This document shows, in pieces, positions 1 to 64,000 of a stretch of 64,000 nucleotides of DNA. The notes beneath the pieces were generated by a model. The model did no database searches, was not told the origin of the DNA, and saw only the letters and a program-made list of their open reading frames with translations. Within the stretch, counting starts at the first letter, position 1; the number at the start of each line of letters is the position of its first letter. Origin of the DNA: a virus. Lineage: Duplodnaviria > Heunggongvirae > Uroviricota > Caudoviricetes. The stretch lies in the IMG/VR virus record IMGVR_UViG_2718217789_000006. One strand, written 5' to 3'. The position numbers and the translations under genes were made by a program.

Positions 1-332
1 TGACGGGGACGAAAGAAGAACTGGCGCTCCGTGTGGCAGAGCTGGAAGAGGAGCTTGATGACACGGATGAAACTGCCGGTCAGGACACCCCTCTCAGCCG
101 GGAAAATGTGCTGACCGGACATGAAAATGAGGTGGGATCAGCGCAGCCGGATACCGTGATTCTGGATACGTCTGAACTGGTCACGGTCGTGGCACTGGTG
201 AAGCTGCATACTGATGCACTTCACGTCACGCGGGATGAACCTGTGGCATTTGTGCTGCCGGGAACGGCGTTTCGTGTCTCTGCCGGTGTGGCAGCCGAAA
301 TGACAGAGCGCGGCCTGGCCAGAATGCAATAA
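1..332 (+). CDS. FI: Lambda FI-like DNA packaging protein, C-terminal part (5' end outside window)
   Basis: Reading frame open from the window edge; translation ...VAELEEELDDTDETAGQDTPLSRENVLTGHENEV...MTERGLARMQ matches lambda gpFI C-terminus as recalled; lies directly upstream of FII. Confidence 0.8.
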   Translation, partial: TGTKEELALRVAELEEELDDTDETAGQDTPLSRENVLTGHENEVGSAQPDTVILDTSELVTVVALVKLHTDALHVTRDEPVAFVLPGTAFRVSAGVAAEMTERGLARMQ

Positions 333-343
333 CGGGAGGCGCT

Positions 344-697
344 GTGGCTGATTTCGATAACCTGTTCGATGCTGCCATTGCCCGCGCCGATGAAACGATA
401 CGCGGGTACATGGGAACGTCAGCCACCATGACATCCGGTGAGCGGTCCGGCGCAGTAATACGTGGTGTTTTTGATGACCCTGAAAATATCAGCTATGCCG
501 GACAGGGCGTGCGCGTTGAAGGCTCCAGCCCGTCCCTGTTTGTCCGGACTGATGATGTGCGGCAACTGCGGCGTGGTGACACGCTGACCATTAACGGCGA
601 GATGTTCTGGGTGGACCGTGTTTCTCCGGATGACGGAGGGAGTTGTTATCTCTGGCTCAACCGTGGGCAACCACCGGCAGTTAACCGGCGACGATAA
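344..697 (+). CDS. FII: Head-tail joining protein FII
   Basis: 117 aa, MADFDNLFDAAIARADETIRGYMGTSATMTSGE...SPDDGGSCYLWL, near-identical to lambda gpFII as recalled. Confidence 0.9.
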   Translation: MADFDNLFDAAIARADETIRGYMGTSATMTSGERSGAVIRGVFDDPENISYAGQGVRVEGSSPSLFVRTDDVRQLRRGDTLTINGEMFWVDRVSPDDGGSCYLWLNRGQPPAVNRRR

Positions 698-711
698 ACG
701 CAGGGTGAATT

Positions 712-1245
712 ATGGCGATAAAAGGGCTTGATCAGGCGATTGAAAATCTGAGCCGGGTTCGTAAAAACGCCATTCCGGCGGCTTCAGCAATGGCCATTAA
801 CCGCGTGGCCACAACGGCGATTAATCAGTCTTCATCACAGGTTGCCCGGGAGACAAAGGTACGCCGGAAACTGGTAAAGGAACGGTCCAGACTGAAACGG
901 GCCACGGTCAGAAATCCGAATGCCAGAATTATCGTTAAACGCGGTGATCTCCCTGTGATTAAGCTGGGGATCAGGATGCTGGGCCGTCGTCCGGACAGCA
1001 TACTTAAAGCTGGTCAGCATCGGTATCAGCGGGCATTTATCCAGCGATTAAAAAATGGTCGCTGGCATGTCATGCAGCGTGTGGCCGGGAAAAACCGTTA
1101 CCCCATTGATGTGGTGAAAATCCCGATGGCGGCCCCACTGAAACAGGCGTTTGATGAGAATATTGACCGTATCCGGCGTGAACGTCTGCCCGGAGAACTG
1201 GCATACGCGCTGAAACAACAACTTAGGATTGCGATAAAACGATGA
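712..1245 (+). CDS. Z: Minor tail protein Z
   Basis: 177 aa, MAIKGLDQAIENLSRV...NGRWHVMQRVAGKNRYPIDVVKIPMA, lambda gpZ-like; lambda gene order. Confidence 0.9.
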   Translation: MAIKGLDQAIENLSRVRKNAIPAASAMAINRVATTAINQSSSQVARETKVRRKLVKERSRLKRATVRNPNARIIVKRGDLPVIKLGIRMLGRRPDSILKAGQHRYQRAFIQRLKNGRWHVMQRVAGKNRYPIDVVKIPMAAPLKQAFDENIDRIRRERLPGELAYALKQQLRIAIKR

Positions 1246-1637
1246 AACATACTGATATCCGTGCGGCAGTGCTGGATGCACTGGAGCTGCATGAACACGG
1301 GGCGACGCTGTTTGATGGTCGCCCCGTTGTTTTTGACGAAGAGGATTTTCCGGCCGTCGCGGTTTATCTGACGGATGCAGAGTATACCGGTGAAGAGCTG
1401 GATGCAGATACCTGGCGGGCCACACTGCATATTGAGGTGTTTTTACCGGCACAGGTACCGGATTCGGAGCTTGATCAGTGGATGGAAAGCCGGATTTATC
1501 CGGCGGTGACTGCGATCCCGGCACTGGCAGACCTGATTACGACGATGGTTACGCAGGGCTATGAGTATCGTCGTGATGACGATATGGCGTTATGGAGTTC
1601 TGCGGATCTGACTTATTCCATTACATACGAGATGTGA
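1242..1637 (+). CDS. U: Minor tail protein U (tail terminator)
   Basis: 131 aa, ...[23 protein letters not shown]...[16 protein letters not shown]..., lambda gpU-like; 4-nt overlap with Z. Confidence 0.9.
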
Positions 1638-1644
1638 GGACGAT

Positions 1645-2397
1645 ATGGCAACACCAAATCCCCTTGAGCCGGTAAAAGGTGCCGGTACCACTCTGTGGGT
1701 TTACAACGGCAAGGGTGATGCTTATGCAAACCCGTTGTCAGACGATGACTGGCAGCGACTGGCTAAGGTGAAGGATCTGACGCCGGGCGAGATGACGGCA
1801 GAACCCTACGATGATAACTACCTGGATGATGAAGACGCGGACTGGACCGCGACCGGGCAGGGGCAGAAGTCTGCAGGAGATACCAGTTTTACGCTGGCCT
1901 GGAAACCGGGAGAAGAAGGTCAGAAAGGGCTTATAGGCTGGTTTGAAAGCGGGGATGTGCGGGCCTATAAAATCCGTTTCCCAAATGGCACGGTGGATGT
2001 GTTCCGTGGCTGGGTCAGCAGTATCGGTAAGGCCGTGACGGCGAAAGAAGTGATCACCCGCACGGTGAAAGTCACTAACGTGGGCAAACCTTCCGTGGCG
2101 GAAGAACGCAGCGAAATTACGCCGGCCACTGCAATTAAGGTGACACCGACATCCGGTACGGTGGCAAAAGGGAAAACAACCACCCTGACTGTTTCTTTTG
2201 AGCCGGAAAGTGCAACCGACAAGACGTTCAGAGCGGTTTCCGCCGATCCGTCGAAAGCCACCATTAGTGTGAAAGATATGACAATTACGGTAAACGGCGT
2301 GGCGACAGGTAAGGTGCAGATCCCTGTGGTGAGCGGAAATGGTCAGTTCGCCGCAGTGGCTGAAGTCACCGTTACTGAAGCGGGCGCTGCAGGGTAA
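1645..2397 (+). CDS. V: Major tail tube protein V
   Basis: 250 aa, ...[39 protein letters not shown]...[25 protein letters not shown]..., lambda gpV-like with C-terminal Ig-like region. Confidence 0.95.
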
Positions 2398-2410
2398 ACG
2401 GAGGTAATAC

Positions 2411-2833
2411 ATGTTTCTGAAAACAGAACAATTTGAATATAACGGTGTGTCCGTCACGCTTTCCGAATTGTCTGCGCTGCAGCGGTTTGATTATATAAAG
2501 TTTGTTTCAGACGCAGAACAACAGGAGACAACGAAGCATGATGTCGTGCACATTAACCAGCGATATCTGGAAACGGCATCCCTGCTTGTGGCGATGTCGC
2601 TATGGCATTCCCATTCCCTCAAAGGCACTCTGGCCTCTCCGGAGACAGAGATGCAGCAGATCCGCCGTGAAGTGATGCTGGGATGGCCTGCTGATGCACT
2701 GAATCAGGCAACGAACCGGGTGCTTTATCTTTCAGGTATGCTGGATAACCGGCACGATGCCGATCCTGAACAAACCGGTAAAGCAGAAGCGACTGAGTCG
2801 GTAACATCAAAAAAGCATTCGAAGGCGAGCTGA
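2411..2833 (+). CDS. G: Tail assembly chaperone G
   Basis: 140 aa, MFLKTEQFEYNGVSVTLSELSALQR..., lambda gpG-like; ends just after a slippery heptamer. Confidence 0.9.
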   Translation: MFLKTEQFEYNGVSVTLSELSALQRFDYIKFVSDAEQQETTKHDVVHINQRYLETASLLVAMSLWHSHSLKGTLASPETEMQQIRREVMLGWPADALNQATNRVLYLSGMLDNRHDADPEQTGKAEATESVTSKKHSKAS

Positions 2834-3273
2834 ACTTTGTCCTGAAACTGGCGCGAGAGATGGGGAGACCCGACTGGCGCGCCATGCTTGCCGGGATGAC
2901 ATCCACCGAATATGCCGACTGGCGACGTTTTTACTGCACGCATTATTTTCAGGATACCCAACTGGACGCTCATTTTTCCGGGCTGATGTACGCCGTACTC
3001 AGCCTGTTTTTTGGCGATCCGGATATGCATCCGGCGGATTTCAGTCTGCTTGCTCCAGCGTGTGAGGAAGAGCAGACGGAGATGCCGGACGAGGAAGAAA
3101 TGCTGATGCAGAAAGCGACAGGAGTTGCCGGAGGCGTCCGGTTCGGAGGGGACGGAGGGCGCGATATTTCACCTTCTGCGGATGTGGTGGATGTCAGCGA
3201 GGATGATGTTGCATTAATGATGGCTTCAGCGGGGATTTCCGGAGGTGTGAGATATGTCCCAGCCAGCGGGTGA
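2411..3273 (+). CDS. T: Tail assembly protein G-T, product of programmed -1 ribosomal frameshift
   Basis: T frame (ending 3273) is the -1 frame relative to G and is open upstream of its first ATG through the heptamer A_AAA_AAG at 2809..2815; -1 reading gives ...KKAFEGELNFVLKLAREMGRPDWRAMLAGMTSTEYADWRRFY... Confidence 0.75.
2809..2815 (+). promoter_or_regulatory. Slippery heptamer A_AAA_AAG for the G to G-T -1 frameshift
   Basis: In-frame X_XXY_YYZ motif in the G reading frame at the G/T overlap; lambda uses G_GGA_AAG at the same position. Confidence 0.7.
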
Positions 3274-5866
3274 TCTGGTTATTGATTTGAGTCTGGATGC
3301 GGCCCGGTTTGATGAACAGATGGCCCGGGTACGCCGTCATTTTTCCAGTCTGGAGGCGGATGCCAGAAAAACCGCCAGTACTGTTGAACAGGGGCTGAGC
3401 CGACAGGCGCTGGCGGCACAAAAAGCCGGGATATCAGTCGGACAGTATAAGGCTGCCATGCGCACACTGCCCGCACAGTTCACGGATATTGTCACTCAGC
3501 TTGCCGGTGGTCAGAATCCCTTCCTTATCATGCTGCAGCAGGGGGGGCAGATCAGCGATTCATTCGGTGGACCGCTCAGCCTGCTTACCCTGCTGAAGGA
3601 GGAACTTCTCGGGATCAGGGATGCCTCTGAATCATCAGAGGAGTCGCTGTCAGATACGGCAAATGCACTGGCTGAAAATGCCCGGAATGCCGGTGAGCTG
3701 GGACGATTTATGTCGGTGGCCCGTGTGGCGGCAGGTGGCGGGGTTGCCGTACTGGCCGCGCTTGCTGCCGCCGCCTGGCAGGCAGAGCAGGCTGACCGGG
3801 CCTTATTGCGTTCACTGATCCTGACCGGAGGGGCGGCTGCCACCACAACGGCAGAATTGTGGAAAATGGCCGGGGTGATCAGCGATGAAGCCGGTGGTGG
3901 TATCAGACAGGCGGCAGAAAATCTGGCCCGTCTGGCAGAAAGCGGGAAATATACCGCCGGGCAGCTACGGATCATGGGGGAAACCTCTCAGAGATGGCTG
4001 CAGACGGTGGGGGACGATGCCGGGAAGGTGGAAAAAGCCTTTGAAGGGATTGCAGCAGATCTGGTGAAGGCGCTGGCCTCCCTGAATCAGCAGTATAACT
4101 TCCTGAGCGTTTCCCAGTTACGCCATATTGATGAGCTTGAGCGCACGAAAGGTAAACAGGTTGCGGTGACGGAGGCGATGTCCCTGTTTGCGGATGTCAT
4201 GAATGCACGTCTGGAGCAACTTGATAAAGCGGCCACGCCGGTGGAAAAAATCTGGGACGATGTTAAAACCTGGACTTCTGACGCATGGGCATGGATAGGT
4301 GATCATACACTGGGGGCACTCAGTCTGATCACTGACGTGGTGGCCGGAACCGTTGAACAAGTGAAGCTGCTGCTTGTGCAGGGGGATCTGGCGCTGGCTG
4401 AATTTATTCAGTCAGCCTGGGAAACGACAAAGAATGTGCCCGGCGTTGGTGCGTTGTTTGGTGAACTGGCAGAAGAGAACCGCGTATTTATTGAGAAAAC
4501 AAAACGCGATGAACTGGCGCTGAGAAAATCCATTGCGGAACGGGATGCGCGTATACGCCAGGGGGAAATGGGGTACATCAACCGCTCGCGTGCAACAGGC
4601 GTCAGCAAAGGTCCGGGGCAGCAGGAAGCCGTCAGCCGTCTGGCTGAAGAGCTGACAGGTAAAAAGCATACATCACCGAAAACGCGCTCTGCCGGGGAGA
4701 GGGAAGAGGAGCAGGCAAGAGAGGCTCTGCTTGCCCTTGAAGCTGAGCTCAGGACGCTGGAAAAACACAGCGGTGCGAATGAGAAAATCAGCCGGCAGCG
4801 CCGTGATTTATGGAAGGCGGAAAGTCAGTATGCGGTCCTGAAAGAGGCTGCCACGAAACGACAGTTATCTGAGCAGGAAAAATCCCTGCTGGCGCATAAA
4901 GACGAGACGCTGGAGTACAAACGCCAGCTGGCTGAGCTGGGCGACAAGGTTGAATACCAGAAACGCCTGAATGAGCTGGCACAGCAGGCGGTGCGGTTTG
5001 AAGAGCAGCAGAGCGCGAAGCAGGCCGCCATCAGCGCAAAAGCCCGCGGTCTCACTGACCGTCAGGCGCAGCGGGAGTCTGAAGCGCAGCGTCTTCGGGA
5101 CGTGTACGGTGATAATCCGGCTGCGCTGGCGAAGGCCACATCGGCACTGAAGAACACCAGGTCTGCGGAGGAGCAGCTTCGTGGAAGCTGGATGGCCGGG
5201 CTGAAGTCCGGCTGGGGCGAGTGGGCGGAAAGTGCGACGGACAGTTTTTCGCAGGTTAAAAGTGCTGCCACGCAGACCTTTGACGGTATTGCACAGAATA
5301 TGGCGGCGATGCTGACCGGTGCAGAGGCAGACTGGCGGGGATTCACCCGTTCGGTGCTGTCCATGATGACAGAAATCCTGCTTAAACAGGCCATGGTGGG
5401 CATTGTCGGGCGTATCGGCAGCGCCATTGGCGGTGCTTTCGGTGGTGGTGCATCTGCTTCCTCGGGGACGGCCATTCAGGCTGCGGCGGCGAACTTCCAT
5501 TTCGCGACCGGAGGATTTACGGGGACGGGCGGCAAATATGAGCCTGCGGGGATAGTTCACCGCGGGGAGTTTGTTTTCACGAAAGAGGCAACCAGCCGGA
5601 TAGGTGTGGGGAATCTTTACCGTCTGATGCGCGGCTATGCGGAAGGTGGTTATGTGGGTGGTGCCGGAAGTCCGGCGCAGATGCGGCGGGCGGAAGGTAT
5701 TAATTTTAATCAGAACAATCACGTGGTGATTCAGAACGACGGCACCAACGGACAGGCGGGGCCGCAGCTGATGAAGGCGGTGTATGACATGGCCCGCAAG
5801 GGGGCGCAGGATGAGCTCCGGCTGCAGTTGCGTGATGGCGGTATGTTATCGGGGAGCGGGCGATGA
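3254..5866 (+). CDS. H: Tail tape measure protein H
   Basis: 870 aa; N- and C-terminal regions (…LSRQALAAQKAGISVGQYKAAMRTLPAQFTD…; …AMVGIVGRIGSAIGG…HFATGGFTGTGGKYEPAGIVHRGEFVFTKEATSRIG…) match lambda gpH as recalled; GGAGG RBS; overlaps end of T. Confidence 0.9.
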   Translation: MSQPAGDLVIDLSLDAARFDEQMARVRRHFSSLEADARKTASTVEQGLSRQALAAQKAGISVGQYKAAMRTLPAQFTDIVTQLAGGQNPFLIMLQQGGQISDSFGGPLSLLTLLKEELLGIRDASESSEESLSDTANALAENARNAGELGRFMSVARVAAGGGVAVLAALAAAAWQAEQADRALLRSLILTGGAAATTTAELWKMAGVISDEAGGGIRQAAENLARLAESGKYTAGQLRIMGETSQRWLQTVGDDAGKVEKAFEGIAADLVKALASLNQQYNFLSVSQLRHIDELERTKGKQVAVTEAMSLFADVMNARLEQLDKAATPVEKIWDDVKTWTSDAWAWIGDHTLGALSLITDVVAGTVEQVKLLLVQGDLALAEFIQSAWETTKNVPGVGALFGELAEENRVFIEKTKRDELALRKSIAERDARIRQGEMGYINRSRATGVSKGPGQQEAVSRLAEELTGKKHTSPKTRSAGEREEEQAREALLALEAELRTLEKHSGANEKISRQRRDLWKAESQYAVLKEAATKRQLSEQEKSLLAHKDETLEYKRQLAELGDKVEYQKRLNELAQQAVRFEEQQSAKQAAISAKARGLTDRQAQRESEAQRLRDVYGDNPAALAKATSALKNTRSAEEQLRGSWMAGLKSGWGEWAESATDSFSQVKSAATQTFDGIAQNMAAMLTGAEADWRGFTRSVLSMMTEILLKQAMVGIVGRIGSAIGGAFGGGASASSGTAIQAAAANFHFATGGFTGTGGKYEPAGIVHRGEFVFTKEATSRIGVGNLYRLMRGYAEGGYVGGAGSPAQMRRAEGINFNQNNHVVIQNDGTNGQAGPQLMKAVYDMARKGAQDELRLQLRDGGMLSGSGR

Positions 5867-6192
5867 AAACCTTTCGCTGGAAAGTGAAGCCGGATATGGA
5901 GGTGAACTCGCAGCCATCGGTGCGTGAAGTGCGTTTTGGTGACGGGTACTCACAGCGTATGGCGGCAGGGCTGAATGCTGACCTGAAAACATACCGTGTG
6001 ACGCTTTCCGTGACCCGGGAGGAGGCCCGGCATCTGGAAGCGTTCCTGGCAGAGCACGGAGGCTGGAAGGCATTTTTGTGGAAGCCACCCTATGCATACC
6101 GGCAGATAAAGGTGACCTGTGCCGGGTGGTCTGCGCGGGTCGGGATGTTGCGCGTTGAGTTCAGCGCGGAGTTTAAGCAGGTGGTGAACTGA
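5863..6192 (+). CDS. M: Minor tail protein M
   Basis: 109 aa, MKTFRWKVKP...YRVTLSV...KVTCAGWSARVGMLRVEFSAEFKQVVN, lambda gpM-like. Confidence 0.9.
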   Translation: MKTFRWKVKPDMEVNSQPSVREVRFGDGYSQRMAAGLNADLKTYRVTLSVTREEARHLEAFLAEHGGWKAFLWKPPYAYRQIKVTCAGWSARVGMLRVEFSAEFKQVVN

Positions 6193-6890
6193 TGCAGGAT
6201 ATTCACGGGGAAAGCCTGATCGAGTCGGTTAAATCAGAGCAGTCACCGCGGGTGGTGCTCTGGGAAATCGACCTGACGGTGCAGGGTGGTGAGCGGTATT
6301 TTTTCTGCAATGAGCTGAATGAAAAAGGGGAGGCGGTTACCTGGCAGGGGCGGGAATATCAGGCATACCCGATTGACGGCAGCGGTTTTGAGATGAACGG
6401 GAAGGGCAGCAGTGCCCGCCCGTCGCTGACGGTGTCGAATCTGTTCGGTCTGGTCACCGGAATGGCGGAGGACCTGCAGAGCCTGGTGGGGGCCACGGTG
6501 GTCCGCCGCCGGGTGTATGCCCGTTTTCTGGATGCGGTGAATTTTGTGGCGGGCAATCCGGAAGCGGACCCGGAGCAGGAGCTGAGCGACCGCTGGGTGG
6601 TGGAGCAGATGTCAGAGCTGACGGCCATGACAGCCTCGTTTGTGCTGGCAACACCGACGGAGACGGACGGAGCGCTGTTTCCCGGTCGCATTATGCTGGC
6701 GAATACCTGTATGTGGGATTACCGGGGAGATGAATGCGGGTATAACGGTCCTGCGGTGGCGGATGAGTTCGACAACCCCACCACGGATATCCGTAAGGAC
6801 AGATGCAGCAAGTGCATGCGCGGGTGTGAGATGCGCGGCATGGTGGCTAATTTTGGCGGTTTCCTTTCCATCAATAAACTTTCGCAGTAA
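6192..6890 (+). CDS. L: Minor tail protein L
   Basis: 232 aa, ...VVLWEIDLT...GERYFFCNE...FPGRIMLANTCMWDYRGDECGY...FGGFLSINKLSQ, lambda gpL-like. Confidence 0.9.
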   Translation: MQDIHGESLIESVKSEQSPRVVLWEIDLTVQGGERYFFCNELNEKGEAVTWQGREYQAYPIDGSGFEMNGKGSSARPSLTVSNLFGLVTGMAEDLQSLVGATVVRRRVYARFLDAVNFVAGNPEADPEQELSDRWVVEQMSELTAMTASFVLATPTETDGALFPGRIMLANTCMWDYRGDECGYNGPAVADEFDNPTTDIRKDRCSKCMRGCEMRGMVANFGGFLSINKLSQ

Positions 6891-6900
6891 ATCCTGTTTT

Positions 6901-7644
6901 ATGACACAGACTGAATCAGCGATTCTGGTGCATGCCCGGCGGTGTGCGCCTGCGGAGTCGTGCGGCTTCGTGATAGGCACCCCGGAGGGCGAACGGTACC
7001 AGCCCTGCGTGAATATCTCCGCAGAGCCGGAGGCGTATTTTCGTATTGCGCCGGAAGACTGGCTGCAGGCAGAGATGCAGGGGGAGATTGTGGCGCTGGT
7101 TCACAGCCACCCTGGTGGTCTGCCCTGGCTGAGCGAGGCCGACCGGCGGCTGCAGATAAAGAGTGCCCTGCCCTGGTGGCTGGTCTGCCGGGGGGAAATT
7201 CATAAATTCCGCTGTGTGCCGCACCTGACCGGGCGTCGTTTTGAGCACGGGGTGACGGACTGTTACACCCTGTTCCGGGATGCATACCATCTGGCGGGGA
7301 TAACGCTGCCGGATTTTGAGCGTGAGGATGACTGGTGGCGCAACGGTCAGAACCTTTACCTGGACAATATGGCGGCGACTGGTTTTTACCGGGTGCCCCT
7401 GTCCTCTGCACAGGCGGGCGATATCCTGCTGTGCTGCTTTGGCGCATCGGTGGCCAATCATGCCGCCATATACTGCGGCAACGGTGAACTGCTTCACCAT
7501 CTGCCTGAACAACTGAGTAAACGGGAGAGGTATTCTGAAAAATGGCAACGACGAACGCATTCTGTCTGGCGTCACCGCCACTGGCACGCATCTGCCTTCA
7601 CGGGGATTTGCAACGATTTGGCCGCCGCCTCAGCCTGTACGTGA
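6901..7644 (+). CDS. K: Tail assembly protein K (JAB/MPN plus NlpC/P60-like domains)
   Basis: Starts at ATG 6901 (MTQTESAILVHARRCAPAESCGFV...HSHPGG...); the ORF-track start at 6640 is an upstream in-frame extension overlapping L and is rejected. Confidence 0.9.
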   Translation: MTQTESAILVHARRCAPAESCGFVIGTPEGERYQPCVNISAEPEAYFRIAPEDWLQAEMQGEIVALVHSHPGGLPWLSEADRRLQIKSALPWWLVCRGEIHKFRCVPHLTGRRFEHGVTDCYTLFRDAYHLAGITLPDFEREDDWWRNGQNLYLDNMAATGFYRVPLSSAQAGDILLCCFGASVANHAAIYCGNGELLHHLPEQLSKRERYSEKWQRRTHSVWRHRHWHASAFTGICNDLAAASACT

Positions 7645-8219
7645 ACACGGCAGCGGAAGCCATCCGTGCCCTGTCGCTGCAGATGCCGGGATTCCGCCGT
7701 CAGATGAACGAAGGCTGGTACCAGATACGTATTCGCGGTGAGGACACGGCACCGGAGGCGGTGTACGCCCGTCTTCACGAACCTCTGGGTGAGGGGGCGG
7801 TCATCCATATTGTGCCGCGACTGGCCGGAGCCGGAAAGGGCGGACTGCAGATTGTGCTGGGGGCAGCAGCCATCGTGGGCTCTTTCTTCACCGCCGGCGC
7901 AACGATGGCGTTGTGGGGCGCAGCCCTGAGTGCCGGAGGGCTGACTGCCACCACGATGCTGTTCTCACTGGGTGCCAGCATGATACTGGGCGGTGTGGCC
8001 CAGATGCTGGCACCGAAGGCAAAAACACCGGAGTACAGGGCGACGGATAACGGTAAACAGAACACGTATTTTTCGTCACTGGATAACATGATTGCCCAGG
8101 GGAACCCGATGCCGGTGCCTTATGGTGAAATGCTGGTTGGTTCACGACGGATATCCCAGGACATCAGCACCCGTGATGAGGGCGGAGACGGGAAAGTGGT
8201 GGTTATCGGGCGGGGATGA
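7542..8219 (+). CDS. I: Tail assembly protein I
   Basis: 225 aa, ...ICLHGDLQRFGRR...AVIHIVPRLAGAGKGG...GKQNTYFSSLDNMIAQGNPMPVPYGEM..., lambda gpI-like; overlaps 3' end of K. Confidence 0.85.
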   Translation: MATTNAFCLASPPLARICLHGDLQRFGRRLSLYVNTAAEAIRALSLQMPGFRRQMNEGWYQIRIRGEDTAPEAVYARLHEPLGEGAVIHIVPRLAGAGKGGLQIVLGAAAIVGSFFTAGATMALWGAALSAGGLTATTMLFSLGASMILGGVAQMLAPKAKTPEYRATDNGKQNTYFSSLDNMIAQGNPMPVPYGEMLVGSRRISQDISTRDEGGDGKVVVIGRG

Positions 8220-8264
8220 AAATAAAAAAATCCCGCAGAGTTAGCGGAGCTGCGGGAGAGAACG

Positions 8265-8384
8265 ATGAAGATTAACGTTATGGAGTTATTTTTCAGGCAT
8301 CAAAAAAGTAATGCAGCGTCATTATTGCGGCTACAGGCAATTGCCGGAAATGTGAAGAGTTTCAGAAATTTTATTCCGTCATGA
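8265..8384 (+). CDS. Hypothetical 39-aa protein in an AT-rich insert between I and J
   Basis: ATG with GGGAGAG upstream; MKINVMELFFRHQKSNAASLLRLQAIAGNVKSFRNFIPS; bracketed by two GC-rich hairpins; no homology recognised. Confidence 0.25.
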   Translation: MKINVMELFFRHQKSNAASLLRLQAIAGNVKSFRNFIPS

Positions 8385-8459
8385 CACAGGCACCCTCCGG
8401 GGTGCCTGTTGTTTTCTGGCATAAACAGATTCAGACATCAGACAGGAGAGGGGGACAGA

Positions 8460-18499: not shown

Positions 18500-20896
18500 T
18501 TAAGAATCAGCCTGACTCGGGATCAGTTTTTGCCAGATAACTGAAACGTATTTTGCCTGGTAACGGGCGTCATCAAGTGCATTATGGCGCTCACCTTCGA
18601 ATGGAATAGCCGTTCTGGCATCGAAGTCTATGGCTTTCCCCAGCTCAACGATTGTGCGCACATCGCGATCGTTGTAGTAACGCCACGGGCAGGGGATCCC
18701 CTGCCGTTCGTATGAACGGCGCAAAATCGTGTTGTCGAAGTTGGCTCCATTTCCCCAGACCTGAACAAAGAATTCACCGGAGTTTTCGTCGATAAATTCC
18801 CGCAATTGTAACAGTGCATCATCTAACGGGATTTCATCGGTCATAATGGCAGATTGCGCTTCGCGTGATTGCTTAAGCCACCATTTAATGGTGTCCCGAT
18901 CAATGACTCCGCCAGCAGTTTCCAGATCGATAGTCTTACTAAATTCCGGTCCCATATCTCCGGTTTGCGGATCGAAAAATATTGCACCTATTGAGATGAT
19001 CGGGGCATCAGGATTTTTTCCCATGGTTTCAAGGTCGATCATTAGATGGTCACACGTCCTGCTGGTGGATGTGATAACGTGATGACCGTTCACCTTAATT
19101 GAGTGATCTGCCGTCTCGCCAGTTTCATTATCGCTATCGTGATGCTGATTGCCGCCAGTGTTCTCCTTGTGTGGATGTTCAGCGCCTTCCATTTCCTCCG
19201 GATCATCTTCCTGAACTTCAACCAGGTTCTTGTCATCGAATGTTTCCTGGTATGTTGCGTCGCCCATCACCGCGCCACAATCAGGGCAGTTGCCGCCGCC
19301 GGTCTGACCGCAGGTGGTGCAGATCTTTTCCGGTTCCTGTTGCACTACTGGTTCAGGTTGTTTCGTTTCTGGCTGATTCTGGTACACAGAATCGCGGGTC
19401 TGGATCCCCTTAATCCATTTCGGATCATTCGGGTCGCTAATCCCTTCAACAAATTCTCCGCGAGAGGCAGCCAGTAATTTGTCTGCATCGACAGGATTTT
19501 GGGGCGGAATGTTTTTCCGGGCTTCATGGAGTTCTGCCCGCAGTTTCTGATATTTCGCATCAACAGAATTTACCTGTGACTGAGCATCCAGCGGCTGCGT
19601 GTCCTGATGATGTTCAGTTGCATCCGGTTCCACTGTTTCAGCCGTTGCCTGTTCATCTGCCATTGCGCAAGATGGTTGCGGTTTTTCTTCATCATTTTCT
19701 TCTTCTGTTTCCTGCTTAGCAGCCAGTTCGCGGTTAACTTCTTCCAGGATATCTTTTTCCGGTGTATGTCGTGCAGCAGTGAGAGTTTCCTTGCTGGGGT
19801 TCTCGTGATCAGTCTCCGTTAAGTAGGCGTTGATATACCCCTGAAGGCGTCCCGGGTAGTGATAAAACTCAGGGTGAGCGCTCCGGATAAGTGCAAAAAT
19901 AGCGGCGCGGGAATAGTCCAGAATACCCGGGGTTGCGCGAAGTGCTGCGGACCATTCTTTGAACGGACTTTCTCTTTTCAGGACGATTTCTTTTGCGCGA
20001 CGATAAACGCTGCCCGGAATTTCATAAATATTAAAATCCATCGGAAGTGTGGCTGCTGCAATCTCCACATCCAGCGTATCGAAGGTGTGTACTAAATTCG
20101 GATTGCGATCGGTTTTGTTCCCGCCACCGGCATTTGCACCGGAAGCCGTACGGGTGATACGCGAAACACGATTTCCTTTCATCCACTCTTTTGTCAGCAG
20201 ACCCCGATCAGTGTAGTCAGCGTCCAGGTATGCCTCGAAAAAAGCAGTTATCAGTCCCAGGTCTGAATTACCGGGATTAGGGAAAACTTTGTCAGTGTCG
20301 CGTGCCAGTTTATGAAGGTCGCGAATCTCCAGCGGGTCGAGCAGCTTTGTGTTGTGGGAAATGGCCAGGGCAGTAACAGCCGGCAGTTCTTCCGCCCGTG
20401 CTATATGTAATGCCTGAAGTTCTTCCCGTGCAACGTGCGTTACTGGTTTTTCGCTGCCGTGTTGCGCAAGCCAGCGAATGGGCAGCTCCTGACCAGAAAC
20501 CGGCAGGAGCATATTCTCCTCAATCTCCGTCATGTCTTCGCCGTTGACGTTGGTATTGTCAGTACTGGCTGGTTTCTCCTGCACGGAGGGAGAGGGCGCG
20601 ATAAATACCATTGTAATGCCATCTTCCCCGCCTTTTTCGTATCGGTTGCAGAATTCGGTATCAAACACGCCTTCAGGTGGAAGGTCATTCACAACGGGTA
20701 AATGGACGCGAACGGGTTTTTTAAAGTCGTCTTCATCATAATCGTTGTCATCCATTGCGGTAATGCAGCGGGAGATGGCAACAGATAATTTTTTTGCTGT
20801 AGTCCAGTAAAAACCACCTTTAATTCCCAGACGTTTTCTGACTTTGTCATTTTTTGCTTCGCAATATAGCGCAAATTCTTCTTTATCAGTGCTCAT
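18500..20896 (-). CDS. Putative phage exonuclease with C-terminal DnaQ-like (DEDDh) 3'-5' exonuclease domain
   Basis: 798 aa; C-terminal ...[26 protein letters not shown]...[15 protein letters not shown]...[12 protein letters not shown]... fits Exo I/II/III motifs; central CxxC...CxxC zinc-ribbon ([21 protein letters not shown]) and acidic linker. Confidence 0.7.
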
Positions 20897-21011
20897 TGAT
20901 AAACCTCATTACAGATTTAAGGGTGAACAAATCCCTGCCATTGCTGGCATTTTTAATCCGTTGGTATGGTGTTAATATGGCTGGAGGGTTATCCAGCCGG
21001 TGTTTCGTTAT

Positions 21012-21179
21012 TCAGGTACAGCGATACTTTTTTTTTACCGGGAGGCATTCACCAGAAATTTTTTGCTCGTCTCTTGCCTGGAGGCAGGATTCTTTACTGG
21101 CATAAATTCCGGTAATCACATTCTGTGATTCACCCGTTATAAGAAAAACCGTCATCATCAGTGCAAATGCTGAAGTCAT
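21012..21179 (-). CDS. YdfD-like small protein with hydrophobic N-terminus
   Basis: 55 aa (below ORF-track cutoff), MTSAFALMMTVFLITGESQNVITG...; start overlaps the dicB stop (ATGA); position matches ydfD after dicB in Qin. Confidence 0.45.
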   Translation of the reverse strand: MTSAFALMMTVFLITGESQNVITGIYASKESCLQARDEQKISGECLPVKKKYRCT

Positions 21180-21364
21180 TGACGTTCTCCGAAAATACCA
21201 AGTTCAAGAAGAGCAATTCGGGAAAGTATGGAATTATCATTGAGCAGATAAGGCTCATATTTCCTCATATTAATGGCATCTTCAGTAAACTCCCGGTTAC
21301 TGAGCAGAACACCAATATCAAAACAACCTTCAGACGTATTAACGTTTGGTAATAACGTTTCCAT
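21176..21364 (-). CDS. dicB: DicB-like cell division inhibitor
   Basis: 62 aa, METLLPNVNTSEGCFDIGVLLSNREFTEDAIN...; same length and N-terminus as K-12 DicB as recalled. Confidence 0.7.
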   Translation of the reverse strand: METLLPNVNTSEGCFDIGVLLSNREFTEDAINMRKYEPYLLNDNSILSRIALLELGIFGERQ

Positions 21365-21542
21365 TATCGCGTCCTCAACAATGAATTTTGTGATGCAGTG
21401 CCTGGTGCCTCCAGGTGACGTTAACCAGTTAACAATTAACGCCGGATTAGTTGATGCTCGTTACGCCCGTAAAATACCGCCTTACTGCTTTAACTGTTCC
21501 GCGTGCGCATAGCCGCATTCACCGCATCACAAAATTCACTTT

Positions 21543-21582
21543 AAAAAGGGCGGATATCCGTTTCCGCCGAATCACCAGAAAA
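21543..21582 (-). ncRNA. dicF: DicF-like small RNA (variant)
   Basis: Minus-strand UUUCUGGUGAUUCGGCGGAAACGGAUAUCCGCCCUUUUU: DicF-type 5' seed (UUUCUGGUGA) plus terminator hairpin and U-run, followed by UAAAGUGAAUUUUGUGAUG as downstream of K-12 dicF (recalled); lies between ydfC-like gene and dicB. Confidence 0.5.
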
Positions 21583-21883
21583 GTGATAACAGAGGGCGTT
21601 GCAGCGGGGTTGTCACTTAAGCGTATGGTCAACCTGACAACCCGGTGTCCTCAGCGGGGAAGGAATAACCCCGCCATACTTACCGCCGCGCCATTTCGCG
21701 GATTGCCACAACCGGAAGCGCACGGTCGAATTAAATTTAACGACTACCTACAGAGAGACGAACTTCGCCGTGCGCTTTCGCGTTATGCCCTGACTTTTCA
21801 GGGATATATCCTTTTCAGTAAACTGTCAGTGCCGGATTCTTATCCGTGTCCGGCGCACGCACTCTACCTCACCTGTGAATAAA

Positions 21884-22258
21884 TTAATGATTAATTGATA
21901 TTTTGTTGTTTGATTCAACTTTCCCATCGGATGTGTGATGCTTTAAATCACAGGAATTAATACTGCTTGCTGTAAAATGATTTTCAAGGGGAGCTATTCG
22001 AATCCCTTTCTTTTTCATTAACAAGCCAAATCCTTTATTAATGATGTTCATTAATTCCAGGAAGTATTTTTCATGTAAATTCTGGTTATCAGAGAGCTGC
22101 TTCTCTTCGCACAGACCGATAAAGGCACGACGCACGTTACCGGATATAGTATCGATGGTTTCTTTTTCTACGGTACTCAGGTCAAGAGTCGCCAGTTGGG
22201 AACGAACTATATTCGCTGCCATTTCCTGGAATTGCATTGGTAAATCTTTAAATTCCAT
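21884..22258 (-). CDS. Hypothetical 124-aa protein (AT-rich insertion in the dicB operon)
   Basis: GAGG RBS 7 nt upstream; start 22 nt after the ydfC-like stop; MEFKDLPMQFQEMAANIVRSQLATLDLS...; low GC versus flanks; no family recognised. Confidence 0.5.
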   Translation of the reverse strand: MEFKDLPMQFQEMAANIVRSQLATLDLSTVEKETIDTISGNVRRAFIGLCEEKQLSDNQNLHEKYFLELMNIINKGFGLLMKKKGIRIAPLENHFTASSINSCDLKHHTSDGKVESNNKISINH

Positions 22259-22280
22259 TATTAGCCTCGTTGGTTAGCTA

Positions 22281-22499
22281 TTAACGCGGGTATGTAATCA
22301 TTCTGGCAATGCTTAATGCCGCTGCTTTTTCCAGATTAGTGATATCCTGCTCCAGAGCGGACAGATTTTCAGCCTGCTTAGCCCTGGCTTCATTGGCCCA
22401 TTTCAGATCCTGCGCTGCATTAATTTTCTGGTGCATCCACTCATAAAGTTCATCATCGGTATAGTCTGGCGCGATGATGACGGGTTCTCGTTTCTGCAT
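22281..22499 (-). CDS. YdfC-like protein
   Basis: 72 aa (same length as K-12 YdfC), MQKREPVIIAPDYTDDELYEWMHQKINAAQ...; position in the dicB-type operon. Confidence 0.5.
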   Translation of the reverse strand: MQKREPVIIAPDYTDDELYEWMHQKINAAQDLKWANEARAKQAENLSALEQDITNLEKAAALSIARMITYPR

Positions 22500-22528
22500 A
22501 CTGATTCCTCGCGGTGCTGTTTCGCTTA

Positions 22529-22657
22529 TCAGCCGTTAGATTTTGCCGAACTGGAAAGCGCCTGTTTAAATTCGTTGAAGCTGAGAGCTTCTTCGCCTTC
22601 GGCAAGACCTTCGAAGTATTCTTCGTAAGCCTTTTCCATGATTGTGTCGAAATCCAT
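22529..22657 (-). CDS. YdfB-like small protein
   Basis: 42 aa (below ORF-track cutoff), MDFDTIMEKAYEEYFEGLAEGEEALSFNEFKQALSSSAKSNG; AGGTGAG RBS; same length and position as K-12 YdfB. Confidence 0.45.
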   Translation of the reverse strand: MDFDTIMEKAYEEYFEGLAEGEEALSFNEFKQALSSSAKSNG

Positions 22658-22658
22658 A

Positions 22659-22814
22659 TCACTCACCTGAGTTTCTTTCCAGCCAGCGACGGGCACCATT
22701 TTCGGTTTTAAACGTTTTGCTTTTGGTATACGTCATCGCGGTGAACGTACCGTCCTGGTTGGGGAACACGCCACATACCAGAGATTCGCTGTTGCCAAGA
22801 TCGATAGTATCCAT
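22659..22814 (-). CDS. YdfA-like small protein
   Basis: 51 aa from internal ATG with GAGG RBS (MDTIDLGNSESLVCGVFPNQDGTFTAMTYTKSKTFKTENGARRWLERNSGE); stop overlaps ydfB-like start. Confidence 0.5.
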   Translation of the reverse strand: MDTIDLGNSESLVCGVFPNQDGTFTAMTYTKSKTFKTENGARRWLERNSGE

Positions 22815-23000
22815 GCTGACCTCATTTCCCCTTAACGCCGGGGTAGCGGAACAAAAACCTGCTGCATAGTTATTAAAGTTGAACCCTGCCGTCATGTTCT
22901 TACGCCTCGGGCTGGCTACTTAACCCCTGACCACTGCCTGGTAACTCGAAGTATTGCCCTGCATTCTGTGGGGCGGGGTGGGTTGGTATGAAAAGAAGGA

Positions 23001-23037
23001 TACCCATAGGTATTTAAAAAGTAAATACCCATGGGTA
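23001..23037. promoter_or_regulatory. Pair of 12-bp palindromic operator-like sites between repressor gene and dicB-type operon
   Basis: TACCCATAGGTA (23001..23012) and TACCCATGGGTA (23026..23037), perfect palindromes 25 bp centre-to-centre, upstream of the ydfA-like gene. Confidence 0.45.
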
Positions 23038-23079
23038 AATTTTTGCGGTGTCTTAACTGGTGACTAGTTGTTTGGTGAG

Positions 23080-23499
23080 CTATGATGCGTTTTGTGCTTT
23101 CTTTTTACGGATTTCTTCGTAGATCATATTGTAATACTGTTTTTTCTCTTCAAGAGTTTTTAATAATTTATCCGCTTCACTTTCTGGCAGTTCGTCTAAG
23201 AGATCTAAAAAAATACGTTGTCGTGGCGTTAGAACCCTTGTTTCATAACTGGAGGCTGTGTTCGTTGATGATGAAACGATACCATCCATCCATCCCCGGG
23301 GTAACCCAAAGGACTCTTCGATAATCTCCACCATATCATCAGCGATCCGTTTTTTTCCCTTTTTCCCCTCTGGGTACAACATTCTTGATACATAAGAAGG
23401 CTCGCGCCCGATCTTTCTGGCCACGTTAACCGCTTTACCATCGCATTTCTCATCACGAATTTTGATGAGTTGCTGTCGTCTAAATTCATATTTGTCCAT
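23080..23499 (-). CDS. Prophage repressor (DicA/RacR/CI-type HTH protein)
   Basis: 139 aa; HTH-like ...AVNVARKIGREPSYVSRML...; C-terminal ...LDELPESEADKLL... resembles DicA ...ALPESEQD...; divergent from a Cro-like gene. Confidence 0.7.
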   Translation of the reverse strand: MDKYEFRRQQLIKIRDEKCDGKAVNVARKIGREPSYVSRMLYPEGKKGKKRIADDMVEIIEESFGLPRGWMDGIVSSSTNTASSYETRVLTPRQRIFLDLLDELPESEADKLLKTLEEKKQYYNMIYEEIRKKKAQNAS

Positions 23500-23580
23500 A
23501 GGTAAATAATAGATGCGATTACCGCAAGGTAAACAACCTGTGGGTATTGGCTTTTGTTTACCTGTGGGTATTCTTTGCTG
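23500..23580. promoter_or_regulatory. Divergent promoter/operator region between repressor and Cro-like gene
   Basis: CCATAGGTA half-site and two direct copies of CCTGTGGGTATT (reverse complement TACCCACAGG, a one-base variant of the palindrome core at 23001..23037). Confidence 0.4.
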
Positions 23581-23599
23581 TGTTTACTAAGGAGTAGCT

Positions 23600-23881
23600 A
23601 TGGAAGAATTAAGAATATTTCTCAATTCTCTTTCGTCAGATGAACAGCGTATGTTTGCATGCGAGTGTGGTACCAGCATCGGTTATCTAAGAAAGGCATT
23701 GAGTAAAGGTCAAGTGTTAGGGGCATCGTTATGTGTCCTTATTGAGCGAGCCAGTAATGGTGAAGTTACACGTCAGCAACTAAGGCCTTTTGATTGGATG
23801 AATATTTGGCCCGAGCTGGAAGATACCAAAACGTTAACACAACCACTTTCTAGGAGCTTGATTCATGAAAATCAAGCATGA
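23600..23881 (+). CDS. Cro/YdaS-like HTH regulator
   Basis: 93 aa, ...MFACECGTSIGYLRKALSKGQ...; divergent from the repressor, AGGAG RBS. Confidence 0.6.
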   Translation: MEELRIFLNSLSSDEQRMFACECGTSIGYLRKALSKGQVLGASLCVLIERASNGEVTRQQLRPFDWMNIWPELEDTKTLTQPLSRSLIHENQA

Positions 23882-24290
23882 ACACATCCGCATGGCGATG
23901 AATGCCTGGGCGCGTCCTGATGGCGAAAAAGTTCCAGCAGCTGGAATAACCCAGGCTTATTTTGAGTTGGGTATGACGTTCCCAGAACTGTATGACGACA
24001 GCCATCCGGAAGCCCTGGCTCGCAATACCCAGAAAATTTTCCGCTGGGTAGAGAAAGACACCCCTGATGCTGTTGAAAAAATGCAGGCTCTGTTACCGGC
24101 GATCGAAAAGGCGATGCCGCCTTTGCTGGTGGCCCGTATGCGCAGCCACAGTTCTGAATATTACCGTGAGATCGTCGAACGGAGGGATCGGCTGGTGAAG
24201 GATGTCGATGATTTTGTTGCGTCAGCGGTTGTTTTGTATGACCAGATGAATCGCGGCGGCCCGGCAGGGAATGCTGTGGTGATGCACTAA
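23865..24290 (+). CDS. YdaT-like regulatory protein
   Basis: 141 aa following the Cro-like gene with short overlap, as ydaS-ydaT in Rac-type immunity regions; assignment by position and general resemblance. Confidence 0.45.
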   Translation: MKIKHEHIRMAMNAWARPDGEKVPAAGITQAYFELGMTFPELYDDSHPEALARNTQKIFRWVEKDTPDAVEKMQALLPAIEKAMPPLLVARMRSHSSEYYREIVERRDRLVKDVDDFVASAVVLYDQMNRGGPAGNAVVMH

Positions 24291-24312
24291 AAGCACGGTG
24301 TTCGGGGGTTTT

Positions 24313-25275
24313 ATGAGCAGCAAGCTTCATGGTCTTGTCTGGGAAGGGTGCGCCTTCACCGGCATGATCTTATCCAGGGTGGCGGTTATGGCCCGTCTTG
24401 CAGACTACAGCAATGACGAGGGCGTGTCATGGCCTGCCATTGAAACTATCCGGCGTCAGATCGGTGCAAGAAGTGAATCCACAGTGAAATCGGCTATTGC
24501 AGAACTGGCGAAAGAGGGCTGGCTGACGAAGGAAGAGCGTAAGGTCGGTGGGCGTAATGTAAGCAATATCTATCGGCTTAATGTGGAAAAACTCGAAGCA
24601 GCTGCGGCGGCGGCGCGTGAGTCATATAAACCGAAAAGAAAAATTAGCCCGGCAAAAAATGACCCGTTAACAGTTGACCCGTCAAATATTGACCCCTCAA
24701 CGGTTGACCCGTCAAATTTTGATGGATCAACTGTTGATAACAAACTGCCGATTAGGGGGGCGATGATTGACCCCGATCCGTCAGTATTAAAACCTGATCC
24801 GTCAGATAAAAGATCTTCTTGTCCGGACGCTTCGCAACCGGACCCGCAGACGGCTGAACAGGATTTTTTAACCCGACACCCTGACGCGGTTGTGTTCAGT
24901 GCGAAAAAACGCCAGTGGGGAAGTCAGGAAGATTTGGTGTGCGCACAGTGGATCTGGGGACGAATCGTGAGTCTTTACGAGCAGGCGGCCAGCTATGATG
25001 GCGAGATCACTAGACCGAAAGAACCCAACTGGACAGCATGGGCCAATGACGTTCGCACAATGCGGATGCTGGATGGCAGAACTCACAGACAAATTTGTGA
25101 AATGTTTGGGCGTCTCCAGCGGGATTCGTTCTGGGTAAAAAACATCATGAGTCCGGCAAAACTCCGGGAAAAATGGGATGAACTGGTTATCCGCCTGGGG
25201 CGTTCGCCTGCGCAGCGTTGCGTGAATCACATTTCTGAACCGGACACTGAAATACCGCCGGGATTCAGGGGGTGA
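24313..25275 (+). CDS. Replication initiator (lambda O-like / replisome organiser)
   Basis: N-terminal winged-helix-like region; internal repeated DP(L/S)TVDPSN peptide coded by DNA direct repeats (iteron-like); upstream of the DnaC-like loader; ATG 24313 with GGGGG RBS preferred over GTG 24298. Confidence 0.7.
   Translation: MSSKLHGLVWEGCAFTGMILSRVAVMARLADYSNDEGVSWPAIETIRRQIGARSESTVKSAIAELAKEGWLTKEERKVGGRNVSNIYRLNVEKLEAAAAAARESYKPKRKISPAKNDPLTVDPSNIDPSTVDPSNFDGSTVDNKLPIRGAMIDPDPSVLKPDPSDKRSSCPDASQPDPQTAEQDFLTRHPDAVVFSAKKRQWGSQEDLVCAQWIWGRIVSLYEQAASYDGEITRPKEPNWTAWANDVRTMRMLDGRTHRQICEMFGRLQRDSFWVKNIMSPAKLREKWDELVIRLGRSPAQRCVNHISEPDTEIPPGFRG
24661..24740. repeat. Iteron-like direct repeats inside the replication initiator gene (candidate ori)
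   Basis: GACCCGTTAACAGTTGACCCGTCAAATATTGACCCCTCAACGGTTGACCCGTCAAATTTTGAT...: four or more copies of a TTGACCCGTCAA-type unit. Confidence 0.45.
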
Positions 25276-25281
25276 CGTGTC

Positions 25282-26028
25282 ATGAAAAACATTGCGGCAG
25301 TTGGGGTTCTTGAACGTATTCGCAGACTTGCACCACAGGGGCCGGTTCCACCGTACCGGACGGTGGAGGAGTGGCGGGAATGGCAACTTGCTGAAGGACG
25401 AAAACGCAGCGAGGAGATTAACCGCCAGAATCGCCAGTTGCGGGTGGAAAAAATCCTGAATCGTTCGGGCATCCAGCCTCTGCACAGCAAATGCTCGTTT
25501 GCAAATTATCAGGTGCAGAACGACGGGCAAAAATACGCGCTGAGCCAGGCCAAATCCATAGCTGACGAACTGATGACCGGGTGCACGAATTTTGTGTTCA
25601 GCGGTAAAACCGGCACCGGGAAAAATCACCTTGCAGCGGCGATGGGCAACCGGCTGATGGTGAAGGGGCGCAGCGTGATTATCGTCACCGTGTCTGACGT
25701 CATGAGCGTGTTGCATGACAGCTACGACAACGGCAAATCCGGGGAAAAATTTTTACAGGAGCTTTGCGGGGTTGATTTGCTGGTCCTGGATGAAATAGGC
25801 GTTCAGCGGGAGACGAAAAACGAGCAGGTGGTATTGCACCAGATAATTGATCGCCGGACAGCATCACTGTGCAGTGTCGGGATGTTAACAAACCTGAATC
25901 ATGCCGCAATGAGTACGCTTCTTGGTGAGAGGATTATGGACCGCATGACCATGAACGGTGGTCGATGGGTGACGTTTAACTGGGATAGCTGGCGTCCAAA
26001 TGTCAGCAATATGAGGGTTGTGAAGTAA
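25282..26028 (+). CDS. DnaC-like helicase loader (IstB-like AAA+ ATPase)
   Basis: 248 aa; Walker A GKTGTGKNHLAAA, Walker B DLLVLDEIG. Confidence 0.85.
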   Translation: MKNIAAVGVLERIRRLAPQGPVPPYRTVEEWREWQLAEGRKRSEEINRQNRQLRVEKILNRSGIQPLHSKCSFANYQVQNDGQKYALSQAKSIADELMTGCTNFVFSGKTGTGKNHLAAAMGNRLMVKGRSVIIVTVSDVMSVLHDSYDNGKSGEKFLQELCGVDLLVLDEIGVQRETKNEQVVLHQIIDRRTASLCSVGMLTNLNHAAMSTLLGERIMDRMTMNGGRWVTFNWDSWRPNVSNMRVVK

Positions 26029-26049
26029 TTTTGTCCGGAGGAAATTTTA

Positions 26050-26820
26050 ATGGAAACCGTATCTGACGCACTGAAAGCACTGAAAAAAGCCTCTTCACAT
26101 GTGGTGGCAGCTCGCCTTGGAATCAGTCGTGAAGAGGCTGTCAACGAGCTGTGGGAACTCAAAAGAAAAGGCGTCGTTGATAAAACTGGTCACACCTGGT
26201 TTCTGGCTGGCGAAGGTGAATCCCGGGTAACCGAAGAGCGGCCAGTAAAATCTGAAGCACAGGATATGCTGACCGGGGAGGTCGAACAAAAAGTTACCGC
26301 AGACATGATGATTGAGTTTATCGGTCAGGATGGGGCTAAAACGTGTGAGGAACTGGCGGGTAAGTTCGGTGTCAGTACTCGCAAGGTTGCTTCCACGCTG
26401 GCGGTGGTAACCGCAACGGGGCGGCTGGCACGCGTTAATCAGAACGGTAAATTTCGTTACTGCATGCCGGGCGATAATTTACCAGCAGAGCCGAAAGCCG
26501 CGCTGGTAACGGAAAGTGATGGTAAGGCCTTTCCTCAGCCAGCAGGTGCTGCGTTACCAGTCCGGGAAGCCGCAACACAGGAAGAAATTAAAACAGAAAC
26601 TGTGGCGGACATTGTGCAGCCGTTGCCATCGTTTACCGAAACGCAAGCAGATGAGCTGATTTTTCCGTCCCTTCGCAGGGCAAACCTGGCGCTGCGCAGG
26701 GCGAAAAGTGATGTTCAGAAGTGGGAGCGAGTCTGCGCCGCGCTGCGGGAGCTGAACAAGCACCGGGATATTGTTCGACAGATTACTGATTCTTCCCGCC
26801 GTGTTGTATCGGAAAAGTGA
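26050..26820 (+). CDS. Hypothetical protein with two winged-helix-like segments
   Basis: 256 aa; GGAGG RBS; no family recognised. Confidence 0.5.
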   Translation: METVSDALKALKKASSHVVAARLGISREEAVNELWELKRKGVVDKTGHTWFLAGEGESRVTEERPVKSEAQDMLTGEVEQKVTADMMIEFIGQDGAKTCEELAGKFGVSTRKVASTLAVVTATGRLARVNQNGKFRYCMPGDNLPAEPKAALVTESDGKAFPQPAGAALPVREAATQEEIKTETVADIVQPLPSFTETQADELIFPSLRRANLALRRAKSDVQKWERVCAALRELNKHRDIVRQITDSSRRVVSEK

Positions 26821-26835
26821 TTGCCGGAGGCGCTT

Positions 26836-27261
26836 ATGGCAAAAGCATTTACACAAGAAGAGCGGGAAAAAATTAAAGGGCAGGTTGTTGAACTTGTACG
26901 TCTGAGCGGTCGCGAGACGTTGCGGCAACTGGAAGCCAAGACAGGTGCGACAAGATATCTGATGAGTGTTCTCGCCAGAGAGCTGGTTGCCAGTGGCGAT
27001 GTATACAACTCTGGTTACGGGTTATTCCCGTCTGAACAGGCGCGTAAGGACTGGCAAAATGCTCGCAAAAAACTCTCAAGGGCAAAGGTGAAGAAACCTG
27101 CAGTGGTTGATCCGGACCTTATCTGGTCGTTACCAGACGGCGAAATACGCCGCTACGACAGGCGCCTGAATATAATCTGTCGCGAGTGCCGGAAGAGCGA
27201 AGCTATGCAGCGTGTACTGGCATTTTATCAAGGAAATGTTAGGTATTTTAGACGTTACTAG
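26836..27261 (+). CDS. Hypothetical protein
   Basis: 142 aa; GGAGG RBS 5 nt upstream of ATG 26836. Confidence 0.5.
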   Translation: MAKAFTQEEREKIKGQVVELVRLSGRETLRQLEAKTGATRYLMSVLARELVASGDVYNSGYGLFPSEQARKDWQNARKKLSRAKVKKPAVVDPDLIWSLPDGEIRRYDRRLNIICRECRKSEAMQRVLAFYQGNVRYFRRY

Positions 27262-27414
27262 ATTAAAGAGCATTAGTTCAGATGTGAATTGACATTTTCA
27301 TGGCGCAGGGTAGAGCCAGCGCGGTTGTCCGCTTTGCGTCAAAACCAGATATTACCAGATTTAGACATATATTCCCGATAGCCCTGCTCTGATGCTACAC
27401 TCTGTGCTATTTTC

Positions 27415-28101
27415 ATGACCCCAATAAAAATATTTATGACTATTGCTGATTTCAAACGGCCTAAATTGGAGCTCCCAAACGGGGCAAACAAACTACTACT
27501 GCACTCTTGCTGTGCTCCATGTTCCGGTGAAGTGATGGAGGCGCTTCAGGCCTCGGGAATCGACTACACCATCTTTTTCTACAACCCGAACATTCATCCT
27601 CAGAAAGAGTATTTAATTCGTAAGGATGAAAATATTCGCTTTGCTGAACAACACGGCGTGCCGTTTATCGATGCTGATTACGACACCGACAACTGGTTTG
27701 AACGTGCCAAAGGAATGGAATGGGAGCCTGAGAGGGGGATCCGTTGTACCATGTGTTTTGACATGCGTTTTGAGCGGACAGCGTTGTACGCTGCTGAAAA
27801 TGGTTTCAGTGTGATCAGCAGTTCACTGGGCATTTCACGCTGGAAAAATATGCAGCAGGTTAACGAGTGTGGGCGGCGAGCTGTTGCGCATTATCCGGGT
27901 ATGGTGTACTGGGATTATAACTGGCGCAAGCAGGGCGGCTCGTCCCGTATGATTGAAATCAGCAAGCGCGAAAAATTCTATCAGCAGGAATATTGTGGCT
28001 GTGTGTATTCTCTGCGCGATACCAATCTACACCGCAAATCTCAGGGACGCCCTCTTATCAAAATTGGCCAACTCCACTACGGAAAAGAAGAGAAGGAGTG
28101 A
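27415..28101 (+). CDS. QueH-like protein (DUF208, epoxyqueuosine reductase family)
   Basis: 228 aa; [11 protein letters not shown]...FFYNPNIHP...QEYCGCVYS motifs characteristic of QueH/DUF208 as recalled. Confidence 0.55.
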
Positions 28102-37681: not shown

Positions 37682-37758
37682 GCATGCGTCAGGGACCATC
37701 GGTGTGTGCCGGTGGTCTTTTTTATTGTTGTGAGCTTCCGGATTGCGGGAGGCGGGGT

Positions 37759-37974
37759 ATGAACCAGATGGAAAAAATCACAACAGGTGTGTCATACACC
37801 ACGTCAGCGGTGGGAACGGGCTACTGGTTCCTGCAGTTGCTGGACAGGGTTTCCCCGTCTCAGTGGGCGGCAATAGGCGTGCTGGGGAGTCTGCTGTTTG
37901 GTCTGCTGACGTACCTGACGAACCTGTATTTCAAAATCAGAGAGGACAGGCGTAAGGCGGCACGGGGAGAGTAA
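37759..37974 (+). CDS. Holin (phage 21/S21-type), dual-start
   Basis: [71 protein letters not shown]; two Met codons three codons apart; GGGAGG RBS. Confidence 0.8.
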
Positions 37975-37978
37975 GCTG

Positions 37979-38512
37979 ATGAGCAGGAAACTCCGCTATG
38001 GTTTATCGGCTGCCGTTCTGGCGCTGATTGCCGCAGGTGCTTCTGCGCCTGAAATCCTCGACCAGTTTCTGGATGAAAAGGAAGGTAACCACACCACGGC
38101 ATACCGTGATGGTGCGGGTATCTGGACCATCTGCCGAGGCACCATCATGGTGGATGGTAAGCCTGTGATTCCTGGCATGAAGCTGTCGAAGGAAAAATGC
38201 GACCGGGTTAACGCTATCGAACGGGATAAGGCGCTGGCATGGGTGGAGAAAAACATCAAAGTGCCGCTGACCGAACCCCAGAAAGCGGGGATCGCGTCAT
38301 TCTGTCCGTACAACATTGGTCCCGGTAAGTGTTTCCCGTCGACGTTTTACAGACGAATTAATGCAGGTGATCGAAAAGGTGCCTGCGAAGCGATTCGCTG
38401 GTGGATTAAGGACGGCGGCAGAGACTGCCGTATTCGCTCAAACAACTGCTACGGTCAGGTATCCCGTCGCGACCAGGAGAGTGCGCTGGCGTGCTGGGGA
38501 ATTGACAGATAA
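37979..38512 (+). CDS. SAR endolysin (lysozyme, T4/lambda lysozyme family)
   Basis: 177 aa; N-terminal signal-anchor-release segment (LSAAVLALIAAGASAPE), catalytic E...D...T triad region DEKEGNHTTAYRDGAGIWTICRGT. Confidence 0.85.
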   Translation: MSRKLRYGLSAAVLALIAAGASAPEILDQFLDEKEGNHTTAYRDGAGIWTICRGTIMVDGKPVIPGMKLSKEKCDRVNAIERDKALAWVEKNIKVPLTEPQKAGIASFCPYNIGPGKCFPSTFYRRINAGDRKGACEAIRWWIKDGGRDCRIRSNNCYGQVSRRDQESALACWGIDR

Positions 38513-38810
38513 GCAGAATATTTTGCTGAAAAATGCGGTTTGCTCACACGGACGGATAACACGAAATCCTGCGAACTGACAAAAACTAAGTGAATAAAAG
38601 TAAAAACCCCGTTTGTTGGCTGCAAGCGGGGTTTTGTGTTTCCTGACTCTGGAAAAGTCAAAGGAGAAAGTGTGTTTGATTTTAGCAAACTGATTCGGGA
38701 GATTCGAGTGATGGCTGAAAAATTATCCACCTGGAAGTTCATTCTTATCTGGCTGGTGTTTGTGATTATGGCCTCCGGTTATTTCATCGGTCAGATACGC
38801 TGGTGGTGAA

Positions 38811-39278
38811 ATGAACCGCGTACTGTGCGTGGTCATCATTGCCCTGCTGGTGGCCTGTGGTGCGCTTAGTCTGGGGCTGAATCATTACCGTGATAACGCC
38901 ATAACCTACAAAGAGCAGCGCGATAAAAAAGTCAGTGAGCTGGAGCAGGCAAATGCAACCATTACTGATATGCAGCAGCGCCAGCGTGATGTTGCTGCAC
39001 TCGATGCAAAATACTCGAGGGAATTAGCCGATGCGAGAGCTGAAAATGAAACTCTGCGTGCTGATGTTGCCGCTGGTCGTAAGCGCCTGCGGATCAACGC
39101 CACCTGCCCCGGTACCGTGCGTGAAGCCACCGGCACCTCCGGCGTGGATAATGCAACCGGCCCCCGACTGGCAGACACCGCTGAACGGGATTATTTCATC
39201 CTCAGAGAACGGTTGATGATGATGCAGAAGCAGCTGGAAGGGGCGCAGGAATATATCCGCACTCAGTGTATTAACTAG
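38811..39278 (+). CDS. Rz i-spanin
   Basis: 155 aa; N-terminal TM (VLCVVIIALLVACGAL), coiled-coil periplasmic domain. Confidence 0.8.
   Translation: MNRVLCVVIIALLVACGALSLGLNHYRDNAITYKEQRDKKVSELEQANATITDMQQRQRDVAALDAKYSRELADARAENETLRADVAAGRKRLRINATCPGTVREATGTSGVDNATGPRLADTAERDYFILRERLMMMQKQLEGAQEYIRTQCIN
39031..39216 (+). CDS. Rz1 o-spanin lipoprotein, embedded in Rz in the +1 frame
   Basis: 61 aa; lipobox LVVSAC then Pro-rich mature region (STPPAPVPCVKPPAPPAW). Confidence 0.7.
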   Translation: MRELKMKLCVLMLPLVVSACGSTPPAPVPCVKPPAPPAWIMQPAPDWQTPLNGIISSSENG

Positions 39279-39301
39279 TATTTTTGTTATCCGGAGAATG
39301 C

Positions 39302-39526
39302 ATGAAGAAATTACTGGTAACCGTAAAGCCTTTTCAGGGAACAATTCCGTTCCGTATTTTGCAGCGTGGTCGTGTTCTTGTTGAAGGTTCGTTCAGTGGT
39401 AAATGTACGCAATTACACTCCCGGACCTTTCAGGTGAATGCCACGAATGAAGAACTAACCGTGGAGTGTACGATGAATGCCGCTAAATGCCGCATGGCAT
39501 CCGCTGCATTACAGCCAGTGTGTTGA
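39302..39526 (+). CDS. Hypothetical protein downstream of the lysis cassette
   Basis: 74 aa from ATG 39302 with GGAGAA RBS. Confidence 0.35.
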   Translation: MKKLLVTVKPFQGTIPFRILQRGRVLVEGSFSGKCTQLHSRTFQVNATNEELTVECTMNAAKCRMASAALQPVC

Positions 39527-39944
39527 GCGACCTTATTATCCATGCGCGGTATTGTCGCCGTATTCCTGCATTAACAGAGACCGCAGCCCGACAGGGAGAC
39601 TCCTCTGCGCGAGTGTGCGGGGATAATCAAAAACGATACACACCGGGGTTTACCGCGTTAACGGAGCGCGGCGTTGTCCCCTCATAGTCGCCAGTCCGGT
39701 GCGATGGTGGAAGAAACTGGATTTTGTTGCAAATGATAACCATTATCATTTTGCGGGTCCTCCTGGTGGGGTGGGCCTGAACACGGGGCGGGCGGCGCGG
39801 AAAAAGGCGCATTTTTTGATTTTTATGGCACCATCACCACCAGTGTAAGTTATTGATATATAGAAAAATAAAAATTTTTAGTGTCGAATCTGGTTGTTTT
39901 TTGTTCATCACTGGTGTGTGTTTACATAATTTTCAGGGGGAGTT

Positions 39945-40421
39945 ATGGATCGTGAATTAAAAAATCTGCATCTGAATATTTCCCAACTGGCCGCATTATC
40001 CGGTGCTCATCGACAGACTGTTGCGGCTCGGGTAAAAAACATAAGCCCAGCCGGTGGTCATGAGAGCAATCTCAAACTGTACCGACTGACAGATATCCTT
40101 GCCGAGCTGATGAAAGCTCCTCTGCCTGTAGATAACGAGGAAATGGATCCTCATGCGCGTAAAGCATGGTACCAGTCAGAACGTGACCGACTGAAATTTG
40201 AGCAGGAAACTGGTCAGCTTGTGCCAGTCAGTGATGTCAGGCGGTCCTTTTCTGTCGTGGTGAAAGCGATAGTTCAGGTACTGGAAACCTGGCCTGACCG
40301 GCTGGAGAGGGACAGGGGGTGGACCGCATCACAACTGAATGAAGTACAGATTGTGGTTGATGAGATCCGCGACACACTGGAAAAGGCAGTCATTGACTGT
40401 TGTGATGAGGCCGATATGTGA
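39945..40421 (+). CDS. Terminase small subunit
   Basis: 158 aa with N-terminal HTH-like segment (LNISQLAALSGAHRQTVAARV); stop overlaps large-subunit start. Confidence 0.65.
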   Translation: MDRELKNLHLNISQLAALSGAHRQTVAARVKNISPAGGHESNLKLYRLTDILAELMKAPLPVDNEEMDPHARKAWYQSERDRLKFEQETGQLVPVSDVRRSFSVVVKAIVQVLETWPDRLERDRGWTASQLNEVQIVVDEIRDTLEKAVIDCCDEADM

Positions 40422-42541
40422 ATCAGGTGAACGAGAGCCATAGCCGCGCATCCGATATCTGGCGCGAAGTGGCCTCGCTGTTTCGCCCACCTGGCCGGTT
40501 ACCAGTAGCGGAAGCCATCAGGCGTTATATGCGGGTTCCACGGGGAGCCAATACTTCCGGTCCGTGGGAGTCATCGCTGACGCCCTATATGATTGACCCC
40601 ATTAATACATTATCAGCCCGTGAATATGACGCGGTGGTGTTTGTGGGACCTGCGCGAACCGGGAAAACCGAAGGGCTGATTGATGGCTGGATTGTGTACG
40701 GCATCATCTGTGATCCGGCGGATATGCTGGTGGTGCAGATGACTGAGACGAAGGCGCGTGAGCATTCCAGAACGCGTCTTTCCAGGACGTTTCGCCACAG
40801 TCCGGAGGTCAGCAAGCGCCTCAGTCCTTCCCGTAATGACAACAACGTCCACGATAAAATGTTTCTTGACGGCTCCTTCCTGAAGATTGGCTGGCCGTCG
40901 ATCACCGTCTTTTCCTCTTCGGATTACCGTCGTGTGGCGCTGACGGATTATGACCGTTTCCCTGAAAACGTGGACGGGGAAGGGGATGCCTTCACGCTGG
41001 CCTCAAAGCGTACCACCACCTTTATGTCCTCGGGGATGACCCTGGTCGAGAGTTCACCGGGGCGGGATATCACCGATACCAAATGGCGTTGTGGTGGCGC
41101 ACATGAGGCACCGCCAACAACGGGGATCCTGTCACTGTATAACCGGGGAGACCGCCGCCGGTGGTACTGGCCGTGTCCGCACTGCGGGGAATATTTTCAG
41201 CCGGTGATGGATAACATGACCGGATACCGGAATAACCCGGATTTTGTGGCTGCCGGTCAGGCTGCCCGTCTGATGTGTCCGCATTGTCGCGGGCTGATTG
41301 CCCCTGAGCAGAAACGCGAACTGAATAACCAGGGGATCTGGCTTCGTGAAGGTGAACGGGCGGCGGCGGACGGCAGTATCACCGGAACGCCACGAAACTC
41401 CCGGATTGCGTCATTTTGGATGGAGGGGCCAGCTGCGGCGTTTCAGACCTGGGAACAACTGATTTTTAAACTGCTGGCGGCAGAAGAAGAGTATGAGCGA
41501 ACCGGCAGTGAAGAGACTCTGAAAGCGGTGGTGAACACCGATATCGGACGACCCTATCTGCCCCGTTCAGCCACGGAACAGCGTAAAAGTGAACTGCTTG
41601 AACAGCGTGCCGAGCCGTTTCCCCGGCGATCTGTGCCGGATGGTGTGCGTTTTATTGAGGCAACGGTTGACGTACAGGGCGGTAAAAATCGCCGTTTTGT
41701 TGTGCAGATCACCGGATACGGAGAGCAGGGGGAACGCTGGATTGTTGATCGCTACAACATCCGGCATTCACTGCGCTGCAGTCCCAACGGTGAAAGTCTG
41801 CCGGTTGATCCGGCGGCATATCCGGAGGACTGGGATTTGTTGCTGACGGATGTGTTCCATAAAACATGGCCGCTGGCTTCTGATCCGGATGTGCGCATGC
41901 GTCTGATGGCCATGGCGGTGGATACGGGAGGGGAAGCCGGGGTGACAGATAACGCCTATCGTTTCTGGCGTCGTTGCCGGAGTGACGGACTGGGCAACAG
42001 GGTGTTTCTGTTCAAGGGGGATGGACTTCGCCGTGACAGGCTGATTAACCGAACCTTCCCGGATAATACCGGCAGAAGTGCCCGCCGTGCCAGAGCCAGT
42101 GGCGATGTCGCGCTGTGGCTGGTTCAGACGGATGCGTTTAAGGATCGTGTAAATAATGCCCTGTGGCGTGACACACCAGGGCCGAACTATATCCACTTTC
42201 CCGACTGGCTGGGGCGGTGGTTTTACGATGAGCTGACCTATGAAGAGCGCGGCAGTGACGGAAAATGGCGAAAACCGGGCAGGGGCGCTAACGAAGCGTT
42301 TGACCTGCTGGTTTATGCGGATGCGCTTGCCGTTCTGCATGGTTACGAAAAGATCCGCTGGCCCTCCGCACCGGACTGGGCACAGCGGGAAACGTGGCTC
42401 GTCTTCCCGCAGGAGCGTTCTGGTGAAACGGTATCCCCGGAACTGACGGCCGGGGCAGAAAAACGCCGTCGCCGGAAGAAAAAACTGTGGACGGAGCGTG
42501 CGGAAGATAATCCATGGATAACATCAGGAGGCTGGTTGTGA
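40418..42541 (+). CDS. Terminase large subunit (lambda gpA family)
   Basis: 707 aa; Walker A VGPARTGKTEG; CPHCGE motif as in lambda gpA (ACPHCGEE, recalled). Confidence 0.9.
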   Translation: MNQVNESHSRASDIWREVASLFRPPGRLPVAEAIRRYMRVPRGANTSGPWESSLTPYMIDPINTLSAREYDAVVFVGPARTGKTEGLIDGWIVYGIICDPADMLVVQMTETKAREHSRTRLSRTFRHSPEVSKRLSPSRNDNNVHDKMFLDGSFLKIGWPSITVFSSSDYRRVALTDYDRFPENVDGEGDAFTLASKRTTTFMSSGMTLVESSPGRDITDTKWRCGGAHEAPPTTGILSLYNRGDRRRWYWPCPHCGEYFQPVMDNMTGYRNNPDFVAAGQAARLMCPHCRGLIAPEQKRELNNQGIWLREGERAAADGSITGTPRNSRIASFWMEGPAAAFQTWEQLIFKLLAAEEEYERTGSEETLKAVVNTDIGRPYLPRSATEQRKSELLEQRAEPFPRRSVPDGVRFIEATVDVQGGKNRRFVVQITGYGEQGERWIVDRYNIRHSLRCSPNGESLPVDPAAYPEDWDLLLTDVFHKTWPLASDPDVRMRLMAMAVDTGGEAGVTDNAYRFWRRCRSDGLGNRVFLFKGDGLRRDRLINRTFPDNTGRSARRARASGDVALWLVQTDAFKDRVNNALWRDTPGPNYIHFPDWLGRWFYDELTYEERGSDGKWRKPGRGANEAFDLLVYADALAVLHGYEKIRWPSAPDWAQRETWLVFPQERSGETVSPELTAGAEKRRRRKKKLWTERAEDNPWITSGGWL

Positions 42542-42750
42542 GCACAGAAGAAGCCAGAGAAATGATACAGCGGTACCGTGAAGCGGAAATGGCCGTACTG
42601 GAGGGAAAGTCTGTCACCTTCAACGGGCAGCAACTGACGCTGGAAAGCCTTTCTCAGATCCGCGCCGGACGTCAGGAGTGGGAACGCAGGCTTGCCGCGA
42701 TGGTGAGCCGCAGGCGGGGAAAACCGGGATTTAAACTGGCGAGGTTTTAA
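42538..42750 (+). CDS. Head-tail joining protein, gpW-like
   Basis: 70 aa from GTG 42538 with AGGAGG RBS; ...GKSVTFNGQQLTLESLSQIRAGRQEW...RRRGKPGFK resembles lambda gpW (...RRRGPAGF...). Confidence 0.55.
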   Translation: MSTEEAREMIQRYREAEMAVLEGKSVTFNGQQLTLESLSQIRAGRQEWERRLAAMVSRRRGKPGFKLARF

Positions 42751-44252
42751 TGGCAATTATTGATGATGTGATCGGCGTGTTTTCCCCCGGGTGGAAAGCA
42801 GCCAGACTGCGTTCAAGGGCGTTAATCATGGCCTATGAGGCGGTGAAACCGACCCGGACACATAAAGCCCGGCGGGAAAATCGCTCTGCTGATCAGCTCA
42901 GTAAATACGGTGCGGTTTCCCTGCGGGAGCAGGCCCGTTTTCTGGATATCAATCATGACCTGGTGATTGGTGTGTTTGACAAGCTGGAAGAGCGGGTGAT
43001 TGGTGCCAGGGGAATTATTGTGGAGCCTCAGCCATTACGAAAAAACGGGGAAATGGCGGCTGAGCTGGCTGCGGATATCCGCCGTTTGTGGGCTGAATGG
43101 TCCGTGAGTCCGGATGTGACAGGGCAGTATACCCGTCCTGTGCTTGAACGTTTACTGCTGCGGACCTGGCTGCGGGATGGTGAAGTGTTTGCGCAGATGG
43201 TCAGTGGTGCGGGAAACGGTCTGGAACGGACGGCGGGAGTGCCATTCTGGCTTGAGGCGATGGAGCCGGATTTTGTTCCCATGCGCACTGATGAATCCGC
43301 CGGACTGAATCAGGGGGTTTTTCTTGATGAGTGGGGAAGACCGAAAAAATATCTGGTTTATAAAAATTATCCGGTCAGCGGCCGGCAGAGTGATACGAAA
43401 GAAATCGCTGCCGGAAAAATGATCCACCTGAAGTTCACTCGTCGTCTGCATCAGACGCGAGGCTCATCCATGTTATCGGGGGTGCTGATGCGGATCAGTG
43501 CCCTTAAGGAGTATGAGGATGCGGAACTGACAGCGGCGCGTATTGCTGCGGCGCTGGGACTGTATATCCGTAAAGGTGACGGACAGGACTATGAAGATCC
43601 GGGGAGCAAAGAGACCGAGCGGGAAGTCCATATCACCCCGGGTATTATTTATGACGATTTGCGCAAGGGCGAGGATATCGGCATGGTCAAATCTGACCGT
43701 CCCAATCCCAACCTTGAAACTTTCCGCAACGGCCAGTTGCGTGCAGTGGCAGCAGGCAGTCGTCTGAGTTTTTCCAGTGCGGCGCGTAACTATAACGGCA
43801 CCTACAGCGCCCAGCGGCAGGAGCTGGTCGAGTCCACGGATGGTTACCTGATCCTGCAGGACTGTTTTATTGGCGCGGTAACCCGCCCGGTGTACCGGAC
43901 ATGGCTGAATATGGTGGTTGCGGCAGGTCTGCTGAAAATTCCGGCGGATGTGGAGATGAAAACGCTATATAACGCGACGTATTCCGGTCCGGTGATGCCG
44001 TGGATCGACCCGGTTAAGGAAGCTGAAGCCTGGAGAATTCAGATCCGGGGTGGTGCAGCGACAGAATCTGACTGGGTGCGTGCTGGTGGGCGCAATCCGG
44101 ATGAGGTCAAACGTCGCCGCAAGGCTGAAATTGATGAAAACAGCAGACTGGGGCTGGTCTTTGATACTGACCCCGTCAACGACAAAGGAGGCAACAGTGC
44201 CGGAACTGAACGACAGTATCAGCGCGACACCGAAAGCCAGCATGAAGAATAA
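42750..44252 (+). CDS. Portal protein
   Basis: 500 aa between gpW-like gene and the protease-capsid gene. Confidence 0.8.
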   Translation: MAIIDDVIGVFSPGWKAARLRSRALIMAYEAVKPTRTHKARRENRSADQLSKYGAVSLREQARFLDINHDLVIGVFDKLEERVIGARGIIVEPQPLRKNGEMAAELAADIRRLWAEWSVSPDVTGQYTRPVLERLLLRTWLRDGEVFAQMVSGAGNGLERTAGVPFWLEAMEPDFVPMRTDESAGLNQGVFLDEWGRPKKYLVYKNYPVSGRQSDTKEIAAGKMIHLKFTRRLHQTRGSSMLSGVLMRISALKEYEDAELTAARIAAALGLYIRKGDGQDYEDPGSKETEREVHITPGIIYDDLRKGEDIGMVKSDRPNPNLETFRNGQLRAVAAGSRLSFSSAARNYNGTYSAQRQELVESTDGYLILQDCFIGAVTRPVYRTWLNMVVAAGLLKIPADVEMKTLYNATYSGPVMPWIDPVKEAEAWRIQIRGGAATESDWVRAGGRNPDEVKRRRKAEIDENSRLGLVFDTDPVNDKGGNSAGTERQYQRDTESQHEE

Positions 44253-46221
44253 ATCCTGGTTCAGGATGCTGGCGGGTAGTCAGGGTGAGGCAGATATTTA
44301 TATTTATGACGAGATTGGTTTCTGGGGAGTTACCGCGAAGCAGTTTGTCAGCGAACTGAATGCACTGGGTGATATCACCCACATTAATCTCCATATCAAT
44401 TCACCGGGTGGCGATGTCTTTGAAGGCATCGCCATTTTTAATGCCCTGAAAAATCAGGGGGCGACCATTACCGTGTATGTGGATGGCGTTGCCGCCTCGA
44501 TGGCATCTGTGATTGCGATGGCCGGTGATACGGTCATTATGCCGGAAAATGCCTTCATGATGATCCATAAGCCATGGGGATTCAGTGGCGGGGATGCTGA
44601 GGATATGCGCAGTTATGCCGATTTGCTGGATAAAGTCGAATCGGTACTGTTGCCAGCCTATGCGCAGAAAACCGGAAAAACCACCGATGAAATTGCCGCC
44701 ATGCTGGCGGATGAAACCTGGATGTCCGGTGCCGAATGTCTGGCACACGGATTTGCTGACCAGGTGACACCCGCTGTTGAGGCAATGGCATGTATTCAGT
44801 CAAAACGTACAGAGGAATTTAAAAAGATGCCGGAATCCATCCGAAACATGATTACTCCGCCACGCAACAGTGCCCCGCGTGATACCACAGTGACAATCCC
44901 TGCACCGGAGGTAACAGAACCATCACCGGTACCGGCAGTGTCTGATGAGGCGACCATTCGCGCCCGCGTTATGGCAGAACAGAAAGCCCGCATGTCAGGC
45001 ATTAACGATCTGTTTGCCATGTTCGGTGGTCGCTATCAGACGCTTCAGGCACAGTGCGTGGCTGATCCTGACTGTTCGCTGGAAATGGCCCGTGAACGAC
45101 TGCTGAATGAAATGGGCAAGGAGTCCTCGCCGACCAACAAAAATACACCGGCCCATATTTATGCCGGAAACGGCAATTTTGTGGGGGACGGGATCCGCCA
45201 GGCGATGCTGGCCCGTGCCGGATTTGAAAATGTCGAGAAGGATAACGCCTATAACGGGATGACCCTGCGTGAATGGGCTCGCATGTCACTGACGGAGCGC
45301 GGTATTGGGGTGGCCAGTTATAACCCCATGCAGATGGTCGGGCTGGCGCTGACGCACAGCACCTCTGATTTTGGCAATATTCTGCTGGATGTGTCGAACA
45401 AGGGGCTGATCCAGGGCTGGGAGGAATCAGAAGAAACCTTCCAGAAGTGGACCCGTAAGGGACGCCTGTCAGACTTCAAAACAGCGTATCGCGTGGGGAT
45501 GGGCGGTTTTGGTTCTCTGCGCCAGGTTCGTGAGGGGGCGGAGTATAAATACATCACCACCTCAGATCGCAAGGAGACCATTGCACTGGCCACTTACGGG
45601 GAGATTTTCTCCATCACCCGCCAGGCCATTATCAATGATGATCTGAATATGCTGGTGGACGTGCCGATGAAGATGGGGCGTGCGGCGAAGGCAACGATTG
45701 GTGACCTGGTCTACAAGGTGCTGACGGATAACCCGAAACTGTCCGACGGTAAGGCGCTGTTCCATGCCGATCACAAAAATATTGCCACCGGGGGGATCTC
45801 CGTTTCCGGACTGGATGCGGCCCGTCAGATGATGCGCCTGCAGAAAGAAGGCGATCGTGCCCTGAATATCCGTCCGGCCTTTATGCTGGTACCGGTGGCA
45901 CTGGAGACGGTGGCGAACCAGACCATCAAATCGGCCAGTGTGAAAGGGGCGGATGCAAACGCCGGTGTCATTAACCCTATCCAGAACTTTGCTGAGGTGA
46001 TTGCAGAAGCGCGTCTTGATGCGGCAGACCCGAAAACCTGGTATCTGGCGGCGGCACAGGGCACTGACACCATTGAAGTGGCCTGGCTGGATGGTGTGGA
46101 CACGCCATACATTGATCAGCAGGAAGGTTTCACCACTGACGGCATTGCCACAAAAATCCGTATTGATGCCGGAGTGGCACCACTTGACTGGCGCGGGCTG
46201 GTGCGTTCGTCGGTGGCCTGA
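44197..46221 (+). CDS. Prohead protease (ClpP-like, S14) fused to major capsid protein
   Basis: GTG start with AGGAGG RBS; N-terminal ClpP-like domain (INSPGGDVFEGIAIFNALKN...GVAASMASVIAMAGD) and C-terminal capsid-like domain; ORF-track start at 44050 overlaps portal and is rejected. Confidence 0.75.
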   Translation: MPELNDSISATPKASMKNKSWFRMLAGSQGEADIYIYDEIGFWGVTAKQFVSELNALGDITHINLHINSPGGDVFEGIAIFNALKNQGATITVYVDGVAASMASVIAMAGDTVIMPENAFMMIHKPWGFSGGDAEDMRSYADLLDKVESVLLPAYAQKTGKTTDEIAAMLADETWMSGAECLAHGFADQVTPAVEAMACIQSKRTEEFKKMPESIRNMITPPRNSAPRDTTVTIPAPEVTEPSPVPAVSDEATIRARVMAEQKARMSGINDLFAMFGGRYQTLQAQCVADPDCSLEMARERLLNEMGKESSPTNKNTPAHIYAGNGNFVGDGIRQAMLARAGFENVEKDNAYNGMTLREWARMSLTERGIGVASYNPMQMVGLALTHSTSDFGNILLDVSNKGLIQGWEESEETFQKWTRKGRLSDFKTAYRVGMGGFGSLRQVREGAEYKYITTSDRKETIALATYGEIFSITRQAIINDDLNMLVDVPMKMGRAAKATIGDLVYKVLTDNPKLSDGKALFHADHKNIATGGISVSGLDAARQMMRLQKEGDRALNIRPAFMLVPVALETVANQTIKSASVKGADANAGVINPIQNFAEVIAEARLDAADPKTWYLAAAQGTDTIEVAWLDGVDTPYIDQQEGFTTDGIATKIRIDAGVAPLDWRGLVRSSVA

Positions 46222-46243
46222 TAACCGCGTTATCACAATCACT

Positions 46244-46262
46244 GCCCGAAAGGGCTTTTTTT
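46244..46262 (+). terminator. Rho-independent terminator downstream of capsid gene
   Basis: GCCCGAAAGGGC hairpin followed by TTTTTTT. Confidence 0.6.
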
Positions 46263-46308
46263 ATGCCTGAAAAACAGCCCCACAGGGGCTGTCCGGAGAA
46301 ACAGCATT

Positions 46309-46635
46309 ATGGCGAAAAATTTTGTACAGGACGGTACCACCATTGAACTGGTGAATGCCGGAGATCAGACCATCCTGAGCGGTGCTGCGGTGGTGGTCGG
46401 CAGTATGGTGGCCGTGGCCATTACCGATATTCCTGCCGGTGAGGCCGGTGACGGTTTTGCCGAAGGCGTGTTCCTGCTGCCCAAACAGTCTGCTGACGAC
46501 ATTCAGTCCGGCGCGGTGGTTTATCTGAAGGACGGGGTTGTGCAGCTGGCTGCAGACGGTGCGGTGGCAGCGGGGGTAGCCTGGGAAAATGCCCCTGCAA
46601 ACAGCGCCACTGTGGCGGTAAAAATCAATGTCTGA
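46309..46635 (+). CDS. Small head protein (DUF2190-like, candidate head decoration/stabilisation protein)
   Basis: 108 aa Gly/Ala/Val-rich protein immediately after the capsid gene; family assignment tentative. Confidence 0.45.
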   Translation: MAKNFVQDGTTIELVNAGDQTILSGAAVVVGSMVAVAITDIPAGEAGDGFAEGVFLLPKQSADDIQSGAVVYLKDGVVQLAADGAVAAGVAWENAPANSATVAVKINV

Positions 46636-46909
46636 TCTGTTTACGCGAATGTGTTGCCGGATGGACGTGGCGACCGTTCGGGTGATGGGCAAACAGGCGG
46701 AGATTAACGGCGTCGTGTACGACGTGATGCCGGAGGAAGAGTCCGCGGAGATGGGGGCGCTTTCGGGCAGCCAGTTGTCACTGGTGGTGTTTTCAGCCCG
46801 GTACCGTCCGGCCCGTCATGATGTTGTTGTGTTTGCGGGGCGCACACTGACGGTGACCCGTTATGACACGTACAACGGTAAACCCCGGATTTTTGTCGAA
46901 CAGGAATGA
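46628..46909 (+). CDS. Putative head-tail adaptor/connector protein
   Basis: 93 aa between head protein and tail protein Z; by position. Confidence 0.45.
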   Translation: MSDLFTRMCCRMDVATVRVMGKQAEINGVVYDVMPEEESAEMGALSGSQLSLVVFSARYRPARHDVVVFAGRTLTVTRYDTYNGKPRIFVEQE

Positions 46910-46911
46910 GT

Positions 46912-47535
46912 ATGGCAATAAAAGGTCTGGCGCAGGCCATGAAAAATCTGGATGCAATTGATCGCCGTGCCGTTCCCCGGGCCTCTGCCACGACACTGAA
47001 CCGCGTGGCGGGGGCCATTATTGCGAAAACGGCCTCTTCAGTTGCCAGGGAGCTGGCCGTTCCCCGTCGTCTTATCCGTGCCCGCATCCGGTTAAGTCCG
47101 GCACGACCGGATAAGGTTTACGCAAAGGTTTACATCAATACCGGCAACCTGCCCGCCATCAAACTGGGGGAGGCCCGCGTTCGACTTTCCCGCAGAAAAC
47201 GGAGAAAGAAAGGACAGCGTGCGGCCCTGAAAGGGGGCGGCAGTGTGCTGATTGTGGGGAAAAGACGGATCCCGGACGCCTTTATCACCCGGCTGGCTAA
47301 CGGACGCTGGCATGTGATGCAGCGTATGCCGTGGGCATCATCATCCACCGGCGCGGACAGCAAAGGGAGGCCGAAACGCCACCGTCTGCCGATCGAAGTG
47401 GTGAAGATTACGACTGCCGGACCGCTGGCAGAAACCTTTGAACGTGAACGGGACCGGATGTACCGGGAAAAATTACCGGCGCAGATGATGAAAGCCATGA
47501 CGCATCAGTTACGCCTGGTGCTGAAAAGAAAATGA
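46912..47535 (+). CDS. Z: Minor tail protein Z (divergent from the prophage A copy)
   Basis: MAIKGLAQAMKNLD...NGRWHVMQRMPWASS...; AGGAA RBS. Confidence 0.85.
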   Translation: MAIKGLAQAMKNLDAIDRRAVPRASATTLNRVAGAIIAKTASSVARELAVPRRLIRARIRLSPARPDKVYAKVYINTGNLPAIKLGEARVRLSRRKRRKKGQRAALKGGGSVLIVGKRRIPDAFITRLANGRWHVMQRMPWASSSTGADSKGRPKRHRLPIEVVKITTAGPLAETFERERDRMYREKLPAQMMKAMTHQLRLVLKRK

Positions 47536-47547
47536 CTGGGAGGGTGT

Positions 47548-47946
47548 ATGAAACACCGTGAAATACGGGCGGCAGTTCTGTCTGCCCTGAAAGAAAATAT
47601 TTCTGAGAGGGTGAGCTGGTTTGACGGTCGCCCGGTTTTTATTGATGAACAGGAACTGCCTGCTGTTGCTGTTTACCTGACAGATGCGTCTGCTGCTGAC
47701 GAGTTCGTTGATGAGGGAACCTGGGAGGCGACACTGCATATTGAGGTTTTTCTCAGGGCAAAAGAACCGGACTCGGCACTGGATATGTGGATGGAAGAAA
47801 AAATTCTTCCTGCGCTGGAGGCAGTTCCCGGGCTCAGTGCATTACTGCTGAAGATGAATCTTCAGGGGTATGACTACCGCCGGGATGATGAGTTTATGAT
47901 GTGGGGATCGGCAGATCTCCTGTGGAAAATTACCTACGAGATGTGA
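47548..47946 (+). CDS. U: Minor tail protein U
   Basis: 132 aa, ...[17 protein letters not shown]...HIEVFL...; differs from the prophage A copy except at the 3' end. Confidence 0.85.
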
Positions 47947-47953
47947 GGACGAT

Positions 47954-48706
47954 ATGGCAACACCAAATCCCCTTGAGCCGGTAAAAGGTGCCGGTACCAC
48001 TCTGTGGGTTTACAACGGCAAGGGTGATGCTTATGCAAACCCGTTGTCAGACGATGACTGGCAGCGACTGGCTAAGGTGAAGGATCTGACGCCGGGCGAG
48101 ATGACGGCAGAACCCTACGATGATAACTACCTGGATGATGAAGACGCGGACTGGACCGCGACCGGGCAGGGGCAGAAGTCTGCAGGAGATACCAGTTTTA
48201 CGCTGGCCTGGAAACCGGGAGAAGAAGGTCAGAAAGGGCTTATAGGCTGGTTTGAAAGCGGGGATGTGCGGGCCTATAAAATCCGTTTCCCAAATGGCAC
48301 GGTGGATGTGTTCCGTGGCTGGGTCAGCAGTATCGGTAAGGCCGTGACGGCGAAAGAAGTGATCACCCGCACGGTGAAAGTCACTAACGTGGGCAAACCT
48401 TCCGTGGCGGAAGAACGCAGCGAAATTACGCCGGCCACTGCAATTAAGGTGACACCGACATCCGGTACGGTGGCAAAAGGGAAAACAACCACCCTGACGG
48501 TTTCTTTTGAGCCGGAAAGTGCAACCGACAAGACGTTCAGAGCGGTTTCCGCCGATCCGTCGAAAGCCACCATTAGTGTGAAAGATATGACAATTACGGT
48601 AAACGGCGTGGCGACAGGTAAGGTGCAGATCCCTGTGGTGAGCGGAAATGGTCAGTTCGCCGCAGTGGCTGAAGTCACCGTTACTGAAGCGGGCGCTGCA
48701 GGGTAA
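47954..48706 (+). CDS. V: Major tail tube protein V (identical to the prophage A copy)
   Basis: 250 aa, protein identical to 1645..2397. Confidence 0.95.
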
Positions 48707-48719
48707 ACGGAGGTAATAC

Positions 48720-49142
48720 ATGTTTCTGAAAACAGAACAATTTGAATATAACGGTGTGTCCGTCACGCTTTCCGAATTGTCTGCGCTGCAGCGGTTTGAT
48801 TATATAAAGTTTGTTTCAGACGCAGAACAACAGGAGACAACGAAGCATGATGTCGTGCACATTAACCAGCGATATCTGGAAACGGCATCCCTGCTTGTGG
48901 CGATGTCGCTATGGCATTCCCATTCCCTCAAAGGCACTCTGGCCTCTCCGGAGACAGAGATGCAGCAGATCCGCCGTGAAGTGATGCTGGGATGGCCTGC
49001 TGATGCACTGAATCAGGCAACGAACCGGGTGCTTTATCTTTCAGGTATGCTGGATAACCGGCACGATGCCGATCCTGAACCAACCGGGAAAACAGAAGCG
49101 ACTGAGCCGGTAACATCAAAAAAGCATTCGAAGGCGAGCTGA
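48720..49142 (+). CDS. G: Tail assembly chaperone G
   Basis: 140 aa, near-identical to 2411..2833. Confidence 0.9.
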   Translation: MFLKTEQFEYNGVSVTLSELSALQRFDYIKFVSDAEQQETTKHDVVHINQRYLETASLLVAMSLWHSHSLKGTLASPETEMQQIRREVMLGWPADALNQATNRVLYLSGMLDNRHDADPEPTGKTEATEPVTSKKHSKAS

Positions 49143-49477
49143 ACTTTGTCCTGAAACTGGCGCGTGAGATGGGGAGAGCCGACTGGCGCGCCATGCTTGC
49201 CGGGATGACATCCACCGAATATGCCGACTGGCGACGTTTTTACTGCACGCATTATTTTCAGGATACCCAGCTGGATATGCATTTTTCCGGGCTGATGTAC
49301 GCCGTACTCAGCCTGTTTTTTTGCGATCCGGATATGCATCCGGCGGATTTCAGCCTGTTCGCTCCGGAGGCAGAGGAAGGACAGGCGGAGACGCCGGACG
49401 AAAATGATGTACTGATGCAGAAGGCGGCGGGCCTCGCCGGTGGAGTCCGTTTCGGGGAGGAGGGAAGGAGGTTGTGA
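48720..49477 (+). CDS. T: Tail assembly protein G-T via -1 frameshift at A_AAA_AAG (49118..49124)
   Basis: Same slippery heptamer and frame relationship as copy A; the T C-terminus diverges and is shorter than in copy A. Confidence 0.7.
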
Positions 49478-49520
49478 CAGTTATTGATGGTATCAGAGGA
49501 CATTTCAGGAGGTGACCACG

Positions 49521-52166
49521 ATGGCAGGTAATTTTGCCGATCTGACAGCCGTGCTGACACTGGATTCTGCCCGTTTTTCTGAAGAGGCAGCGCGGGTAAA
49601 AAAAGAGCTGGGTGAAACCAGTGCGCTTGCTGATTTGATGTCCGGGAAAGTCAGTCAGTCTTTCAGAAAACAGGCTGATGCTGCTGAGCAGAGTCTGAGC
49701 CGACAGGCGCTGGCGGCACAAAAAGCCGGGATATCAGTCGGACAGTATAAGGCTGCCATGCGCACACTGCCCGCACAGTTCACGGATATTGTCACTCAGC
49801 TTGCCGGTGGTCAGAATCCCTTCCTTATCATGCTGCAGCAGGGGGGGCAGATCAGCGATTCATTCGGTGGACCGCTCAGCCTGCTTACCCTGCTGAAGGA
49901 GGAACTTCTCGGGATCAGGGATGCCTCTGAATCATCAGAGGAGTCGCTGTCAGATACGGCAAATGCACTGGCTGAAAATGCCCGGAATGCCGGTGAGCTG
50001 GGACGATTTATGTCGGTGGCCCGTGTGGCGGCAGGTGGCGGGGTTGCCGTACTGGCCGCGCTTGCTGCCGCCGCCTGGCAGGCAGAGCAGGCTGACCGGG
50101 CCTTATTGCGTTCACTGATCCTGACCGGAGGGGCGGCTGCCACCACAACGGCAGAATTGTGGAAAATGGCCGGGGTGATCAGCGATGAAGCCGGTGGTGG
50201 TATCAGACAGGCGGCAGAAAATCTGGCCCGTCTGGCAGAAAGCGGGAAATATACCGCCGGGCAGCTACGGATCATGGGGGAAACCTCTCAGAGATGGCTG
50301 CAGACGGTGGGGGACGATGCCGGGAAGGTGGAAAAAGCCTTTGAAGGGATTGCAGCAGATCCGGTGAAGGCGCTGGCCTCCCTGAATCAGCAGTATAACT
50401 TCCTGAGCGTTTCCCAGTTACGCCATATTGATGAGCTTGAGCGCACGAAAGGTAAACAGGCTGCGGTGACGGAGGCGATGTCCCTGTTTGCGGATGTCAT
50501 GAATGCACGTCTGGAGCAACTTGATAAAGCGGCCACGCCGGTGGAAAAAATCTGGGACGATGTTAAAACCTGGACTTCTGACGCATGGGCATGGATAGGT
50601 GATCATACACTGGGGGCACTCAGTCTGATCACTGACGTGGTGGCCGGAACCGTTGAACAGGTGAAGCTGCTGCTTGTGCAGGGGGATCTGGCGCTGGCTG
50701 AATTTATTCAGTCAGCCTGGGAAACGACAAAGAATGTGCCCGGCGTTGGTGCGTTGTTTGGTGAACTGGCAGAAGAGAACCGCGTATTTATTGAGAAAAC
50801 AAAACGCGATGAACTGGCGCTGAGAAAATCCATTGCGGAACGGGATGCGCGTATACGCCAGGGGGAAATGGGGTACATCAACCGCTCGCGTGCAACAGGC
50901 GTCAGCAAAGGTCCTGGGCAGCAGGAAGCCGTCAGCCGTCTGGCTGAAGAGCTGACAGGTAAAAAGTATACATCACCGAAAACGCGCTCTGCCGGGGAGA
51001 GGGAAGAGGAGCAGGCAAGAGAGGCTCTGCTTGCCCTTGAAGCTGAGCTCAGGACGCTGGAAAAACACAGCGGTGCGAATGAGAAAATTAGCCGGCAGCG
51101 CCGTGATTTATGGAAGGCGGAAAGTCAGTATGCGGTCCTGAAAGAGGCTGCCACGAAACGGCAGTTATCCGGGCAGGAAAAATCCCTGCTGGCCCATGAG
51201 AAAGAGACGCTGGAGTACAAACGCCAGCTGGCTGAGCTGGGCGACAAGGTTGAATACCAGAAACGCCTGAATGAGCTGGCACAGCAGGCGGTGCGGTTTG
51301 AAGAGCAGCAGAGCGCGAAGCAGGCCGCCATCAGCGCAAAAGCCCGCGGTCTCACTGACCGTCAGGCGCAGCGGGAGTCTGAAGCGCAGCGTCTTCGGGA
51401 CGTGTACGGTGATAATCCGCAGGCGCTGGCCCGGGTCACCGGGGCACTGAAACAGACATGGGCGGATGAAGACATGCTGCGCGGTGACTGGCTGGCCGGG
51501 CTGAAGTCCGGCTGGGGGGAGTGGGCGGAAAGTGCGACGGACAGTTTTTCGCAGGTTAAAAGTGCTGCCACGCAGACCTTTGACGGTATTGCACAGAATA
51601 TGGCGGCGATGCTGACCGGTGCAGAGGCAGACTGGCGGGGATTCACCCGTTCGGTGCTGTCCATGATGACAGAAATCCTGCTTAAACAGGCCATGGTGGG
51701 CATTGTCGGGCGTATCGGCAGCGCCATTGGCGGTGCTTTCGGTGGTGGTGCATCTGCTTCCTCGGGGACGGCCATTGAGGCTGCGGCGGCGAACTTCCAT
51801 TTCGCGACCGGAGGATTTACGGGGACGGGCGGCAAATATGAGCCTGCGGGGATAGTTCACCGCGGGGAGTTTGTTTTCACGAAAGAGGCAACCAGCCGGA
51901 TAGGTGTGGGGAATCTTTACCGTCTGATGCGCGGCTATGCGGAAGGTGGTTATGTGGGTGGTGCCGGAAGTCCGGCGCAGATGCGGCGGGCGGAAGGTAT
52001 TAATTTTAATCAGAACAATCACGTGGTGATTCAGAACGACGGTATCAACGGACAGGCGGGGCCGCAGCTGATGAAGGCGGTGTATGACATGGCCCGCAAG
52101 GGGGCGCAGGATGAGCTCCGGCTGCAGTTGCGTGATGGCGGTATGTTATCAGGGAGCGGGCGATGA
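49521..52166 (+). CDS. H: Tail tape measure protein H
   Basis: ATG 49521 with AGGAGGTG RBS; N-terminal ~60 aa differ from copy A, remainder near-identical. Confidence 0.9.
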   Translation: MAGNFADLTAVLTLDSARFSEEAARVKKELGETSALADLMSGKVSQSFRKQADAAEQSLSRQALAAQKAGISVGQYKAAMRTLPAQFTDIVTQLAGGQNPFLIMLQQGGQISDSFGGPLSLLTLLKEELLGIRDASESSEESLSDTANALAENARNAGELGRFMSVARVAAGGGVAVLAALAAAAWQAEQADRALLRSLILTGGAAATTTAELWKMAGVISDEAGGGIRQAAENLARLAESGKYTAGQLRIMGETSQRWLQTVGDDAGKVEKAFEGIAADPVKALASLNQQYNFLSVSQLRHIDELERTKGKQAAVTEAMSLFADVMNARLEQLDKAATPVEKIWDDVKTWTSDAWAWIGDHTLGALSLITDVVAGTVEQVKLLLVQGDLALAEFIQSAWETTKNVPGVGALFGELAEENRVFIEKTKRDELALRKSIAERDARIRQGEMGYINRSRATGVSKGPGQQEAVSRLAEELTGKKYTSPKTRSAGEREEEQAREALLALEAELRTLEKHSGANEKISRQRRDLWKAESQYAVLKEAATKRQLSGQEKSLLAHEKETLEYKRQLAELGDKVEYQKRLNELAQQAVRFEEQQSAKQAAISAKARGLTDRQAQRESEAQRLRDVYGDNPQALARVTGALKQTWADEDMLRGDWLAGLKSGWGEWAESATDSFSQVKSAATQTFDGIAQNMAAMLTGAEADWRGFTRSVLSMMTEILLKQAMVGIVGRIGSAIGGAFGGGASASSGTAIEAAAANFHFATGGFTGTGGKYEPAGIVHRGEFVFTKEATSRIGVGNLYRLMRGYAEGGYVGGAGSPAQMRRAEGINFNQNNHVVIQNDGINGQAGPQLMKAVYDMARKGAQDELRLQLRDGGMLSGSGR

Positions 52167-52492
52167 AAACATTTCGCTGGAAAGTGAAGCCGGATATGGA
52201 GGTGAACTCGCAGCCATCGGTGCGTGAAGTGCGTTTTGGTGACGGGTACTCACAGCGTATGGCGGCAGGGCTGAATGCTGACCTGAAAACATACCGTGTG
52301 ACGCTTTCCGTGACCCGGGAGGAGGCCCGGCATCTGGAAGCGTTCCTGGCAGAGCACGGAGGCTGGAAGGCATTTTTGTGGAAGCCACCCTATGCATACC
52401 GGCAGATAAAGGTGACCTGTGCCGGGTGGTCTGCGCGGGTCGGGATGTTGCGCGTTGAGTTCAGCGCGGAGTTTAAGCAGGTGGTGAACTGA
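52163..52492 (+). CDS. M: Minor tail protein M
   Basis: Identical protein to 5863..6192. Confidence 0.9.
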   Translation: MKTFRWKVKPDMEVNSQPSVREVRFGDGYSQRMAAGLNADLKTYRVTLSVTREEARHLEAFLAEHGGWKAFLWKPPYAYRQIKVTCAGWSARVGMLRVEFSAEFKQVVN

Positions 52493-53190
52493 TGCAGGAT
52501 ATTCACGGGGAAAGCCTGATCGAGTCGGTTAAATCAGAGCAGTCACCGCGGGTGGTGCTCTGGGAAATCGACCTGACGGTGCAGGGTGGTGAGCGGTATT
52601 TTTTCTGCAATGAGCTGAATGAAAAAGGGGAGGCGGTTACCTGGCAGGGGCGGGAATATCAGGCATACCCGATTGACGGCAGCGGTTTTGAGATGAACGG
52701 GAAGGGCAGCAGTGCCCGCCCGTCGCTGACGGTGTCGAATCTGTTCGGTCTGGTCACCGGAATGGCGGAGGACCTGCAGAGCCTGGTGGGGGCCACGGTG
52801 GTCCGCCGCCGGGTGTATGCCCGTTTTCTGGATGCGGTGAATTTTGTGGCGGGCAATCCGGAAGCGGACCCGGAGCAGGAGCTGAGCGACCGCTGGGTGG
52901 TGGAGCAGATGTCAGAGCTGACGGCCATGACAGCCTCGTTTGTGCTGGCAACACCGACGGAGACGGACGGAGCGCTGTTTCCCGGTCGCATTATGCTGGC
53001 GAATACCTGTATGTGGGATTACCGGGGAGATGAATGCGGGTATAACGGTCCTGCGGTGGCGGATGAGTTCGACAACCCCACCACGGATATCCGTAAGGAC
53101 AGATGCAGCAAGTGCATGCGCGGGTGTGAGATGCGCGGCATGGTGGCTAATTTTGGCGGTTTCCTTTCCATCAATAAACTTTCGCAGTAA
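52492..53190 (+). CDS. L: Minor tail protein L
   Basis: Identical protein to 6192..6890. Confidence 0.9.
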   Translation: MQDIHGESLIESVKSEQSPRVVLWEIDLTVQGGERYFFCNELNEKGEAVTWQGREYQAYPIDGSGFEMNGKGSSARPSLTVSNLFGLVTGMAEDLQSLVGATVVRRRVYARFLDAVNFVAGNPEADPEQELSDRWVVEQMSELTAMTASFVLATPTETDGALFPGRIMLANTCMWDYRGDECGYNGPAVADEFDNPTTDIRKDRCSKCMRGCEMRGMVANFGGFLSINKLSQ

Positions 53191-53200
53191 ATCCTGTTTT

Positions 53201-53944
53201 ATGACACAGACTGAATCAGCGATTCTGGTGCATGCCCGGCGGTGTGCGCCTGCGGAGTCGTGCGGCTTCGTGATAGGCACCCCGGAGGGCGAACGGTACC
53301 AGCCCTGCGTGAATATCTCCGCAGAGCCGGAGGCGTATTTTCGTATTGCGCCGGAAGACTGGCTGCAGGCAGAGATGCAGGGGGAGATTGTGGCGCTGGT
53401 TCACAGCCACCCTGGTGGTCTGCCCTGGCTGAGCGAGGCCGACCGGCGGCTGCAGATAAAGAGTGCCCTGCCCTGGTGGCTGGTCTGCCGGGGGGAAATT
53501 CATAAATTCCGCTGTGTGCCGCACCTGACCGGGCGTCGTTTTGAGCACGGGGTGACGGACTGTTACACCCTGTTCCGGGATGCATACCATCTGGCGGGGA
53601 TAACGCTGCCGGATTTTGAGCGTGAGGATGACTGGTGGCGCAACGGTCAGAACCTTTACCTGGACAATATGGCGGCGACTGGTTTTTACCGGGTGCCCCT
53701 GTCCTCTGCACAGGCGGGCGATATCCTGCTGTGCTGCTTTGGCGCATCGGTGGCCAATCATGCCGCCATATACTGCGGCAACGGTGAACTGCTTCACCAT
53801 CTGCCTGAACAACTGAGTAAACGGGAGAGGTATTCTGAAAAATGGCAACGACGAACGCATTCTGTCTGGCGTCACCGCCACTGGCACGCATCTGCCTTCA
53901 CGGGGATTTGCAACGATTTGGCCGCCGCCTCAGCCTGTACGTGA
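53201..53944 (+). CDS. K: Tail assembly protein K
   Basis: Identical to 6901..7644. Confidence 0.9.
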   Translation: MTQTESAILVHARRCAPAESCGFVIGTPEGERYQPCVNISAEPEAYFRIAPEDWLQAEMQGEIVALVHSHPGGLPWLSEADRRLQIKSALPWWLVCRGEIHKFRCVPHLTGRRFEHGVTDCYTLFRDAYHLAGITLPDFEREDDWWRNGQNLYLDNMAATGFYRVPLSSAQAGDILLCCFGASVANHAAIYCGNGELLHHLPEQLSKRERYSEKWQRRTHSVWRHRHWHASAFTGICNDLAAASACT

Positions 53945-54519
53945 ACACGGCAGCGGAAGCCATCCGTGCCCTGTCGCTGCAGATGCCGGGATTCCGCCGT
54001 CAGATGAACGAAGGCTGGTACCAGATACGTATTCGCGGTGAGGACACGGCACCGGAGGCGGTGTACGCCCGTCTTCACGAACCTCTGGGTGAGGGGGCGG
54101 TCATCCATATTGTGCCGCGACTGGCCGGAGCCGGAAAGGGCGGACTGCAGATTGTGCTGGGGGCAGCAGCCATCGTGGGCTCTTTCTTCACCGCCGGCGC
54201 AACGATGGCGTTGTGGGGCGCAGCCCTGAGTGCCGGAGGGCTGACTGCCACCACGATGCTGTTCTCACTGGGTGCCAGCATGATACTGGGCGGTGTGGCC
54301 CAGATGCTGGCACCGAAGGCAAAAACACCGGAGTACAGGGCGACGGATAACGGTAAACAGAACACGTATTTTTCGTCACTGGATAACATGATTGCCCAGG
54401 GGAACCCGATGCCGGTGCCTTATGGTGAAATGCTGGTTGGTTCACGACGGATATCCCAGGACATCAGCACCCGTGATGAGGGCGGAGACGGGAAAGTGGT
54501 GGTTATCGGGCGGGGATGA
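53842..54519 (+). CDS. I: Tail assembly protein I
   Basis: Identical to 7542..8219. Confidence 0.85.
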   Translation: MATTNAFCLASPPLARICLHGDLQRFGRRLSLYVNTAAEAIRALSLQMPGFRRQMNEGWYQIRIRGEDTAPEAVYARLHEPLGEGAVIHIVPRLAGAGKGGLQIVLGAAAIVGSFFTAGATMALWGAALSAGGLTATTMLFSLGASMILGGVAQMLAPKAKTPEYRATDNGKQNTYFSSLDNMIAQGNPMPVPYGEMLVGSRRISQDISTRDEGGDGKVVVIGRG

Positions 54520-54759
54520 AAATAAAAAAATCCCGCAGAGTTAGCGGAGCTGCGGGAGAGAACGATGAAGATTAACGTTATGGAGTTATTTTTCAGGCAT
54601 CAAAAAAGTAATGCAGCGTCATTATTGCGGCTACAGGCAATTGCCGGAAATGTGAAGAGTTTCAGAAATTTTATTCCGTCATGACACAGGCACCCTCCGG
54701 GGTGCCTGTTGTTTTCTGGCATAAACAGATTCAGACATCAGACAGGAGAGGGGGACAGA

Positions 54760-57700
54760 GTGGGTAAAGGGGGCGGCAAGGGGCACACGCCGGTAGAGGC
54801 AAAGGACAATCTTAAGTCCACGCAGATGATGAGCGTGATTGACGCCATTGGTGAAGGGCCGATTGAAGGTCCGGTGAAGGGGCTGCAGAGTATTCTGGTG
54901 AACAAAACCCCACTGACGGACACGGACGGCAATCCCGTGATACATGGTGTGACAGCGGTCTGGCGCGCCGGGGAGCAGGAGCAGACACCACCTGAAGGCT
55001 TTGAGTCCTCCGGGGCGGAAACCGCACTGGGCGTGGAAGTGACGAAGGCAAAGCCGGTGACGCGCACCATTACGTCCGCGAACATTGACCGCCTGCGGGT
55101 CACCTTCGGGGTGCAGTCACTGTTGGAGACCACCTCAAAGGGCGACCGTAATCACTCTTCTGTCCGACTGCTGATTCAGTTGCAGCGTAACGGTAACTGG
55201 GTGACGGAAAAGGATGTCACCATTAACGGCAAGACCACCTCGCAGTTTCTGGCGTCGGTGATTCTGGATAATCTGCCTGAGCGGCCCTTTAACATCCGGA
55301 TGGTCCGGGAGACAGCGGACAGCACCTCGGACCAGCTGCAGAATAAGACGCTCTGGTCGTCATACACCGAAATCATCGATGTGAAACAGTGCTACCCGAA
55401 CACGGCGATTGTGGGGCTGCAGGTGGATGCGGAGCAGTTTGGCGGTCAGCAGATGACGGTGAACTACCATATCCGCGGTCGCATCATCCAGGTACCGTCA
55501 AACTATGACCCGGAAAAACGCACGTACAGCGGCATCTGGGACGGCAGCCTGAAACCGGCATACAGCAACAACCCTGCCTGGTGCCTGTGGGACATGCTGA
55601 CCCACCCGCGCTACGGAATGGGAAAACGCCTGGGGGCGGCGGATGTGGACAAGTGGGCGCTGTATGCCATTGCGCAGTACTGCGACCAGACGGTCCCGGA
55701 TGGTTTCGGGGGCACAGAGCCGCGGATGACTTTCAATGCGTACCTGTCACAACAGCGTAAGGCGTGGGACGTTCTCAGTGATTTCTGCTCGGCGATGCGC
55801 TGTATGCCGGTATGGAACGGGCAGACGCTGACGTTTGTGCAGGACCGTCCGTCAGATGTGGTGTGGCCCTACACCAGCAGTGATGTGGTGGTGGATGATA
55901 ACGGCGTGGGGTTTCGCTACAGCTTCAGCGCCCTGAAGGACCGCCACACGGCGGTGGAGGTGAATTACACCGACCCGCAGAACGGCTGGCAGACCTCCAC
56001 GGAACTGGTGGAAGACCCGGAAGCCATACTGCGCTACGGACGCAACCTGCTGAAGATGGATGCGTTCGGCTGCACCAGTCGCGGTCAGGCCCACCGTGCC
56101 GGGCTGTGGGTGATAAAGACCGGACTGCTGGAAACGCAGACGGTGGATTTCACGCTCGGGTCACAGGGGCTGCGTCACACACCCGGTGACATTATTGAAA
56201 TCTGTGATAACGACTATGCCGGGACCATGACCGGCGGACGTATCCTGTCCATCGATGCCGCCAGCCGCACCCTGACACTGGACCGTGAGGTGACCCTGCC
56301 GGAGACCGGTGCCGCCACGGTGAACCTGATTAACGGCAGCGGTAAGCCGGTGAGCGTGGCCATCACTGCACACCCCGCGCCGGACCGGATACAGGTCAGC
56401 ACCCTGCCTGATGGCGTGGAGACATACGGTGTGTGGGGGCTCTCCCTGCCGTCACTGCGCCGTCGCCTGTTCCGCTGTGTCTCCGTCCGGGAAAACACGG
56501 ACGGCACCTTTGCCATCACGGCGGTGCAGCACGTACCGGAAAAAGAAGCCATCGTGGATAACGGGGCGCACTTTGACGGCGACCAGAGCGGCACCCTGAA
56601 CAGCGTCATCCCTCCGGCAGTGCAGCACCTGACGGTGGAGGTGAGTGCAGCTGACAGCCAGTATCTGGCGCAGGCGAAATGGGACACGCCGCGGGTGGTG
56701 AAGGGCGTGCGCTTCAGTCTGCGCCTGACCAGTGGAAGCGGTCAGGACAGCCGTCTGGTGACCACCGCCATCACTGCGGATACAGAGCATCGTTTCAGTG
56801 GTCTGCCGCTCGGGGAATACACCCTGACAGTCAGGGCAATTAACAGTTATGGCCAGCAGGGGGAACCGGCCATCACCACCTTCCGGATTAACGCGCCAGC
56901 AAAACCCGCCACCATTGAACTGACGCCGGGGTATTTTCAGATAACGGCGGTACCGGTGCTGGCGGTGTATGACCCGACGGTGCAGTTTGAGTTCTGGTTT
57001 TCGGAAAAAACGCATCACGAACACGGCACAGGTGGAAAAATCTGCCCGTTATCTGGGGAGCGGCAGTCAGTGGACTGTCCAGGGAAGCCGGATTAAGCCG
57101 GGGACGGATTTCTGGTTTTACGTGCGCAGCGTCAACCTGGTGGGGAAATCTGCGTTTGTGGAAGTCAGCGGGCAGCCCAGCAATGATGGTGAAGGGTATC
57201 TGGAATTTTTCCGGGAAAAAATAGGAAAACTGCATCTGGCTCAGGGGCTATGGGAGCTGATAGACAACAGCCAGCTTGCGGATGAGATGGCGGAGATGAA
57301 GACCACCATCACGGAAACCCGCAATGAAATCACACAGACGGTCAGTAAAACGCTGGAGAACCAGAGCGCCACTATACAGCAGATACAGCGCGTGCAGAAG
57401 GACACAAATGATGACCTGGCTGCGCTGTACATGCTGAAGGTTCAAAAAACGAAAGACGGCATTCCCTATGTGGCCGGGATTGGTGCAGGGATTGAGGATA
57501 CTGATGGCCAGCCACTGAGCAACATACTGCTGCTGGCTGACCGTATCGCGATGATAAATCCGGAGAGCGGCAACAGCACGCCGTTATTTGTGGCGCAGGG
57601 GAATCAGCTGTTCATGAACGACGTGTTCCTGAAGCGACTGTTTGCGGTGAGTATCACCTCGTCCGGCAATCCCCCGACGTTTTCCCTGACGCCGGACGGG

Positions 57701-58240
57701 CGACTGACGGCGAAAAATGCGGATATCAGTGGCAGTGTGAATGCGAACTCAGGGACGCTCAACAACGTCACGATTAATGAGAACTGTCAGATTAAGGGGA
57801 AACTGTCAGCCAACCAGATTGAAGGCGATATTGTCAAAACGGTCAGCAAGTCTTTCCCCCGCACGAGCACTTATGCCAGTGGCACCATCACGGTAAGAAT
57901 CAGTGATGATCAGAAGTTTGACCGGCAGGTCATGATACCGCCAGTGTTATTCCGCGGTGGTAAGCATGAGAATTTCAACAGTAATAACCAACAGTCATAC
58001 TGGTATTCAACCTGCCGGTTAAGAGTGACCCGCAATGGTCAGGAGATTTTTAATCAGTCCACGACGGATGCTCAGGGCGTATTTTCCTCAGTTATAGATA
58101 TGCCTGCCGGACAGGGGACGCTGACACTGACATTCACCGTATCTTCATCAGGAGCGAATAACTGGACACCAACAACCAGTATCAGCGATCTGCTGGTTGT
58201 GGTGATGAAAAAATCCACAGCAGGTATCAGTATCAGCTGA
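54760..58240 (+). pseudogene. J: Tail tip protein J disrupted by a +1 frameshift in a poly-A tract
   Basis: Co-linear with 8460..11939, but the A5 run at 10705..10709 is A6 at 57005..57010; the N-terminal reading frame stops at 57096 and the C-terminal part continues in another frame to 58240. Confidence 0.8.
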
Positions 58241-58307
58241 ATTTTATAACCCATATACGGGCGCCAGAAATGGCGCCTTTTTTATTGCAGAAAAGCGAGA
58301 GGTAATT

Positions 58308-58907
58308 ATGCGTAAACTTTATGCCGCCATTTTGTCCGCAGCCATCTGTCTGGCCGTATCCGGCGCGCCTGCATGGGCGTCTGAGCAGCAGGCCACGCTG
58401 AGCGCGGGGTATCTTCATGCCCGGACGAGCGCTCCCGGTAGCGATAATCTTAACGGGATTAACGTGAAATACCGTTATGAGTTTACGGACACACTGGGGA
58501 TGGTGACGTCATTCAGCTATGCAGGAGACAGGAATCGCCAGCTTACCCGTTACAGCGATACCCGCTGGCATGAAGATTCCGTGCGTAACCGCTGGTTCAG
58601 CGTGATGGCGGGGCCCTCTGTGCGCGTGAATGAATGGTTCAGCGCGTATGCGATGGCGGGTGTGGCTTACAGCCGTGTGTCGACTTTCTCCGGGGATTAT
58701 CTCCGCGTAACTGACAACAAGGGGAAAACGCATGATGTGCTGACCGGAAGTGATGACGGTCGCCACAGCAACACGTCTCTGGCGTGGGGAGCTGGCGTGC
58801 AGTTTAACCCGACCGAATCCGTGGCCATTGATATTGCTTATGAAGGCTCCGGCAGTGGCGACTGGCGCACTGACGGCTTCATCGTGGGTGTCGGCTATAA
58901 ATTCTGA
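58308..58907 (+). CDS. lom: Outer membrane protein Lom
   Basis: Identical protein to 12007..12606. Confidence 0.9.
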
Positions 58908-58971
58908 TTAGCCAGGTAACACAGTGTTATGACAGCCCGCCGGTTCAGGCGGGCTTTTTTGTGGGGTGAAT

Positions 58972-60285
58972 ATGGCAGTAAAGATTTCAGGTGTACTGAA
59001 AGACGGCACAGGAAAACCGGTAGAGAACTGCACCATTCAACTGAAAGCCAGACGGACCAGCAGCACGGTGGTGGTGAACACGGTGGCCTCTGAAAATCCG
59101 GATGAAGCCGGTCGTTACAGCATGGACGTTGAGTACGGTCAGTACAGCGTCATTCTGTTGGTGGAAGGATTCCCGCCGTCACATGCCGGGACTATCACCG
59201 TGTATGAAGATTCTCAACCCGGTACGCTGAATGATTTTCTCGGTGCCATGTCGGAGGATGACGTCCGGCCGGAGGCACTGCGTCGTTTTGAACTGATGGT
59301 GGAAGAAGCGGCGCGTCACGCTGAGGAGGCGAAGAAGAATGCCGGAGAGGCGGAGACGTCCGCGAGGAATGCCGGCATATCAGCCAGTCAGGCAGAAGAG
59401 AGCGCGGCAAATGCTGACACTTCAGCAGGGGATGCATCGGAGTCAGCCCGGCAGGCGGCAGAAAGTGCAGCCGCTGCAAAGCAGTCAGAGGAGGCGTCCT
59501 CGTCCTCGGCCTCTGCGGCCGCTCAAAAAGCCAGTGAGTCATCACAAAGTGCAGCAGATGCTGAGTTGTCAAAAAAGACGGCAGAAAGTGCAGCCGGTAA
59601 TGCAGCCAGGGATGCAACGACCGCAACAGAAAAAGCCCGGGAGTCAGCAGAAAGCGCACAGTCAGCGGAACAAAGCAGGATAGCGGCGGAAGAGGCCGTA
59701 AACCGAATCCCCACGGTGGTGGGGCCTCCCGGGCCAAAGGGGGAACCGGGTCCCGCGGGTCCTCAGGGGCCGAAGGGAGATAAAGGAGAGCGTGGAGACA
59801 CCGGCCCGGCAGGGGCAACCGGTGAAAGGGGACCGGCAGGTGATGCTGGTCCGGCAGGCCCGCAGGGGCCGAAAGGTGACAGGGGAGGGCGGGGAGAGAC
59901 CGGTCTGACGGGAAATGCAGGTCCACAGGGTCCAAAGGGAGATACCGGTGCGGCAGGCCCGGCAGGCCCACAGGGACCGAAAGGAGAAACAGGTGCGGCT
60001 GGCCCGGTGGGGGCAACCGGACCTCAGGGGCCGAAGGGCGACCCGGGGGAGACGCAAATACGGTTCCGTCTGGGGCCGGGAAACATTATTGAGACAAACA
60101 GCCATGGCTGGTTCCCGGATACAGATGGCGCACTCATCACCGGACTGACCTTTCTTGACCCCAAAGATGCCACACGGGTTCAGGGTTTTTTTCAGCATTT
60201 GCAGGTCAGGTTTGGTGACGGGCCGTGGCAGGATGTTAAGGGGCTGGATGAAGTGGGCAGTGATACAGGCAGAACAGGAGAATGA
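58972..60285 (+). CDS. stf: Side tail fibre protein with collagen-like repeats (30 aa longer than copy A)
   Basis: Same N- and C-termini as 12671..13894 with an extra block of Gly-X-Y triplets. Confidence 0.85.
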
Positions 60286-60286
60286 C

Positions 60287-64000: not shown

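What the first reader, a model, noticed from the sequence alone, without database searches (positions are those of the whole stretch)
24661..24740. Iteron-like direct repeats inside the replication initiator gene
Four or more copies of a TTGACCCGTCAA-type unit lie within the O-like gene and encode a repeated DP(L/S)TVDPSN peptide, analogous to the lambda ori iterons inside gene O. This is the likely replication origin.
Basis: partly seen in the sequence, partly recalled or inferred. Interest (0 to 1): 0.4.

Follow-up and report, generated by a model that had tools for sequence, protein, structure and literature searches.

The report
Prophage replication origin inside initiator gene
A run of five to six 15-base repeats in the middle of a prophage replication-initiator gene is conserved as DNA, not as protein, and is most likely the lambda-style origin where that initiator binds; it is an expected kind of feature, though this particular origin family seems undescribed.

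Summary
Window 24659-24733 holds five in-phase 15-nt units, plus a decayed sixth. Each unit is a 12-bp dyad, TTGAC-CC-GTCAA, followed by a 3-bp spacer. The array lies in the inter-domain linker of a 320-aa initiator gene (24313-25275) in an E. coli O157-type lambdoid prophage. The C-terminal half of that protein is homologous to lambda O (35% identity, E 5e-26). The N-terminal half is an unrelated HTH_36 winged helix. A DnaC-like loader gene follows.

The constraint acts on the DNA, not the peptide. All 80 distinct full-length family genes (77 surveyed loci, Enterobacterales, plus the window and two phage genes) carry a 15-nt-period array at the same place, with a TGA-N4-TCA core. Synonymous codon choice is almost fixed across residues ~100-170, while the central codon varies freely (P/A/G/T/R...). 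Units occur in both orientations (DPS versus DGS/EGS). The core motif is 57-fold enriched in the linker. The iteron subtype tracks the N-domain subclade. An allele with a different N-domain carries different repeats.

Just downstream (24769-24822) lie the least stable 40-mer of the gene and the tightest GATC triplet in the 64 kb. This block aligns with lambda's AT-rich ori segment.

Verdict: a lambda-type iteron origin, a new member of a known kind. Function has not been tested experimentally.

The parts
24313..25275 (+). Replication initiator gene (320 aa from the ATG at 24313): N-terminal winged helix, repeat-bearing linker, lambda-O-like C-domain
   Evidence: ORF. RefSeq annotates the same CDS in strain 9000. 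PHROG 391 'replication initiation O-like' at 2.2e-115 over residues 1-320.
24313..24627 (+). N-terminal DNA-binding domain (residues 1-105). It is a winged helix-turn-helix of Pfam HTH_36 type (hit at residues 25-71). Predicted recognition helix about residues 55-67, wing 71-89.
   Evidence: Pfam HTH_36 27.9 bits against a cut-off of 25. AlphaFold2 model with mean pLDDT 82 and H-H-H-H-beta-hairpin-H topology. Foldseek top matches are MarR/ArsR/PadR-type wHTH proteins. No similarity to the lambda O N-domain.
24610..24828 (.). Zone of strong synonymous-site (DNA-level) constraint across the family; proposed extent of the origin
   Evidence: Codon alignment of 67 non-redundant family genes. Excess codon homozygosity is 0.42-0.49 here, against 0.07 in the N-domain and 0.13 in the C-domain (Mann-Whitney p = 9e-19). 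Amino-acid conservation is not higher here.
24659..24733 (.). Iteron array: five 15-nt units, each a 12-bp dyad plus a 3-bp spacer. Dyads at 24659-24670 (ATGACCCGTTAA), 24674-24685 (TTGACCCGTCAA), 24689-24700 (TTGACCCCTCAA), 24704-24715 (TTGACCCGTCAA) and 24719-24730 (TTGATGGATCAA, centre in the opposite orientation).
   Evidence: Synonymous resampling 0 of 20000. The same array is present in all 80 distinct family genes.
24734..24745 (.). Sixth, decayed unit TTGATAACAAAC, still in 15-nt phase
   Evidence: It keeps the left half-site only.
24774..24783 (.). Iteron-like site CGATCCGTCA with an embedded GATC
   Evidence: Direct repeat D5; GATC at 24775. In the family this Asp codon is GAT, while the array uses GAC.
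24795..24804 (.). Iteron-like site TGATCCGTCA (exact TGA-N4-TCA) with an embedded GATC
   Evidence: Codons GAT-CCA/G-TCA-GAT-AAA are nearly invariant across the family.
24769..24822 (.). Proposed unwinding region: a relatively A+T-rich block with three GATC sites (24775, 24796, 24812)
   Evidence: The least stable 40-mer within the gene is 24781-24820 (68% A+T, 97.5th percentile of the window). The tightest GATC triplet in the 64 kb spans 37 nt here. BLASTP aligns residues 153-168 with the lambda O residues encoded by lambda's AT-rich ori segment. In the family, the 130 nt after the array carry GATC at 18.9/kb, against 5.2/kb over whole genes.
24769..25212 (+). C-terminal domain homologous to the lambda O C-terminal domain
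   Evidence: BLASTP residues 153-300 against lambda O 145-277: 35% identity, E 5e-26.
25216..25272 (+). C-terminal tail (RCVNHISEPDTEIPPGFRG), shared with Rac YdaU and resembling the C-terminus of DnaT. Possible contact for the DnaC-like loader.
   Evidence: 13 of 19 residues identical to the YdaU C-terminus. Sub-threshold NCBIfam match to DnaT positions 159-179 of 179. The functional role is inference.
25282..26028 (+). DnaC-like helicase loader gene, 80% identical to Rac YdaV
   Evidence: Pfam IstB_IS21 at 7.5e-19. PHROG 50 'DnaC-like helicase loader'. NCBIfam PRK12377 at 505 bits, above its cut-off, and DnaC at 3.5e-89. YdaV comparison.

Best explanation
The array is the initiator-binding (iteron) part of this lambdoid prophage's replication origin, embedded in the coding sequence of the initiator's own inter-domain linker, as in lambda ori/gene O.

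Proposed mechanism:
1. The N-terminal winged-helix domain of the initiator binds the 12-bp dyads (TTGAC-CC-GTCAA, family core TGA-N4-TCA). The dyads abut at a fixed 15-bp phase, and two further GATC-containing copies lie downstream.
2. The resulting nucleoprotein complex destabilises the adjacent, relatively A+T-rich, GATC-dense block (about 24769-24822).
3. The lambda-O-like C-terminal domain and its DnaT/YdaU-like tail bring in host DnaB through the DnaC-like loader encoded immediately downstream.

Shown here by computation: the repeat anatomy, selection at the DNA level, conservation of the array across the family, co-inheritance of array type with N-domain type, homology of the C-domain to lambda O, and positional correspondence with lambda's iterons and AT-rich segment.

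Inferred: binding itself, stoichiometry, the place of melting, loader recruitment, and any role of Dam methylation or SeqA at the GATC sites.
For: - Anatomy: five in-phase dyad units. Four of the five TTGA-N4-TCAA dyads in the 64 kb are these units.
- DNA-level constraint in the window: unit-to-unit nucleotide identity exceeds every one of 20000 synonymous re-encodings.
- Array conserved in the family: all 80 distinct full-length family genes examined carry a 15-nt-period array at gene nt ~300-450. These are 77 of the 80 loci fetched from Enterobacterales (N-domain 53-77% identical), plus the window gene and two phage genes.
- Information content is high at unit positions 2-4 and 9-11, which include two third-codon positions. 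It is low in the centre, where the encoded residue varies among A, P, G, T, L, R, V, H.
- Ser is encoded by TCA in 52% of linker Ser codons against 19% elsewhere (Fisher p = 6e-75).
- The Asp codon in D-x-S is GAC 200: GAT 45 inside arrays, but GAT 123: GAC 29 in the 120 nt downstream.
- Excess synonymous-codon homozygosity is 0.42-0.49 over residues ~100-170, against 0.07 and 0.13 in the two folded domains (p = 9e-19). Amino-acid conservation is not higher there.
- Units occur in both orientations, CCCG versus CGGG centres, which give DPS versus DGS/EGS.
- TGA-N4-TCA occurs at 19.3/kb in the linker against 0.34/kb in the rest of 66 loci, and the commonest spacing is 15 (128 cases).
- Cognate pairing: the iteron subtype (TTGAC..TCAAATA, CTGAC..TCAAAAT, CTGAACGTTCAGAA) tracks the HTH subclade. 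The mEp460-type allele shares only the C-terminal half (86% nt identity from about 24808) and has a different N-domain and different repeats at the same place.
- Initiator context: the C-domain is homologous to lambda O. Lambda's annotated iterons lie at the same relative position, and its AT-rich segment aligns with 24769-24816. A DnaC-like loader gene is adjacent.
- The least stable 40-mer of the gene and the tightest GATC triplet of the window lie just downstream of the array.
- Literature: lambda, P22 and L each carry different iterons inside their initiator genes (PMC8022706). The lambda and Stx-phage origin consists of iterons plus an AT-rich tract in the middle of gene O (PMC7466680).
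Against: - No experiment or replication read-out is available, so binding, melting and origin firing are inferred.
- The downstream block is only moderately A+T-rich (68%). It is no more so than three other 40-mers in the gene.
- The loci are phylogenetically related, so the counts over 67-80 genes are not independent events, and the tracking of iteron subtype with HTH subclade is confounded by common descent.
- The half-site spacing (7-8 bp) and the 15-bp phase are unusual for a winged-helix dimer, and no binding geometry could be tested.
- In some family members the gene downstream is not a helicase loader. It is YfdN-like in phage 720R4 and a Dam methylase in a Klebsiella phage. The proposed loader-recruitment step is therefore not general to the family.
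- The array also has strong hairpin potential, so a structural role is not excluded.
Confidence: 0.75

Rival explanations
1. Initiator-binding sites, but not the origin. The array would serve autoregulation, copy control or incompatibility (titration or handcuffing), or act as a transcription or translation roadblock inside the initiator's own gene, while unwinding starts elsewhere.
For: All the evidence for DNA-level selection and for cognate pairing with the N-domain fits this reading equally well. Plasmid iterons are known to combine initiation and control functions (established knowledge; PMC3401445 abstract). The nearby A+T-rich block is modest.
Against: The position matches the lambda iterons, with the aligned AT-rich segment next to them. 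No other repeat cluster of this motif exists in the 64 kb; there is one isolated dyad at 28608. In lambdoid phages with other initiator types, the intragenic repeats are taken to be the origin (PMC8022706).
Confidence: 0.1
2. A purely protein-level feature: a flexible, low-complexity D/P/S/N-rich linker that grew by in-frame slippage, with no function as DNA.
For: The array is in frame and its period is a multiple of three. It lies between two folded domains. Model confidence drops after residue ~105. Copy number varies from 3 to 10 among relatives.
Against: Synonymous sites are more constrained than amino acids. The central residue of each unit varies widely while third-codon positions are fixed. 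The same DNA site occurs in both orientations, which changes P to G. Each unit is a dyad, which a peptide does not need.
Confidence: 0.03
3. A nucleic-acid structure. The array of dyads would fold as a long hairpin in the mRNA (stability, translational pausing, RNase III site), or as a cruciform or single-strand hairpin in DNA (for example a primosome-assembly or single-strand initiation signal).
For: Window 24650-24745 folds with z = -6.5 as RNA and z = -4.6 as DNA, with no shuffle folding as well. Arrays of six relatives give z from -2.1 to -7.7. Inverted repeat I1 has 33-nt arms that are 79% complementary.
Against: Hairpin potential follows automatically from tandem dyads. The predicted folds differ from locus to locus. 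Within units, positions 5/8 and 6/7 are complementary no more often than their base frequencies predict. No Rfam family matches. The strongest constraint extends into the non-palindromic GATC block.
Confidence: 0.07
4. A conserved recombination 'linker' between exchangeable modules. The DNA of the inter-domain segment would be kept uniform by frequent homologous exchange among lambdoid phages, or selected for that exchange, and not by initiator binding.
For: Homology to other alleles begins just after the array, at query nt 478 or 511, which is window 24775 or 24808. The same N-domain and array are joined to C-termini with different tails. The post-array block is nearly invariant, even against a 90.6% identical allele.
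Against: This does not explain the internal 15-nt phasing, the dyad symmetry, the variable centres or the 57-fold local motif enrichment. It also does not explain the consistent GAC/GAT codon switch. Many non-synonymous differences exist inside the constrained zone, so the zone is not simply young DNA.
Confidence: 0.05

Closest known systems
Bacteriophage lambda ori (four iterons plus an AT-rich tract inside gene O) with the O and P proteins
   Same: The origin is embedded in the initiator's own coding sequence, in the linker between the DNA-binding N-domain and the C-domain. It consists of tandem dyad-symmetric repeats followed by a less stable A+T-richer stretch. The C-domain is truly homologous (35% identity, E 5e-26), and lambda's AT-rich segment aligns with window 24769-24816. 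The gene lies in the rightward early operon after the cro-like and cII-like genes.
   Different: The N-domain is an HTH_36 winged helix, not Phage_rep_O. The iterons are 12-bp dyads at a rigid 15-bp phase (five or six copies, plus two GATC-bearing copies), whereas lambda has 18-bp sites at 20-24 bp spacing. The partner is a DnaC-like AAA+ loader, not lambda P. The presumed unwinding block is only 68% A+T but dense in GATC.
Salmonella phages P22 and L (gene 18 initiators with their own intragenic repeats)
   Same: These show the same principle of initiator-specific repeats inside the initiator gene, with N-domain and repeats exchanged as a unit. P22 has four ~20-bp repeats and L has six 11-bp repeats, TGTCCAACGGA (PMC8022706).
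   Different: The repeat sequences and periods differ, and the downstream partner in those phages is a DnaB-type helicase (gp12) (PMC8022706). Whether P22/L gp18 belong to the HTH_36 family was not tested here.
Stx-phage origins (933W, P27 of the Wegrzyn collection): lambda-type O with six iterons
   Same: They are lambdoid prophages of the same host lineage (E. coli O157), and their iteron copy number varies within the origin (PMC7466680).
   Different: Those origins are close relatives of lambda ori in sequence. The present one has an unrelated DNA-binding domain and unrelated iterons. The Stx2e phage phiP27 (NC_003356) carries the present family instead, followed by DnaC-like and DnaB-like genes.
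Rac prophage replication module (oriJ; ydaU-ydaV)
   Same: The early-region layout is the same: repressor, YdaS-like, YdaT-like, initiator, DnaC-like loader. The loader is 80% identical to YdaV, and the last 19 residues of the initiator resemble the YdaU C-terminus. Rac is reported to have an active origin, oriJ (PMC3945230).
   Different: YdaU has a DUF1376 N-domain, shows no similarity to this initiator apart from the tail, and contains no comparable repeat array.
Iteron plasmids and P1 oriR / oriC-type GATC-rich unwinding regions
   Same: Tandem initiator-binding repeats sit next to a region rich in Dam (GATC) sites. In oriC and P1 oriR, clustered GATC sites lie in or beside the unwinding region (established knowledge, not tested here).
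   Different: The initiator is not a Rep_3/RepA-type protein, since no such Pfam hit was found. The origin lies inside a coding region. No involvement of DnaA is indicated, because DnaA-box-like sites are at chance level.

Membership tests
Lambda-type intragenic origin (ori within the initiator gene) | Tandem initiator-binding repeats located inside the initiator ORF, between the N- and C-terminal domains | tested here: met
   The array lies at gene nt 346-420 (residues 116-140), between the HTH_36 domain and the lambda-O-like C-domain. Lambda's iterons lie at residues ~117-145.
Lambda-type intragenic origin (ori within the initiator gene) | Repeats are selected as DNA, not as peptide | tested here: met
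   Synonymous resampling 0 of 20000. TCA codon bias p = 6e-75. GAC/GAT switch. Synonymous-constraint scan p = 9e-19.
Lambda-type intragenic origin (ori within the initiator gene) | A+T-rich, easily melted tract adjacent to the repeats | tested here: inconclusive
   The least stable 40-mer of the gene is 24781-24820 (68% A+T, 97.5th percentile), and it aligns with lambda's AT-rich segment. The bias is modest, and similar 40-mers exist at 24555, 24624 and 24715.
Lambda-type intragenic origin (ori within the initiator gene) | The initiator binds the repeats, and the segment supports initiator-dependent replication | not testable with these tools
   This needs EMSA or footprinting and a plasmid replication assay. 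The only natural hint is a 16-kb circular record made of the immunity-to-lysis segment, which is of low assembly quality.
Lambda O protein family | N-terminal Phage_rep_O (PF04492) DNA-binding domain | tested here: not met
   No PF04492 hit at E <= 0.01, whereas lambda O scores 123 bits. hhalign of the N-domain profile against lambda O residues 1-128 gives probability 0.07%.
Lambda O protein family | C-terminal domain of O (the P-interacting half in lambda) | tested here: met
   BLASTP 35% identity over 148 columns, E 5e-26. PHROG 391/277/9773 'replication initiation O-like'.
HTH_36 (PF13730) winged-helix initiator N-domains | Pfam model match above the gathering score, and a winged-helix fold | tested here: met
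   27.9 bits against a cut-off of 25; the phiP27 homologue scores 45 bits. The AF2 model has wHTH topology and pLDDT 82. Foldseek gives wHTH regulators.
Rep_3/RepA-type iteron-plasmid initiators | Sequence or fold membership of the plasmid Rep wHTH family | tested here: not met
   No such Pfam hit. The PDB sequence search gives only weak MarR-type matches. No Rep protein appears among the top 50 Foldseek hits.
DnaC/IstB-type helicase loader (partner gene) | AAA+ IstB/DnaC domain, with the gene adjacent to the initiator | tested here: met
   PF01695 at 7.5e-19. NCBIfam PRK12377 at 505 bits, above its cut-off of 389; DnaC model at 299 bits, below its equivalog cut-off of 357.
Rac oriJ / YdaU-type initiator | DUF1376 N-domain initiator | tested here: not met
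   YdaU is DUF1376, and only the last 19 residues are similar.

The most novel reading that the evidence does not exclude
The origin may carry a built-in methylation switch. The two downstream iteron-like sites and the presumed unwinding block contain GATC sites at synonymous positions that are fixed across the family (GAT-CCN, where the array itself uses GAC-CCN). Initiator binding or strand opening could therefore depend on Dam methylation state or SeqA sequestration, which would couple prophage origin firing to passage of the host replication fork. The abutting, alternately oriented half-sites (7-8 bp apart, 15-bp phase, either orientation) may also assemble a winged-helix filament whose geometry differs from the lambda O-some.
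Probability: 0.15. Interest if true: 0.5.

Novelty: new member of a known kind. Interest (0 to 1): 0.3.

Why it matters
This initiator allele is very common. 1285 of the 20,395 records (5,426 complete E. coli genomes) carry it at >=99% identity. Relatives occur in isolated phages such as SfII, SfIV, phiP27, phiNP and YeP1-3. Public annotation nonetheless calls the gene only 'helix-turn-helix domain-containing protein', and no origin is marked.

Defining the iteron (TGA-N4-TCA at a 15-bp phase) and the ~220-bp constrained zone has three uses:
- It gives a concrete, testable origin for a large class of O157-type and Shigella prophages.
- It provides a marker for replication-module typing and incompatibility among co-resident lambdoid prophages.
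- It supplies a clean example of DNA-level selection overriding codon choice inside a coding linker.

Conceptually it extends the lambda/P22/L paradigm rather than changing it.

Tried and rejected
- Rac oriJ as the identity of the element: rejected. Rac YdaU is a DUF1376 protein without this array; only the loader and a 19-aa tail are shared.
- DnaA boxes near the array: two 1-mismatch sites (24582, 24732), but the window-wide count is below the chance expectation (38 against 45).
- Known RNA family: only a sub-threshold miRNA-hairpin match.
- Conserved overlapping ORF as the cause of synonymous constraint: no alternative frame is open across the array plus 90 nt in most loci (best 29 of 67). 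The 57-aa minus-strand ORF at 24570-24743 mirrors the dyad repeats and is not conserved.
- Base-pair covariation inside units (positions 5/8 and 6/7): none beyond base frequencies.
- Promoter and terminator scan of 23000-26200: nothing inside the gene.
- GC skew: no switch at the site.
- A viral-contig scan with the N-domain returned only loci 100% identical to the query N-domain and added no diversity. The N-domain protein search returned mostly fragments. Diversity came from genome contigs.
- PDB sequence search and Foldseek: only generic winged-helix regulators, no solved initiator relative.
- Literature searches for oriJ with iterons, for SfII/SfIV origins, and for the motif strings themselves found nothing on this origin family. 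The library covers open-access papers only.
- The 16-kb circular 'plasmid' pZ1322PEC0161-2 as natural proof of autonomous replication: not relied on, because the record has homopolymer frameshifts in ydaT and in the initiator, and it may be an assembly product.
Full report
**1. Observation**

The window between 24659 and 24745 reads as six consecutive 15-nt units:
- ATGACCCGTTAA-CAG
- TTGACCCGTCAA-ATA
- TTGACCCCTCAA-CGG
- TTGACCCGTCAA-ATT
- TTGATGGATCAA-CTG
- TTGATAACAAAC (decayed)

Tandem Repeats Finder reports period 15 (about 5 copies) and a better-scoring period-30 superunit with 84% matches. The repeat finder finds the same family, and also a 33-nt imperfect inverted repeat that results from tandem dyads. 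Each unit is a 12-bp dyad (TTGAC-nn-GTCAA) followed by a 3-bp spacer.

All seven matches to TTGACCCGTCAA at up to 2 mismatches in the 64 kb lie in this array. Four of the five full TTGA-N4-TCAA dyads in the window are consecutive units. The translated peptide is NDPLTVDPSNIDPSTVDPSNFDGSTVDN.

**2. Context**

The window is identical to a chromosomal prophage of E. coli strain 9000. The initiator allele is at >=99% identity in 1285 records of the complete-genome collection. The gene order is:
- repressor (minus strand);
- YdaS/Cro-like;
- YdaT/CII-like;
- initiator (24313-25275);
- DnaC-like loader (25282-26028);
- DUF1627, DUF977 and QueH.

The initiator matches PHROG 391 'replication initiation O-like' (2e-115) and Pfam HTH_36 above its cut-off.

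Its residues 153-300 are homologous to the C-terminal domain of lambda O (35% identity, E 5e-26). Its N-domain is unrelated to lambda O's Phage_rep_O domain. An AlphaFold2 model of residues 1-116 (pLDDT 82) is a winged helix-turn-helix, and its nearest solved folds are MarR/ArsR/PadR-type regulators.

The layout resembles Rac, and the loader is 80% identical to YdaV. The Rac initiator YdaU, however, is a DUF1376 protein that shares only the last 19 residues and has no such array.

**3. Is the repeat a DNA element or a peptide repeat?**

Five independent lines point to DNA.

(a) Within the window alone, re-encoding the same 25 residues with resampled synonymous codons never reproduces the observed unit-to-unit nucleotide identity. 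The observed value is 0.68; resampling gives 0.517 +/- 0.031, with 0 of 20000 trials reaching it.

(b) I fetched 80 loci encoding relatives of the N-domain (53-77% identity) from one-genome-per-species bacterial assemblies, mostly Enterobacterales.
- Seventy-seven of them held a full-length gene. Together with the window gene and two phage genes, this gave 80 distinct genes.
- All 80 have a 15-nt-period array at gene nt ~300-450, with 3-10 units.
- The family consensus is CTGAC-sCg-TCAAAAT. Information is concentrated in TGA (positions 2-4) and TCA (positions 9-11). This includes two third-codon positions, T2 and A11.
- The centre is variable, and the encoded middle residue ranges over A, P, G, T, L, R, V, H.

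(c) Codon choice is position-specific.
- Linker Ser codons are TCA in 52% of cases, against 19% elsewhere in the same genes (p = 6e-75).
- In D-x-S tripeptides, Asp is GAC 200: GAT 45 inside arrays, but GAT 123: GAC 29 in the next 120 nt.

(d) A codon alignment of 67 non-redundant genes was scanned for synonymous constraint.
- Excess synonymous-codon homozygosity is 0.07 in the N-domain and 0.13 in the C-domain.
- It is 0.42-0.49 over window residues ~100-170, which is nt ~24610-24822 (Mann-Whitney p = 9e-19).
- Amino-acid conservation is not higher there (0.67, against 0.81 in the N-domain).

(e) The same site occurs in either orientation, for example centres CCCG/CGGG and the window's fifth unit TGGA. 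This converts DPS into DGS or EGS, a non-conservative change in the protein but the identical site in duplex DNA.

The bare core TGA-N4-TCA is 57-fold enriched in the linker relative to the rest of the 66 loci (19.3 against 0.34 per kb). The commonest spacing is exactly 15.

**4. Cognate pairing with the N-domain**

- The iteron subtype follows the HTH subclade. TTGAC..TCAAATA goes with the 'GA(K/R)S..' helix-turn-helix of the window clade. CTGAC..TCAAAAT goes with the 'GA-GxST' clade (SfII/SfIV/720R4-like). CTGAACGTTCAGAA occurs in one divergent lineage. This agreement is expected for a protein and its site, but it is confounded by common descent.
- The mEp460-type allele gives stronger evidence. 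It shares only the C-terminal half with the window gene (86% nt identity starting near 24808). It has an unrelated N-domain and different repeats just upstream of the junction.
- Homology to the 720R4 and Klebsiella alleles at the nucleotide level likewise starts at window ~24775.

The DNA-binding domain and its repeats therefore travel as one module, and the lambda-O-like C-domain travels as another. This is the pattern described for lambda, P22 and L (PMC8022706).

**5. The segment downstream of the array**

- The least stable 40-mer inside the gene is 24781-24820 (68% A+T, 97.5th percentile of all 40-mers in the window).
- The tightest triplet of GATC sites in the whole 64 kb is 24775/24796/24812.
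- Two of these GATC sites sit inside iteron-like sites: CGATCCGTCA at 24774 and TGATCCGTCA at 24795.
- Across the family this block (GAT-CCG-TCA-GTA ... GAT-CCA-TCA-GAT-AAA ... TGT) has almost invariant codons. GATC density there is 18.9/kb, against 5.2/kb over whole genes.
- In the BLASTP alignment with lambda O, window residues 153-168 (nt 24769-24816) align with the lambda residues encoded by lambda's AT-rich ori segment. That segment directly follows lambda iteron 4.

I take this block as the probable unwinding region. The A+T bias is modest, and three other 40-mers in the gene are nearly as unstable, so this step is inferred.

**6. Mechanism proposed**

1. Initiator N-domains occupy the phased dyads.
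2. The complex stresses and opens the adjacent GATC-rich block.
3. The lambda-O-like C-domain, with a tail that resembles the C-termini of YdaU and DnaT, recruits DnaB through the adjacent DnaC-like loader.

Transcription of the early rightward operon runs through the site, as it does in lambda. Steps 1-3 are inferences from anatomy and homology.

**7. Rival explanations**

- A peptide-only linker is contradicted by section 3.
- A control-only binding array (autoregulation, titration) cannot be excluded, and it may coexist with origin function.
- Hairpin or cruciform potential is strong: z = -6.5 as RNA and -4.6 as DNA in the window, and -2.1 to -7.7 in six relatives. But this follows from tandem dyads, the folds differ among loci, central positions show no complementarity beyond base composition, and Rfam has no match.
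- A conserved overlapping ORF is excluded for most loci.
- A recombination-linker role for the post-array block is possible, but it does not explain the phased dyads.

**8. Comparison with the known, and novelty**

The arrangement works like lambda ori, and the C-domain is a true O homologue. The DNA-binding domain, iteron sequence, iteron length and spacing, and loader type all differ. It is therefore not a member of the lambda O/ori sequence family in its origin-recognition half.

Literature searches found the general principle (PMC8022706, PMC7466680) but no description of this iteron family or of an origin in SfII, SfIV, phiP27 or O157 prophages of this type. The library is open-access only.

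I rate it a new member of a known kind. It is useful for annotation and testable, but not surprising to a phage-replication specialist.

**9. Limits**

Nothing here measures binding or replication. The comparative counts come from related sequences. A 16-kb circular record made only of the immunity-to-lysis segment with this initiator is suggestive of a lambda-dv-like replicon, but its quality is poor.

Noticed in passing
window 1620-16728 and 47929-62630: Long, near-identical direct repeats about 46.3 kb apart (for example 13560-13859 = 59951-60250 at 100%, and 10698-10997 = 56999-57298 at 99%). The window seems to span the late regions of two adjacent, closely related lambdoid prophages, which is a substrate for recombination between prophages.
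   Followed up: partly
window 25216-25272 (initiator residues 302-320): The C-terminal tail ..PDTEIPPGFRG is shared with Rac YdaU (13 of 19 identical). It also gives a sub-threshold match to the very C-terminus of the primosomal protein DnaT. Many family members end in ..GFRG, while others carry different tails. It may be a short docking motif for DnaC-type loaders.
   Followed up: partly
L170 (NZ_CP148542.1, whole 15,977-bp circular record): A record deposited as an E. coli plasmid consists only of a prophage segment from the repressor through cro, ydaT, this initiator (99% identical), the loader, the nin region and Q, to the lysis genes. No other replicon is typed. This resembles a lambda-dv plasmid. 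ydaT and the initiator carry homopolymer frameshifts, so it may be a low-quality or artefactual assembly.
   Followed up: partly
window 28608-28619: An isolated perfect dyad, TTGAGCGTTCAA, is the only TTGA-N4-TCAA site in the 64 kb outside the array. It lies about 3.9 kb downstream in the nin-like region and could be chance.
   Followed up: no
window 24570-24743, minus strand: A 57-aa ORF on the opposite strand encodes a mirror-image peptide (..STVDPSKFDGSTVEGSIFDGSTV..) because the units are dyads. It is not conserved as an open frame beyond the array in relatives and is probably not a gene.
   Followed up: yes
L002 1398-1500 (phage mEp460_ev081) and L168: The alternative initiator allele has the same lambda-O-like C-half and an unrelated N-domain with no Pfam hit. 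It carries its own repeats at the equivalent place: three ACAGAGAATACA-type 12-mers, and three GGTCAAAA-containing repeats about 23 nt apart. This is presumably a second undescribed iteron type.
   Followed up: partly
L004 2025-2834; L003 2522-3175: In Klebsiella phage 1 LV-2017 a Dam-type adenine methylase gene directly follows the initiator. In E. coli phage 720R4 an N6-adenine methyltransferase lies two genes downstream. This is of interest given the conserved GATC cluster in the origin block.
   Followed up: no
L001 9139-11999, which maps to about window 27436-30296 (locus coordinate + 18297); QueH ORF at window 27415-28101: The nin-like region of this prophage carries QueH (epoxyqueuosine reductase) and a complete type II restriction-modification pair, a DNA cytosine methyltransferase plus an NgoMIV-family endonuclease.
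   Followed up: no
L166 (phage phiP27, NC_003356, 10334-13537): The Stx2e phage phiP27 carries this HTH_36 initiator family, followed by both a DnaC-like loader and a DnaB-like helicase. It is therefore not the lambda-like 'P27' origin studied in PMC7466680; the two names should not be confused.
   Followed up: partly

What the first reader, a model, noticed from the sequence alone, without database searches (positions are those of the whole stretch)
39530..39944. Candidate cos/packaging region upstream of the terminase genes
The 400-bp non-coding interval before the small terminase subunit has a GC-rich segment (GGGGCGGGCGGCGCGG) next to AT-rich sequence, reminiscent of lambda cosN/cosB organisation for a gpA-family terminase.
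Basis: inference. Interest (0 to 1): 0.3.

Follow-up and report, generated by a model that had tools for sequence, protein, structure and literature searches.

The report
Lambda-type cos site of a prophage

Summary
A 418-bp gap (39527-39944) separates the lysis genes from a DUF1441 small terminase and a gpA-family large terminase. It contains GGGGCGGGCGGCGCGG (39785-39800) followed by DNA of about 32% GC.

The cos interpretation is supported, but only for 39731-39944. This stretch is collinear with phage lambda's real cos:
- a TGATAAC-C-ATTATCA palindrome;
- the 7-bp cosQ GGGTCCT (39755-39761), identical to lambda;
- a 24-bp spacer;
- cosN (CG|GGGCGGGCGGCG|CG, 39784-39799);
- a cosB-like region with R3-like, IHF-core, inverted R2-like and R1-like sites ending at the terminase start.

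The same layout recurs in dozens of DUF1441/gpA phages. An infectious, near-identical phage (ASU11), sequenced from virion DNA, has a record lacking exactly the 44 bp around the predicted cosN, as expected if the physical ends lie there. The ends themselves have not been mapped. The 12-nt overhang is inferred.

The left part (39544-39722) is not cos. It is a roughly 180-nt non-coding element with significant base-pair covariation. It occurs in about 400 lambdoid and Stx phage records and has no Rfam match.

Verdict: an ordinary new member of the lambda-like cos family, of low interest. The RNA element is a more interesting by-product.

The parts
39544..39722 (+). Conserved, structured, non-coding RNA-like element downstream of the lysis cassette. 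It is NOT part of cos.
   Evidence: It is present in about 400 phage records, including 933W-type Stx2 phages that lack a lambda-type terminase, and in 1890 of 5426 complete E. coli genomes. In a 20-sequence alignment (A3), the consensus of 41 pairs is 98% paired. Eight pairs show compensatory changes, against 2.7+/-1.0 in shuffles (0 of 500), and the slid controls fall to 33-61% paired. Frequent U-G pairs favour the + strand. It is not coding: third codon positions are the least variable, and copies carry in-frame stops and frameshifts. No credible Rfam match; the only hit up to E=10 was a chance-level miRNA family at E 3.9.
39731..39751 (.). AT-rich palindrome AAATGATAA-cca-TTATCATTT, with core TGATAACCATTATCA at 39734-39748, lying 6 bp upstream of cosQ. 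It is homologous to lambda's TGATAATCATTATCA (48453-48467).
   Evidence: Inverted repeat I8. Lambda carries the same palindrome 5 bp upstream of its cosQ. 49 of 103 unique lambda-like cos sites carry it with at most 2 mismatches, mostly 5-7 bp from cosQ; other sites have a terminator-like hairpin there instead. From memory, it resembles the Fur 7-1-7 box. Its function is unknown.
39755..39761 (+). cosQ-like heptamer GGGTCCT, the packaging-termination signal in lambda.
   Evidence: Identical to lambda 48473-48479. It lies 24 bp upstream of the predicted nick, against 23 bp in lambda and 22 bp in LLS. It is conserved across the DUF1441/gpA family. Feiss-lab papers describe cosQ as a highly conserved 7-bp site.
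39784..39799 (.). cosN: CG|GGGCGGGCGGCG|CG. The predicted top-strand nick (N1) lies between 39785 and 39786, and the predicted bottom-strand nick (N2) between 39797 and 39798. The predicted 12-nt 5' cohesive end is GGGCGGGCGGCG (39786-39797).
   Evidence: The left half, ACG|GGGCGG, is identical to lambda, LLS and cdtI. The 12-nt placement gives 5 of 8 symmetric pairs with CG on both flanks, the same as lambda and in line with the published 10 of 16 symmetric bp. The ASU11 virion-derived record lacks 39778-39821, which is centred on this site. The nick positions are inferred, not mapped.
39798..39826 (+). Conserved spacer between cosN and R3 (CGGAAAAAGGCGCATTTTTTGATTTTTAT), containing A and T tracts.
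   Evidence: The block CGCGG-R-A/T-GGC-NNN-TTTT is invariant or nearly so across nine family members. Lambda has CGCGGGTTTTCGCTATTTATG at the same place.
39827..39845 (+). R3-like small-terminase binding site (GGCACCATCACCACCAGTG), with core CATCAC at 39832-39837.
   Evidence: A conserved block (CATCAYCAYCA) in alignment A1. The core starts 47 nt from N1 and 45-48 nt in relatives, matching the published 47+/-2 bp rule for lambda's R site (cited). The R3 type co-varies with the TerS N-terminal region.
39846..39858 (-). IHF-consensus core (minus strand TATCAATAACTTA = WATCAANNNNTTR), in the position of lambda's I1 between R3 and R2.
   Evidence: A strict core lies 61-62 nt from N1 in 13 of 36 unique family cosB sequences, against 0.18 expected in shuffles. 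A TTGAT core is conserved in A1. Binding was not tested.
39878..39893 (-). R2-like site in inverted orientation (+ strand TTAGTGTCGAATCTGG; reverse complement ...ATTCGACACTAA), with core at 39881-39886.
   Evidence: A conserved GATGTCGA / GATGATGA block in A1. It is inverted relative to R3 and R1, as in lambda cosB. The core type changes in concert with R3 and R1 across lineages.
39901..39916 (+). R1-like site (TTGTTCATCACTGGTG), with core CATCAC at 39906-39911.
   Evidence: A conserved TTGTTCAYCAYC block immediately upstream of, or overlapping, the TerS start in all family members.
39936..39947 (+). Shine-Dalgarno sequence GGGGGAG and the ATG of the small terminase gene.
   Evidence: Read directly from the sequence.
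39945..40421 (+). Small terminase subunit (DUF1441 family), the presumed reader of the R sites.
   Evidence: Pfam DUF1441 at E 2.3e-49. phrog_141 'terminase small subunit' at 5.7e-69 and phrog_57 at 2.6e-11. A collinear profile-profile match to lambda Nu1 at E 8.8e-5, probability 60%.
40418..42541 (+). Large terminase subunit of the gpA family (ATPase plus endonuclease), the presumed cosN nickase.
   Evidence: Pfam GpA_ATPase at 1.8e-81 and GpA_nuclease at 6.2e-84.

Best explanation
Window 39731-39944 is the cohesive-end site (cos) of a lambdoid prophage, built like lambda's cos.

Inferred mechanism, by homology with lambda:
1. The DUF1441 small terminase binds the three R-like repeats: R3 forward, R2 inverted, R1 forward.
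2. IHF bends the DNA at the core between R3 and R2.
3. This anchors a dimer of the gpA-type large terminase on cosN.
4. The dimer nicks the top strand after 39785 and the bottom strand 12 bp away. That gives a left chromosome end starting 5'-GGGCGGGCGGCG.
5. DNA is then pumped rightwards into the prohead, terminase genes first.
6. When the next cos arrives, GGGTCCT (cosQ) upstream of cosN triggers the terminating cut.

What the sequence and its relatives show directly: the order, spacing and conservation of the sub-sites, the gene context, and the existence of an infectious phage with the same cos region. What is inferred: the exact nick positions, the overhang length, and TerS and IHF binding.

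For: - Gene context: holin, lysozyme, Rz, then the gap, then DUF1441 TerS, gpA TerL and a lambda-type portal.
- Collinearity with lambda's actual ends: palindrome, cosQ 7 of 7, a 24- versus 23-bp spacer, ACG|GGGCGG, and a CGCGG-type right flank.
- The composite motif is unique in the window and absent from 100 shuffles.
- Family conservation: the alignment of 9 DUF1441/gpA phages keeps all blocks while the surrounding DNA diverges. In a sample of 133 lambda-like cosQ-cosN sites from IMG/VR, 39 precede DUF1441 TerS genes and 69 precede Nu1 genes.
- Record ends: LLS is annotated with a 12-nt 5' end, GGGCGGCGCGCT, at the homologous place, and cdtI starts at GGGCGGGAGCGT.
- cosN: the 12-nt reading has lambda-like symmetry (5 of 8 pairs) and CG flanks. 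The R3 core lies 47 nt from N1.
- An IHF core sits at a fixed position, in 13 of 36 sequences against 0.18 expected by chance.
- The R-site type co-varies with the TerS N-terminus.
- TerS shows remote homology to Nu1.
- ASU11, an infectious, mitomycin-induced phage sequenced from virion DNA with a tagmentation library, is about 99% identical here. Its record lacks exactly 39778-39821.
- Literature: Gifsy-1 is listed among lambda-like cos phages, and putative cos sites of O157 prophages have been aligned with lambda.
Against: - No physical end mapping exists for this prophage.
- The LLS and mEp213 ends are themselves inferred by their authors. The cdtI and yong2 record starts could not be traced to an experiment.
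- The distance between the conserved flanks (ACG ... CGCGG) is 10 bp here, against 12 bp in most relatives. The position of the right nick, and so the overhang length, is therefore uncertain. The symmetry test separates the options only weakly (12 nt: 5 of 8; 13 nt: 5 of 8 but without the CG flank; 10 nt: 4 of 7).
- The R cores are short (6 nt) and were recognised after the fact.
- The hhalign probability for TerS against Nu1 is only 60%.
- The ASU11 gap could in principle be a real deletion or an assembly accident.
- The prophage could be defective elsewhere.
Confidence: 0.88

Rival explanations
1. The site is a decayed or non-functional cos relic in a defective prophage. The sequence resembles cos, but the 2-bp shorter right half of cosN prevents correct nicking.
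For: The flank-to-flank spacing is 10 bp rather than 12 bp, and 11 bp in VT1-Sakai (Sp15). Sp15 is one of the O157 prophages described as defective in head formation or packaging.
Against: The same cosN version occurs in several independent contigs with intact cognate TerS genes. Phage 1720a-02 has it, and infectious, transducing ASU11 has a near-identical cos region. TerS, TerL and portal are full length. The N1-to-R3 distance is preserved, and a regular 12-nt reading with CG flanks exists. Most Sakai prophage DNAs, Sp15 included, were found packaged.
Confidence: 0.07
2. The terminase cuts here but leaves a 10- or 11-nt (or 13-nt) overhang instead of 12 nt. The site would then be a length variant of lambda-like cosN specific to this O157-type sub-lineage.
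For: Spacings of 10-11 bp between ACG and CGCGG occur only in the sub-lineage whose right flank is CGCGGAAAAA(A/G)GCG, and in several sequence versions: GGGCGGGCGG, GGGCGGGCGGG, GGGCGGGTCGG, GGGCGGAGGGG, GGGCGGGAAG and GGGCGGGAGG. In VT1-Sakai a 12-nt reading loses the CG flank, while a 13-nt reading keeps it.
Against: The two-fold terminase geometry is thought to fix a 12-bp stagger. In the window the 12-nt reading satisfies the symmetry and CG-flank rules as well as lambda does.
Confidence: 0.15
3. The GC-rich and AT-rich junction is a transcription signal for the terminase operon (an intrinsic terminator or a promoter), or a pac site for headful packaging, and not a cos site.
For: A GC-rich stretch followed by T runs (GGCGCATTTTTTGATTTTT) superficially resembles a terminator, and the region is intergenic.
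Against: Consensus scans found no promoter-like site, and the only terminator-like site in 39200-40100 lies inside the upstream ORF. The GC block has no stable stem. The large terminase is of the gpA (5'-cos) type, not a headful type. The cosQ/cosN homology with lambda is specific.
Confidence: 0.02

Closest known systems
Bacteriophage lambda cos (cosQ-cosN-cosB; also phages 21, phi80, 434, N15)
   Same: The sub-sites come in the same order, with similar spacing and the same orientation relative to the terminase genes. cosQ is identical (GGGTCCT). The left half of cosN is identical (ACG|GGGCGG). CG flanks are present and 5 of 8 pairs are symmetric. cosB has the R3 - IHF - inverted R2 - R1 layout, with R3 about 47 bp from the nick. 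The same AT-rich palindrome lies just upstream of cosQ. The large terminase is of the gpA family.
   Different: The small terminase is DUF1441, not Nu1, with only remote homology (E 8.8e-5). The R-site sequences are unrelated to lambda's. [quoted passage not shown] The conserved right flank is shifted by 2 bp. cosB is shorter, with the TerS ATG 160 nt from N1 against 191 nt in lambda.
Putative cos sites of DUF1441/gpA lambdoid phages: Gifsy-1, mEp213/mEp043, LLS, cdtI, phi458/mEp460, Fels-1, VT1-Sakai (Sp15)
   Same: They share the terminase pair, the block structure (alignment A1), the position of R3 and the IHF core. For VT1-Sakai, CP-1639, 1720a-02 and ASU11 the sequence is nearly the same.
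   Different: Most of them have 12 bp between ACG and CGCGG, where the window lineage has 10 bp and VT1-Sakai has 11 bp. The R-site flavour is CATCAC/CGACAC here and CATCATC/CGACATC in the LLS, Fels-1 and VT1-Sakai lineages.
cos of phage-inducible chromosomal islands (PICI) that hijack lambda-like helpers
   Same: They have cosQ and cosN nearly identical to lambda-like phages, with matching spacing.
   Different: PICI cos sites lack recognisable R repeats and are followed by rppA rather than a terminase gene. Here the R repeats and a complete terminase operon are present.

Membership tests
lambda-like cos site | It lies immediately upstream of the small and large terminase genes, and the large subunit belongs to the gpA family. 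| tested here: met
   TerS is at 39945-40421 and TerL at 40418-42541, with GpA_ATPase at 1.8e-81 and GpA_nuclease at 6.2e-84. phrog_141 TerS scores 5.7e-69.
lambda-like cos site | A conserved 7-bp cosQ (GGGTCCT) lies about 23 bp upstream of the top-strand nick. | tested here: met
   GGGTCCT is at 39755-39761, 24 bp from the predicted N1. In lambda it is at 48473-48479, 23 bp away.
lambda-like cos site | [quoted passage not shown] | tested here: met
   CG|GGGCGGGCGGCG|CG. The left 6 of 6 bases are identical and 7 of 12 match overall. Five of 8 pairs are symmetric, the same as lambda. Caveat: the usual CGCGG flank is 2 bp closer than in most relatives.
lambda-like cos site | cosB has three small-terminase binding repeats in the order R3 - I1 (IHF) - R2 - R1, with R2 inverted and R3 about 47 bp from the nick. 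| tested here: met
   The sequence pattern is met. The cores are CATCAC (39832-37), inverted CGACAC (39881-86) and CATCAC (39906-11). A perfect IHF core is at 39846-58. R3 lies 47 nt from N1. The blocks are conserved and co-vary across lineages. Protein binding was not tested.
lambda-like cos site | The small terminase is a Nu1-like protein with an N-terminal helix-turn-helix DNA-binding domain. | tested here: inconclusive
   Pairwise BLASTP aligns only the N-terminal region, at 24% identity and E 0.012. The profile-profile match is collinear over 137 columns, with E 8.8e-5 but only 60% probability. A secondary hit to phrog_57 'terminase small subunit' scores 2.6e-11. No solved homologue was found, and no structure prediction was run.
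lambda-like cos site | Virion DNA has 12-nt 5'-protruding complementary ends at this position. | not testable with these tools
   Support is indirect only. The virion-derived ASU11 record lacks exactly the 44 bp around the predicted cosN. The LLS end annotation is an inference by its authors.
headful (pac) packaging site | A headful-type large terminase, no cosQ/cosN, and permuted, terminally redundant DNA. | tested here: not met
   The large terminase is of the gpA type, and cosQ and cosN are present. DNA permutation is not testable here.
Fur box (for the palindrome 39734-39748) | A match to the 7-1-7 consensus TGATAATnATTATCA, overlapping a promoter whose expression responds to iron. | tested here: inconclusive
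   The sequence matches 13 of the 14 specified positions of the 15-bp consensus, and lambda matches all 14. The consensus is recalled from memory. No promoter-like site was found in 39200-40100. Fur binding was not tested.

The most novel reading that the evidence does not exclude
The interval is composite. Next to an ordinary cos it holds a structured RNA motif of about 180 nt (39544-39722, + strand) that I could not find in Rfam or in the papers I searched. The motif is conserved between the lysis and packaging modules of about 400 lambdoid and Stx phage records, whatever their terminase type.

The most novel reading is that this is a functional RNA of the late transcript, for example a processing or stability element, or a regulator of packaging-gene expression.

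Two lesser possibilities remain open. The Fur-box-like palindrome abutting cosQ, shared with lambda itself, could be a real protein-binding site. The cosN of this sub-lineage could yield non-12-nt cohesive ends.
Probability: 0.35. Interest if true: 0.55.

Novelty: new member of a known kind. Interest (0 to 1): 0.2.

Why it matters
For the cos site, the value is mainly in annotation.
- It fixes the orientation and the ends of the packaged chromosome for a large group of O157-type and Stx-converting prophages. Database records for these carry no cos feature, or carry spurious ORFs across it.
- It tells which prophages and satellites could be packaged by the same terminase, because cognate cosB and TerS types co-vary. 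That bears on how virulence genes are mobilised within the O157 prophage pool.

The by-product may matter more. A widespread, covarying RNA structure in the late operon of Stx phages would be a new handle on late-gene expression, which is the transcript context that also carries the Shiga toxin genes.

Tried and rejected
- **Rfam, two scans, the second with lax filters.** Nothing credible in the interval. The only hits were a sub-threshold Esr41-like hit at 37080-37156 and chance-level matches.
- **Promoter and terminator scan.** No sites in the cos part.
- **Close phage matches as a source of physical ends.** All are prophage-derived records with cos in the middle.
- **mEp460_4F5.** Its record starts 5 nt upstream of the predicted nick and has a 3-nt shorter cosN, so I do not treat it as evidence for ends.
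- **The LLS 'cohesive site' annotation.** It turned out to be an inference, not a measurement.
- **Vahanian et al. 2017 (cosN natural history).** It could not be read.
- **Literature searches with cosN and RNA-element sequence strings.** They returned only unrelated papers.
- **Papers on prophage sRNAs (AgvB/AsxR, Pas, svsR).** The anti-sRNA paper places AgvB/AsxR in the moron site 3' of PR', not here. My term searches of the Pas and svsR papers (terminase, cos, spanin, lysis) found nothing about their locations.
- **Single-sequence folding of the left element.** Not significant (z -0.2 and +1.1). The case for structure rests on covariation.
- **The ORF across the left element (phrog_6954 'Rz-like spanin').** Rejected as coding.
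Downgraded after the symmetry and CG-flank test.
- **A genome-collection scan for the RNA core.** It found essentially only Escherichia.

Full report
**What is there.** The window matches an E. coli chromosome (strain 9000) at 100% across the interval. The local genes form a lambdoid late-operon junction:
- a P21-type holin (37684-37974), a lysozyme (37979-38512) and Rz (38811-39278);
- a small ORF (39284-39526);
- a 418-bp gap;
- a DUF1441 protein (39945-40421);
- a gpA-family large terminase with ATPase and nuclease domains (40418-42541);
- a lambda-family portal (42750-44252);
- a ClpP-protease/capsid fusion.

PHROGs names the DUF1441 protein a terminase small subunit (E 5.7e-69). The 49 bp ending there are 80% GC and the following 144 bp are 32% GC, against 52.5% for the window.

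**Comparison with lambda itself.** I fetched lambda's real ends.
- Lambda reads ...GATGATAATCATTATCACTTTAC-GGGTCCT-TTCCGGTGATCCGACAGGTTACG | GGGCGGCGACCT-CGCGGGTTTTCGC...
- The window reads ...AAATGATAACCATTATCATTTTGC-GGGTCCT-CCTGGTGGGGTGGGCCTGAACACG GGGCGGGCGGCG-CGGAAAAAGGCGC...

The AT-rich palindrome, the 7-bp cosQ (lambda 48473-48479; window 39755-39761), a 23- versus 24-bp spacer, and the ACG|GGGCGG left half of cosN are all collinear. The composite pattern GGGTCCT-N18-28-CGGGGCGG occurs once in the 64 kb and in none of 100 shuffles.

**Relatives.** tblastn with the small terminase found 56 phage records. Several start at or next to the homologous sequence.
- LLS starts with GGGCGGCGCGCT, annotated as a 12-nt 5' cohesive end.
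- cdtI starts with GGGCGGGAGCGT.
- yong2 starts exactly one cohesive-end length further in.

The LLS paper shows that this end is inferred from the terminase type and from Feiss's analysis of mEp213. It was not mapped.

Feiss-lab papers define lambda-like cos as follows:
- 12-nt 5' ends resembling lambda's, with variation mainly in bases 7-12;
- conserved CG dinucleotides beside both nicks;
- a highly conserved 7-bp cosQ;
- cosB = R3-I1-R2-R1, with R2 inverted.

They already list Gifsy-1, a relative of this terminase group, as a member. The reference list of one of these papers cites Higgins and Becker's finding that the R site lies 47+/-2 bp from the nick.

A scan of IMG/VR for cosQ-N-ACGGGGCGG gave 133 sites. 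Of these, 69 are followed by Nu1-type small terminase genes and 39 by DUF1441-type genes. This arrangement is therefore a recurrent class.

**cosB.** An alignment of nine DUF1441/gpA phages (A1) keeps these blocks:
- palindrome, cosQ and cosN;
- a CGCGG-A/T-GGC-TTTT block;
- an R3-like block (CATCAYCAYCA);
- a TTGAT core;
- an inverted GATGTCGA / GATGATGA block;
- a TTGTTCAYCAYC block next to the terminase start.

In the window these sites are:

| Site | Coordinates | Core |
|---|---|---|
| R3 | 39827-39845 | CATCAC, 47 nt from the predicted nick |
| IHF core | 39846-39858 | minus strand TATCAATAACTTA, a perfect match |
| R2 (inverted) | 39878-39893 | CGACAC |
| R1 | 39901-39916 | CATCAC |

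The strict IHF core sits 61-62 nt from the nick in 13 of 36 unique family sequences, against 0.18 expected by chance. The N1-to-R3 distance is 45-48 nt in all lineages. The three R cores change together between lineages. The R3 type also tracks the N-terminal region of the small terminase: CATCACCAC goes with AGGHESN, and CATCATCATC with APGSN, with two exceptions. This is what cognate protein-site pairs would show, although only a handful of lineages are independent.

A profile-profile comparison of DUF1441 proteins with Nu1 proteins gives a collinear match over 137 columns (E 8.8e-5, probability 60%). That is suggestive but not conclusive.

**The cosN oddity.** Between the conserved flanks ACG and CGCGG there are 12 bp in lambda and most relatives. 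The window has 10 bp and VT1-Sakai has 11 bp. All 10-11-bp versions belong to one sub-lineage.

Read as a fixed 12-bp stagger from the conserved left nick, the window gives CG|GGGCGGGCGGCG|CG. This has 5 of 8 symmetric pairs and CG on both sides, the same as lambda. I therefore predict a 12-nt end at 39786-39797, with moderate confidence. A different overhang length is kept as a rival.

**Evidence for function.** Phage ASU11 (= vB_EcoS_ULI-O80_Stx2d) was induced with mitomycin C, is infectious and lysogenises K-12. Its virion DNA was sequenced with a Nextera Flex library.

ASU11 is about 99% identical to the window here, but its record lacks exactly the 44 bp equivalent to 39778-39821: 8 bp left and 36 bp right of the predicted top-strand nick. 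Loss of terminal bases followed by joining of the two ends would produce this. I treat it as indirect physical evidence. Phage 1720a-02 has an identical cosN. For O157 Sakai, putative cos sites have been aligned with lambda, and most prophage DNAs were found packaged.

**The left part is something else.** Window 39544-39722 is conserved on its own in about 400 phage records. These include 933W-type Stx2 phages with unrelated terminases. In the records I inspected it lies between the lysis/bor genes and the packaging genes.
- Twenty diverse copies (A3) support a consensus of 41 base pairs in 7 helices. The cells are 98% paired, and eight pairs show compensatory changes against 2.7+/-1.0 in shuffles (0 of 500). 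The slid controls fall to 33-61% paired.
- Abundant U-G pairs favour the + strand, which is the sense of the late transcript.
- An ORF that some annotators call here (phrog_6954) fails a coding test. Third codon positions are the least variable (6 of 32, against 15 of 33 and 13 of 33), and several copies carry in-frame stops or frameshifts.
- No credible Rfam match; the only hit up to E=10 was a chance-level miRNA family at E 3.9. No paper turned up from sequence searches.
- The core is essentially confined to Escherichia in a species-level genome collection.
- Its function is unknown. A processing or stability element, or a regulator of the late transcript, is my best guess.

**Verdict.** This is an ordinary lambda-type cos site belonging to the DUF1441/gpA branch, unannotated in the database records I looked at and not surprising. 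Confidence that it is the cos site is about 0.88. Confidence in the exact 12-nt end is about 0.65.

Noticed in passing
window 39544-39722 (+): A non-coding element of about 180 nt with significant base-pair covariation: 41 pairs, 98% paired, and 8 compensatory pairs against 2.7 in shuffles. It is conserved between the lysis and packaging modules of about 400 lambdoid and Stx phage records and occurs in 1890 of 5426 complete E. coli genomes. It has no Rfam match, and a PHROG 'Rz-like spanin' family appears to be built on a spurious ORF across it.
   Followed up: partly
window 39731-39751; lambda 48453-48467 (L008:454-468): An AT-rich palindrome (TGATAACCATTATCA here, TGATAATCATTATCA in lambda) lies 5-7 bp upstream of cosQ in about half of 103 unique lambda-like cos sites. 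Other sites carry a terminator-like hairpin at that spot. From memory, it matches the Fur 7-1-7 box. I know of no assigned function.
   Followed up: partly
window 39786-39799; L010 (VT1-Sakai); IMG/VR loci L018-L137: One sub-lineage of DUF1441-type cos sites, with right flank CGCGGAAAAA(A/G)GCG, has 10 or 11 bp instead of 12 bp between the conserved cosN flanks, in several sequence versions. In VT1-Sakai (Sp15) a 12-nt reading loses the CG flank.
   Followed up: partly
L150 (ASU11, ON416862.2) against window 39778-39821: The GenBank record of this virion-sequenced Stx2d phage lacks 44 bp centred on the predicted cosN. This is probably an end-joining artefact, in which case the deposited genome is missing its cohesive-end region.
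   Followed up: partly
window 37080-37156 (-): A sub-threshold Rfam match to the EHEC sRNA Esr41 (30.9 bits against a gathering score of 102; E 0.0044). It includes a strong terminator hairpin and lies convergent with the 648-aa ORF that ends at 37078, just upstream of the holin gene. This is the 'moron' position where convergent prophage anti-sRNAs have been described (PMC4104026).
   Followed up: no
window 39699-39848 (+) and 39627-39812 (-); L138 1641-1913: ORFs called across cosQ and cosN in some public annotations (phrog_5188; a PGAP 'hypothetical protein', WP_001302882.1) are probably artefacts of conserved cos DNA and not genes.
   Followed up: no
window 39284-39526 (+): A small ORF between Rz and the RNA element matches only the C-terminal part of a longer PHROG family of unknown function (phrog_2571, profile positions 98-172 of 291). 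It may be a truncated gene.
   Followed up: no

Follow-up and report, generated by a model that had tools for sequence, protein, structure and literature searches.

In bacteriophage lambda, tip attachment and host specificity are functions of gpJ, and the best Sakai match to the J protein analyzed here is a protein of prophage Sp11 that bears the annotation "host specificity protein". Two described phenomena bear on a J gene that is interrupted at a homopolymer. One is the homopolymer indel error of PacBio RS II sequencing with Quiver polishing, which creates spurious "frameshifted" pseudogenes; the other is the genuine homopolymer pseudogene of O157 prophages, of which a DUF1482 gene appears to be an example and in which a change in run length breaks a prophage ORF. 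Homopolymers are also known as functional elements: homopolymeric contingency tracts are typically 7-9 nt or longer, and transcriptional slippage requires runs of about 9 or more.

Here, we analyze a J gene with one extra A in a window of 64,000 nucleotides of viral DNA (the whole stretch under study; IMG/VR record IMGVR_UViG_2718217789_000006). The window holds two copies of J. Copy A shares its full domain set and its gene order with lambda gpJ; compared with lambda gpJ, copy B is split at residue 765 in the window, is intact in the current reference and otherwise shows nothing unusual. As in PacBio RS II/Quiver homopolymer errors, the insertion is private to one assembly, which is probably an unpolished one. 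Unlike the usual long-read homopolymer errors, however, it affects a tract of only five A, and its occurrence at this one tract in two assemblies suggests an effect that depends on context. The likeness to the DUF1482 gene is that a change in run length breaks the ORF; in contrast to the extra A in J, the long run in DUF1482 is still found in the revised release as well as in a sister genome. Altogether, we conclude that the frameshift in J is most likely not a real feature of the organism but a sequencing error, since put right in the public record.

The J genes of two lambdoid prophages

The window consists of the right arm of a lambdoid prophage (prophage A) followed by an entire second lambdoid prophage (prophage B). 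Prophage A contributes tail genes, J, lom, a tail fibre gene and three genes for NleG-like effectors. Prophage B starts with int (16861-18156, minus strand) and continues with replication, lysis, head and tail genes, J, lom, a tail fibre gene and nleC. The two prophages have ~10 kb in common at 99.45% identity. More importantly, a 7.6-kb stretch is identical in both except for the extra A (Table 1), while the homologous sequence flanking it differs by 0.5-3% between the prophages. Based on this comparison of sequences, the identity over 7.6 kb next to more divergent flanks suggests recent gene conversion between prophages A and B. Large chromosomal rearrangements have been described for Escherichia coli strain 9000, the strain to which the window corresponds (see below), and repeats of this type serve as substrates for them (PMC8743559).

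Table 1. Positions of the J genes, their A tracts and the shared 7.6-kb stretch in the window
Feature	Position	Strand	Comment
7.6-kb stretch, prophage B (M, L, K, I, J, lom, 5' end of tail fibre gene)	52172..59804	+	Identical to 5872-13503 except for the extra A
Matching 7.6-kb stretch, prophage A	5872..13503	+	
J copy A, intact, 1159 aa	8460..11939	+	WP_072643152.1 / API31775.1
A5 tract in J of prophage A	10705..10709	+	Gene intact
J copy B, 5' part, 778 aa from GTG	54760..57096	+	FNIII-A, Phage-tail_3, Ig_J and first third of Ig_J_second
A6 homopolymer in J of prophage B	57005..57010	+	One A more than copy A and every close relative
J copy B, 3' part, displaced frame	57011..58240	+	Rest of Ig_J_second, Phage_Tail_Tip and Ig_GpJ_C (C-terminal receptor-binding); covering ORF 56969..58240

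The two copies of J were compared directly, which made an estimate of chance unnecessary. In a MAFFT alignment, they differ at a single position in 3531/3532 nt, the extra A of copy B: copy A has ttcggAAAAAcgc at 10700-10712, and copy B has ttcggAAAAAAcgc at 57000-57013. In the ORF list, copy A is uninterrupted (8409..11939) and encodes 1176 aa when counted from a TTG or 1159 aa when counted from the GTG at 8460, which is the start used by RefSeq. The ORF of copy B (54709..57096) encodes 795 aa from the TTG or 778 aa from the GTG, and the 778-aa product ends with a short out-of-frame tail before a premature stop codon at 57094-57096; the rest of J can be read without a stop in a different frame. 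Thus, the initial annotation was correct in describing an intact J of 1176 aa in prophage A, a change from A5 to A6 in copy B, and a reading frame that ends at 57096 with the C-terminal part shifted into a different frame; the first and the last of these agree with the ORF list and the second with the sequence of both tracts and the alignment. The tract is one of 17 runs of at least five bases in J, three of which are in-frame A6 runs.

The surroundings of J follow the lambda gene order M-L-K-I-J-lom-tail fibre. Using Pfam, we found six gpJ domains above the gathering thresholds in copy A, i.e., FNIII-A_GpJ, Phage-tail_3, Ig_J, Ig_J_second, Phage_Tail_Tip and Ig_GpJ_C, and the same six domains divided between two frames in copy B. 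The extra A shifts the frame at residue 765 of 1159, within Ig-like domain 2 (residues 715-817), and the domains located 3' of it are Phage_Tail_Tip (872-999) and the C-terminal receptor-binding Ig_GpJ_C (1036-1159). If the extra A were real, prophage B would be unable to make a functional tail tip by itself.

The A tract in the current release and in relatives

For comparison, we took 64.6 kb of NZ_CP018252.2, the current genome sequence of E. coli O157:H7 PT21/28 strain 9000; the assembly of this strain in the collection is GCA_001890285.2, i.e., release 2. The whole 64-kb window aligns to positions 2785278-2849276 with no mismatches and a single gap, and this gap is the extra A. In NZ_CP018252.2, both J genes are annotated as intact and encode the same protein, WP_072643152.1, with the caveat that the tract is inside a 7.6-kb exact repeat in which short reads cannot be assigned to one copy, so that polishing could in principle homogenize a real difference between the copies.

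A 12-kb segment with the junction and a 24-kb segment with copy B of J are both ~100% identical to strain 9000 and to isolates of the "Z" series. Specifically, when 24,001 bases containing copy B are used as the query, strain 9000 and no fewer than 12 genomes of the Z series each match over 24,000 bases at ~100% identity. Copy B has A5 in at least 13 sister isolates. Among these is Z1615, in which copy B is intact and which came from cattle in a trial that used strain 9000 as the inoculum (PMC8743559). A regular-expression search over all fetched loci found A5 in every J of this allele, and the exact 1159-aa J protein is present at ~46 places in 24 genomes, about two in each.

On a larger scale, in a set of 5,426 complete genomes of E. 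coli, a 75-mer with A5 has 420 records in the band of at least 99% identity, and a 76-mer with A6 has a perfect match in one record, that of strain 155. The A6 tract was not found in any of the phage records matched. Neither the truncated product of 778 aa nor that of the downstream ORF (423 aa) is present in a collection of 15 billion proteins, as expected if the gene is annotated as a pseudogene. As a separate observation, in CP043011.1, an O157 genome with the same prophage B tail fibre gene, J (5489-8632 of the fetched locus, L006) and the tape-measure gene are fragmented into many small ORFs, as is typical of a noisy long-read assembly; the tract in this genome is still A5.

Based on the order of accessions, the window probably represents the first GenBank release of strain 9000, CP018252.1. 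In GenBank, the protein identifiers in genome order are API31729 for the tape-measure protein of prophage B (TMP_B), API31746 for a DUF6645 protein, API31775 for J and API31780 for the tape-measure protein of prophage A (TMP_A). Because the distance from J to the tape-measure gene is five genes, API31775 corresponds to copy A. API31724, the identifier expected for an intact copy B, is absent among the sorted identifiers of the J protein, which include a lone later one, QOJ42802.1. Similarly, the RefSeq identifiers from WP_072643146 to WP_072643153 rise monotonically along the genome, and that of J (ending in 152) stands between those of an exonuclease (151) and TMP_A (153), i.e., in the position of copy A, and not between those of the prophage B tail fibre protein (146) and TMP_B (147), i.e., not in the position of copy B. 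Together, the patterns of the GenBank and RefSeq identifiers indicate that copy B was probably not annotated as an intact CDS in release 1. In 2021, the group behind the 2016 sequencing of strain 9000 (see below) referred to CP018252.1 as the older reference and described the correction of PacBio homopolymer errors by means of Illumina reads, Pilon and manual editing (PMC8743559); release 2 is presumably the product of this correction.

Origin of the extra A

We suggest, with a probability of roughly 0.85, that the extra A is an uncorrected single-base insertion error in a PacBio-only, Quiver-polished consensus. According to this model, the consensus of a PacBio-only assembly, probably CP018252.1, would have gained an A in the tract of copy B, release 2 would have been made through the authors' Illumina-based and manual correction, and J of prophage B in the organism would be an intact gene with A5, the product of which would be the 1159-aa tail-tip protein that prophage A also encodes. 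As in long-read homopolymer errors, the change is an indel in a homopolymer, is the sole difference over the 3.5 kb of J and the shared 7.6 kb, and is absent from NZ_CP018252.2 and from the Z-series isolates, including Z1615. Because A5 and an intact J are present in release 2 as well as in the clonal relatives and descendants of strain 9000, the reading in the initial annotation that J of prophage B is frameshifted and yields no functional tail tip is most likely untrue of the organism. Of the three readings that it offered, i.e., a defective prophage, a slippage-prone switch and a homopolymer sequencing error, only the last is borne out by the A5 tracts in the current release and in the relatives.

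The one other genome with A6 is informative in this respect. In strain 155 (NZ_CP018237.1), the A6 tract is located in a different prophage, which carries espJ, and in a J allele that has 74 substitutions compared with J in the window and is labelled "frameshifted" by PGAP. In the same prophage, espJ (L001:17050-17704) has an insertion that changes T7 to T8 and frameshifts the effector, 5 kb from the frameshift in J. For the espJ region, strain 155 is the sole match of 761 bases, and the best matches listed of 628 genomes all have 760 bases; the T8 in espJ probably reflects a further error in a PacBio-only consensus. A pair of private +1 homopolymer insertions only 5 kb apart is the signature of residual long-read consensus error. 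Strains 155 and 9000 were sequenced in the same 2016 project, for which PacBio RS II reads, assembly with PBcR and Celera, and polishing with Quiver were described, and a short-read correction was not (PMC5359411). Random error alone would not predict that the same tract is hit twice, and the recurrence of +A at one tract speaks for a systematic error tied to the context or, with lower probability, for a mutational hot spot. We know of no O157 DNA-methylation motif that overlaps the tract and would fit as the cause of a PacBio error.

Alternatively, the extra A could be a genuine mutation that arose by slippage and is private to the clone or culture sequenced in 2016. It is, after all, present in the sequence of the window, single-base gains in short homopolymers are among the normal errors of replication, selection on prophage genes in a lysogen is weak, and the same prophage contains a homopolymer frameshift that appears genuine, i.e., the DUF1482 gene with A9 instead of A7, a change that release 2 and a sister genome also show. 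However, neither the current release of strain 9000 nor any isolate examined, including Z1615, has the extra A in J, and the mutation would have to be limited to one DNA preparation; moreover, the only other assembly with A6 has a further homopolymer insertion nearby. We therefore consider a private mutation unlikely. If it did occur, J of prophage B would end prematurely at residue 765 and lack the tail-tip fibre and the receptor-binding domain, and infectious particles of prophage B would require either that J of prophage A be supplied in trans or that gene conversion from the identical 7.6-kb tract restore the gene. Even then, the structural gene of a prophage would have undergone an ordinary private loss of function, while an identical and functional copy would be located 46 kb away. 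In a variant of this idea, GGAAAAACGC would be a real hot spot for +A, J would have been lost independently in prophage B of strain 9000 and in the espJ prophage of strain 155, and gene conversion from the neighbouring 7.6-kb tract would rapidly repair the loss. This would explain the A5 in the descendants; we nevertheless judge this chain of events to be very unlikely.

The two remaining readings assign a function to the tract. A slippage-prone contingency switch, by which tail-tip production of prophage B would be phase variable, is in line with a homopolymer that lies within a coding region and is one A longer in two assemblies. Nevertheless, we give it hardly any probability: 5-6 nt is far below the length of known homopolymeric contingency tracts, the length is essentially invariant (one record with A6 compared with the 420 in the band of at least 99% identity for the A5 75-mer, and no phage record), and both cases of A6 probably come from PacBio-only assemblies. 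No common ON/OFF length polymorphism was seen among the 5,426 genomes and the phage matches, and the tract is not special among the homopolymer runs of J. Thus, the switch proposed in the initial annotation finds no support. Full-length J could be restored at the A6 by programmed ribosomal frameshifting or by transcriptional slippage, considering that A-rich runs can be slippery and that the downstream frame is open through to the normal stop codon of J. However, repair of the frame needs a shift of +1 (or -2), while A-rich heptamers promote -1 shifts; the zero-frame codons are GAA AAA ACG rather than an X XXY YYZ heptamer; and transcriptional slippage calls for longer runs. The two-frame architecture is conserved in no relative, and the homologues are single ORFs. 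Motif, direction and conservation of two ORFs thus all differ from those of a programmed frameshift site. Specifically, -1 frameshifting on the A run was rejected by the arithmetic of the frames and the lack of conservation, and we regard the probability that full-length J is restored by any such mechanism as close to nil.

If the extra A is a sequencing error, as we favor, the main value of this analysis lies in quality control. Accepting the frameshift as it stands would mislabel one of the two tandem lambdoid prophages of strain 9000, a well-studied O157:H7 strain of PT21/28, as tail defective and would lead to wrong counts of pseudogenes and wrong calls of prophage intactness. Users of the sequence of the window should switch to CP018252.2.

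Effector cargo and other differences between the prophages

Both prophages carry type III effector cargo at their right ends (14279-16279 and 60986-61972): beyond the tail fibre gene, prophage A has the three NleG-like (DUF1076) genes, and prophage B has nleC. A 5'-truncated ydfJ (62717-64000) adjoins the end of prophage B and marks the integration site. Based on the RefSeq annotation, prophage B also contains a gene for a DNA cytosine methyltransferase next to one for a type II restriction endonuclease of the NgoMIV family (28286-30296) and, at 33570-34628, a gene for another DNA methyltransferase.

Two tail genes differ between the prophages. The ORF for tail assembly protein T has 102 aa in prophage B (49169-49471) compared with 137 aa in prophage A (2860-3273), and the prophage B protein is labelled incomplete by PGAP. 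The adjacent tape-measure protein of prophage B (49521-52166) has a different N-terminus and 881 aa compared with 870 aa in prophage A. Because exactly this TMP_B protein is present on 96 contigs, the differences in T and the tape-measure protein may represent a common mosaic variant rather than a defect.

Finally, the DUF1482 gene of prophage B (20989-21179, minus strand) has A9 compared with A7 in two intact paralogues (L011:15662-15850 and L007:19789-19977), which results in a +2 frameshift. The A9 is retained in CP018252.2 and in the sister isolate Z1814 (L005), and, judged by these sequences, it looks like a genuine homopolymer pseudogene.
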